From assembly GCA_964016885.1 (NCBI GenBank), contig OZ024741.1, positions 398,412,001 through 398,476,000 on the forward strand: 64,000 bases of DNA. The letters are read 5' to 3'. This document shows, piece by piece, positions 1 through 64,000 of the stretch. This DNA is from Eledone cirrhosa. Taxonomy: Eukaryota. The stretch's first letter is position 1. Each line of letters opens with the position of its first letter. The notes below the pieces were generated by a model. That model was not told where the DNA came from. It was given only the letters and a program-made list of their open reading frames with translations, and did not search any database. The position numbers were made by a program, and so were the translations under genes.

Positions 1-121
1 CCTTGAATTCGTGGAAACTGACTGCTATTTGAATTCTAGGAAAATTGTGTTACTACTGCTATCGTACTAACTGACCTTACCGAGAAACTGGCCAATCACA
101 AGCGAGTTCAGATATTGGACG

Positions 122-230
122 ATGACGTCATAACTCTTTACTGATCACTTCAGTTCGGCAAACTAGCGTGTCCTCTCAGTGAGAGAATTTTTGCCGAACT
201 GAAGTGATCAGTTAAGAGTTATGACGTCAT
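122..230. repeat. 41-bp inverted repeat with a TGACGTCA at each outer end
   Basis: 122-162 is the reverse complement of 190-230 with one mismatch. Confidence 0.9.
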
Positions 231-278
231 TCAAAGTAAGAGAAAACCTGACGGCGTGTTTTATGGAGCATAATTATC

Positions 279-2061
279 ATGGCATATCTTATAACCCCAT
301 ATCTCATGTCACCAAAACGTCCTGCGAATATTGCTGATGCAGATGGAAAGGCCAAACACATGAGGAAGAGCCTGACTTTGGAGATAAAGCTGGGCATTTT
401 GAAAAGGAAGGAACAGAGGCAAGGTACGTCCACCATAAGTCGTAACATAGGCCTAGCCCAGTCTACAGTCTGGACTGTTTTAAAAAATAGTGAGGCTGTC
501 AAAAAGGCTGGGGAGAATGCTACGAGTCTACAGAGTAAATTGTTGACCAAACATCGTGAGCCGATTATGGATAGGATGGAAAGGTTGCTCAAAATTTGGA
601 TCGACGACCAAAATCGTCAAAATATGCCTCTGTCTTTAAATGCAATCAGTGAGAAAGCATTGTCCATTATTGACAGGCTCAAGACTGAAATAGGGGTGGA
701 GGACTTTGTATTCAAGGCAAGCAAAGGCTGGTTTGATAAGTTCAAACGATGTTCGAGTCTTCACAACATAAAAGTTACAGGTGAGGTTGCCAGTTCCGAC
801 AAAGAGAGTGCTGAAAATTTCAAGGCAGAGTTAGAGAAATGCATTGCAGAGAAGGGGTACAGCAAAAAACAGGTTATCAATTATGATGAAACAGGACTTT
901 ATTGGAAAAAGATGACCAGTAATACTTATATTGACAAGGAGGAGAAAAGTGCGAAGGAGTTCAAAGCCTCAAAGGACCGCGTTAATCTGTTACTTGGAGG
1001 GAATGCGGAAGGAGATTATCTACCATTCTGAAACTCTAAGAGCACTCAAGGGGTTACTTAAGCAATACCTACCAGTGATATGGAAGTCTAATAAGAAGGC
1101 ATGGCTGATCACTTCAATTTACCAGCATTTTTTCACATCATATCTGTCACCAACCCTTAAGGAATATGCATTAGCTAACAACATTGCCAACTGTTTTCTG
1201 CTATTAGTGGACAACGCCCCCAGCCACCCATGGGCAATAGAAGACTGGTCAGAAAATATTGAAGTTTTGTTTCTCCCCCCAAACACCACAGCTCTCATTC
1301 AGCCGATGGATCAAGCAGTCATCAAAACATTTAAGGCATACTACCAGTGGAGAACCATGCAGCAGTTGATAAAGGGCACAGATGGGCCTGACAAGCCCAC
1401 GATCAGGGAATAGTGGAAATTGTACAACATCAAGCATGGCTTAGACAACATCAAGGCATCTTGGGAAGAAGTGAAGCAGCCTACCATGAACTTGGCCTGG
1501 AAGATATGGCCAGCATGTGTGAATGACTTCCAAGGCTTTGCTGAGGACATTGGTGCGATAAAAAAAGATATTGTAAATCTCTGCCATAGAGCTGGCTTCG
1601 ATGGTGTTAATGATGATGATGTGCAAGACCTTTTGGAAAGCCATGCTGAACCACTCTCCATTGATGAGCTCATAGAACTAGACAAGGCGATACAGGAGAC
1701 AGAAAAAGAAGAGGAGGAGGAAGAAGAACCTGTGCGTGGCTTGGACATAAAAACTCTAAGAGAATGTCTCGGGAGTATCGCAACAATCTCAGAAACCCTG
1801 AAGGAGCGTGACCCCAACCCTTCTAGGAGCAACAAAGTGGCTCAAGACGTCGAGAAAAGCGTCAAGATTTACCAAGAAATGTATGAAGCCAAAAGAAACA
1901 CCGCCAAACAGTCCTCCATCTACTCTTTCTTCACGCCAGTCACACCTGCCAACCGTGCTACAGCTGGCCCTTCAACATCCCCTGCAGTCAACGAGTTTGT
2001 TGGTTTTGAGCCTTCCACATCACCCTCATCCTCCCCTGCCAACTCAGCCCTAGATGAGTAA
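279..2061 (+). pseudogene. Tigger/pogo transposase, disrupted
   Basis: N-terminal HTHs (RKSLTLEIKL..., FKASKGWFDKFK) and catalytic motifs NYDETG, LLVDNAPSHP and LPPNTTALIQPMDQ. Frameshift near 1015-1020, in-frame TAG at 1411-1413, acidic C-terminal region to 2061. Confidence 0.92.
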
Positions 2062-2394
2062 GGGCTGAAACCCATACTGTCCCTTAGCCTCGGGAGGGAC
2101 AAATGAAGAGGCACATCATCTGATGGACTACGCGGCATGTGTAAGGTACAGTAAATAAAAAAAAAACATTTCTTTCCTGTAGGGATGACTTTTTCAATGT
2201 GCTGGAATGCATCCCTATCTATTTCTTGTTATAATGAGTTCTTTATACAGTAATTCGATATACGGTAAGGGTTTCAGGAACGCATATATACCGTATTTCG
2301 AGGACTCGCTGTATCTAGTGTCTTTTATAATATATATACTAGTGTCTTTTATAATATATATATACTAGTGACATTAATATTATATTTATATTAT

Positions 2395-2730
2395 GGAGGC
2401 ACATGGCTTAGTGGTTAGAGCATTGGCCTTGCAATCGAAAGGTTGTGAGTTAAATTCTCAGACCGGGTGATGTGTTGTTTCCTTGAGCAAGACACTTTAT
2501 TTCACATTGCTCCAGTTTACTCAGTTGTAGAAATGAGATGATAGGGACTGGGGTGCATATCATTCCACTGCAAAGTGGTCGTGGAGGTGCCACAGCAAAA
2601 AAGCACCCAGCACTCACTGTAAATGAGGTTGGTGTTAGGAAGGGCATCCAGCTGTAGAAATCAAGCCAGAATCAGTTCCCGTCCCACCCTTGCAAGTAGG
2701 GAAAAGCGGACGTAAAATGATGATGATGAT
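2395..2730 (+). mobile_element. tRNA-derived SINE (family A) with RTE-derived tail
   Basis: Pol III A box (TGGCTTAGTGG), B-box-like GAGTTAAATTC and a (GAT)n tail. Near-identical copies at 45982-46332 (+) and 29679-29960 (-). Confidence 0.88.
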
Positions 2731-5565
2731 TATATATACTAGTGTCTTTTATAATATATATATATATATATATATACTAGTGTCTTTTATATTATATATA
2801 TACTAGTGTCTTTTATATATATATACTAGTGTCTTTTATAATATATATACTCGTGTTTTTATACATATATATACTAGTGTCTTTTATATTATATATATAT
2901 ACTAGTGTCTTTTATAATATATATACTAGTGTCTTTTATAATATATATACTAGTGTCTTTTATAATATATATATACTAGTGTCTTTTATAATATATATAC
3001 TAGTGTCTTTTATAATATATATATATATATACTAGTGTCTTTTATACATATATATATACTAGTGTCTTTTATAATATATATATACTAGTGTCTTTTATAT
3101 TATATATATACTAGTGTCTTTATATATATATTAGTGTCTTTTATAATATATATACTCGTGTTTTTATACATACATATATACTAGTGTCTTTTCTAATATA
3201 GATATACTAGTGTCTTTTATATTATATATATACTAGTGTCTTTTATAATATATATATATATACTAGTGTCTTTTATAATATATATACCAGTGTCTTTTAT
3301 AATATATATATACTAGTGTCTTTTATAATATATATACTAGTGTCTTTTATAATATATATACTAGTGTCTTTTATAATATATATATACTAGTGTCTTTTAT
3401 ATTATATATATACTAGTGTCTTTTATAATATATATATACTAGTGTCTTTTATATATATATACTAGTGTCTTTTATAATATATATACTCGTGTTTTTATAC
3501 ATATATATATACTAGTGTCTTTTCTAATATATATATACTAGTGTCTTTCATATTATATATATACTAGTGTCATTTATATTATATATATACTAGTGTCATT
3601 TATATTATATATATACTAGTGTCATTTATATTATATATATACTAGTGTCTTTTATAATATATATACTAGTGTCTTTTATAATATATATATACTAGTGTCT
3701 TTTATATTATATATATGCTAGTGTCATTTATATTATATATATACTAGTGTCTTTTATAATATATATATACTAGTGTCTTTTATAATATATATATACTAGT
3801 GTCTTTTATAATATATATACTAGTGTCTTTTATGATATATGTATATATATACTAGTGTCTTTTATATATATATACTAGTGTCTTTTATAATATATATATT
3901 AGTGTCTTTTATAATATATATACTCGTGTTTTTATACATATATATACTAGTGTCTTTTATAATATATATACTAGTGTCTTTTATAATATATATACTAGTG
4001 TCTTTTATAATATATATACTAGTGTCTTTTATAATATATATATACTAGTGTCTTTTATAATATATATACTAGTGTCTTTTATAATATATATATAGTGTCT
4101 TTTATAATATATATATACTAGTGTCTTTTATAATATATATATAGTGTCTTTTATAATATATATATACCAGTGTCTTTTATAATATATATACTAGTGTCTT
4201 TTATATTATATATATACTAGTGTCTTTTATAATATATATATACTAGTGTCTTTAATAATATATATATACTAGTGTCTTTTATGATATATATATATATATA
4301 TATACTAGTGTCTTTTATAATATATATATACTAGTGTCTTTAATAATATATATATACTAGTGTCTTTTATGATATATATATATATATATATACTAGTGTC
4401 TTTTATAATATATATATACCAGTGTCTTTTATATTATATATATACTAGTGTCTTTTATATATATATACTAGTGTCTTTTATAATATATATACTCGTGTTT
4501 TTATACATATATATACTAGTGTCTTTTATATTATATATATATACTAGTGTCTTTTATAATATATATATACTAGTGTCTTTTATATTATATATATACTAGT
4601 GTCTTTTATAATATATATATATACTAGTGTCATTTATAATATATATACTAGTGTCTTTTATGATATATATATATATACTAGTGTCTTTTATAATATATAT
4701 ATATATACTAGTGTCTTATAATATATATACCAGTGTCTTTTATAATATATATACCAGTGTCTTTTATAATATATATGTACTAGTGTCTTTTATAATATAT
4801 ATACTTGTGTCTTTTATGATATATATACTAGTGTCTTTTATAATATATATATACTAGTTTCTTTTATATTATATATATACTAGTGCCTTTTATAATATAT
4901 ATATACTAGTGTCTTTTATATATATATACTAGTCTTTCATATATATATACTAGTGTCTTTTATAATATATATACTCGTGTTTTTATACATATATATATAC
5001 TAGTGTCTTTTCTAATATATATATACTAGTGTCTTTTATATTATATATATACTAGTGTCATTTATATTATATATATACTAGTGTCATTTATATTATATAT
5101 ATACTAGTGTCTTTTATAATATATATATACTAGTGTCTTTTATAATATATATTCTAGTGTCTTTTATAATATATATATTCTAGTGTCTTTTATAATATAT
5201 ATATACTAGTGTCTTTTATATTATATATATACTAGTGTCATTTATATTATATATATACTAGTGTCTTTTATAATATATATATACTAGTGTCTTATAATAT
5301 ATATATACTAGTGTCTTTTATAATATATATACTAGTGTCTTTTATAATATATATACTAGTGTCTTTTATAATATATATATACTAGTGTCTTTTATAATAT
5401 ATATACTAGTGTCTTTTATAATATATATATATATATATATGTGAATATAGACATAGAATATTCGAAAATATTCTGTATGTTTATAATAAACATTTTGAAG
5501 ACCTAATCGCTATAGAATAGAATACGTCACGTATTACAATTAGATTCTCGATAAAAGCAAGGGAA

Positions 5566-5608
5566 GTAATCTACGCGTTTCATTCTTGTTAGAAATCATC
5601 AGGACTAC
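5566..5608 (-). ncRNA. Minimal type I hammerhead ribozyme, unit 1
   Basis: Minus strand: GUAGUC-CUGAUGA-UUUCU AACA AGAAU-GAAA-CGCG-UA^GAUUAC. Stem I is extended by a perfect 16-bp duplex (5544-5559 with 5617-5632). Confidence 0.8.
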
Positions 5609-5875
5609 ATATCCAGTGCTTTTATCGAGAATGACACAGCTAGAGACTTATAGAATACTTAGCTGTGTACAGGAACTGGTTTGAAAGAGCGGTTGCCGGT
5701 CCGGCAGAAATTAGAAATTGGAATAAATGCTCTGAAATAGCGATATATATGTGAATATAGACATAGAATATTCGAAAATATTCTGTATGTTTATAATAAA
5801 CATTTTGAAGACCTAATCGCTATAGAATAGAATACGTCACGTATTACAATTAGATTCTCGATAAAAGCAAGGGAA

Positions 5876-5918
5876 GTAATCTACGCGTTTCATTCTTGTT
5901 AGAAATCATCAGGACTAC
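5876..5918 (-). ncRNA. Hammerhead ribozyme, unit 2
   Basis: Identical to unit 1. Confidence 0.8.
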
Positions 5919-6185
5919 ATATCCAGTGCTTTTATCGAGAATGACACAGCTAGAGACTTATAGAATACTTAGCTGTGTACAGGAACTGGTTTGAAAGAGC
6001 GGTTGCCGGTCCGGCAGAAATTAGAAATTGGAATAAATGCTCTGAAATAGCGATATATATGTGAATATAGACATAGAATATTCGAAAATATTCTGTATGT
6101 TTATAATAAACATTTTGAAGACCTAATCGCTATAGAATAGAATACGTCACGTATTACAATTAGATTCTCGATAAAAGCAAGGGAA

Positions 6186-6228
6186 GTAATCTACGCGTTT
6201 CATTCTTGTTAGAAATCATCAGGACTAC
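6186..6228 (-). ncRNA. Hammerhead ribozyme, unit 3
   Basis: Identical to unit 1. Confidence 0.8.
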
Positions 6229-6495
6229 ATATCCAGTGCTTTTATCGAGAATGACACAGCTAGAGACTTATAGAATACTTAGCTGTGTACAGGAACTGGT
6301 TTGAAAGAGCGGTTGCCGGTCCGGCAGAAATTAGAAATTGGAATAAATGCTCTGAAATAGCGATATATATGTGAATATAGACATAGAATATTCGAAAATA
6401 TTCTGTATGTTTATAATAAACATTTTGAAGACCTAATCGCTATAGAATAGAATACGTCACGTATTACAATTAGATTCTCGATAAAAGCAAGGGAA

Positions 6496-6538
6496 GTAAT
6501 CTACGCGTTTCATTCTTGTTAGAAATCATCAGGACTAC
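6496..6538 (-). ncRNA. Hammerhead ribozyme, unit 4
   Basis: Identical to unit 1. Confidence 0.8.
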
Positions 6539-6840
6539 ATATCCAGTGCTTTTATCGAGAATGACACAGCTAGAGACTTATAGAATACTTAGCTGTGTAC
6601 AGGAACTGGTTTGAAAGAGCGGTTGCCGGTCCGGCAGAAATTAGGAATTGGAATAAATGCTCTACGCGTTTCATTCTTGTTAGAATGTCTATATTCACAT
6701 ATATATCGCTATTTCAGAGCATTTATTCCAATTCCTAATTTCTGCCGGACCGGCAACCGCTCTTTCAAACCAGTTCCTGTACACAGCTAAGTATTCTATA
6801 AGTCTCTAGCTGTGTCATTCTCGATAAAAGCACTGGATAT

Positions 6841-6883
6841 GTAGTCCTGATGATTTCTAACAAGAATGAAACGCGTAGATTAC
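6841..6883 (+). ncRNA. Hammerhead ribozyme in the inverted copy
   Basis: gtagtc ctgatga tttctaacaagaat gaaa cgcg ta gattac reads directly on the + strand. Confidence 0.8.
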
Positions 6884-7036
6884 TTCCCTTGCTTTTATCG
6901 AGAATCTAATTGTAATACGTGACGTATTCTATTCTATAGCGATTAGGTCTTCAAAATGTTTATTATAAACATACAGAATATTTTCGAATATTCTATGTCT
7001 ATATTCACATATATATCGCTATTTCAGAGCATTTAT

Positions 7037-7069
<33 letters not shown>

Positions 7070-7962
7070 CTAGTATCTTTTATACATATATATATACTAG
7101 TGTCTTTTATAATATATATATACTAGTGTCTTTTATATTATATATATACTAGTGTCTTTTATATATATATATATTAGTGTCTTTTATAATATATATGCTC
7201 GTGTTTTTATACATATATATACTAGTGTCTTTTATAATATATATATACTAGTGTCTTTTATAATATATATATACGAGTGTCTTTTATAATATATATATAC
7301 TAGTGTCTTTTATAATATATATATAGTGTCTTTTATAATATATATATACTAGTGTCTTTTATAATATATATATAGTGTCTTTTATAAAATATATATACCA
7401 GTCTCTTTTATAATATATATACAAGTGTCTTTTATAATATATATATACTAGTGTCTTTTATAATATATATATACTAGTGTCTTTTATAATATATATATAC
7501 TAGTGTCTTTTATAATATATACTCGTGTTTTTATACATATATATACTAGTGTCTTTAATAATATATATATACTAGTGTCTTTTATAATATATATATACTA
7601 GTGTCTTTATGATATATATATATATACTAGTGTCTTTTATAATATATATATACTAGTGTCTTTTATATATATATATACTAGTGTCCTTTATAATATATAT
7701 ACTCGTGTTTATATACATATATATACTAGTGTCTTTTATATTATATATATATACTAGTGTCTTTTATAATATATATATACTAGTGTCTTTTATATTATAT
7801 ATATACTAGTGTCTTTTATAATATATATATATACTAGTGTCATTTATAATATATATACTAGTGTCTTTTATAATATATATACTAGTGTCTTTTATAATAT
7901 ATATATACTAGTGTCTTTTATATTATATATATACTAGTGTCTTTTATAATATATATATACTA

Positions 7963-8322
7963 CACACGACCGTGACTTCTGGCGTCACGCAGTAATACAG
8001 GGTACCCGACCTCCCATGGGTACATGCTGAAGCATATAAACAATATGCCCCCCCCCCCCACCGCAAGGTGGTCGTGGAGGTGCCACGGCAAAAAAGCACC
8101 CAGCCCACACTGTAAAGTGGACGTGTAGGCGCCACGAAAAAGCACCCAGCACTCACTGTAAATGAGGTTGGTGTTAGGAAGGGCATCCAGCTGTAGAAAT
8201 CAAGCCAGATCAGTTCCTGTATGAGCAAGGCATGGTCAGCCGACCAGACACTGCCCACAACAGGACAACCCGTCTAACCCATGCTAGCGTGGAAGAACGG
8301 ACGTAAAACGGTGATGATGATG
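7963..8322 (+). mobile_element. 5'-truncated RTE LINE 3' end
   Basis: Translates to HDRDFWRHAVIQGTRPP...*, similar to the C-termini DRDLWRYSVIEKTR and DRDKWRDAVLNKTR of the RTE ORFs elsewhere in the window. Followed by the 3' UTR and (GAT)n. Confidence 0.8.
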
Positions 8323-11300
8323 AGTGTCTTTTATAATACATTTATACTAGTGTCTTTTATAATATATATATACTGGTGTCTTTTATAATATATATATACT
8401 AGTGTCTTTTATAATATATATATATACTAGTGCCTTTTATAATATATATATATACTGTCTTTTATGATATATATATATATACTAATGTCTTTTATAATAT
8501 ATATATATACTAGTGTCTTTTATAATATATATATATACTAGTGTCTTTTATAATATATATACTCGTGTCTTTTATAATATATATATATATTGGTGTCTTT
8601 TATAATATATATACTAGTGTCTTTTATAATATATATATACTAGTGTCTTTTATAATATATATATAGTAGTGTCTTTTATAATATATATATACTAGTGTCT
8701 TTTATAATATATATATACTAGTGTCTTTTATAATATATATACTAGTGTCTTTTATATATATATACCAGTCTCTTTTATAATATATATACTAGTGTCTTTT
8801 ATAATATATATATACTAGTGTCTTTTACAATATATATATACTAGTGTCTTTTATAATATATATATAGTGTCTTTTATAATATATATATACTAGTGTCTTT
8901 TATAATATATATACCAGTGTCTTTTATAATATATATACTAGTGTCTTTTATAATATATATATATATATATACTAGTGTCTTTTATACATATATATATATA
9001 CTAGTGTCTTTTATAATATATATATACTAGTGTCTTTTATATTATATATATACTAGTGTCTTTTATATATATATATATTAGTGTCTTTTATAATATATAT
9101 ACTCGTGTTTTTATACATATATATGCTAGTGTCTTTTATATTATATATATATACTAGTGTCTTTTATAATATATATATACTAGTGTCTTTTATATTATAT
9201 ATATACTAGTGTCTTTTATAATATATATATATACTAGTGTCTTTTATAATATATATACCAGTGTCTTTTATAATATATATATACTAGTGTCTTTTATAAT
9301 ATATATACTAGTGTCTTTTATAATATATATACTAGTGTCTTTTATAATATATATATACTAGTCTTTTATATTATATATATACTAGTGTCTTTTATAATAT
9401 ATATATTCTAGTGTCTTTTATATATACATACTAGTGTCTTTTATATATACATACTAGTGTCTTTTATATATATATTCTAGTGTCTTTTATATTATATATA
9501 TACTAGTGTCATTTATATTATATATATACTAGTGTCATTTATATTATATATATACTAGTGTCTTTTATAATATATATACTAGTGTCGTTTATGATATATA
9601 TATATACTAGTGTCTTTTATATATATATACTAGTGTCTTTTATAATATATATACTAGTGTCTTTTATAATATATATACTAGTGTATTTTATAATATATAT
9701 ACTAGTGTCTTTTATAATATATATATACCAGTGTCTTTTATAATATATATTCTAGTGTCTTTTATATTATATATATACTAGTGTCTTTAATAATATATAT
9801 ATACTAGTGTCTTTTATGATATATATATATATATATATACTAGTGTCTTTTATAATATATATATACCAGTGTCTTTTATATTATATATATACTAGGGTCT
9901 TTTATATATATATACTAGTGTCTTTTATAATATATATACTCGTGTTTTTATACATATATATACTAGTGTCTTTTATAATATATATATACGAGTGTCTTTT
10001 ATAATATATATATACTAGTGTCTTTTATAATATATATATAGTGTCTTTTATAATATATATATACTAGTGTCTTTTATAATATATATATATAGTGTCTTTT
10101 ATAAAATATATATACCAGTGTCTTTTATAATATATATACAAGTGTCTTTTATAATATATATATACTAGTGTCTTTTATAATATATATATACTAGTGTCTT
10201 TTATAATATATATATACTAGTGTCTTTTATAATATATATATACTAGTGTCTTTTATAATATATACTCGTGTTTTTATACATATATATACTAGTGTCTTTA
10301 ATAATATATATATACTAGTGTCTTTTATAATATATATATACTAGTGTCTTTTATAATATATATATACTAGTGTCTTTATGATATATATATATATACTAGT
10401 GTCTTTTATAATATATATATACTAGTGTCTTTTATAATATATATACTCGTGTTTATATACATATATATACTAGTGTCTTTTATATTATATATATATACTA
10501 GTGTCTTTTATAATATATATATACTAGTGTCTTTTATATTATATATATACTAGTGTCTTTTATAATATATATATATACTAGTGTCATTTATAATATATAT
10601 ACTAGTGTCTTTTATAATATATATACTAGTGTCTTTTATAATATATATATACTAGTGTCTTTTATATTATATATATACTAGTGTCTTTTATAATATATAT
10701 ATACTAGTGTCTTTTATAATACATTTATACTAGTGTCTTTTATAATATATATATACTGGTGTCTTTTATAATATATATATACTAGTGTCTTTTATAATAT
10801 ATATATATATACTAGTGCCTTTTATAATATATATATATACTGTCTTTTATGATATATATATATATACTAATGTCTTTTATAATATATATATATACTAGTG
10901 TCTTTTATAATATATATATATACTAGTGTCTTTTATAATATATATACTCGTGTCTTTTATAATATATATATATATTGGTGTCTTTTATAATATATATACT
11001 AGTGTCTTTTATAATATATATATACTAGTGTCTTTTATAATATATATATAGTAGTGTCTTTTATAATATATATATACTAGTGTCTTTTATAATATATATA
11101 TACTAGTGTCTTTTATAATATATATACTAGTGTCTTTTATATATATATACCAGTCTCTTTTATAATATATATATACTAGTGTCTTTTATAATATATATAT
11201 ACTAGTGTCTTTTATATAATATATATACTAGTGTCATTTATAATATATATACTAGTGTCTATTATAATATATATATTAGTGTCTTTTATAATATATATTC

Positions 11301-13846
11301 TAATGTCTTTTATAATATATATATATACTAGTGTCTTTTATAATATATATACTAGTGTCTTTTATAATATATATATAGTGTCTTTTATAATATATATATA
11401 CTAGTGTCTTTTATAATATATATACTAGTGTCTTTTATAATATATATATACTAGTGTCTTTTACAATATATATATACTAGTGTCTTTTATAATATATATA
11501 TAGTGTCTTTTATAATATATATATACTAGTGTCTTTTATAATATATATACCAGTGTCTTTTATAATATATATACTAGTGTCTTTTATAATATATATATAT
11601 ATATATATATATACTAGTGTCTTTTATACATATATATATATACTAGTGTCTTTTATAATATATATATACTAGTGTCTTTTATATTATATATATACTAGTG
11701 TCTTTTATATATATATATATTAGTGTCTTTTATAATATATATACTCGTGTTTTTATACATATATATGCTAGTGTCTTTTATATTATATATATATACTAGT
11801 GTCTTTTATAATATATATATACTAGTGTCTTTTATATTATATATATACTAGTGTCTTTTATAATATATATATATACTAGTGTCTTTTATAATATATATAC
11901 CAGTGTCTTTTATAATATATATATACTAGTGTCTTTTATAATATATATACTAGTGTCTTTTATAATATATATACTAGTGTCTTTTATAATATATATATAC
12001 TAGTCTTTTATATTATATATATACTAGTGTCTTTTATAATATATATATTCTAGTGTCTTTTATATATACATACTAGTGTCTTTTATATATACATACTAGT
12101 GTCTTTTATATATATCTACTAGTGTCTTTTATATTATATATATACTAGTGTCATTTATATTATATATATACTAGTGTCATTTATATTATATATATACTAG
12201 TGTCTTTTATAATATATATACTAGTGTCGTTTATGATATATATATATACTAGTGTCTTTTATATATATATACTAGTGTCTTTTATAATATATATACTAGT
12301 GTCTTTTATAATATATATACTAGTGTATTTTATAATATATATACTAGTGTCTTTTATAATATATATATACCAGTGTCTTTTATAATATATATTCTAGTGT
12401 CTTTTATATTATATATATACTAGTGTCTTTAATAATATATATATACTAGTGTCTTTTATGATATATATATATATATATATACTAGTGTCTTTTATAATAT
12501 ATATATACCAGTGTCTTTTATATTATATATATACTAGGGTCTTTTATATATATATACTAGTGTCTTTTATAATATATATACTCGTGTTTTTATACATATA
12601 TATACTAGTGTCTTTTATATTATATATATATACTAGTGTCTTTTATAATATATATATACTTGTCTTTTATATTATATATATACTAGTGTCTTTTATAATA
12701 TATATATATACTAGTGTCATTTATAATATATATACTAGTGTCTTTTATAATATATATACTAGTGTCTTTTATATTATATATATACTAGTGTCTTTTATAA
12801 TATATATATACTAGTGTCTTTTATAATATATATATATATATACTAGTGTCTTTTATGATATATATATATATACTAGTGTCTTTTATAATATATATATATA
12901 CTAGTGTCTTTTATAATATATATACCAGTGTCTTTTATAATATATATACCAGTGTCTTTTATAATATATATATACTAGTGTCTTTTATAATATATATACT
13001 AGTGTCTTTTATAATATATATATACTAGTGTCTTTTATAATATATATACTAGTGTCTTTTATGATATATATATATACTAGTGTCTTTTATAATATATATA
13101 TATACTAGTGTCTTTTATGATATATATATATATATACTAGTGTCCTTTATAATATATATATATACTAGTGTCTTTTATAATATATATATTAGTGTCTTTT
13201 ATAATATATATACTCGTGTTTTTATACATATATATACTAGTGTCTTTTATAATATATATACTAGTGTCTTTTATGATATATATATATATATATACTAGTG
13301 TCTTTTATATATATATACTAGTGTCTTTTATAATATATATATTAGTGTCTTTTATAATATATATACTCGTGTTGTTATACATATATATACTAGTGTCTTT
13401 TATAATATATATACTAGTCCCTTTTATAATATATATATAGTGTCTTTTATAATATATATATACCAGTGTCTTTTATAATATATATACTAGTGTTTTTTAT
13501 ATTATATATATACTAGTGTCTTTTATAATATATATATACTAGTGTCTTTAATAATATATATATACTAGTGTCTTTTATGATATATATATATATATACTAG
13601 TGTCTTTTATAATATATATATACCAGTGTCTTTTATATTATATATATACTAGTGTCTTTTATATATATATACTAGTGTCTTTTATAATATATATATACTC
13701 CTGTTTTTATACATATATATACTAGTGTCTTTTATATTATATATATATACTAGTGTCTTTTATAATATATATATACTAGTGTCTTTTATATTATATATAT
13801 ACTAGTGTCTTTTATAATATATATATATACTAGTGTCATTTATAAT

Positions 13847-14193
13847 AGGTGTCACGACAAAAAAACACACAGTCCACGCTGTAAATGTGGCCGTGTAGGC
13901 AACACGGTAAAAACCTCCCAGCCCCACACTGTAAATGTGGTTGGTGTTAGGAAGGGCATCCAGCTGTAGAAAACCCGCCAGACAGTCCACGCTGTAATGT
14001 GGCCGTGTAGGCAACACGGTAAAAACCTCCCAGCCCCACACTGTAAATGTGGTTGGTGTTAGGAAGGGCATCCAACTGTAGAAAACCCGCCAGACAGTCC
14101 TATGCGAGCAAGACAACCACTCTTGCCTCAAGTGGGAAAACCCCCGTCCAAACCCATGCAAGCGTGGAACACGGACGCTAATCCTGATGATGA
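13847..14193 (+). mobile_element. RTE LINE 3' UTR fragment inserted in the satellite
   Basis: Near-identical to 31056-31417, with an internal duplication and a (GAT)n tail. Confidence 0.85.
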
Positions 14194-17100
14194 TACTAGT
14201 GTCTTTTATAATATATATACTAGTGTCTTTTATAATATATATACTAGTGTCATTTATATTATATATATACTAGTGTCTTTTATAATATATATATACTAGT
14301 GTCTTTTATAATATATATATACTAGTGTCTTTTATAATATATATACTAGTGTCTTTTATGATATATATATATATATATATACTCGTGTCTTTTATATATA
14401 TATACTAGTGTCTTTTATAATATATATATTAGTGTCTTTTATAATATATATACTCGTGTTTTTATACATATATATACTAGTGTCTTTTATAATATATATA
14501 CTAGTGTCTTTTATAATATATATATAGTGTCTTTTATAATATATATATACCAGTGTCTTTTATAATATATATTCTAGTGTCTTTTATATTATATATATAC
14601 TAGTGTCTTTTATAATATATATATACTAGTGTCTTTAATAATATATATATACTAGTGTCTTTTATGATATATATATATATATATATACTAGTGTCTTTTA
14701 TAATATATATATACCAGTGTCTTTTATATGATATATATACTAGGGTCTTTTATATATATATACTAGTGTCTTTTATAATATATATACTCGTGTTTTTATA
14801 CATATATATACTAGTGTCTTTTATATTATATATATATACTAGTGTCTTTTATATATATATACTTGTGTCTTTTATATTATATATATACTAGTGTCTTTTA
14901 TAATATATATATATACTAGTGTCATTTATAATATATATACTAGTGTCTTTTATAATATATATACTAGTGTCTTTTATAATATATATATATACTAGTGTCT
15001 TTTATATTATATATATACTAGTGTCTTTTATAATATATATATACTAGTGTCTTTTATAATATATATATATATACTAGTGTCTTTTATGATATATATATAT
15101 ATACTAGTGTCTTTTATAATATATATATATACTAGTGTCTTTTATAATATATATACCAGTGTCTTTTATAATATATATACCAGTGTCTTTTATAATATAT
15201 ATATACTAGTGTCTTTTATAATATATATACTAGTGTCTTTTATAATATATATATACTAGTGTCTTTTATATATAGATATACTAGTGTCTTTTATAATATA
15301 TATATTAGTGTCTTTTATAATATATATACTAGTGTCTTTTATAATATATATATACTAGTGTCTTTTATATTATATATATACTAGTGTCTTTTATAATATA
15401 TATATACTAGTGTCTTTTATAATATATATATATACTAGTGTCTTTTATATTATATATATACTAGTGTCTTTTATAATATATATATATACTAGTTTCTTTT
15501 ATAATACATATATACTAGTGTCTTTTATAATATATATATACTAGTGTCTTTTATAATATATATATATACTAGTGTCTTTTATGATATATATATATATATA
15601 CTAGTGTCTTTTATAATATATATATATACTAGTGTCTTTTATAATATATGTACCAGTGTCTTTTATAATATATATACCAGTGTCTTTTATAATATATATA
15701 TACTAGTGTCTTTTATAATATATATACTAGTGTCTTTTATAATATATATACTAGTGTCTTTTATAATATATATATACTAGTGTCTTTTATATTATATATG
15801 TACTAGTGTCTTTTATAATATATATATACTAGTGTCTTTTATATATATATACTAGTGTCTTTTATAATATATATACTCGTGTTTTTATACATATATATAT
15901 ACTAGTGTCTTTTCTAATATATATATACTAGTGTCTTTTATATTATATATATACTAGTGTCATTTATATTATATATATACTAGTGTCATTTATATTATAT
16001 ATATACTAGTGTCTTTTATAATATATATATACTAGTGTCTTTTATAATATATATACTTGTGTCTTTTATAATATATATATACTAGTGTCTTTTATATTAT
16101 ATATATACTAGTGTCATTTATATTATATATATACTAGTGTCTTTTATAATATATATATACTAGTGTCTTATAATATATATATACTAGTGTCTTTTATAAT
16201 ATATATACTAGTGTCTTTTATGATATATATATATACTAGTGTCTTTTATATATATATACTAGTGTCTTTTATAATATATATACTAGTGTCTTTTATAATA
16301 TATATACTAGTGTCTTTTATAATATATATACTAGTGTCTTTTATAATATATATACTAGTGTCTTTTATAACATATATATACTAGTGTCTTTTATAATATA
16401 TATACTAGTGTCTTTTATAATATATATATATATATATATACTAGTGTCTTTTATACATATATATATACTAGTGTCTTTTATAATATATATATATACTAGT
16501 GTCTTTTATATTATATATATACTAGTGTCTTTTATATATATATATTAGTGTCTTTTATAATATATATACTTGTGTTTTTATACATATATATTCTAGTGTC
16601 TTTTATATTATATATATATACTAGTGTCTTTTATAATATATATATACTAGTGTCTTTTATATTATATGTATACTAGTGTCTTTTATAATATATATATATA
16701 CTAGTGTCTTTTATAATATATATACCAGTGTCTTTTATAATATATATATACTAGTGTCTTTTATAATATATATACTAGTGTCTTTTATAATATATATACT
16801 AGTGTCTTTTATAATATATATATACTAGTGTCTTTTATATTATATATATACTAGTGTCTTTTATAATATATATATACTAGTGTCTTTTATATATATATAC
16901 TAGTGTCTTTTATATATATATACTAGTGTCTTTTATAATATATATACTCGTATTTTTATACATATATATATACTAGTGTCTTTTCTAATATATATATACT
17001 AGTGTCTTTTATATTATATATATACTAGTGTCATTTATATTATATATATACTAGTGTCTTTTATAATATATATATACTAGTGTCTTTTATAATATATATA

Positions 17101-19354
17101 CTAGTGTCTTTTATAATATATATACTAGTGTCTTTTATAATATATATATACTAGTGTCTTTTATATTATATATATACTAGTGTCATTTATATTATATATA
17201 TACTAGTGTCTTTTATAATATATATATACTAGTGTCTTTTATAATATATATATACTAGTGTCTTTTATAATATATACTCGCGTTTTTATACATATATATA
17301 CTCGTGTTTTTATACATATATATACTAGTGTCTTTTATAATATATATATAGTGTCTTTTATAATATATATATACTAGTGTCTTTTATAATATATATATAG
17401 TGTCTTTTATAATATATATATACCAGTGTCTTTTATAATATATATACTAGTGTCTTTTATATTATATATATACTAGTGTCTATTATAATATATATACTAG
17501 TGTCTTTTATATTATATATATACTAATGTCTTTTATAATATATATATACTAGTGTCTTTTATAATATATATATACTAGTGTCTATTATAATATATATACT
17601 AGTGTCTTTTATATTATATATATACTAATGTCTTTTATAATATATATATATACTAGTGTCTTTTATAATATATATACTAGTGTCTTTTATAATATATATA
17701 TACTAGTGTCTTTTATAATATATATACTAGTGTCTTTTATAATATATATACTAGTGTCTTTAATAATATATATACTAGTGTCTTTTATATTATATAAATA
17801 CTAGTGTCTTTTATACTATATATATACTAGTGTCTTTTATAATATATATATATATATATACTAGTGTCTTTTATAATATATATATATATACTAGTGTCTT
17901 TTATAATATTTATATACTAGTATATTTTATAATATATATATATATATACTAGTGTCTATTATACATATACTAGCGTCTATTATAATATATATATACTAGT
18001 GTCTTTTATAATATATATATATACTAGTGTCTTTTATACATATATAATTTCATCATTATTATTATATATATACTAGTGTCTTTTATACATATATATATAC
18101 TAGTGTCTTTTATAATACATATATACTAGTGTCTTTTATAATACATATATACTAGTGTCTTTTATAATACATATATACTAGTGTCTTCTATAATACATAT
18201 ATACTAGTGTCTTTTATAATACATATATACTAGTGTCTATTATAATATATATACTAGTGTCTTTTATAATATATATATACTAGTGTCTTTTATAATACAT
18301 ATATACTAATGTCTTTTATAATATATATATACTAGTGTCTTTTATAATATATATATACCAGTGTCTATTATAATATATATACTAGTGTCTTTTATATTAT
18401 ATATATACTAATGTCTTTTATAATATATATATATACTAGTGTCTTTTATAATATATATACTAGTGTCTTTTATAATATATATATACTAGTGTCTTTTATA
18501 ATATATATACTAGTGTCTTTTATAATATATATACTAGTGTCTTTAATAATATATATACTAGTGTCTTTTATATTATATAAATACTAGTGTCTTTTATACT
18601 ATATATATACTAGTGTCTTTTATAATATATATATATATATATACTAGTGTCTTTTATAATATATATATATATACTAGTGTCTTTTATAATATTTATATAC
18701 TAGTATATTTTATAATATATATATATATATACTAGTGTCTATTATACATATACTAGCGTCTATTATAATATATATATACTAGTGTCTTTTATAATATATA
18801 TATATACTAGTGTCTTTTATACATATATAATTTCATCATTATTATTATATATATACTAGTGTCTTTTATACATATATATATACTAGTGTCTTTTATAATA
18901 CATATATACTAGTGTCTTTTATAATACATATATACTAGTGTCTTTTATAATACATATATACTAGTGTCTTTTATAATACATATATACTAGTGTCTTTTAT
19001 AATACATATATACTAGTGTCTTTTATAATACATATATACTAGTGTCTATTATAATATATATACTAGTGTCTTTTATAATATATATATACTAGTGTCTTTT
19101 ATAATACATATATACTAATGTCTTTTATATTATATATATACTAGTGTCTTTTATACATATATATATATACTAGTGCCTTTTATAATATATATACATACTA
19201 GTGTCTTTTATATATATATACTAGTGTCTTTTATACATATATATATATACTAGTGTCTTTTCCTATTCTTTTTCCAAAGAAGAGCTTAAGCTCAAAACAT
19301 CAAATAACTTTCTATTTTCATGTTCAGCCAGCTAAGTACATTTGTTTACTTTGT

Positions 19355-20690
19355 CAGTGTACACTTACAGTAGTTAGAACTGCAGTGTACACTTACAGTA
19401 GTTAGAACTGCAGTGTACACTTACAGTAGTTGGAACTGCAGTGTACACTTACAGTAGTTGGCACTGTAGTGTACACTTATAGTTGGAACTGCAGTGTACA
19501 CTTACAGTATTTGGAACTCCAGTGTACACTTATAGTTGGAACTGTAGTGTACACTTATAGTTGGAACTGTGCACTTACTTTAGTTAGAACTGTAGTGTAC
19601 ACTTACAGTAGCTGGAACTGCAGTGTACACTTACAGTAGCTAGAACTGCAGTATACACTTACAGTAGCTGGAGCTGTGGTGTACACTTACAGTAGCTGGG
19701 ACTGCAGTGTACACTTACAGTAGCTGGAACTGTAGTGTACACTTACAGTAGCTGGAACTGCAGTGTACACTTGCAGTAGTTGGAACTGTAGTGTACACTT
19801 ACAGTAGTTGGACCTGCAATATACACTCACAGTAGCTGGAACTGCAGTGTACACTTATAGCTGGGACTGCAGTGTACACTTAACAGTACCTGGAACTGCA
19901 ATGTACAGTTACAGTAATTAGAACTGCAGTGTACACTTACAGTAGTTGGAACTGCAGTGTACACTTACAGTAGCTGTAACTGCAATATACACTTACAGTA
20001 GCTGGAACTGCAGTGTACACTTACAGTATTTGGAACTCCAGTGTACACTTATAGTTGGAACTGTAGTGTACACTTATAGTTGGAACTGTGCACTTACTTT
20101 AGTTAGAACTGTAGTGTACACTTACAGTAGCTGGAACTACAGTGACACTTATAGTTGGAACTGTAGTGTACACTTATGGTAGTTGGGACTGCAGTGTACA
20201 CTTACAGTAGTTGGAACTGTAGTGAACACTTACAGCTGGGACTGCAGTGTACACTTACAGTAGTTAGAACTGTAGTGTACACGTACAGTAGCTGGAACTG
20301 TAATGTACACTTACAGTACCTGGAACTGTAGTGTTCACTTACAGTAGCTGGAACTGTAGTGTACACTTACGGTAGTTGAAACTGCAGTGTACACTTACAG
20401 TAGCTGGAACTGTAGTGTACACTTATGGTAGCTGGAACTGTAGTGTACACTTACGGTAGCTGGAACTGTAGTGTACACTTACGGTAGTTGAAACTGCAGT
20501 GTGCACTTACAGTATTTGGAACTCCAGTGTACACTTATAGTTGGAACTGTGCACTTACTTTAGTTAGAACTGTAGTGTACACTTACAGTAGCTGGAACTG
20601 CAGTGACACTTATAGTTGGAACTGTAGTGTACACTTACGGTAGTTGGGACTGCAGTGTACACTTACAGTAGCTGGAACTGCAGTGTACAA
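19355..20690. repeat. 28-bp minisatellite CAGTGTACACTTACAGTAGYTGGAACTG
   Basis: Period 28 (19355, 19383, ...), with some 25-bp variants. Confidence 0.95.
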
Positions 20691-20796
20691 TTAGTTAGAC
20701 AGACTTTGACCCATAATGTTGTGTTCAGGTTAAAAAAACATTGAGTTACCTCAGTTCAACTTGTTTAATTGAATCTTGTTTCCTTTTAGAACTGCC

Positions 20797-21045
20797 AATA
20801 TGTGTTTGTGTATGTGGGTGTGCATGTGTATTTGTGTGTGTGTGCATGAGTGTGTCTGTTTGTGTGTGCATGTGTACATGGGTGAGTGTGTATGCATGTG
20901 TGTCTAATCATTAGTGTATGTGTGTTTGTGTGTGCATGTGTATGTGTGCATGGGTGAGTGTGCATGTATGTGTGTACATGAGTGAGTGTGTATGCTTGAG
21001 TGTGTGTGTGCGCATGTATGCTTATGCACAAACACGTGTGTGTAT
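20797..21045. repeat. (TG)n/TGCA low-complexity microsatellite
   Basis: Degenerate TG dinucleotide tract. Confidence 0.9.
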
Positions 21046-21840
21046 TTCTCCTCGTTATAGAGGAAGTTGTGAAGAGTTCCACAGGAACCAGTAAAACTCA
21101 GATAGCAGTTTCTTCCTCTTGTGCTGCATCCATTCCAAAGTTTCTTATAGACACAGTAACTAACAACTAATAACAAGACATCAAAGTGAGATGTAATAGT
21201 TTTTATTGTTTACTAAATTACTACATAATGTATCTTTGCTTTGTATGAACCTACAATGTCACACATCTCGGCACCGACATTTGCTTTATATTAACCCTCA
21301 ATATCATCAATCTTGGCACCAACGTTTGCTTTATATTAACCAAAAAAACCACCAATCTCAGCACCAACATTTTAAACAGACTGAAATATAAAACATTTTA
21401 AAATCTCTTACGGTTTTATCATGTTGTTTGGATGATTTGAAATTTGAAATCCAAACTCAGAATCATTATAAATGATAATGGCATTCGAAAATCAGATAAA
21501 ATACACTATAGGGACAGAATGCTGGTCACTTTTTTCTGCCCCTAAGAATATTTTAACTGAGTTTCTAAAGCTATTATCATTCATAGTGAATCTGTTTGGA
21601 TTTCAACATTTGAAATTTTAAAATATATTTTTGTCACCGCTTTATAAGTTAGTCTCTGTGGTTATTTACTGCTCACAGCTCAATCTGGATGCTGCACCAA
21701 CATAACTTACTTAGTTGCTGGCAAGACAGTGACTTTATTAACCTTGTTAAGCCCTACTAATGCTATCAAACACACGCTTTGACAAGACATATGAGGATAG
21801 TGTGAACAAAGTCATTGTGTGTGTGTTTAATATCCTGCAG

Positions 21841-21906
21841 GTTCATCAGGAGAAAACCAATCACATGGAAGCTCCCGAAGATCATCTGACACAAGTGATT
21901 GTCAAG
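21841..21906 (+). CDS. Candidate internal exon of an unidentified host gene (66 nt, phase 1-1)
   Basis: tcctgcAG|...CAAG|GTAAAC. Open in phase 1 as SSGENQSHGSSRRSSDTSDCQ, in non-repetitive sequence. Confidence 0.5.
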
Positions 21907-22549
21907 GTAAACAAGCAGATGTTACCTTTCTTCTTCATCGGTTCAAACAACTTCATCTTCTTATCAACTCAACTCTGGCCTCTTTTCATCTTTCACAACA
22001 CTAGGTTTCAACTAGTTTCTTTCTTCTGCTTATCAATTTTTAAAATAGTATATCTTAAATTATAGTCAGGTCAGACTTCAGTCTGCTACTGTACCATGTA
22101 ACCCAGTACAACCTACTTCAAGGTCAGGTCAGCCTGCTACTGGTACCATGTAACCCAGTACAACCTGCTTCATGGCTGAGTGGTCAGCAACTAAATTGGC
22201 TCCCCCCCCCCACTAGACTCTTGTCTGGTGAGGGGGGTTAAGTAGAACCCCAGCAGCTGTTAAAAAGGACAAATGAACTCCTGAGAGTCAACTGTTAAAT
22301 AGAATTACCAACCCACAATTAACCAAGCATGGTAAGTATGGCTACCCCTGAAGATATGACCAAAACCAACAGAAAGCAATGGAGGTCTACCAGGGAGGGG
22401 TTCCCCTAAGAGGAGTAAGAAGGCTCTGGATTGGATATCTGAAATTTTAAAAAAAGTTTAGATTTTAAAACACTTTTAGTGTTTCTCAATTTCCTTTTAA
22501 AAGTTCAAAATCATTGCTTTCACCAGCCTGGCTGAGGACATAAAGAGCA

Positions 22550-23315
22550 CCTTACTGTTGTAATAGAGTAGTGCTGGTCTCACAATGATATACACCCAGC
22601 TCTCTCTGGAAAGTGGTAGTGCTGGTGTCATAATAATATACAACCAAGTCACACTGTATAGTGGTAGTGCTGGTGTCATAATAAAAAATAACACCCAACC
22701 CACTCTGTAAGGTAGTTGTGCTGTTGCCACAATAAAATACTCTCGGCTCTCTCTGTAAAGTGCTGATGCCACAATAATATACACCTACTCCACTCTGTAA
22801 AGTGGTAGTACTGGTGCCAGAATAAAATACACCCAGCCCGCTCTGTAAAGTGGTCATGTTGGTATCACAATAAAACACGCAGCCAACTCTGTAAAATGAT
22901 AGTGCTTGGGCCTCAATAAAACACTCAGTCAGCTTTGTAGTGGTAGTGATGGTGCCACAATAAAAAAAACACCCAACCCATCCTGTAAAATGGTCATGTT
23001 GGTGCCACAATAAAATACCCAACCCACTCTGTAAATAAATAGTGCTGGTGCCACAATAAAATACACCTAGCCCACTCTGTAAAGTAGTAGTGCTGGTGTC
23101 ATGATAAAAAACAACATGGTACTATGATAACCTGCTTCCCCTATGTGCTGTAAAGTGGTTGACATTAGGAAAGACATCCAGGCCCCAAAACAGAATGTAT
23201 AAACAAGATATGACTCCTTGACCTGCCTAGCCTCACAAAGTGATGATCTCGTCTAACCCAAGGAAAATAGACATTAAATAATTATTATAGTTTATCACCA
23301 TCATCATCATCATTA
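22550..23315 (+). repeat. ~47-bp degenerate tandem array derived from the RTE/SINE 3' UTR
   Basis: Unit resembles AAAATACACCCAGCCCACTCTGTAAAGTGGTAGTGCTGGTGCCACAAT and runs into a decayed ...ttaggaaagacatccag... tail. Confidence 0.75.
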
Positions 23316-24179
23316 GATATCTGTTTTTCCTGCTAGCAAGTGTTGGACAGGCCGTCACTGACTGAGTCAGTATCGAAGTGAGGCTACTGACCTCCCAAAC
23401 AGGTCAGAGGTTTGCATCCCCCTTACATACAGCCCCGATCTCTACTGAGTGACACCAGCTCACTATATCTGGACACCTTTCCTAATGCCAACTGATTCTT
23501 TTTTATTTTATTTTTTTTAAAATTTTATATACTCCCTAACATTTGTCAAACCAATAGCTTTGGGACATATTGTTTATGTAGGTCATAAATAAATGTCAAT
23601 GCTTGCTTTTTTTAATTGGTGTCGGTATGAGGACGTTTGTGGCAATTGACACACACACATTCATAAGTACATTAGGGTGTTCCATTTCGCAAACTATTCA
23701 CCAATCATCTCATGTCGATTACGCCTGTGTTTGAATTGATGAAATATCGAAGTACGCTGGATTATAGATTATAGATCAATTGAATAATATTTAGGGGTCA
23801 CACACTTTCACATCTTTTTATTTATGATGATTCTACTGGACCTGACCTCTGGTATATTGTCTTTCTGGTCACTTTACTGAATCGAGTGAAGAAACCACAT
23901 GACAGAGAGAAATGAAATGAAAATAAGGAGGAGAAATATGTTTTGAATACACAATAATATTGGGGTTAAATAAACACTTTTTATGGATGAAACCTATTAC
24001 CAGAAACCCTTTGTCTTCTGGGAGACTTGTTAAAATGATAATAAGCAGACAAATGAAATGAACATAAGCAGAAAGAAGTTCTAAATACACAACAATTTTG
24101 GGGGTTAAAGAGAGAGAGACACATTTTCTGAATGAAATTTATAACCAGAAACAAATTTTTCTAGATCTTTCGATTTACT

Positions 24180-25230
24180 TGGTGTAAGCTTAAGTTGGTC
24201 ATTGAACAGAACTGTCTTGACCACATATATGGCCTTAGCCATCCAACAAGCCTGGTGGTAAGCTCCTGGGTTTGAGGAGAAGAACTGGGGAGTTAATCAA
24301 CCACTAAGATTAAGAACTTTATGAACTAAGCATAGTCTTCTCGGGGATGATCTCAAAAAAACAGTACAGTCGGTAGATATTCAACCATCTTTTGTTTGTA
24401 AAAAATTTCCATGTGCTCATCATTGTCCAGGATAGTTTGATAATGAGACATATTGATGGAGTCCCAACATTCCTGGAACTTTTTGAACATTAGGACACCA
24501 AGACCAGATGATGGTGAAAGAAATCTTGAAGACCTTTTTCAAAACCAGTTCAAGAACATGATGGTGGCAAACCAGACACAAATGGAATTTTTTCAGAGCT
24601 CCTTCATTGTTTGTATTGGTTCCTTGATGCATGCTGGTGTTACTGGCGGTGATGTTGAAGGACACAACATTCTATCCTCAATTTTGAGTTGTGGAATTTC
24701 CTTCAAAACAACTTTAGTGATTTGTTGTACGGTTCCATCTCCTTGCATTTGCAACACCTAAGAGCTCCTCCTTTCCTTTTCTTTTAACTAAAACTGCAAT
24801 GCAATCTTCGAGTGTGCTGGATTTGGAAGATGATGGTAATAATTCTCCATCCCAGTGGAGGACAAGCCAGGATCTGTCTTCAGGTCGGAAAGCGGATAAC
24901 TCGATTTCCTGAGCCATCTTCTGACTGTGACTGGTTGGTTCTTGCTCGATAAATAGTTGAGGAGGAAACCAAGAGTTCAGACACATCATCACCAAGACTC
25001 GTCACAATTTGTGATGTAAGAAGTACTTATCCCGCTTTCTCTTTCTTACTTTCATATCATGAATCTTCTTTCTTCTGAATGTCTCTCACATATTCTACAT
25101 CAACCCCAGCCATAAATAAAGACATCTGATCTTTTTGTTGTGTCTCAAGGAAAGTTTTGTCTTCAGATGGGGCATCCTTTTCTTCAAGAACGTCCTGGCT
25201 TCCAATGTCAAAAATTTTTCCATCTTTATA
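24180..25230 (-). pseudogene. Decayed DDE transposase, probably hAT-related (hATm/Cc8K15.2-like)
   Basis: Fragmented motifs LVLHWDGELL, KEELLGV, FNITASNT, CHHHVLELVL and PGAYHQACWMAKAIY in different frames. Confidence 0.6.
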
Positions 25231-25371
25231 TTTGGTTATCTCTCTTTCTCTCTCTCTATATATATATATAGTAATAATAATAAATTTCAAGACTAAAATC
25301 CAAAGAGGGCTCGATAAGGATAAATATATATCAAATATATAAGAACCGTAGAGCAAATATTTATTAAGATA

Positions 25372-25447
25372 ACAGATTATAGTTTAAGCAAAGAATCGCT
25401 GCTTTCACCCTTAACGGGATCTTCTGAAACTAACAAAGTCAATCTGT
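25372..25447 (-). ncRNA. Variant type I hammerhead in the 3' pseudo-LTR
   Basis: ACAGAUU..AGUUU-CAGAAGA-UCCC GUUAA GGGU-GAAA-GCA(loop)UGC-UU^AAACU..AAUCUGU. All three stems pair, but the core has U4 to A. Confidence 0.62.
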
Positions 25448-26365
25448 AAACGCAGAAGTGGATATTTCAAAAAACGTTGCAACCGGAGGAAGACAGGAAG
25501 ACGATACTTTGGTTCGTGGTAACTTTGCTGGCAAAGAACGGGAAAAAACGAATATAATACGTCATTAATAGGAGCGGTGAAAAACAATTACGCGCAAAGA
25601 CAGAACCACGTTTATGGTATAAAAGAGGTCGTAGACTAATGTTCTCTTAGGTGGTGCATAGAGACGTTCTCTGGCAATGAACGAAAAAACGAAGATAATA
25701 AGTCATATGTGGAGCGTGGAGAACAATAGCACGCAAAGACAAAACCACGTAAATGGTATAGCAGAAGTCGTAGACTAAAATTCTAACTAGGAGACCAAAT
25801 GAATCTCCGCTACAGAGTTAAGAACAAAGTAAATAAATACAATACAGAAGTAATAGAAATAAATAAATACATACACGCAAACAGATACGTACATACACAA
25901 GCATACGCAAAACAATTACCATAGGTATACAAAACCACGCACATATAAATATGTGTGTGTGTGTATGCATGTATACAAATAAATAAATAATTATATAAAC
26001 GTATATAAATAAATAAATACGTATATAACAAGCGCACACACATACCTACATGTAAATACACAAATGTTCGGAGACTTAAGTCAACCAAAACATGAAGTAC
26101 ACATATACACACACCCTACATACGAACGAACCTGCATACTCACACAGACTCCCGTATACATATAGCCAAACCATATGTACCAGAATAAAAAAAAAAAAAA
26201 TTATACGCCATAACATAAACAATCAAATATACGTACGAGAAGATATACGTACCTTCACGAAACATACGGGTAATACATACTTACCTATGCAAATAAGTAA
26301 TGGTATAAACAAAACATATACTTAGCTCCCACATCAAGACGTAAAATAACCACGTATAGATCGTA

Positions 26366-28475
26366 CTATCCGTCAGGGTATAACGTGGGGCTGTAATACA
26401 GGAAAGTTTTGTGCAATTTATGTTTACAAGCTGAAATTGCCTCAGATTTTTTGTTTAAGATGTGGTCTGTGGCGTAGAGTATTTCCAGGGCCTCAGCGGC
26501 GCAGAGGTCACACGGTCTTTTATTTCCATTATACGATCTAGCCCTAGCTAGGATCTCCCAGTGTAACTTATATTGGGTGTGGTTGTCTTTTAGACTCCAG
26601 ATATAAGCTGAAAGTGACGTCATATTCCTTCTTAGAGGGTAACGAAAAGAATGGGTATGCATGTAAAGACGCTGCTTGAATCTATTGGCGGTTAACCCTA
26701 TGTAGGCCCTACGGGACGTGGGTCTTACAACCTTACATTTGTAGACAATGTTACTAGAGAGGCATTTCCCGGATAGGGGGCAATCAACCCGATTCCTACA
26801 ATTACAGTTAGTACTAACTACAGGGTTGCACGTGTTCCTACGGCTAGGTAGTTTAGCTAAATTAGAAGCTGTGATGTTATGTGCAAGGTTAGGAGTCGTA
26901 GAGTAAGAAATTTTAATAGTATTTCTATTAAAAATTTTACTATATTTATGTGTAGGGGGAAAATGCTTCGTAATAAGGGAAAGAAAGATCTTAGCTAATG
27001 GTGTGGCCACCTCCATATTATATGGTGGGTTATACCAACAAATGCGACAGGATCTATTACTTCTAGGTCTATTTTTGTACTCTGTATATGCTACCTTATC
27101 AACAAATCCACTTCGAGCAAGAGCTTCATTGTAATAAGTGGAATGGTCGTTGAAAATACGCTCGTTGGTGGAAAGACGGGAAAGCCTCAACGAAACGTTT
27201 CTTACCAGGTTCTTGGTTATGCTGGCAGGATGGTTGGAATGCTTACTTATGTAATTAAGCGTATCATTCGGCTTTCTATACGGGTAATACAACCCATTCA
27301 ATAAATTGAGGGTAACGTCAAGGTAATTAACGACCGAGAGATTGGCCTCAACCTGTATAGAGAGGTTGAAGCCTTTAAAGAAGGCTGTGAGTTCTTTTCT
27401 GAACCTGTCGCAAGCACGAGGTCCGCACTTAGTCATGGTCAAAAGACCATCGTGACGATACAAACCACCGCCCACGTTGGAAAAGAAGGAAAAGGCCGAT
27501 AAGATCAGTAACCCCCGCAGAATCACTGGCGCCCATACTCACGTCGAATGGGGTACTATTGGATTTTTTAATCCAAATAGAGTTGTCGAAATTAATCACC
27601 GACTTTCGGGCATTGAGGATGACATCAACTTAGAAATCCTTAACCACTGTGCGTGTTTTAGCGAAATTGATAGCTCTAAGGAGAAGTGGTAAAGTGATGG
27701 AGGAGTAGTAATTGTTGATGTCGAATTGGATAAAACGGCAATGTTCCTTGTTACATATGCCGTTGAACCAATCAAACACCACGAAAGAATTGTTCCACAG
27801 TGCAAGAGGGGCCAAACTTCTAATTTCAGGTATAATTCTATCAAGAATCGTTTTACTAAGTCTACCTAAATCGGACTTCGTAGGGTTAATAAGCCGAATA
27901 GAGGGGTTGTTCGGAAAATTGGATTTGTGATCCTTCAGGGTAAAGTGGGGAGAAATAGGGTTCAGAGGTTCGGTCCGGTCCAGGATGTTGAGATCAGATG
28001 TGATTTTAAACCCAGCATCGTTGATTTCATTGATGACGCACCGATTAGTTTTACGGTAATCCTTAGTTACAGCATTATGTAGTAGTTGATGGTAAGTACT
28101 GCGCTCCACTTGATATAGGTTGCCAGTTTTGTCGGAATGGACGCGCACGGCATTAGAATCCTTAATAGAACAAATTCTATTCTTCAGGTCTTGCTGGAAG
28201 GAATTGCTCCTATTCCGAAATTTGATACTCCGAATGAGTTCCAAGACATCATTTTCGAAGAGTAGCAATGCTGGGTTACGCAGGGGGTTATTATAGGTTT
28301 TAAATCCAAATTTATCCTCTTTGTTGTCTGCTTTTCACGGGTTATCGAAATAAAAGGCACGCCAACGCAACCTTTTAATGAACGCGTCTGTTTTCTGTAT
28401 CAGGAGTTTTAGGTATGTTTTCCTGCTTGGTACGGGTATGTTCTTTGTAGAAATATTCAGATGTTGTTTCTGCAT
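26366..28475 (-). pseudogene. PLE reverse transcriptase + C-terminal GIY-YIG endonuclease, inactivated
   Basis: Motifs in order: MQKQHLNISTKNIPVPS..FIKRLRWRA, DKTGNLY, IRLINPTKS, FIQFDINNYYSSI, FDVSMGA, GLYRHDGL (D to H), SNHP, WYNPPY, CNC..CPLSGKC, IVY..YIGLT..R, CDLC..E, LN. Lesions: TGA 28335-28337, TAA 27630-27632, frameshift near 27480. Confidence 0.93.
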
Positions 28476-28620
28476 GATGAATATAAGTCAGTAGAGTGCT
28501 CAACCGAGGGAGCCAAATAGTTATAATAATAAATTTCAAGACTAAAATCCAAAGAGGGCTCGATAAGGATAAATATATATCAAATATATAAGAACCGTAG
28601 AGCAAATATTTATTAAGATA

Positions 28621-28696
28621 ACAGATTATAGTTTAAGCAAAGAATCGCTGCTTTCACCCTTAACGGGATCTTCTGAAACTAACAAAGTCAATCTGT
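28621..28696 (-). ncRNA. Variant type I hammerhead in the 5' pseudo-LTR
   Basis: Same sequence as 25372-25447. Confidence 0.62.
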
Positions 28697-29582
28697 AAAC
28701 GCAGAAGTGGATATTTCAAAAAACGTTGCAACCGGAGGAAGACAGGAATACGATACTTTGGTTCGTGGAAACGTTCGCTGGCAAAGAACGGGAAAAAACG
28801 AATATAATACGTCATTAATAGGAGCGGTGAAAAACAATTACGCGCAAAGACAGAACCACGTTTATGGTATAAAAGAGGTCGTAGACTAATGTTCTCTTAG
28901 GTGGTTCATAGAGACGTTCTCTGGCAATGAACGAAAAAAACGAAGATAATACGTCATATATGGAGCGTGGAGAACAATAGCACGCAAAGACAAAACCACG
29001 TAAATGGTATAGCAGAAGTCGTAGACTAAAATTCTAACTAGGAGACCGAATGAATCTCCGCTACAGAGTTAAGAACAAAGTAAATAAATACAATACAGAA
29101 GTAATAGAAATAAATAAATACATACACGCAAACAGATACGTACATACACAAGCATACGCAAAACAATTACCATAGGTATACAAAACCACGCACATATAAA
29201 TATGTGTGTATGCGTGTATACAAATAAATAAATAATTATATAAACGTATATGAATAAATAAATGCGTATATAACAAGCGCACACACATACCTACATGTAA
29301 ATACACGAATGTTCGGAGACTTAAGTCAACCAAAACATGAAGTACACATATACACACACCCTACATACGTACGAACCTGCATACTCACACAGACGCAAAA
29401 CTCCCGTATACACATAGCCAAACCATATGTACCAGAATAAAAAAAGAAAAAATTATCCTATTAATGACATATTATATTTGTTTTTTCCCGTTCTTTGCCA
29501 GGGAACGTTTCCACGAACCAAAGTATCGACTTCCTGTCTTCCTCCGGTTGCAACGTTTTTTGAAATATTCACTTCTGCGTTT

Positions 29583-29658
29583 ACAGATTGACTTTGTTAG
29601 TTTCAGAAGATCCCGTTAAGGGTGAAAGCAGCGATTCTTTGCTTAAACTTTAATCTGT
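29583..29658 (+). ncRNA. Variant hammerhead in the inverted pLTR segment
   Basis: agttt cagaaga tcccgttaagggt gaaa gcagcgattctttgc tt aaact on the + strand. Confidence 0.6.
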
Positions 29659-29678
29659 TATTTTAATATATATATATA

Positions 29679-29960
29679 TCATCATCATCATCATTTTACG
29701 TCCGCTTTTCCATGCTTGCAAGGGTGGGACGGGAACTGATTCTGGCTTGATTTCTACAGCTGGAAGCCCTTCCTAACACCAACCTCATTTTACAGTGGAA
29801 TGATAGGGACCCCAGTCCCTATCATCTCATTTCTACAGCTGAGTAAACTGGAGCAATGTGAAATAAAGTGTCTTGCTCAAGGAAACAACACATCACCCGG
29901 TCTGAGACTTACAACCTTTCGATTGCAAGGCCAATGCTCTAACCACTAAGCCATGTGCCT
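29679..29960 (-). mobile_element. SINE family A
   Basis: Reverse complement of 2395-2730 with internal deletions. Confidence 0.88.
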
Positions 29961-29987
29961 ATATATATATATTTTTTTTTTTTTTTG

Positions 29988-30057
<70 letters not shown>

Positions 30058-30060
<3 letters not shown>

Positions 30061-31417
30061 CCTGGCTAAGACTAAAGTCCTAGTTTGTAGGAAAGAAAAT
30101 AAGGCGGCGGTCCCTTCCGGGAAATGGCCATGCTCAGTGTGTAGGAAAGGCGTAGGTAGAAACTCCATTTTATGTCCCAAATGCAAAGTATGGGTGCATA
30201 AAAGATGTAGTGGGATCACAGTTAAGCTAACTAAGAACATAGATTTTACATGTGGTCGGTGCTCTGGTGCAATAAGTAGCAGCAAGTGCCCACAAAATAC
30301 TAGCTCTTTCAATTGCGCAGAGGGTTCTATAGAAATAGTGGACAGCTTCCGTTACCTGGGTGTTAAAATCAGCAGTGGGGGAGGGTGCTCTGAAAGTACA
30401 GTAGCTAGAGTCGGAACTGGATGGAAAAAGTTCAGAGAGCTTATACCACTATTAGCCGCTAGAGGGTTCTCCCTAAAAATGAAAGGCAGGTTATACGATG
30501 CCTGCATACGAACAGCAATGCTGCATGGCAGTGAGACCTGGGCATTGTGTGCAGAGGATATACGCAGACTAGAGAGGAACGAAGCTTGCATGCTCCGCTG
30601 GATGTGCAATAGTAATATACGTGAACGGCTAAGCATAAACGAACTAAGGAAAAAATTAGAAATAAGAGGGATCAGATGTTGTTTATTCGAGAGAAGGCTA
30701 CGTTGGTACGGTCACGTGATGTGCATGAAAGACGACAGCTGTATAACAAAGTGCAGGGCAATAAAGATAGATGGTAGCCACGGAGTAGGCAGACCCAGGA
30801 AAACCTGGGACAACCTGATAAATTCCGACCTCACACGCTTACACCTCTCCAAGACAATGTCACTGGACCGAGACCTTTGGCGGTACTCAGTAATAGAGAA
30901 GACCCGCCTTACCTAAATACAAAGTAAAAACCTACTACAGTCAGTAGGCATCTCTATCAAAACACCCCCACCCACCCCACCCTATCCACACCGCCCCTTT
31001 CAATGTAAAGTTATGTTGGTACCACAACATCCAGGCCGAAACAAATGAGATCGTGTAGGTGTCACGACAAAAAAAACACACAGTCCACGCTGTAAATGTG
31101 GCCGTGTAAGGCAACACGGTAAAAACCTCCCAGCCCCACACTGTAAATATGGTTGCTGTTAGGAAGGGCATCCAGCTGTAGAAAACCCGCCAGACAGTCC
31201 ACGCTGTAATGTGGCCGTGTAGGCAACACGGTAAAAACCTCCCAGCCCCACACTGTAAATGTGGTTGGTGTTAGGAAGGGCATCCAGCTGTAGAAAACCC
31301 GCCAGACAGTCCTATGCGAGCAAGACAACCACTCTTGCATCAAGTGGGAAAACCCCCGTCCAAACCCATGCAAGCGTGGAACACGGACGCTAAACCTGAT
31401 GATGATGATGATGATGA
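30058..31417 (+). mobile_element. 5'-truncated RTE-clade LINE (PHD-like finger, RT C-terminus, 3' UTR)
   Basis: NLAKTKVL, C4HC3 finger, FRYLG, MLHGSETW, RRLRWYGHV and GRPRKTW, stop at 30916, (GAT)n tail. Confidence 0.92.
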
Positions 31418-31437
31418 TATATATATATATATATATA

Positions 31438-31778
31438 TGACAAAAAAAACACACAGTCCACGCTGTAAATGTGGCCGTGTAAGGCAACACGGTAAAAACC
31501 TCCCAGCCCCACACTGTAAATATGGTTGCTGTTAGGAAGGGCATCCAGCTGTAGAAAACCCGCCAGACAGTCCATGCTGTAATGTGGCCGTGTAAGTAAC
31601 ACAGTAAAAACCTCCCAGTCCACACTGTAAACGTGGTTGGTGTTAGGAAGGGAATCCAGCCGTAGAAAACCCGCCAGACAGTCCTATACGAGCAAGTCAA
31701 CCAATCTTGCCTCAAGTGGGAAAATTCCTGTCTAAACCCATGCTAGCGTGGAAGATGGACGTTAAATGATGATGATGA

Positions 31779-31782
<4 letters not shown>
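31438..31782 (+). mobile_element. RTE 3' UTR fragment
   Basis: Second copy of the tail, ending in (GAT)n. Confidence 0.8.
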
Positions 31783-31840
<58 letters not shown>

Positions 31841-32548
31841 TTATATCCGTAGTAGTAGTAGAGCACTCAGTCCAAGGGGTGAGTTTGGTAGAAGTAGTTC
31901 CACAACAGTTAATTCTGCATTTCTGAGAACAATTGTTTCGTCTTACCCAGATCGTCAGTTCAGTTGTGGAACGACTTAGATATATATATATATACACACA
32001 TATATATATATAGTAATAAGAAGTAGAGATGAAGTGTCAAATTATTAAGTTTATTCAGGTGTGACTTTGTGATTGATCAGCTCAAGATTCGATCTGTTTT
32101 GGTCAGGCGTGACTCTGGAATCAAAAGCTCATCAGACTTCTATTTGCTTTATGATATATATAAAATTATGTAAATTCTATCTTACTGGCTTCTACTTGAT
32201 TGCTTTATATAGATATATATTTACACACACAAACACATAGGTTTATGCATTTGTTTCGAAAGATTCTTGATGTTAAATCATGTTGAAACAGATATTACTT
32301 CATTTAGGGAGGGTCTTGTTGCTAATTTTTCTAATAAAAACACGGGCACTATTTAACTTTTACTTCAGCTTTATTATTATCAGTTATTGGTTATTTTGTC
32401 AAAGTTCTTTTGTCACACATTCTGTAACCTCCTCAGTGACAATTAGTTCTATATATATATATGTGTGTGTGCGTGTATACATGTGGATTCCCATGTAAAT
32501 GGCTGGGTATTTCATAGACACATGTATCCTTAACACTAGCATTTACAT

Positions 32549-32827
32549 CAGGGGTTCTCAACCTTCTTTTTGCTGTGGACCACCTAAACTTTTAAATCTT
32601 TTGTAATAGAACTGCTAGAGACATTCTAACCACGTGCCCATAGTATCAAAGCTGTGATCTCGAAATTTTCAAATATAATGGACATGTGTGTAATTAAACA
32701 AAATATTATATTAGTTACATTTTTGTGAAATGGCTACAATTTTTTTATGGCTACGAATTCTCTGTGGACCACTAGAAATGCTATGTGGACCACCAGTGGT
32801 CCACCTGGACCACGTTGAGAATCACTG
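32549..32827. mobile_element. hAT-type MITE
   Basis: TIRs CAGGGGTTCTCAAC / GTTGAGAATCACTG with a perfect 8-bp TSD ATTTACAT (32541-32548, 32828-32835). Nested in a decayed piggyBac-type MITE. Confidence 0.9.
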
Positions 32828-33112
32828 ATTTACATTACCCTATATTTACTACTATATTTCTGCAGTAAAGGCTTTATCTCACATAATATTGAAGCTACGA
32901 GATTTTGATGCTATTTATTTTGAGAACAATACTTTAATGTCAGTATGAGTGGCTGGTTATGGCTGGTTTGAACTGGGGGCCCCACCAGTGATGGCCGTAG
33001 CAATTTATTTGTACCCTCAGCTGGGCTTTTTAGTTTTAGGATGGTTAGAATATTTTAATGTAATACCTGTATATATAACTTTTCAATTCCAATTACTTGC
33101 ACCAAGCTAACT

Positions 33113-33679
33113 TTATATACTACTGATTTAGCAGCAACTAATGGTCCAGTACCTCTTTTGAACTGGACTAAGCTATAAATGGACACTTAAATCTCCTACA
33201 ACCTGCCAGACAAGTAACACAAAGATATAAATGTTCCACAAACTAATTATGTAAAATTGGGAGTTTGCTGTGTATTCTATTTTTGTGTATGAGGGGCCCC
33301 TCATCCCAAACCTGAAGTGTTCTGGCCCCCCCAAAGTCTAAATCCAATCCTGCTCACTGGACCCCTTTCCAATACTTTCACTTGAAATGAAACTAAGAAG
33401 GGTTATACATTTATCTATTTCTCCCTTATTCTGAGAGACTGTATCCTCTGTAGTTAAGGTAATTTGTCTGTTAACATACTCTTTCTTGGCAGGTATGTTT
33501 CATTAAGAAATGGTTGTTAGGAGGAGGTTAACGAGTGCTGACAGATTAGTTTGTGGAACATTTATATCTTTGTGTTACTTGTCTGGCAGGTTGTAGGAGA
33601 TTTAAGTGTCCATTTATAGCTTAGTCCAGTTCAAAAGAGGTACTGGACCATTAGTTGCTGCTAAATCAGTAGTATATAA
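33113..33679. repeat. 135-bp inverted repeat with ~300-bp spacer
   Basis: 33113-33247 is the reverse complement of 33545-33679. Confidence 0.92.
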
Positions 33680-33716
33680 CATAATGTATGTGTGTATATA
33701 TGTATATGTGTGTGTG

Positions 33717-33767
<51 letters not shown>

Positions 33768-34028
33768 ATGTATAACATATATATAATCATCATCATCATC
33801 GTTTAACGTCCATCTTCCACACTAGCATGGAATATATATACATATAAAATGTGTTGATGTTAAATCATGATGGTGATACATACATACATACATACATACA
33901 TACACACATTGTCATAAAAAACAACAGAAGGCCGAACTGGAAAGTTTCTTTAAAATTTTAATCCCACAAAAACATTATACATATTTCAATGGCCCTGTTT
34001 CATCACCCAATGATGATGCAAGACTTAA

Positions 34029-34249
34029 CCCTTTAGCATTCAAACCGGCTGTATCCGGCCAGAAATGTCTCACCTCTTTCTGTTCAAACTAGTTGAAACT
34101 GGCCGCTTATACTGATGTAAAGGTATTGTTCTCAAAATAAATAATATCAAAATCTCATAGATTCGATATTATGTGAGATAATTATGTAAGATAAAGTGTT
34201 TACTACAAAAATACAATAGTATACATAGAGTAATGTGAATGCTAAAGGG
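34029..34249 (+). mobile_element. piggyBac-type MITE
   Basis: TTAA|CCCTTTAGCATTCA ... TGAATGCTAAAGGG|TTAA. Confidence 0.9.
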
Positions 34250-35606
34250 TTAAGGGATTTCAGTATCAGCAATGAAAAGACTAAGGGAAACATTGTTTAT
34301 TTTTGGTTTGATCTGCTAAGAAAGAGGAAGGTTTTAGTAAAGAAAATATATAATGGATTCTTATAAAATCTGCAAATCCTTTCACAAAAGGTGGGTGTAA
34401 TGTTTATCAATATAAAAACATCATATCCTAATGTATAAGATACCCAACAAAAAGCAAGTTTGTTTCCACATGTACACTCTTCTTTGCCCACTTATTCCTG
34501 TGAGGGTCATGTGGAGAATTCTTTCCAGGGGCTCCTGTCAGAAGCAACAGTCTCCAGTTGATCTGGCTGGATCTCCAAGCAAGACCAGCCAACCTCATGG
34601 ATGTTATCCAACCATCTTGCTCAGAGTCTATTCCTGGATCTCCTGTTGGTTGATTTTTGCCTGTAAAATCTGTCCAGCACTTCTTTCCTGAGACATTCTA
34701 ATCACGTCTGTAATATTGGTGTTGGGATCTGTCAATCAATTTGGAGAAGTAGTAGCTCTACAATATATATTATCTTGAAGACATCAATATTGTATAGTTA
34801 GCTGTCATATTTCTTGTAGTTGCTACAGGTAGGCCTGTTCGTGTAAACAGTCTTAGCAAGTTCAAAACAAAGAGTGACTGATTATATGAAATTTCATCTA
34901 TGAGGAAACTTGTGCAATACTCATGTAAAGTTTGGAACTCTCTTCCATCTCATGGTTTTCTTCCTTCATATGACCTGAACTCTTTCAAGTATAAAGTAAA
35001 TTCATTCCTTTTGTCATAATTTCTCCCTTACACAAATTGTTTGGGATTTTCAAGAAAGAAAAAAAATGTGTTTGACAAATTAAAGTCATGTGAACAATTA
35101 ATATAATTTAAAATCTATTGACTACTGCTGTTATTTAATTGTAAGGTGCATTGAAGTGTAACAATAATTTAAAGTGAAGCTCTGTTGTTATTTACAGTAA
35201 GAGCTGCTACCTATTAGAAAGATATAACTATCCAACTTTCCATTTCACATCTCCTAAAGATCAGATCATCATTGATCTATCTATCATCAAATTAAACCTA
35301 TGTCAACTGATCTCTTTATAATCAGGCATTTGGATTAAATAAAAGGAATTTTAAAAATATATTATTCTAATTTTCATTTTTTTTTAAATTAAATTTAAAT
35401 ATTCAGATTTTCCCATTCTTACATTCCATTAGAAATCTCCTTCAATTGTTTCTCACACATTCCTGGTAGCTTATAGAGTAAGTTATCTTTATTTCTCCCC
35501 TCACACACCACCACCACCACCACCAACAACAACAACTACTGTCCCCTAAAATTAATATATTTTAACCTTACTTTAAAGAAGAAAAAAACAAATTTTTTTT
35601 TTGCAG

Positions 35607-35807
35607 AGCGGTCTTCCCCACAAATGTTTACTTCCCCCCAGACAAGCAATGCCCCTGCCCAGAAGGATGAGGATTTGGCTATTGAAAACCCACCTCATGA
35701 TAATGAATTCATCAGTGATTCCTTTGCCAACAGCACGATTGATGATGAAGACTTGCGCAAGGAAATGCAACAGCTTTCTGTCAAAACTAATGAAATCAAC
35801 AATGCAG
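35607..35807 (+). CDS. Candidate internal exon of an unidentified host gene (201 nt, phase 1-1)
   Basis: Poly-T + GCAG acceptor and GCAG|GTAAAC donor. Open frame RSSPQMFTSPQ...DDEDLRKEMQQLSVKTNEINNA. Confidence 0.7.
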
Positions 35808-36168
35808 GTAAACCATTTGGCGTTTTCTGTCATACCGTATACTTGTGGCAGCCTATAGATTCTACTGCACTAATTTCCTGGACAGTCAGCCATTTCCTAT
35901 TATTTTCTAACTTCCTTTAAACCTCTTCTTCACTCTTAGCCAATACTTTTTAATCTACCTCTGTATTTAATGATTTTTAAAGCCAAGCTATTTACAGGCT
36001 GTCAGCCTTTCACTTCTTATTCACTTCCTCTGCAAACACAAAATGGTGGCTACTAGAATGCAATTTTTTTCCAATATCCAGACAATTCCATCTAATACAT
36101 AGTTTCAGAAGCATGACTGATGTTATGTTTCAATACCTTCTGGTATTATTTCAGGCAGAGCTGTTTAA

Positions 36169-36564
36169 CCCTTTCATGACTGCATTTCCAACACTCTGTT
36201 TCAATTAATTATTGAAGAATTTTGAGGGATTTACTAAAATTTAAATTATTTCATTACTAAAATAGTAACTTAATGTAAGGTTCTTATATAAAATTATGTT
36301 GGAAGATTTTAATTTAAATAGGAATACTTTAACCCTTTCATGACCACATATCTAATAAAATACACTCTATTTTGATTAATTAATGAAGAATTTTGAGGGG
36401 TTTACTAAAATTATTAATTATTTCATTACTAAGATAGTAACTTAATATAAGGTTCTTATATAAGATTATGTTGGAAGATTTAAAATTAAATTGGAAACTT
36501 TTAAAATAGGTGGTTTTATTTCATAGAACCAGAGCTGGTATTGGCCAGGTTAGTAGCTAAAGGG
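36169..36564. mobile_element. piggyBac-type MITE (second subfamily) preceded by a partial tandem copy
   Basis: TTAA|CCCTTTCATGAC at 36169 and 36333, ending AAAGGG|TTAA at 36564. Confidence 0.75.
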
Positions 36565-36812
36565 TTAATGCAGCATATAATTGAAATAGAAAATTTTGCT
36601 GTAACATTTTTGACTAAATGAAATAAAAAGGGAGGCATATAAACTCAATTTTTTCAGTGAGTTTATACATCATGTTATTATCAGACTAGTTTTGAGGTGG
36701 ATTGGCAGTATCAGTAGAGCATTGGACAACATGCTTTGTGGCTTATAGTTATGTACCTTTACATTCTGAGTTCAAATCTCACCAAGGTTAACTTATATAT
36801 CATTATAATAAA

Positions 36813-36915
36813 GCAAAGTCTTCATGTGACACTCCAGGAAGTGGCAGCAAAGTCATCATGTGACACTCCAGGAAGTGGCAGCAAAGTCATCATGTGACAC
36901 TCCAGGAAGTGGCAA
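36813..36915. repeat. 34-bp tandem repeat x3
   Basis: GCAAAGTCATCATGTGACACTCCAGGAAGTGGCA at 36813, 36847 and 36881. Confidence 0.9.
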
Positions 36916-36977
36916 TGCTATGAAAAGAGAAAGAAAGACAGAGTTATTTACATAGTTTTCTTCCATAAAAAATAGAT

Positions 36978-37260
36978 TCTACTACTCCCACTACTACTAC
37001 TACTACTACCACAGATGTGGCTACTACTTCTGCTACTACTACTACTACTCCCACCACTATTACTACTACTGCTGCTGCTGCTGCTACCACAGCTGTTGTG
37101 GCTACTACTTCTGCTGCTGCTACTGCTACTAATGCTACTATTACTACTACTGTTACTACTACTGTTACTACTGCTACTACTACTACTACTACTGTTACAG
37201 CTGCTGTGGCTACTACTACTACTGCTACAGCTGCTGTGGCTACTACTACTACTGCTACTA
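36978..37260. repeat. (CTA)n/(CTG)n trinucleotide microsatellite
   Basis: Compound ACT/GCT tract that explains the homopolymeric ORFs. Confidence 0.93.
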
Positions 37261-37552
37261 AGAAAAAATAAGGCAAATTGAAGTTTACGAAGGTGAAGGA
37301 AACCTTTGAGATTCAACTGCCTTCACATGGAATGTTATGATTAAGGAATTATTAAATATGTTTTTACTGTACACTCTGTCATTTTAAACAACTATTATGC
37401 TAGTGTGTATATATATATATATATATATATAACGTTGAAAGAGATTGAAGGCCAAACAATGCAAAATGGACTGTAAGATGAGGTAATGAAAAGAAAAAGT
37501 TACCTGGTAATTTTTGTTTTGTGTTGTTGAAGGGTTATATATATATAAAAAC

Positions 37553-37913
37553 ATAGAGCAAATATTTATTATTAGTACAGATTAAAATTTAACCCTTTAG
37601 CATTCGAACCGGCCAGAATTCTCTCATCTCTTTCTGTTCAAACTGGCTGTAACCAGCACCTCATACTCATGTTAAGGTATTTTTATCGAAATATATAATA
37701 TCAAAATATCATAGATTCAATATTATGTGAAATAATTATGTGAGGTAAAGCCGTTACTGCGAAAATACAATAGTATATATAGGGTAATGCAAATGCTAAA
37801 GGGTTAAGCAAAGAATTGCTGCTTTCACTCGGAGTGAAACTGAGACTTTTAGAAGATCCCATAAAAGAGTGAAAGCAGCGATTCTTTGCTTAAACTTTAA
37901 TCTGTACTAATAA
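37553..37913. mobile_element. Foldback remnant related to the PLE pLTR end, interrupted by a MITE
   Basis: tagagcaaatatttatt..acagatt..ttaagcaaagaattgctgctttcac matches 25350-25408, followed by its inverted copy (37846-37913). Confidence 0.75.
37593..37803 (+). mobile_element. piggyBac-type MITE
   Basis: TTAA TSDs and CCCTTTAGCATT TIRs. Confidence 0.9.
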
Positions 37914-38110
37914 TATATCATTATCATCATTATTTAACGTCTATCTTTCACACTAGCATGGGTTAGACAGGTTTGTTCCATTTAGAGGCAAGTTAGGTTG
38001 GGTGATCGTGTCTCGCTCATATAGGACAGAAGGAGAGAAAGTAAAATTAAAGTCAGTGTTGCAGCAAATGTACAAACTTTATTATGACTAAGTGTTGTTA
38101 CTATAATAAT

Positions 38111-38258
38111 TGTTTCTACTCTTGGCACAAGGCCAGCAATTACTCAGTACATTACTGGTACTTTATTTTATCGACCCCGTAAGGATGAAAGGCAAAATTA
38201 ACTTCGGCGGGATTTGAACTCAGATCGTAAAGGGACGTAACTATACTGCCAATTCACC
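38111..38258 (-). mobile_element. tRNA-derived SINE (family B)
   Basis: B box GAGTTCAAATCC on the minus strand, flanked by an 18-bp direct repeat TGTTGTTACTATAATAAT. Relatives at ~42990-43140 and 52790-52975. Confidence 0.75.
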
Positions 38259-38274
38259 TGTTGTTACTATAATA

Positions 38275-38930
38275 ATAATAATAATGAAATTATTGTGTAC
38301 AGTGCTCAGGTGCACTACAACTCATCAAAGGTGCATGTATAGTACATAGAAGAATTTACAAATGTCAGGAAAATGAACAGTGTACGAGTCATGAAATATA
38401 TGTGTGCGCGTGTATGGAGGGGGAATATTAGATGTAGTGTTGGCGAATCTCAGGAAGCATGGAGGTTTTAAAGGATGCAGTGTCTCGACAGCTAACAACT
38501 GATGCAGGTAATTTGTTCCATGGAGGTTTTAAAGGATGCAGTGTTTCAACAGCTAACAACTGATGCAGGTAGTTTGTTCCATGGAGGTTTTAAAGGATGT
38601 AGTGTCTCGACAGCTAAAAACTGATGCAGGTAGTTTGTTCCATGGAGGTTTTAAAGGATGCAGTGTTTCAACAGCTAACAACTGATGCAGGTAGTTTGTT
38701 CCATGGAGGTTTTAAAGGATGTAGTGTCTCGACAGCTAAAAACTGATGCAGGTAGTTTGTTCCATGGAGGTTTTAAAGGATGCAGTGTTTCAACAGCTAA
38801 CAACTGATGCAGGTAGTTTGTTCCATGGAGGTTTTAAAGGATGTAGTGTCTCGACAGCTAACAACTGATGCAGGTAGTTTGTTCCATGCTTCAGCAACTC
38901 TGAGCCTGAAAAAATGTTTCCGACAGTCAG
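38275..38930 (-). mobile_element. CR1/L2-group LINE 3' end with internal 61-bp tandem x7
   Basis: Minus strand RKHFFRLRVAEAWNKLPASVVSC..SFK. 61-bp units span 38458-38887. Confidence 0.75.
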
Positions 38931-39336
38931 GAGTTTCACCTGTGTACTCAGAGGATCAGTAGACAAGACTGATCACTTAGCCATAATAAACTCTACTTTG
39001 GTATTGAACACTCATTCTCTCATGTGTCAACATCTAAAAAACCAAAAAGTCTGCCTCAAGCCAGGAGACTCATCAGGCTAGTGCTTATCCTGGTTTTTGT
39101 GATATTAAGCAACTGAGAGTGTAAGTCTCTCCCCTGGACAGGATGCCAGGCCATCATAGAGTTAAACTCCCCACCTATTGCTGGTACTCATTTTCAGCTG
39201 TATATACTGCAGCAATGTGAAGTGTTTTGCTTAAGAACACAACACACAACCCAGTCCCTCAACATTATGATTTTAAGACAAACACTCTTACCACTAAGCC
39301 ACTGCCTAATGATGTCAACATTACGCATATATATAT

Positions 39337-40112
39337 ATGGTTTGTGTTAGGAAGGGCATCCAGCCGTAGAAAACCTGCCAGACAGTCCCATACGAGCGAG
39401 ACAACCAATCTTGCCTCAAGTGGGACAATTCCCGTCTAAACCCATGCTAGCGTGGAAGATAGACGTTAAACGATGATGATGATGATATATATCATCATCA
39501 TCATCATCATCGATTAATGTACATCTTCCACGCTAGCATGAGTTAGATAGGTTTGTCCCATTTAGAGGCAAGTTGGGTTGAGTGACCATGTCTCGCTCAT
39601 ATAGGAGAGTTTCTAGCTTGTTTTCTACGGCTGGATGCCCTTCCTAACGCCAACCACATTTACAGTGTGTGCTGGGTACTTTTTGTCATGACACATATAT
39701 ATATACACACACACCCGTCCCACCACCCCCACCCCATCCACACCGCCCCTTTCAATGTAAAGTTATGTTGGTGCCACAACATCCAAGCCGAAACAAATGA
39801 GATTGTGTAGGTGTCACGACAAAAAAAACACACAGTCCACGCTGTAATGTGGTTGGTGTTAGGAAGGGCATCCAGCTGTAGAAAACCCGCCAGACAGTCC
39901 ACGCTGTAATGTGGCCGTGTAGGCAACACGGTAAAAACCTCCCAGCCCCACACTGTAAATGTGGTTGGTGTTAGGAAGGGCATCCAGCTGTAGAAAACCC
40001 GCCAGACAGTTCTATGCGAGCAAGACAACCGCTCTTGCCTCAAGTGGGAAAACCCCCGTCCAAACCCATGCAAGCGTGGAACATGGACGTTAAACGATGA
40101 TGATGATGATGA
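39337..40112. mobile_element. Cluster of RTE 3' UTR fragments in both orientations
   Basis: Tail motif ttaggaagggcatccag...(GAT)n at 39337-39485 (+), 39490-39690 (-) and 39715-40112 (+). Confidence 0.8.
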
Positions 40113-40707
40113 CATATATATATATATACTCACACGCACACACACACAGAGTAGAATTGAAGTCAGTGTTGCAGCATATGTACACACTTTATTGACATAT
40201 TACAATTGTTTCAATATTAATTAACTCAGGGTACAATCATAATGATGGGGCCCAAACTCTTCAGCATCTCGTCAGTTATACATGTTTATATGTGCAATGG
40301 CACATCTAAACTATTTAAATTCTTCACACTACTGCCACCTTAACTCTGGAATACAACCCAATACAAGATGGACCTCGTAACAGCATTGACTGCTTTGAAT
40401 GGCGTGCTGCCTGTATCTGTAGTTACACACCTAACTAACACATGCACACACACACATATATAAATATATATGTATAGAGAGAGAGAGAGAGGTAGAACAC
40501 TGGAAGGTAATATTCATAGTAGTAGAGCACTCAGTCTATGGGACGAGTTTGGTAGAAGTAGTAACACAACAGTTAGTTCACCATACCGAGAACAATTGTT
40601 TCACCTTATGCAGATCTTAAGCTCGGACTCTGAAGACCCGCATAAGGTGAAACAATTGTTTTCAGTGTGGTGAACTAACTGTTGTGTTACTACTTCTATA
40701 TATATAT

Positions 40708-41860
40708 AATGGTACTGTCAGTAAAGTCGGGGTAGGAATGGAGTTTAGTGAGGAATTCCAGATACAAGTAGGAGTACATCAAGGTTCGGTCCTCAGCCCG
40801 CTCTTGTTCATTATAGTCCTCCAAGCCATAACAGAGGAGTTTAAGACTGGCTGTCCATGGGAACTTCTCTATGCTGACGATCTGGTTCTTATAGCAGAAT
40901 CAGTAGAGGAATTAGAGAATAAATTCTGGCTATGGAAACAGCAGTTGGAAGCAAGAGGACTGAGAGTGAACCTAGCTAAGACAAAAGTGTTGATGAGTAG
41001 AAAAGAGGACAAAACTCTGATTCCGTCAGGGAAATGGCCATGTTCGATATGCAGAAAAGGAACTGGTATAAATTCTATAAAATACACACAATGCAGATCC
41101 TGGGTACACAAGAGATGTAGCGGGATAGCAGGCAAACTAACAGGTAGGGAGAAATACGTATGCAGTAGATGTACAGGGAAATTAGACAGTAGAAGTTGCA
41201 TTGATAGACACATTTTTCAAATGCAGGCAGGTGCTATAGAAGTGGTGGATAGCTTACGGTACCTAGGAGATCAGATTAGCATGGGAGGGGGGTGTTCCGA
41301 GGCCATAGTATCTAGAATAAGGATGGGTTGGAAGAAGTTTAGGGAGCTGCTTCCTCTGCTGACGAAGAAGAGTTTCTCCCTGCGTACGAAAGGCCGGTTA
41401 TATGATGCCTGTGTGAGGAACGCGATGCTGCATGGTAGTGAGACATGGGCAGCAACTGCAGAGGATATGCGACGGCTGGAGAGAAATGAGGCAAGCATGC
41501 TCCGTTGGATGTGCAGTGTAAATGTGTGTGAACGACCCAGCATGGATGTGTTGAGAGAGAAACTGTCTGAGAGGGATAGAATGTAATGTGCGAGAGAGGA
41601 GCCTGAGGTGGTATGGACATGTGATGCGCATGGAGGATGACCGATGGGCGAAGAAGTGCCAGGAAATGCCAGTTGAAGGAAGACGTGGTAGAGGTAGACC
41701 ACGAAAAACATGGGCGGAGGTGGTGAAAACAGACCTCAGATCGCTGAAGCTCACGGTGATGACGAAGGACCGTGACAAGTGGAGAGATGCTGTGCTGAAT
41801 AAGACCCGTCCCAGCCTTGCAAGCAGGGAAGAGCGGGTGTAAAATGATGATGGTGATGAT
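40708..41860 (+). mobile_element. 5'-truncated RTE-clade LINE, second subfamily
   Basis: GVHQGSVLSPLLF, LLYADD, degenerate PHD-like finger, RYLG, HGSETW, frameshift near 41570, RWYGHV, GRPRKTW and a (GAT)n tail. Confidence 0.92.
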
Positions 41861-41920
41861 ATATATATATATGTATATATATATATCATCATCATCGTTT
41901 AACGTCTATCTTCCATGCTG

Positions 41921-41962
<42 letters not shown>

Positions 41963-43732
41963 CATGTGTGTATATATATATATATAGTGTATGTGCTTCA
42001 GTGAATTACTGGTGGTGGTATCAAAACAAGCACTCAATGCACAGGCAGAGTGTATATATAAAAAATAACGATGAAGTTTTGTTTGCATGTATTTTTTTTT
42101 TTTTTTTGTGTATCAAACTGTTACACGCCAAACTTGATGCCCCCCACCACCTTCCTTTCTCCACCTTAGGATTGTTTCTTCTTGTGGATGTGTGCCTGTA
42201 TATATATATATATATATGCATAAGTACACATACATAGGTAAACCTGCACTCGTGTATATGTGTAAATTTACACACACACACACGCCTTCCTATGTGTATG
42301 AGTTGAAGTATACATCTAGTATGGTCCACTTAACCCCTATCCTCTCTCCCTCTTCCATATGCCTCCCATGCCCTAACACCCAACCCTGCGCCCACACCTT
42401 TAAGCTCCCTCACCCCAGCCCCGACTGTAAAGTGGTTGTGTAGGTGTCATAAAAAAAAGCACCCAGCACACACTGTAAATGTGGTTGGGCATTAGGAAGG
42501 GCACCCAGAAACAGTTCTGTATGAGCAAGATATGGTAACATGACCTGACGTGCCTCAAATGGGACAGCACGTTTAACCCATGTTAGCGTGGACAATAGAT
42601 GTTAAATGATGCTGAAGATGATGACGATGACACATGTACACCTACCCTACCTGTCACACATTGTCACAGTCTGACGTATGTACCTCACAAAACAAACAAA
42701 CACACATATGCATACATGCATATGTCCACTCAAAATACACAAAGATTATCTCCCTTTGAAAAGTTCTCTTATAATAAAGATATATTCCGACCTGCATTTC
42801 CCCCAAATGGCTGACTAAACATGTGTTTTCTCTTCGAAAAATTATTTCTTTCCCTCACCTACCTTTCTTTCTTCTTTTATCTCTCATTCTACTTTTTGAT
42901 AAAGGACTAATATCCAAAACATTCGAACTCTTTACCGACTATCAAGCATTAAACAAATATATACCTTCTTAGTACTTTATCAATTTGGGGGGAGGGAAAA
43001 GTTGATTAAATTGACTCCAGTGTGTTACTGGTATTTTATTTTATCAACCCTGTAAAGATGAAAGCCAAAGCTAACCTTGGCAGGATTTGAACTCAGAACA
43101 TAAAGTGATGTAGCTATATGCTGCAAAGCATGTTTATCAATGCTGTGTGTGTCTGTGTGTATATGTATTAAATACATGGCAACCTCGGCATGTGTTTTCA
43201 TTGCTAATCAGAGTTTCATGATTGTATCATATTAATCTAGCGCCCTCTATCAAACTTTGGCCTTTGCAAAAATATATTTACTTATTTACTTCCTGGAAAA
43301 AAAAATTTTTTAAATATTTTTCAATTTACTGGAGGCAACTTTTGCAGGAAAAAAATTTATTTTGTCAAAGATATTTGCTTTTTGCCCCATGTTGCACATT
43401 GGCCGTAGGGGAATTCTCACTCGATATACTGTCAATTCCCCTAGCAGGTGCCAGTATTATAGTAGCCATCCTGTGGATGTGGCATGAGGTGCTTCTTGTG
43501 TGTAATGGGTGTCTAGTTGCGTGGAGGCCAGAAATGAAGGATGAATTTTGTGCAGTGCAGGCAAGGTTTAAATAGTTCTCTTCTCGTATTAAAACAGGCA
43601 TTAGGATCTAATGAGTTCTTCAAGACATTTCTTAGCATAGCAGACTCCACATTTCTTGGTTCCGTTAATATAGGGTCTGATACACACACACACATATGTG
43701 TAATCATCATGATGACTATATATATATATATA

Positions 43733-44583
43733 CTAGCATTAAAGCCCGGCGTTGCTCGGGGTCATTAAGTTACCAAAGTTAGGTTGCACCACCCATTTTA
43801 TGGCAGCACTTTTTTGTCTGCCAGGCAGTGGGTGAATGAATTGCAGACCTGGAAGCATGAGCTGCGCCAACAGTGACAATTGTAGTTTCGCCTATGGATA
43901 TTATCTCTGTGCAAAAAAGTGTTGAAATTTATTGTTTCACAGTACTTGCGCAACACGCGTGTAGACGATGCCAGCCAAACAACAGAGCTGCGATGGAGTT
44001 GTTCTGCATGGTTGTCTGTGTGTTTTCTAAATTTAAGACAGTAGGGAGGGTTGTGATATGAGGGAGAGTTAGCTGTTGTTTCTAGCAGGTTTAGTGACCT
44101 CATAGAGGATATGTGTTTTCTAAATTTAAGACAGTAGGGAGTGGTGTGATATGGAGGAAAGTTAGCTGCTGTTTCTAGCAGGTTTAGTGACCTCATAGAA
44201 GATATGTTTTCTAAATTTATGACAGTAGGGAGGGGTGTGATATGGGGGAGAGTTAACTGCTGTTTCTAGCAGGTTTAGTAACCTCATAGAGGATATGTGT
44301 TTTCTAAATTTAAGCTTTGAAAGAGAAAGTAGCAGAAAGTATGAAGTTGTATAGATTTTGAATGGTAGTAGAAAGAGTTCAGCAGTTTAAATGAGAGAGA
44401 AAAATCGTAAAATATTGAGTTTTATCTATTTTTTGCGTAATTGTGGGTGAAATTGAAAAAATTATCTGCGCCAAGACGCAATCGAAACTATTTCGAATAC
44501 TGAATTGTAAATTTCAATTGAAGAAATTCTATATCGTAGATTTCTATAATGAAGGAGCATGACCACACACTGAGCTTTATAGA
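43733..44583 (-). mobile_element. Non-autonomous Helitron with internal ~93-bp tandem
   Basis: Minus strand A|TCTATAAAG ... hairpin CCCGAGCAACGCCGGG, CTAG|T. About 3 tandem units at 44019-44313. Confidence 0.72.
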
Positions 44584-45092
44584 TTATGATATATATGTCA
44601 TTATCATCATCATTTAATGTCCATCTACCACACTAGCATGGGTTATATATATATATATATAACATGTAACCCAGTACATCCTGTTCATGGTCGGGTTGTT
44701 GGCGACTAAACTGGCAACCCCACCAAGCTTTCTTGGTGAGGAGGGTGATTTTAGACACCATGTGAGATAAAAAAACAAAACTCTTAAAAAAGCAGGGGAA
44801 ATCATGAGAGTCAACGGCCGTCCAATAATTTTTTTATGGGGAGTGGGGTGGAGTGAGATCCCCCTAGTCTTCATTAAGACATCACTCTTGGAGAAGGTCA
44901 CTCTGATGTTCAGAGTGTGGGATTGCCTTCATACAAAGCCTTTCCTCACTTAAAAAAGCTTCAAGCTCAGACATCGCTTGATACGTGATAGCTTCTTAAA
45001 TATCAAACAATAGCATTACTTGAAATCAAGTTGTAGGCATCATCATATATACACACACATACATATATCAAATTTGATATAGGAGACTCATA

Positions 45093-45681
45093 TCTATATA
45101 TATAAAGTTGTAGTTCCTGTCTGTTTGTTTGTTCACGAACTCCTCCTATGGTTTTGGTGATAAACCCCCATAACCATATATATTCTGAAACTACATTGCT
45201 CAGGGTACTTGGATAAGTATATTTCATTTTAATCAAAGGGTTCCCCAGGGGCACAAACCCCTACTGAAAATCTTTTCCCTTCGATTTATATGAAATTTAA
45301 ACCATAGGTAAATGACAAGATATGATGCCTATTCACAAAATTTCAGCAAATTTCAATAATATTAAGACACTCTAATAGGGGTTAAACTCCCTATAGTGGA
45401 AATTTTGGAAACCCAAATAAAATAATGCTTTACACAAAAATGAAATCAAGTTTTGAATTGATATTTTGAAAAAAATTATTTACAAGAAACGAAATAATAA
45501 GATTTAATGTAATTTTGATTTGATATATTACAAAAAATAATGTTTTCCAATTTTTCATGCATTACATTTTACATTGAGGTAATATTGAAATGCAGAGTTT
45601 TTCTCCATAAATTATATCACTTTCACATTTTCTTACAAAAAAAATGTGTGAAACGCACCAAGGCGCGAGTAATTCGGCTAG
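45093..45681 (+). mobile_element. Non-autonomous Helitron
   Basis: A|TCTATATATATAAAG..CTGTCTGTTTG at the 5' end, weak GC hairpin then CTAG|T at the 3' end. Confidence 0.65.
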
Positions 45682-45772
45682 TATATATATATTTTTTTAA
45701 CAGCTCACACCTATGCAGGTTTAGCTGGCCTCCTCTAAGGTATATCTCGTTGGAGGTGTCTTGGGTGATTTA

Positions 45773-46332
45773 ATGATAGGGACCCCAGTCCTATCATCTC
45801 ATTTCTACAGCTGAGTAAACTGGAGCAACGTGAAATAAAGTGTCTTGTTCAAGGAAACAACACATCACCCGGTCCGAGAATTGAACTCACAACCTTTCGA
45901 TTGGAAGCCCAATGCTCTAACCACTAAGCCATGCACCTTCACAATGCAAAGGCTAGTATATATATATATATATATATATATGGAGGCACATGGCTTAATG
46001 GTTAGAGCATTGGCCTTGCAATCGAAAGGTTGTGAGTTCAATTCTCAGACCGGGTGATGTGTTGTTTCCTTGAGCAAGACACTTTATTTCACATTGTTCC
46101 AGTTTACTCAGCTGTAGAAATGAGATGATAGGGACTGGGGTCCATATCATTCCACTGCAAAGTGGTCGTGGAGGTGCCACGGCAAAAAAGCACCCAGCAC
46201 TCACTGTAAATGAGGTTGGTGTTAGGAAGGGCATCCAGCTGTAGAAATCAAGCCAGAATCAGTTCCCGTCCCACCCTTGCAAGCAGGGAAAAAGCGGACG
46301 TAAAATGAAATGATGATAAAATGAAATGATGA
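45773..46332. mobile_element. Head-to-head pair of family A SINEs
   Basis: Partial minus copy at 45773-45935 and full plus copy at 45982-46332. Confidence 0.85.
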
Positions 46333-46335
46333 TAT

Positions 46336-46778
46336 ATATTGTTATACTTTGGGAGGGTCATGTTGCCAATAAGAAACACACGCACCAGTTGCTTTCACTT
46401 CAATTTATTATAATAAATTTATAAATTTAGGAATTTATAAATTTCTGGTTGGTTGGTTGGTTCCACAACCAGATAGTTGTTTATATATTGTCAAAGTTCT
46501 TTCGTCACACATTCTGTGACCTCTTCAGTGACTGGGGATTCTTTTCTTTGTTTTTGTGCCTCTCCTTTCTTCACGAAAACAAAGAAAATAATCCCCAGTC
46601 ACTGAAGAGGTCACAGAATGTGTGACGAAAGAACTTTGACAATATATAAACAACTATCTGGTTGTAGAACCAACCAACCAACTAGAAATTTATAAATTTA
46701 TTATAATAAATTGAAGTGAAAGCAACTGGTGCGTGTGTTTCTTATTGGCAACATGACCCTCCCAAAGTATAACAATAT
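46336..46778. mobile_element. Foldback (~210-bp arms) carrying a minimal hammerhead in each arm
   Basis: 46336-~46552 is the reverse complement of ~46576-46778. Confidence 0.85.
46598..46640 (+). ncRNA. Minimal type I hammerhead ribozyme
   Basis: GUCA-CUGAAGA-G-GUCACA GAAUG UGUGAC-GAAA-GAAC-UU^UGAC. Mirror copy at 46490-46532 (-). Confidence 0.72.
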
Positions 46779-46834
46779 CGGTTGAAACACACAATTTCAG
46801 ATAAAGAATCTTGCTAAACAAATTCAGAAACTAA

Positions 46835-46892
<58 letters not shown>

Positions 46893-47056
46893 GGATGACA
46901 ATATCGTTATAGGTAATCCGATTAGAGGTTGTAAATACTTCGTATCATGGATAGTTTTAGCGTATGGCGTTGTATGACTCAACAAGAGGTTTACGTGGAT
47001 GACGAGTTTATGATTTCACTTGTATACCTATGTAACTTTATCTTGGAGTAATACAA

Positions 47057-47312
47057 TTGATAAGTGGAGAATAACATGGTCAACAGTACAAAAAAGGAGA
47101 TTTATTTACAGAATAACAATTGTTTCACTGATAGAGTTGTCTAAAAATTGCTGAGTCTCTGAGGATATGATGGAGTTAACATCTATTTTAAATTGAGTAG
47201 CACTACTGTCAGTGTTTAGCAATTTTTAGACAACTCTATCAGTGAAACAATTGTTAGTCTGTAAATAAATCTCCTTTTTTGTACTGTTGACCATGTTATT
47301 CTCCACTTTTTC

Positions 47313-47317
<5 letters not shown>
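47057..47317. repeat. Foldback with ~95-bp arms containing GAAACAATTGTT
   Basis: 47057-~47153 is the reverse complement of ~47216-47317. Confidence 0.85.
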
Positions 47318-47358
<41 letters not shown>

Positions 47359-47955
47359 TGATTGCTTCATCAGATAATAGCCATCTCAACCATTTCTGTT
47401 ATTCTTCACTCTCCCAAGATTGCATGGAGGTGACGTTTCAATTCAGCAACAGAAGTCATGGCCAGGACCCCACTCCCAAGCACTGACAACACCCCCACTT
47501 ATGATACATCAACACAGGTGACTAGGGTAATGTAACTGCTGCCACCTATTCTACATCTCCTGAGGAAACAAAACTACAGAAGTGGTGGTATCTCATTAGC
47601 CGAAATTCACATGATTCACCCAAAAGCTGCAAAAATAGGCCCAATGTATATATTGTGCCAAGAATTAAGAATCCTGGCCAGCATCGGCTGGAGAGATAGT
47701 TGTACATTTACACCTATGATATCTGTGAAAGTTTGTCTTGAAACAACATCGCCATTTCTTTACAAATCATCTCAATGTTTGATATTTAAAATTTAGCCCA
47801 GAATAATCCATTCGCAAAAAGAATCCTGGTTCTCAGTCACGCCTAGAGTAAAAATGGGTGAATTAAAAAAAAAAAAAAAAACTGGCAGAAAAAGACTGAA
47901 AGTTTTAATGGAGTTGGAATGGAACAGTTGACTATGAGGAATTAAAACATTTTAA

Positions 47956-48175
47956 CCCTTTAGCATTTAAACTGGCTGTATCCGGCCAGAATTCTCTCAC
48001 CTCTTTCTTTTCAAACTGGCTGTAACTGGCCACATACTGATGTTAAGGTATTGTTTTCAAAATAAATAATATCAAAATCTCATAGATTCGATATTATGTG
48101 AAATATTATGTAAGGTAAAGCTTTTACCACAAAAATACAATAGTATATATATAAAGTAATGTAAATGCTAAAGGG
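47956..48175 (+). mobile_element. piggyBac-type MITE
   Basis: TTAA TSDs and CCCTTTAGCATTTA TIRs. Confidence 0.9.
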
Positions 48176-48262
48176 TTAAATTAAAACTTTTCTATTTTCT
48201 GAAATGATAAAATCGACCATTTTGTTTTCTAAATTTAAATATTTGTCATCTTTCTGCTACAG

Positions 48263-48372
<110 letters not shown>

Positions 48373-48406
48373 CACACACACACGCTCTCTCAATATATAT
48401 ATATAT

Positions 48407-48441
<35 letters not shown>

Positions 48442-48493
48442 CACAAATGGAAGTTTGGCATAATCGAAGCTCTGGCTACAGCTATGTTAATAT

Positions 48494-48528
<35 letters not shown>

Positions 48529-49737
48529 ATAAGGCGCCGGTCCCTTCCGGGAAATGGCCATGCTCAGCGTGTAGGAAAGGCGTAGGTAGAAACTCCATTT
48601 TATGTCCCAAATGCAAAGTATGGGTGCATAAAAGATGTGGGATCACAGGTAAGCTAACTAAGAACATAGATTTTACATGTGGCCGGTGCTCTGGCGCAAT
48701 AAGTAGCAGCAAGTGCCCACAAAATACTAGCTCTTTCAATTGCGCAGAGGGTTCTATAGAAATAGTGGACAGCTTCCGTTACCTGGGTGACAAAATCAGC
48801 AGTGGGGGAGGGTGCTCTGAAAGTACAGTAGCTAGAGTCAGAACTGGATGGAAAAAGTTCAGAGAGCTTATACCACTATTGGCCGCTAAAGGGTTCTCTC
48901 TAAAAATGAAAGGCAGGTTGTATGATGCCTGCATACGAACAGCAATGTTGCATGGCAGTGAGACCTGGGCATTGTGTGCAGAGGATATACGCAGACTAGA
49001 GAGGAACGAAGCTTGCATGCTCCGCTGGATGTGTAATAGTAATATACGTGAACGGCAAAGCATAAACGAACTAAGGGAAAAATTAGAAATAAGAGGGATC
49101 AGATGTTGTTTACTCGAGAGAAGGCTACGTTGGTATGGTCACGTGATGCGCATGAAAGACGACAGCTGTATAAAAAAGTGCAGGGCAATAAAGATAGACG
49201 GTAGCCACGGAGTAGGCAGACCCAGAAAAACCTGGGACGACCTGATAAATTCCGACCTCACACACTTACACCTCTCCAAGACAATGTCACTGGACCGAGA
49301 TCTTTGGCGGTACTCAGTAATAGAGAAGACCCGCCTTGCCTAAATACAAAGTAAACCTACTACAGTCAGTAGGCATCTCTAACAAAATACACCCCCGTCA
49401 CACCACCCCCACCCCATCCACACCGCCCCTTTCAATGTAAAGTTACGTTGGTGCCACAACATCCAGGCCGAAACAAATGAGATCGTGTAGGTGTCACGAC
49501 AAAAAAAACACACAGTTCACGCTGTAATGTGGCCGTGTAGGCAACACGGTAAAAACCTCCCAGTCCCACACTGTAAATGTGGTTGGTGTTAGGAAGGGCA
49601 TCCAGCTGTAGAAAACCCGCCAGACAGTCCTATGCGAGCAAGACAACCACTCTTGCCTCAAGTGGGAAAACTCCCGTCCAAACCCATGCAAGCGTGGAAC
49701 ATGGACGTTAAACGATGATGGTGATGATGATGATGAT
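48529..49737 (+). mobile_element. 5'-truncated RTE-clade LINE, close paralogue of 30058-31417
   Basis: Near-identical translation (KWPCSACRKG...EKTRLA*), 3' UTR and (GAT)n. Confidence 0.92.
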
Positions 49738-50345
49738 ATAAAGTTAAAACAATAACGAAGAGTGCAGTACAAAGTGTTAGTATTAGCTTCACGCTTGAGA
49801 GTGGGGGTTGGGGACGACGCTTCAGGCGTAACCCCTTCATCAGGAAAAAAGTGGGAAGATACACTCTCTCTCTAACTTTCCTTTTATCTCTTTGCCTCTC
49901 TCAGTTCCTCTCCATCAGTCACACTTGCACATCTTTTCTCACTCATTTCTATGTATGTGGTTGTGGTACACTTGTGTAAAAATTCATATACACATAATGT
50001 GCTTGTGTGTAGATGTGTGTAGGAGTTCATGTAAATGCATTATATTTGTAAGAGGATCAAAATATATATATATATATATATGTCGGCATGTGGGTGTATA
50101 CATTTATATATTTGCATGTATGTGCGTTTGTATGTATATATCATCATCATCATCATTTAATGTCCATTTTCCATGCTAACATGTCGGGTCAGGTGACCAT
50201 GTGTTGCTCATATAGAACTCTTTCTGGCTAAGTTTCTACAGCTGCCCTTACTAACACCAACTATACAGTGTGGGCTGAGTGCTTCTTGTCATGACACCTA
50301 TTTTATAGCATCTCTGCACATGGGCACATGGCTCTTTATATTATA

Positions 50346-51164
50346 CTAGCAGTAAAGCCCGGCGTTGCTCGGGGTCGCTCAGTAGCTGTGTTAAAGTTAC
50401 AATGTTAAGTTTCTTTCTTGGCTTAAAAACTGTAGTGTCTACTGTGCAGACTTGCATGTGGTGTTTTTGATTAATATTCCCTCAACCAACAATATGCCTT
50501 ATGAAGTTAAGAAAACATAACGATAACCCGAATGTTATAACAAAAGAGGATGCTGGGGATAGAAACTGCACTGGTTATTTATTAACAAAGATCGAAAATG
50601 TAAACACTGCAACGCAGAGAAAAACATTAGCGTAACCAAATTATCAGTTATGTCTGTCTGCACGCCTATATCACCTCTCTGCACGACTGTCTGTCTGCAC
50701 GTCTAACGAAATTTACAGATACATATATTTTATATAAACTTATATAATTTTTGCTTTTTTTTACGAAATATTTGCTTGTTTTAAGTAGTTTTTAAATAGA
50801 CTTGTTTTCAAGTAAAAATATTGTTTTAAAAGGCTTGTTTTACGTAGTCTTTAAATCGTGTATTGTGTTAATGTCATTTTAAACGCTGAGAAAGCCAGCG
50901 TAATTTTTTTAATTTTTGCACACAGACGCTCAATGTAAACAGAACAAAGGGAAATAACTGATCACTTACGCTCAAAAATCGATACATTATATTCGATTTC
51001 GTCACATAGGGTGGGTCAATTTGAAATTTTTTTTTTCCGATGTCTTCGCTAGGGCTCAATGTACAAGTATAGCAATTTCGGTGCAATTCCGTGAGAGATT
51101 CTAAGAGGAGATGTGTGCCAAAAATCGATAGACAGACAGACAACCACAGTTTTATATATATAGA
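50346..51164 (-). mobile_element. Non-autonomous Helitron
   Basis: Minus strand A|TCTATATATATAAAAC..(CTGT)n at the 5' end, with the same 3' hairpin + CTAG|T as the element at 43733. Confidence 0.78.
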
Positions 51165-51631
51165 TTGTATTGTATATATATATATATTTATATATATATA
51201 TATAATATTATTCAAAATATTAATAAATGAGAAATATCATAACCAAAGTGTATATTTTATTATACATATTTCAAAGGTACAATGATGTTTCAGTACGTTT
51301 TCATCAGATAAAATATACAATAAATTGGTTATACGACATACGCCTATTGTCTTGAACCTTCAATCCCACTACAGGGATTGAAGGTTCAAGACCTTAGGGG
51401 TGGGTGGGGGAAGGGGGTGAATATTACTCCAGTTTTACTTGGTGGCGGAGGAAGGTAGTTGGTGGGGGAAGAGGTGAATATTACTCCAGTTTTACTTTTG
51501 ATGTGGAATTCATATTTCCTATTGTTTTTTATACGTTTTGAATGAGTATGGCCTTCAAAACTGTCAGAAGCTGGTAAAAAGTCATTATATAATCGAGTTG
51601 TAAAACAAAAACTATTCTCTAAACATTTTAA

Positions 51632-51837
51632 CCCTTTATCATTTAAACCGGCCATATCCAGCCAGAACTCTCTCACCTATTTCTGTTTAAACCAGCTGTA
51701 ACTGGCCACTCATTAAGGTATTGTTCTGAAAATATATAGCATCAAAATTTCGTGGATTCAATATTATGTGAGATAATTATGTTAACCTTTACTGTGAAAG
51801 TACGAAGTAAATATAGAATAATGTAAATGCTAAAGGG
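51632..51837 (+). mobile_element. piggyBac-type MITE
   Basis: TTAA TSDs, TIRs and the family internal sequence. Confidence 0.85.
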
Positions 51838-52129
51838 TTAAGTATTAAAATATTAAAACTTTATAATTATATTCCCCACTCATGAGAATTTCAACACCGC
51901 ACCATCTAAGTATGTGTTGATTACCTGCTCCAGCTCATAAGTGAGGTTTGGATTTTTACCCATTTCTCAAACATAAAATGGGGGTTGGCTTATATTCGGA
52001 TCAGCTTATATTCATGTGTTTGTGTGTGTGCGCGCATGTGTAATGCACACACATTCTATATGTAGCAAGTGGTAAAAACATCTATCAAATGAGACAATTC
52101 TCACAATATTAAAACCAAAACTCCTTTAA

Positions 52130-52350
52130 CTCTTTAGCATTTAGATTACTCTATATATATTATGGTATTTTTGTGGTAATGACTTTATCGTAAATAATTA
52201 TCTCACATAATATCGAATCTACGAGATTTTGATGTTATATGTTTTGAAAACAATACCTTAATGTCAATATGAATGGTCAGTTACAGCCAGTTTGAACAGA
52301 AAATGGTAAGAGAATTCTGGCCGGATATAGCCGGTGTAAATGCTAAAGGG
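52130..52350 (-). mobile_element. piggyBac-type MITE, reverse orientation
   Basis: TTAA TSDs; internal sequence is the reverse complement of the other copies. Confidence 0.85.
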
Positions 52351-52789
52351 TTAAAGAGTGTTCAAATACTGAGAAGCAAACAAGGGAGAGAACTAACTAC
52401 AGCCTGAGCTGATCCAAGTTTTTTTAAACATTTTTTTGTGAATGCAGTGGGTGTGGACCTTTTGAGAAACAACAGTCTCTTCAGTGAAGTATATCCACTT
52501 AGCAAATTGACTTCAGTAGAATATGGTCAAATATATATATGAAAAGGAGAAAATATTTTCACCATGAAATTGGAAAGACGGCAGCCTGCTTGAGGTGGGA
52601 GCCCTGTGGAGTAGGGTGGCTGATGCGGTGGGTGTCTTTGGCCATTCTCTGCAGTAACACATTTGCCATTTGGTCCGTGGGATTCAGCTGAAACACCGTT
52701 CAGACTGGAGTGTGTCTGTCCCTTTCCCTTTCTTTTGTTGCTTAATTATTTTTTCTTCTTTTCATTTCCACTTTTTGTTCCCTTTGATA

Positions 52790-52975
52790 ATTGTTTCTAA
52801 TTTTGGCACAAGGCCAGCAATTATCCCAGTAAATTACTGGTACTTTATTTTATCGACCCCGTAAGGATGAAAGGCAAAGTTAACCTGAACGGGATTTGAA
52901 CTCAGACCGTAAAGGGACGTAACTATGCTGGAAAGCATGGCGTCCAACCCTCTACCGATACTGCCAATTCACCGC
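52790..52975 (-). mobile_element. SINE family B
   Basis: Similar to 38111-38258. Confidence 0.75.
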
Positions 52976-53189
52976 CTTTTTGTTCCCGTTAATAATGTTT
53001 TGTTTTTGGTTTTTGGTATGCCAAGAAAATAAAAGTAGATAGTATGTACAGATTTATGTGTATTAACAAAGGGGAGAGATGACCCACACCTGTAGAGAGT
53101 GTTGATGTGGACATGCAGTGCATGTAAATAATGATTGTTGGACGAAGAAATGGTAGGACCTTCAATAATAGGAAGGAAGTTGGTGAAGA

Positions 53190-56100
53190 GGTTGACCAAG
53201 GAAGACATGAGTAGTAATGGTGGAAGTTGACCTCAAAGAAGACATGGGCAGTAGTGGTGGAAGTTGACCTCAAGGAAGACATGGACAGTAGTGGTGGAAG
53301 TTGACCTCAAGGAATACATGGGTAGTAGTGGTGGAAGTTGACCTCAAGGAAGACATGGGCAGTAGTGGTGGAAGGTCACCTCAAGGAAGACATGGGCAGT
53401 AGTGGTGGAAGTTGACCTCAAAGAAGACATGGGCAGTAGTGGTGGAAGGTCACCTCAAGGAAGACATGGGCAGTAGTGGTGGAAGTTGACCTCAAGGAAG
53501 ACATGGGCAGAAGTGGTGGAAGGTCACCTCAAGGAAGACATGGGCAGTAGTGGTGGAAGTTGACCTCAAGGAAGACATGGGCAGTAGTGGTGGAAGTTGA
53601 CCTCAAGGAAGACATGGGCAGTAGTGGTGGAAGGTCACCTCAAGGAAGACATGGGCAGTAATGGTGGAAGTTGACCTCAAAGAAGACATGGGCAGTAGTG
53701 GTGGAAGGTCACCTCAAGGAAGACATGGGCAGTAGTGGTGGAAGTTGACCTCAAGGAAGACATGGGCAGTAGTGGTGGAAGGTCACCTCAAGGAAGACAT
53801 GGGCAGTAATGGTGGAAGTTGACCTCAAAGAAGACATGGGCAGTAGTGGTGGAAGTTGACCTCAAGGAAGACATGGGCAGTAGTGGTGGAAGTTGACCAA
53901 GGAAGACATGGGTAGTAGTGGTGGAAGTTGACCTCAAGGAAGACATGAGTAGTAATGGTGGAAGTTGACCTCAAAGAAGACATGGGCAGTAGTGGTGGAA
54001 ATTGACCTCAAGGAAGACATGGGTAGTAGTGGTGGAAGTTGACCTCAAGGAAGACATGGGCAGTAGTGGTGGAAGTTGACCTCAAGGTAGACATGGGCAG
54101 TAGTGGTGGAAGTTAACCTCAAGGAAGACATGGGTAGTAGTGGTGGAAGTTGACCTCAAGGAAGACATGAGTAGTAATGGTGGAAGTTGACCTCAAGGAA
54201 GACATGGGCAGTAGTGGTGGAAGGTCACCTCAAGGAAGACATGGACAGTAGTGGTGGAAGTTGACCTCAAGGAAGACATGGGTAGTAATGGTGGAAGTTG
54301 ACCTCAAGGAAGACATGGGTAGTAATAGTGGAAGTTGACCTCAAGGAAGACATGGGAAGTTGACCTCAAGGAAGACATGGGAAGTTGACCTCAAGGAAGA
54401 CATGGGTAGTAGTGGTGGAAGTTGACCTCAAGGAAGACATGGGAAGTTGACCTCAAGGAATACATGGGCAGTAGTGGTGGAAGTTGACCTCAAGGAAGAC
54501 ATGGGTAGTAGTGGTGGAAGGTCACCTCAAGGAAGACATGGGCAGTAGTGGTGGAAGTTGACCTCAAGGAAGACATGGGTAGTAGTGGTGGAAGGTCACC
54601 TCAAGGAAGACATGGGCAGTAGTGGTGGAAGTTGACCTCAAGGAAAACATGGGCAGTAGTGGTGGAAGTTGACCTCAAGGAAGACATGGGCAATAGTGGT
54701 GGAAGTTGACCTCAAGGAAGACATGGGTAGTAGTGGTGGAAGTTGACCTCAAGGAAGACATGGGCAGTAATGGTGGAAGTTGACCTCAAGGAAGACATGG
54801 GTAGTAGTGGTGGAAGTTGACCTCAAGGAAGACATGGGCAGTAGTGGTGGAAGTTGACCTAAAGGAAGACATGGGCAGTAGTGGTGGAAGTTGACCTCAA
54901 AGAAGACATGGGCAGTAGTGGTGGAAGTTGACCTCAAGGAAGACATGGGCAATAGTGGTGGAAGTTGACCTCAAGGAAGACATGGGTAGTAATGGTGGAA
55001 GTTGACCTCAAGGAAGACATGGACAGTAGTGGTGGAAGTTGACCTCAAGGAAGACATGGGCTGTAGTGGTGGAAGTTGACCTCAAGGAAGACATGGGTAG
55101 TAGTGGTGGAAGGTCACCTCAAGGAAGACATAGACAGTAGTGGTGGAAGTTGACCTCAAAGAAGACATGGGCAATAGTGGTGGAGGTTGACCTCAAGGAA
55201 GACATGGGCAGTAGTGGTGGAAGTTGACCTCAAGGAAGACATGGGCAATAGTGGTGGAGGTTGACCTCAAGGAAGACATGGGCAGTAGTGGTGGAAGGTG
55301 ACCTCAAGGAAGACATGGGCAGTAGTGGTGGAGGTTGACCTCAATGAAGACATGGGTAGTAGTGGTGGAAGTTGACCTAAAGGAAGACATGGGTAGTAAT
55401 GGTGGAAGTTGACCTCAAGGAAGACATGGACAGTAGTGGTGGAAGTTGACCTCAAGGAAGACATGGGCAATAGTGGTGGAAGTTGACCTCAAGGAAGACA
55501 TGGGCAGTAGTGGTGGAAGTTGACCTCAAGGAAGACATGGGCTGTAGTGGTGGAAGTTGACCTCAAGGAAGACATGGGCAGTAGTGGTGGAAGTTGACCT
55601 CAAGGAAGACATGGGCAGTAGTGGTGGAAGGTCACCTCAAGGAAGACATGGGCAATAGTGGTGGAAGTTGACCTCAAGGAAGACATGGGCAGTAGTGGTG
55701 GAAGTTGACCTCAAGGAAGACATGGGCAGTAGTGGTGGGAGTTGACCTCAAAGAAGACATGGGCAATAGTGGTGGAGGTTGACCTCAAGGAAGACATGGG
55801 CAGTAGTGGTGGAAGTTGACCTCAAGGAAGACATGGGCAGTAGTGGTGGAAGTTGACCTCAAAGAAGACATGGGCAATAGTGGTGGAAGTTGACCTCAAG
55901 GAAGACATGGGCAGTAGTGGTGGAAGGTCACCTCAAGGAAGACATGGGCAATAGTGGTGGAAGTTGACCTCAAGGAAGACATGGGTAGTAATGGTGGAAG
56001 TTGACCTCAAGGAAGACATGGACAGTAGTGGTGGAAGTTGACCTCAAGGAAGACATGGACAGTAGTGGTGGAAGTTGACCTCAAGGAAGACATGGGCAAT

Positions 56101-59100
56101 AGTGGTGGAAGTTGACCTCAAGGAAGACATGGGCAGTAGTGGTGGAAGGTCACCTCAATGAAGACATGGGCAATAGTGGTGGAAGTTGACCTCAAGGAAG
56201 ACATGGGCAGTAGTGGTGGAAGTTGACCTCATGGAAGACATGGGCAATAGTGGTGGAAGTTGACCTCAAGGAAGACATGGGTAGTAGTGGTGGAAGGTCA
56301 CCTCAAGGAAGACATGGGCAATAGTGGTGGAAGGTCACCTCAAGGAAGACATGGGCAGTAGTGGTGGAAGTTGACCTCAAAGAAGACATGGGCAATAGTG
56401 GTGGAAGTTGACCTCAAGGAAGACATGGGCAATAGTGGTGGAAGGTCACCTCAAGGAAGACATGGGCAATAGTGGTGGAAGTTGACCTCAAGGAAGACAT
56501 GGGCAGTAGTGGTGGAAGTTGACCTCAAGGAAGACATGGGCAATAGTGGTGGAAGTTGACCTCAAGGAAGACATGGGCAATAGTGGTGGAAGGTCACCTC
56601 AAGGAAGACATGGGCAATAGTGGTGGAAGTTGACCTCAAGGAAGACATGGGCAGTAGTGGTGGAAGTTGACCTCAAAGAAGACATGGGCAATAGTGGTGG
56701 AGGTTGACCTCAAGGAAGACATGGGCAGTAATGGTGGAAGTTGACCTCAAGGAAGACATGGGAAGTTGACCTCAAGGAATACATGGGCAGTAGTGGTGGA
56801 AGTTGACCTCAAGGAAGACATGGGTAGTAGTGGTGGAAGGTCACCTCAAGGAAGACATGGGCAGTAGTGGTGGAAGTTGACCTCAAGGAAGACATGGGTA
56901 GTAGTGGTGGAAGGTCACCTCAAGGAAGACATGGGCAGTAGTGGTGGAAGTTGACCTCAAGGAAGACATGGGCAGTAGTGGTGGAAGTTGACCTCAAGGA
57001 AGACATGGGCAATAGTGGTGGAAGTTGACCTCAAGGAAGACATGGGTAGTAGTGGTGGAAGTTGACCTCAAGGAAGACATGGGCAGTAATGGTGGAAGTT
57101 GACCTCAAGGAAGACATGGGTAGTAGTGGTGGAAGTTGACCTCAAGGAAGACATGGGCAGTAGTGGTGGAAGTTGACCTAAAGGAAGACATGGGCAGTAG
57201 TGGTGGAAGGTCACCTCAAGGAAGACATGGGCAGTAGTGGTGGAAGTTGACCTCAAGGAAGACATGGGCAGTAGTGGTGGAGGTTGGCCTCAAGGAAGAC
57301 ATGGGCAATAGTGGTGGAAGTTGACCTCAAGGAAGACATGGGCAGTAGTGGTGGAAGTTGACCTCAAGGAAGACATGGGTAGTAGTGGTGGAAGTTGACC
57401 TCAAGGAAGACATGGGCAATAGTGGTGGAAGTTGACCTCAAAGAAGACATGGGCAGTAGTGGTGGAAGTTGACCTCAAGGAAGACATGGGCAATAGTGGT
57501 GGAAGTTGACCTCAAAGAAGACATGGGCAGTAGTGGTGGAAGTTGACCTCAAGGAAGACATGGGCAATAGTGGTGGAAGTTGACCTCAAGGAAGACATGG
57601 GTAGTAATGGTGGAAGTTGACCTCAAGGAAGACATGGGCAATAGTGGTGGAAGGTCACCTCAAGGAAGACATGGGTAGTAGTGGTGGAAGGTCACCTCAA
57701 GGAAGACATGGGTAGTAGTGGTGGAAGTTGACCTCAAGGAAGACATGGGTAGTAGTGGTGGAAGTTGACCTCAAGGAAGACATGGGTAGTAGTGGTGGAA
57801 GTTGACCTCAAGGAAGACATGGGCAATAGTGGTGGAAGTTGACCTCAAAGAAGACATGGGCAGTAGTGGTGGAAGTTGACCTCAAGGAAGACATGGGCAA
57901 TAGTGGTGGAAGTTGACCTCAAAGAAGACATGGGCAGTAGTGGTGGAAGTTGACCTCAAGGAAGACATGGGCAATAGTGGTGGAAGTTGACCTCAAGGAA
58001 GACATGGGCTGTAGTGGTGGAAGTTGACCTCAAGGAAGACATGGGTAGTAGTGGTGGAAGGTCACCTCAAGGAAGACATGGACAGTAGTGGTGGAAGTTG
58101 ACCTCAAGGAAGACATGGGCAGTAGTGGTGGAAGTTGACCTCAAAGAAGACATGGGCAGTAGTGGTGGAAGTTGACCTCAAAGAAGACATGGGCAATAGT
58201 GGTGGAGGTTGGCCTCAAGGAAGACATGGGCAGTAGTGGTGGAAGTTGACCTCAAGGAAGACATGGGCAGTAGTGGTGGAAGTTGACCTCAAAGAAGACA
58301 TGGGCAATAGTGGTGGAGGTTGAACTCAAGGAAGACATGGGCAGTAGTGGTGGAGGTTGACCTCAAGGAAGACATGGGTAGTAGTGGTGGAAGTTGACCT
58401 AAAGGAAGACATGGGTAGTAATGGTGGAAGTTGACCTCAAGGAAGACATGGACAGTAGTGGTGGAAGTTGACCTCAAGGAAGACATGGACAGTAGTGGTG
58501 GAAGTTGACCTCAAGGAAGACATGGGCAGTAGTGGTGGAAGTTGACCTCAAGGAAGACATGGGCAGTAGTGGTGGAAGTTGACCTCAAGGAAGACATGGG
58601 TAGTAGTGGTGGAAGTTGACCTCAAGGAAGACATGGGCAGTAGTGGTGGAAGGTCACCTCAAGGAAGACATGGGCAGTAGTGGTGGAAGTTGACCTCAAG
58701 GAAGACATGGGCAGTAGTGGTGGAAGTTGACCTCAAGGAAGACATGGGCAGTAGTGGTGGAAGGTCACCTCAAGGAAGACATGGGCAGTAGTGGTGGAAG
58801 TTGACCTCAAGGAAGACATGGGCAGTAGTGGTGGAAGTTGACCTCAAGGAAGACATGGGCAATAGTGGTGGAAGTTGACCTCAAGGAAGACATGGGTAGT
58901 AGTGGTGGAAGGTCACCTCAAGGAAGACATGGGCAATAGTGGTGGAAGTTGACCTCAAGGAAGACATGGGCAGTAATGGTGGAAGTTGACCTCAAGGAAG
59001 ACATGGGCAATAGTGGTGGAAGTTGACCTCAAGGAAGACATGGGTAGTAGTGGTGGAAGGTCACCTCAAGGAAGACATGGGCAGTAGTGGTGGAAGTTGA

Positions 59101-62100
59101 CCTCAAGGAAGACATGGGCAGTAGTGGTGGAAGTTGACCTCAAGGAAGACATGGGCAATAGTGGTGGAAGTTGACCTCAAGGAAGACATGGGTAGTAGTG
59201 GTGGAAGGTCACCTCAAGGAAGACATGGGCAATAGTGGTGGAAGTTGACCTCAAGGAAGACATGGGCAGTAGTGGTGGAAGGTCACCTCAAGGAAGACAT
59301 GGGCAATAGTGGTGGAAGTTGACCTCAAGGAAGACATGGGCAGTAGTGGTGGAAGTTGACCTCAAGGAAGACATGGGTAGTAGTGGTGGAAGGTCACCTC
59401 AAGGAAGACATGGGCAGTAGTGGTGGAAGTTGACCTCAAGGAAGACATGGGCAATAGTGGTGGAAGTTGACCTCAAGGAAGACATGGGTAGTAGTGGTGG
59501 AAGGTCACCTCAAGGAAGACATGGGCAATAGTGGTGGAAGTTGACCTCAAGGAAGACATGGGCAATAGTGGTGGAAGTTGACCTCAAGGAAGACATGGGC
59601 AATAGTGGTGGAAGTTGACCTCAAGGAAGACATGGGCAGTAGTGGTGGAAGTTGACCTCAAAGAAGACATGGGCAATAGGGGTGGAAGTTGACCTCAAAG
59701 AAGACATGGGCAGTAGTGGTGGAAGGTCACCTCAAGGAAGACATGGGCAATAGTGGTGGAAGTTGTCCTCAAGGAAGACATGGGTAGTAATGGTGGAAGT
59801 TGACCTCAAGGAAGACATGGGCAGTAGTGGTGGAAGTTGACCTCAAGGAAGACATGGGTAGTAGTGGTGGAAGGTCACCCCAAGGAAGACATGGGTAGTA
59901 GTGGTGGAAGGTCACCCCAAGGAAGACATGGGCAGTAGTGGTGGAAGTTGACCTCAAGGAAGACATGGGCAGTAGTGGTGGAAGTTGACCTCAAGGAAGA
60001 CATGGGCAGTAGTGGTGGAAGTTGACCTCAAGGAAGACATGGGCAGTAGTGGTGGAAGTTGACCTCAAGGAAGACATGGGTAGTAGTGGTGGAAGGTCAC
60101 CCCAAGGAAGACATGGGTAGTAGTGGTGGAAGGTCACCTCAAGGAAGACATGGGCAGTAGTGGTGGAAGTTGACCTCAAAGAAGACATGGGCAATAGTGG
60201 TGGAAGTTGACCTCAAGGAAGACATGGGTAGTAGTGGTGGAAGTTGACCTCAAGGAAGACATGGGCAGTAGTGGTGGAAGTTGACCGCAAGGAAGACATG
60301 GGTAGTAGTGGTGGAAGTTGACCTCAAAGAAGACATGGGCAGTAGTGGTGGAAGTTGACCTCAAGGAAGACATGGGCAGTAGTGGTGGAAGTTGACCTCA
60401 AAGAAGACATGGGTAGTAGTGGTGGAAGTTGACCTCAAGGAAGACATGGGCAGTAGTGGTGGAAGTTGACCTCAAAGAAGACATGGGCAATAGTGGTGGA
60501 AGTTGACCTCAAGGAAGACATGGGTAGTAGTGGTGGAAGTTGACCTCAAAGAAGACATGGGCAATAGTGGTGGAAGTTGACCTCAAGGAAGACATGGGCA
60601 GTAGTGGTGGAAGTTGACCTCAAAGAAGACATGGGCAATAGTGGTGGAAGTTGACCTCAAGGAAGACATGGGTAGTAGTGGCGGAAGTTGACCTCAAAGA
60701 AGACATGGGCAATAGTGGTGGAAGTTGACCTCAAGGAAGACATGGGCAGTAGTGGTGGAAGTTGACCTCAAAGAAGACATGGGCAATAGTGGTGGAAGTT
60801 GACCTCAAGGAAGACATGGGCAGTAGTGGTGGAAGTTGACCTCAAGGAAGACATGGGTAGTAATGGTGGAAGTTGACCTCAAGGAAGACATGGGTAGTAG
60901 TGGTGGAAGTTGACCTCAAAGAAGACATGGGCAATAGTGGTGGAAGTTGACCTCAAGGAAGACATGGGCAGTAGTGGTGGAAGTTGACCTCAAGGAAGAC
61001 ATGGGTAGTAATGGTGGAAGTTGACCTCAAGGAAGGCATGGACAGTAGTGGTGGAAGTTGACCTCAAGGAAGACATGGGTAGTAATGGTGGAAGTTGACC
61101 TCAAGGAAGACATGGGTAGTAGTGGTGGAAGTTGACCTCAAAGAAGACATGGGCAATAGTGGTGGAAGTTGACCTCAAGGAAGACATGGGTAGTAGTGGT
61201 GGAAGGTCACCTCAAGGAAGACATGGGTAGTAATGGTGGAAGTTGACCTCAAGGAAGGCATGGACAGTAGTGGTGGAAGTTGACCTCAAGGAAGACATGG
61301 GTAGTAATGGTGGAAGTTGACCTCAAGGAAGACATGGGCAGTAGTGGTGGAAGTTGACCTCAAGGAAGACATGGGCAATAGTGGTGGAAGTTGACCTCAA
61401 GGAAGACATGGGTAGTAGTGGTGGAAGTTGACCTCAAGGAAGACATGGGCAGTAGTGGTGGAAGTTGACCTCAAAGAAGACATGGGTAGTAGTGGTGGAA
61501 GTTGACCTCAAGGAAGACATGGGCAGTAGTGGTGGAAGTTGACCTCAAGGAAGACATGGGTAGTAGTGGTGGAAGTTGACCTCAAGGAAGACATGGGTAG
61601 TAATGGTGGAAGTTGACCTCAAGGAAGACATGGGTAGTAGTGGTGGAAGTTGACCTCAAGGAAGACATGGGTAGTAGTGGTGGAAGATGACCTCAAGGAA
61701 GACATGGGTAGTAGTGGTGGAAGATGACCTCAAGGAAGACATGGGCAGTAGTGGTGGAAGTTGACCTCAAAGAAGACATGGGCAATAGTGGTGGAAGTTG
61801 ACCTCAAGGAAGACATGGGCAGTAGTGGTGGAAGTTGACCTCAAAGAAGACATGGGCAGTAGTGGTGGAAGGTCACCTCAAGGAAGACATGGGTAGTAGT
61901 GGTGGAAGATGACCTCAAGGAAGACATGGGCAGTAGTGGTGGAAGTTGACCTCAAGGAAGACATGGGCAGTAGTGGTGGAGGTTGACCTCAAGGAAGACA
62001 TGGGCAGTAGTGGTGGAAGTTGACCTCAAGGAAGACATGGGCAGTAGTGGTGGAAGTTGACCTCAAGGAAGACATGGGCAGTAGTGGTGGAAGTTGACCT

Positions 62101-64000
62101 CAAGGAAGACATGGGCAGTAGTGGTGGAAGGTCACCTCAAGGAAGACATGGGTAGTAGTGGTGGAAGTTGACCTCAAGGAAGACATGGGCAGTAGTGGTG
62201 GAAGTTGACCTCAAGGAAGACATGGGTAGTAGTGGTGGAAGTTGACCTCAAGGAAGACATGGGCAGTAGTGGTGGAAGTTGACCTCAAGGAAGACATGGG
62301 CAGTAGTGGTGGAAGTTGACCTCAAGGAAGACATGGGTAGTAGTGGTGGAAGTTGACCTCAAGGAAGACATGGGCAGTAGTGGTGGAAGTTGACCTCAAG
62401 GAAGACATGGGTAGTAGTGGTGGAAGTTGACCTCAAGGAAGACATGGGCAGTAGTGGTGGAAGTTGACCTCAAGGAAGACATGGGCAGTAGTGGTGGAAG
62501 TTGACCTCAAAGAAGACATGGCAATAGTGGTGGAAGTTGACCTCAAGGAAGACATGGGCAGTAGTGGTGGAAGGTCACCTCAAGGAAGACATGGGCAATA
62601 GTGGTGGAAGTTGACCTCAAAGAAGACATGGGCAGTAGTGGTGGAAGTTGACCTCAAGGAAGACATGGGCAGTAGTGGTGGAAGTTGACCTCATGGAAGA
62701 CATGGGCAATAGTGGTGGAAGTTGACCTCAAGGAAGACATGGGTAGTAGTGGTGGAAGGTCACCTCAAGGAAGACATGGGCAATAGTGGTGGAAGGTCAC
62801 CTCAAGGAAGACATGGGCAGTAGTGGTGGAAGTTGACCTCAAAGAAGACATGGGCAATAGTGGTGGAAGTTGACCTCAAGGAAGACATGGGCAATAGTGG
62901 TGGAAGGTCACCTCAAGGAAGACATGGGCAATAGTGGTGGAAGTTGACCTCAAGGAAGACATGGGCAGTAGTGGTGGAAGTTGACCTCAAGGAAGACATG
63001 GGCAATAGTGGTGGAAGTTGACCTCAAGGAAGACATGGGCAATAGTGGTGGAAGGTCACCTCAAGGAAGACATGGGCAATAGTGGTGGAAGTTGACCTCA
63101 AGGAAGACATGGGCAGTAGTGGTGGAAGTTGACCTCAAAGAAGACATGGGCAATAGTGGTGGAGGTTGACCTCAAGGAAGACATGGGCAGTAATGGTGGA
63201 AGTTGACCTCAAGGAAGACATGGGAAGTTGACCTCAAGGAATACATGGGCAGTAGTGGTGGAAGTTGACCTCAAGGAAGACATGGGTAGTAGTGGTGGAA
63301 GGTCACCTCAAGGAAGACATGGGCAGTAGTGGTGGAAGTTGACCTCAAGGAAGACATGGGTAGTAGTGGTGGAAGGTCACCTCAAGGAAGACATGGGCAG
63401 TAGTGGTGGAAGTTGACCTCAAGGAAGACATGGGCAGTAGTGGTGGAAGTTGACCTCAAGGAAGACATGGGCAATAGTGGTGGAAGTTGACCTCAAGGAA
63501 GACATGGGTAGTAGTGGTGGAAGTTGACCTCAAGGAAGACATGGGCAGTAATGGTGGAAGTTGACCTCAAGGAAGACATGGGTAGTAGTGGTGGAAGTTG
63601 ACCTCAAGGAAGACATGGGCAGTAGTGGTGGAAGTTGACCTAAAGGAAGACATGGGCAGTAGTGGTGGAAGGTCACCTCAAGGAAGACATGGGCAGTAGT
63701 GGTGGAAGTTGACCTCAAGGAAGACATGGGCAGTAGTGGTGGAGGTTGGCCTCAAGGAAGACATGGGCAATAGTGGTGGAAGTTGACCTCAAGGAAGACA
63801 TGGGCAGTAGTGGTGGAAGTTGACCTCAAGGAAGACATGGGTAGTAGTGGTGGAAGTTGACCTCAAGGAAGACATGGGCAATAGTGGTGGAAGTTGACCT
63901 CAAAGAAGACATGGGCAGTAGTGGTGGAAGTTGACCTCAAGGAAGACATGGGCAATAGTGGTGGAAGTTGACCTCAAAGAAGACATGGGCAGTAGTGGTG
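53190..64000. repeat. 37-bp purine-rich minisatellite GACCTCAAGGAAGACATGGGCAGTAGTGGTGGAAGTT (~290 units, runs off the window)
   Basis: Continuous 37-bp period with a few recurrent variants and occasional 25-bp deletion units. Confidence 0.98.

What the first reader, a model, noticed from the sequence alone, without database searches (positions are those of the whole stretch)
6655..7042. Tandem/inverted junction starts at the predicted ribozyme cleavage site, and the inverted copy exceeds one monomer
Seen: unit 4 stops at ...aaatgctct and is joined to acgcgtttcattcttgttagaa (6664-6685; TCT microhomology). This is the complement of the nucleotides just 5' of the predicted cleavage site (GAAACGCGUA^). 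The following inverted copy is ~357 bp, crosses the unit junction twice, and shares the single diagnostic variant of unit 4 (ttaGgaattg). Inference: RT jumped onto the 3' end of a self-cleaved RNA, then copied a multimeric or circular template. This would be a fossil footprint of ribozyme activity in vivo.
Basis: partly seen in the sequence, partly recalled or inferred. Interest (0 to 1): 0.75.

Follow-up and report, generated by a model that had tools for sequence, protein, structure and literature searches.

The report
Retrozyme inversion junction: chance cut-site match
This is the centre of one of over a thousand back-to-back insertions of a 310-base repeat carrying a predicted self-cutting RNA; a 23-base patch here touches the predicted cut site, but junctions in other copies fall all along the repeat, so the match is likely chance, while the copies as a group suggest the RNA is likely copied straight through that site from both ends of the cut host DNA.

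Summary
The sequence description is right: a 3.97-unit antisense arm, TCT microhomology, a 23-25-base patch, then a 358-base inverted arm sharing one variant. The unit is 310 bp, and the inverted arm crosses the predicted cut only once. In 101 other copies, 0 of 13 internal jumped pieces start at the cut. 3 of 204 inner ends lie there (2.6 expected), and arms cross the site 911 times. Genome-wide patterns found one other candidate (0.5 expected by chance); end-jumps are under about 8% of jumps, and this junction is a true one with about 10% probability. What is real is a young hammerhead retrozyme with a Penelope-type footprint: 90 of 91 complete inverted copies pair a '165' end with a '126-139' end in (TA)n, with multimer arms on both sides. 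Better traces of ribozyme function: 0 of 9 array-wide variants break the hammerhead against 14 of 15 single-unit variants, and in one locus both arms stop exactly at the cut. The scan already reported this architecture on other DNA of this genome.

The parts
5433..6663 (-). Left arm: 3.97 head-to-tail units of the 310-bp retrozyme, RNA sense on the minus strand; outer end at monomer 130-139, inner end at 149
6661..6685 (-). Central copied patch, monomer 288-310 plus 1-2; includes the two microhomologies; predicted cut maps between 6662 and 6663
6661..6663 (.). TCT microhomology between left arm and patch; spans the predicted cut
6685..7042 (+). Right (inverted) arm: 358 bp, monomer 118 to 165; outer end at the fixed 165 site
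6841..6883 (+). Predicted type I hammerhead in the right arm; predicted cut after 6877
6496..6538 (-). Predicted hammerhead in the innermost full left-arm unit (further copies 310, 620 and 930 bases to the left; cuts at 6501/6502, 6191/6192, 5881/5882, 5571/5572)
6645..6645 (-). Variant at monomer 167 in the innermost left-arm unit only
6734..6734 (+). Same variant at monomer 167 in the right arm; mirror partner of 6645 across a 52-base loop
5418..5440 (.). Left (TA)n target run (23 letters; 9-15 in 12 neighbouring minisatellite units)
7041..7069 (.). Right (TA)n target run (29 letters)
2763..19261 (.). Host 26-bp TA-rich minisatellite array that received the insertion

Best explanation
The junction is the centre of a two-armed insertion of a 310-base hammerhead repeat in a TA tract, where two cDNAs that were likely primed from the two cut target ends were likely joined through a 23-base copied patch, and the patch's overlap with the predicted ribozyme cut is likely chance. 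Steps: (1) shown: arms point outwards, ends sit at monomer 130-139 and 165 in (TA)n, as in 90 of 91 complete inverted copies; (2) inferred from PMC11167929: a Penelope-type RT/GIY-YIG protein nicks both strands of AT-rich DNA and starts at two neighbouring internal RNA sites; (3) shown: arms run through the predicted cut with no excess of stops; inferred: the template was a ligated circle or an uncut multimer, not a cut linear monomer; (4) inferred: both enzymes stalled in the same template unit (the one with 167C), 31 bases apart; (5) inferred: the two cDNA 3' ends, being of the same polarity, were joined by microhomology-guided copying of a short stretch (pairing on TCT/AGA, one of 5 AGA sites in the unit), as at about 1 centre in 9 of other copies.
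For:: 90 of 91 complete inverted elements pair 165 with 126-139; 11 of 101 elements have extra internal pieces, 13 pieces, 0 starting at 310; 3 of 204 inner ends at 308-310/1 against 2.6 expected; stops just after against just before the cut: 5 v 5 (10 nt), 28 v 23 (30 nt, p=0.29), 51 v 38 (60 nt, p=0.10); 911 crossings. with parsing in 18, 25, 36: of 4, 6, 3, 6 and 0 hits, only L175 and the window are junctions; 0.5 expected by chance; upper 95% share of end-jumps 7.7%; posterior for the window 4-42%, 8-15% at shares of 1-2%; 11 arm-to-arm joints in an independent short-read contig set are scattered too. RT plus C-terminal GIY-YIG frames exist in the genome (938 aa, L211).
Against: The end-jump cannot be excluded for one locus. 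L175 has a 38-base piece ending exactly at 310 with 4-base pairing, and one low-depth contig in run X2 joins 310 to 46 with 5 letters between (depth 2.65), so rare end-jumps may exist. Only about a tenth of the copies were parsed (101 of 1,034, all from the first 267 Mb of contig C1). The genome-wide patterns catch about 61% of true end-jumps and none under 15 bases. The partner enzyme is not identified: 0 of 26 GIY-YIG loci showed this unit as their terminal repeat. The shared 167C could instead come from later hairpin-guided conversion.
Confidence: 0.72

Rival explanations
1. One reading: the left cDNA jumped onto the 3' end of a self-cleaved RNA by pairing its last T with A310, copied 22 bases and was then joined to the right cDNA; the two further matching letters are coincidence.
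For: The cut lies inside the TCT. A second genomic piece ends exactly at 310 (L175) and is similarly short. One weak contig in X2. Cut linear RNA seems to be used at times: both arms of L174 end at position 1, 0.011 such loci expected.
Against: 0 of 13 jumped pieces in the sample; 2 genome-wide including this ascertained case against 0.5 expected, P(at least one other) = 0.39; a boundary at position 2 arises in only 2.8% of true end-jumps.
Confidence: 0.12
2. The patch and the shared variant are DNA-level events: a cDNA 3' end snapped back on cDNA (host polymerase, templated insertion), and 167C arose once and was copied to the mirror arm by hairpin-guided template switching after insertion.
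For: Read on the minus strand the patch is a sense extension of the right cDNA, so a DNA template fits equally (sequence). 6645 and 6734 are direct partners across a 52-base loop. Inversion junctions of L1 show end-joining features (PMC11702581 passages; PMC2912911 passages).
Against: In L119 both arms change haplotype in register from their outer ends despite lengths of 925 and 5473 bp, which hairpin conversion would not give; L093 and L170 share whole multi-unit blocks. No mirrored 167C was seen in the 10 other loci within the 3 kb fetched.
Confidence: 0.13
3. The junction is an assembly or sequencing chimera of a palindromic repeat.
For: No independent contig bridges this junction; palindromes and tandem arrays are known assembly hazards (PMC8557442 passages).
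Against: The same layout with fixed outer ends and different flanks recurs in 94 of 101 elements; an independent short-read contig set holds 11 junctions of the same class.
Confidence: 0.03

Closest known systems
Animal non-LTR retrozymes (Cervera and de la Pena 2020, PMC7229834: passages and Discussion read; Li, Clavereau and Pollet 2026, bioRxiv 10.64898/2026.07.22.740005: parts 1-3 of 5 read)
   Same: Non-coding tandem unit in the 170-400 nt range with one type I hammerhead per unit, high copy number, proposed circRNA template copied by a Penelope-like RT.
   Different: The parts read do not describe head-to-head two-armed multimers, paired fixed ends or junction statistics. No RNA or cleavage was shown here.
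Penelope-like element insertions (PMC8557442 passages; PMC3846280 passages; PMC4209133 passages)
   Same: Inverted 5'-truncated copy, a 30-40 bp tail at one end only, (TA)n targets, hammerhead with a short palindromic stem III.
   Different: No ORF; both arms are multimers of the small unit (up to 5.9 kb). PMC3846280 explains inverted junctions by self-priming on an antisense template, whereas here the inner ends are unrelated (13 of 94 within 20 nt, 12.4 expected), which fits two primed cDNAs.
Poseidon PLE of Anolis in vitro (Frangieh et al. 2024, PMC11167929: parts 1-2 of 4 read)
   Same: Both target strands are cut and extended; RT starts at two adjacent internal sites that bound the tail; AT-rich targets; hammerhead cleavage not needed for insertion and uncut RNA is the main substrate.
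   Different: That work used linear RNA of an autonomous element; circles, multimer arms and the joining of two cDNAs were not tested in the parts read.
L1 twin priming (PMC2912911 and PMC11702581, passages read)
   Same: Two cDNAs from the two target ends, joined by microhomology, sometimes with a middle piece from a template switch.
   Different: In L1 the second primer lands anywhere upstream and about 30% of copies are inverted; here the second end is fixed and 94 of 101 elements are inverted.

Membership tests
Animal non-LTR retrozyme | Head-to-tail units of about 170-400 nt, each with a type I hammerhead | tested here: met
   310-bp unit, one core per unit on one strand only; no Rfam hit at gathering score, so the call rests on motif and pairing
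Animal non-LTR retrozyme | No protein-coding capacity; dispersed high-copy insertions | tested here: met
   4,593 exact core hits, 1,034 fixed ends; no window frame of 180 aa or more among those listed lies in the element
Animal non-LTR retrozyme | Self-cleavage of the RNA | tested here: inconclusive
   Indirect only: 0 of 9 array-wide against 14 of 15 single-unit substitutions break the hammerhead; but L172 and probably C1483 carry G at the cut base in all units
Animal non-LTR retrozyme | Expression as linear and circular monomer RNA | not testable with these tools
   No RNA holder listed
Penelope-mobilised insertion | Inverted copy, tail at one end, (TA)n target | tested here: met
   90 of 91 complete inverted elements pair 165 with 126-139
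Penelope-mobilised insertion | An autonomous RT plus GIY-YIG element that shares the terminal sequence | tested here: inconclusive
   Such frames exist but 0 of 26 loci examined carried this unit as terminal repeat; 150 of 10,597 candidates were scored
Breakpoint fossil of ribozyme cleavage (end-jump) | Jumped pieces enriched at the cut 3' end | tested here: not met
   0 of 13 in the sample; 1 other genome-wide against 0.5 expected
Breakpoint fossil of ribozyme cleavage (run-off) | Arm ends enriched at the cut 5' end | tested here: not met
   8 ends in 7 loci against 5.7 expected, P = 0.22; one locus with both arms at position 1 is the exception

The most novel reading that the evidence does not exclude
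Each insertion records double rolling-circle target-primed reverse transcription: a Penelope-type dimer primes both cut DNA ends on one hammerhead-made RNA circle and both enzymes run round it many times, so a variant in one monomer becomes fixed in every unit of both arms; now and then a cut linear RNA is used instead, leaving run-off ends (L174) or a jump onto the cut 3' end (L175, perhaps this window).
Probability: 0.45. Interest if true: 0.7.

Novelty: new member of a known kind. Interest (0 to 1): 0.4.

Why it matters
The single junction matters little: it is probably chance. The family matters more. How retrozyme arrays arise (rolling-circle reverse transcription or later DNA expansion) and how Penelope elements get inverted copies with a tail at one end are open questions in the papers read. 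Here over a thousand young copies give countable answers: two fixed priming sites, free passage through the cut site, and selection against broken hammerheads among variants fixed across arrays. This makes an in vitro test on circular, multimeric and cut RNA straightforward. Other agents in this scan have already reported the architecture.

Tried and rejected
A first period guess of 307 was wrong and corrected to 310. The DNA search of the own genome found nothing; patterns worked. The pattern missed haplotypes varying at 294/295 and was redone. Ligation scar at the cut base: five arrays have a changed base 310 in all units, but an arbitrary variant (88T) is shared by five arrays too, so it is not special. 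Locus-private variants: 13 of 29 array-wide variants were seen in one sampled locus only, but the one tested genome-wide was not private (52 hits: 25 in L125, 23 in four other arrays, 4 single), so this does not prove a circle for each insertion. A-to-I editing signature: A>G 9 against T>C 7 among 38 multi-unit variants, p = 0.26; rejected. Arms stopping at the partner's priming site: 13 of 94 against 9.1 expected and 4 of 94 against 7.9; not general. Fold-back as the source of the inverted arm: rejected because both outer ends are fixed and short loci such as L032 have sequence in each arm that the other lacks. No RNA holder listed. Runs X1, X4, X8, X10, X12, X17, X21 gave one record each and none bridged the junction. 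Literature: 'Penelope + twin priming + inverted' 2 papers, off topic by title; rolling-circle/retrozyme search 30 papers, 20 listed; 'retrozyme, inverted, target-primed, circular RNA, breakpoint' 4 papers, 3 listed, off topic; 'template jumping + cyclic phosphate' 3 papers on tRNA fragments; 'octopus + hammerhead + Penelope' 5 papers, 4 listed. These were seen as listings only. No supplementary files were read; model figures there (for example Supplementary Figure S9 of PMC7229834) may bear on novelty.

Full report
Observation. The window holds, inside a 26-bp TA-rich minisatellite (2763-19261), an insertion of a 310-bp repeat. With position 1 set just after the predicted hammerhead cut, the insertion reads: TA run; antisense arm 5433-6663 (monomer 139 down through 3.97 units to 149); TCT shared; patch 6661-6685 (monomer 2 down to 288); one A shared; sense arm 6685-7042 (118 to 165, 358 bp); TA run. 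The only variant is at monomer 167, at 6645 and 6734. The predicted cut maps between 6662 and 6663, inside the TCT. The hammerhead is type I with a six-pair stem I and a self-complementary stem III hexamer, the dimer-type design described in PMC4209133 (passages); the region folds far better than shuffles (z = -6.56) but has no Rfam hit.

The family. A 29-base core pattern has 4,593 exact hits in the 3.0-Gb genome, a lower bound because common haplotypes vary inside it. A TA run joined to position 165 occurs 1,034 times. I fetched 94 of the first 100 listed places and had the other 6; all lie in the first 267 Mb of contig C1. Parsing gave 101 elements: 91 complete inverted, 3 inverted with the far end outside the stretch, 7 single-armed (3 of them running off the stretch). 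90 of the 91 pair a 165 end with a 126-139 end; 72 of 91 have both arms longer than a unit; median arms 1,215 and 961 bp; arm lengths correlate weakly (rho 0.29, p = 0.006). The window is a typical member. Two fixed ends about 30 bases apart match the Penelope 'tail' present at one end of inverted insertions (PMC8557442 and PMC3846280, passages) and the two adjacent RT start sites, used on both cut strands, found in vitro (PMC11167929). So the right arm likely began at the right target end, not at the junction.

11 of 101 elements have internal pieces like the window's patch; of 13 such pieces none has its RNA 3' boundary at or near 310. Of 204 inner ends, 3 lie at 308-310 or 1, against 2.6 expected. 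Arms cross the site 911 times.

Test of the claim, whole genome. Patterns for the cut 3' end followed by foreign letters gave 4, 6, 3, 6 and 0 hits (one search returned the same six places). Parsing (L178 and L179 lie in the same array as L177 and were not parsed apart) left two junctions: the window and L175, where a 38-base piece ends at 310 with 4 shared letters. Chance expectation is 0.5; the patterns would catch about 61% of true end-jumps; the upper 95% bound on their share of all jumps is 7.7%. Because the window's match runs two letters past the cut, which a true end-jump gives in 2.8% of cases, its posterior is 8-15% at shares of 1-2% and at most 42%; L175 is the better candidate (73-84% at those shares). 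For run-off at the cut 5' end, one search gave 76 hits, mostly base changes at 310; 8 arm ends in 7 loci are real, against 5.7 expected (P = 0.22); the C1483 array was judged from hit spacing alone. One locus, L174, has both arms ending exactly at position 1 (0.011 expected), a likely case of a cut linear template. An independent short-read contig set (run X2) holds 11 arm-to-arm joints, scattered, and one contig at depth 2.65 that joins 310 to 46; no contig bridges the window's own junction.

The shared variant. 167C has 11 hits genome-wide, each in a different locus; in the 10 other loci it is a single unit and no mirror copy was seen in the 3 kb fetched. The simplest reading is that both cDNAs copied the same template unit and stalled in it 31 bases apart. 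Other mosaics: L119 and L101 change in register from the outer ends, L170 from the inner ends, L093 shares the inner two units of one arm with all of the other, L035 has one variant unit in each arm out of register. These need either uncut mixed multimers or a switch between circles; later hairpin conversion is possible for the window, where the two sites are partners across a 52-base loop.

Circle or multimer. 29 variants are fixed in nearly all passes of both arms of at least one locus, which needs a one-monomer bottleneck somewhere in the lineage and fits circles, as proposed in PMC7229834 (Discussion) and PMC4209133. The one variant tested genome-wide was shared by five arrays, so a circle is not proved for each insertion, and the mosaics fit uncut multimers, in line with PMC11167929, where uncut RNA was the main substrate. 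The question stays open.

A better trace of ribozyme function. Within the hammerhead, 0 of 9 array-wide substitutions break the core or a stem pair, against 14 of 15 single-unit substitutions (Fisher p = 8e-6); two of the nine hit position 7, the free core base (numbering recalled). Caveats: the classes are mine, a one-base insertion beside the cut that is fixed in 7 loci was left out as an indel, and L172 (outside the sample) and probably C1483 carry G at the cut base in all units, which by the NUH rule (recalled) should not cut.

Partner. The genome has at least 150 GIY-YIG matches and frames with RT plus C-terminal GIY-YIG, one of 938 aa, but none of 26 loci examined carried this unit as its terminal repeat; the hits found were separate small hammerhead repeats in TA tracts.

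Verdict. The junction is real in the assembly and ordinary for its family; the cut-site coincidence is probably chance. The family is a new member of the animal non-LTR retrozymes with a Penelope footprint (10.64898/2026.07.22.740005). My searches found no paper on two-armed multimer insertions, but earlier notes of this scan describe it for this genome; I had reached that reading before looking them up. Those notes also report cut-site pile-ups in other families, which I did not test.

Noticed in passing
L174:1351-1653 of L066 numbering (G000:C3:172484293-172484595): Both arms (168 to 1 and 1 to 130) end exactly at the predicted cut with a 5-base loop; likely run-off on a cut linear RNA. The junction is partly duplicated downstream.
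   Followed up: partly
L175:1484-1592: A 38-base piece ending exactly at monomer 310, joined by 4 shared letters to position 46-49; the best candidate for a jump onto a cut 3' end.
   Followed up: partly
L172 (G000:C28:81391337-81393863) and G000:C1483:21317-27203: Arrays with G at the cut base in all units of both arms, which should not self-cleave; origin unexplained.
   Followed up: partly
L119, L101, L093, L170, L035, L037, L105: Mosaic arrays mixing haplotypes, some in register between the two arms; they constrain the template form.
   Followed up: partly
L037:2599-2870: A 272-base foreign, more GC-rich sequence lies between the two arms; possibly a captured piece of another RNA.
   Followed up: no
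(runs X1, X4, X8, X10, X12): The unit is held by 20 runs of 16 studies with 17 organism labels; five runs give one 340-base contig (310 plus 30, a closed cycle) nearly identical to the unit at depth 10-365. Trace DNA, related species or circular RNA cannot be told apart, as run kinds are not on record.
   Followed up: partly
L220:8500-8705, L222:6130-6326, L216:1679-1812, L202:2440-2870: Other small hammerhead repeats in TA tracts share the core or the 59-154 region with this unit (74-82% identity); some are short palindromes centred in the ribozyme.
   Followed up: no
L211:2809-5622 (-): An intact 938-aa frame with RT and C-terminal GIY-YIG domains, with 96-98% identical copies elsewhere: a young Penelope-like element and a candidate enzyme for tests.
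   Followed up: partly
window 53197-64000: A 37-bp tandem array of about 293 copies with a strong purine skew.
   Followed up: no
window 252-1028, 29906-30913, 40651-41583, 48180-49340: Frames with a Tc5/CENP-B DNA-binding domain, and RT plus PHD or PHD-only domains: other transposon pieces.
   Followed up: no
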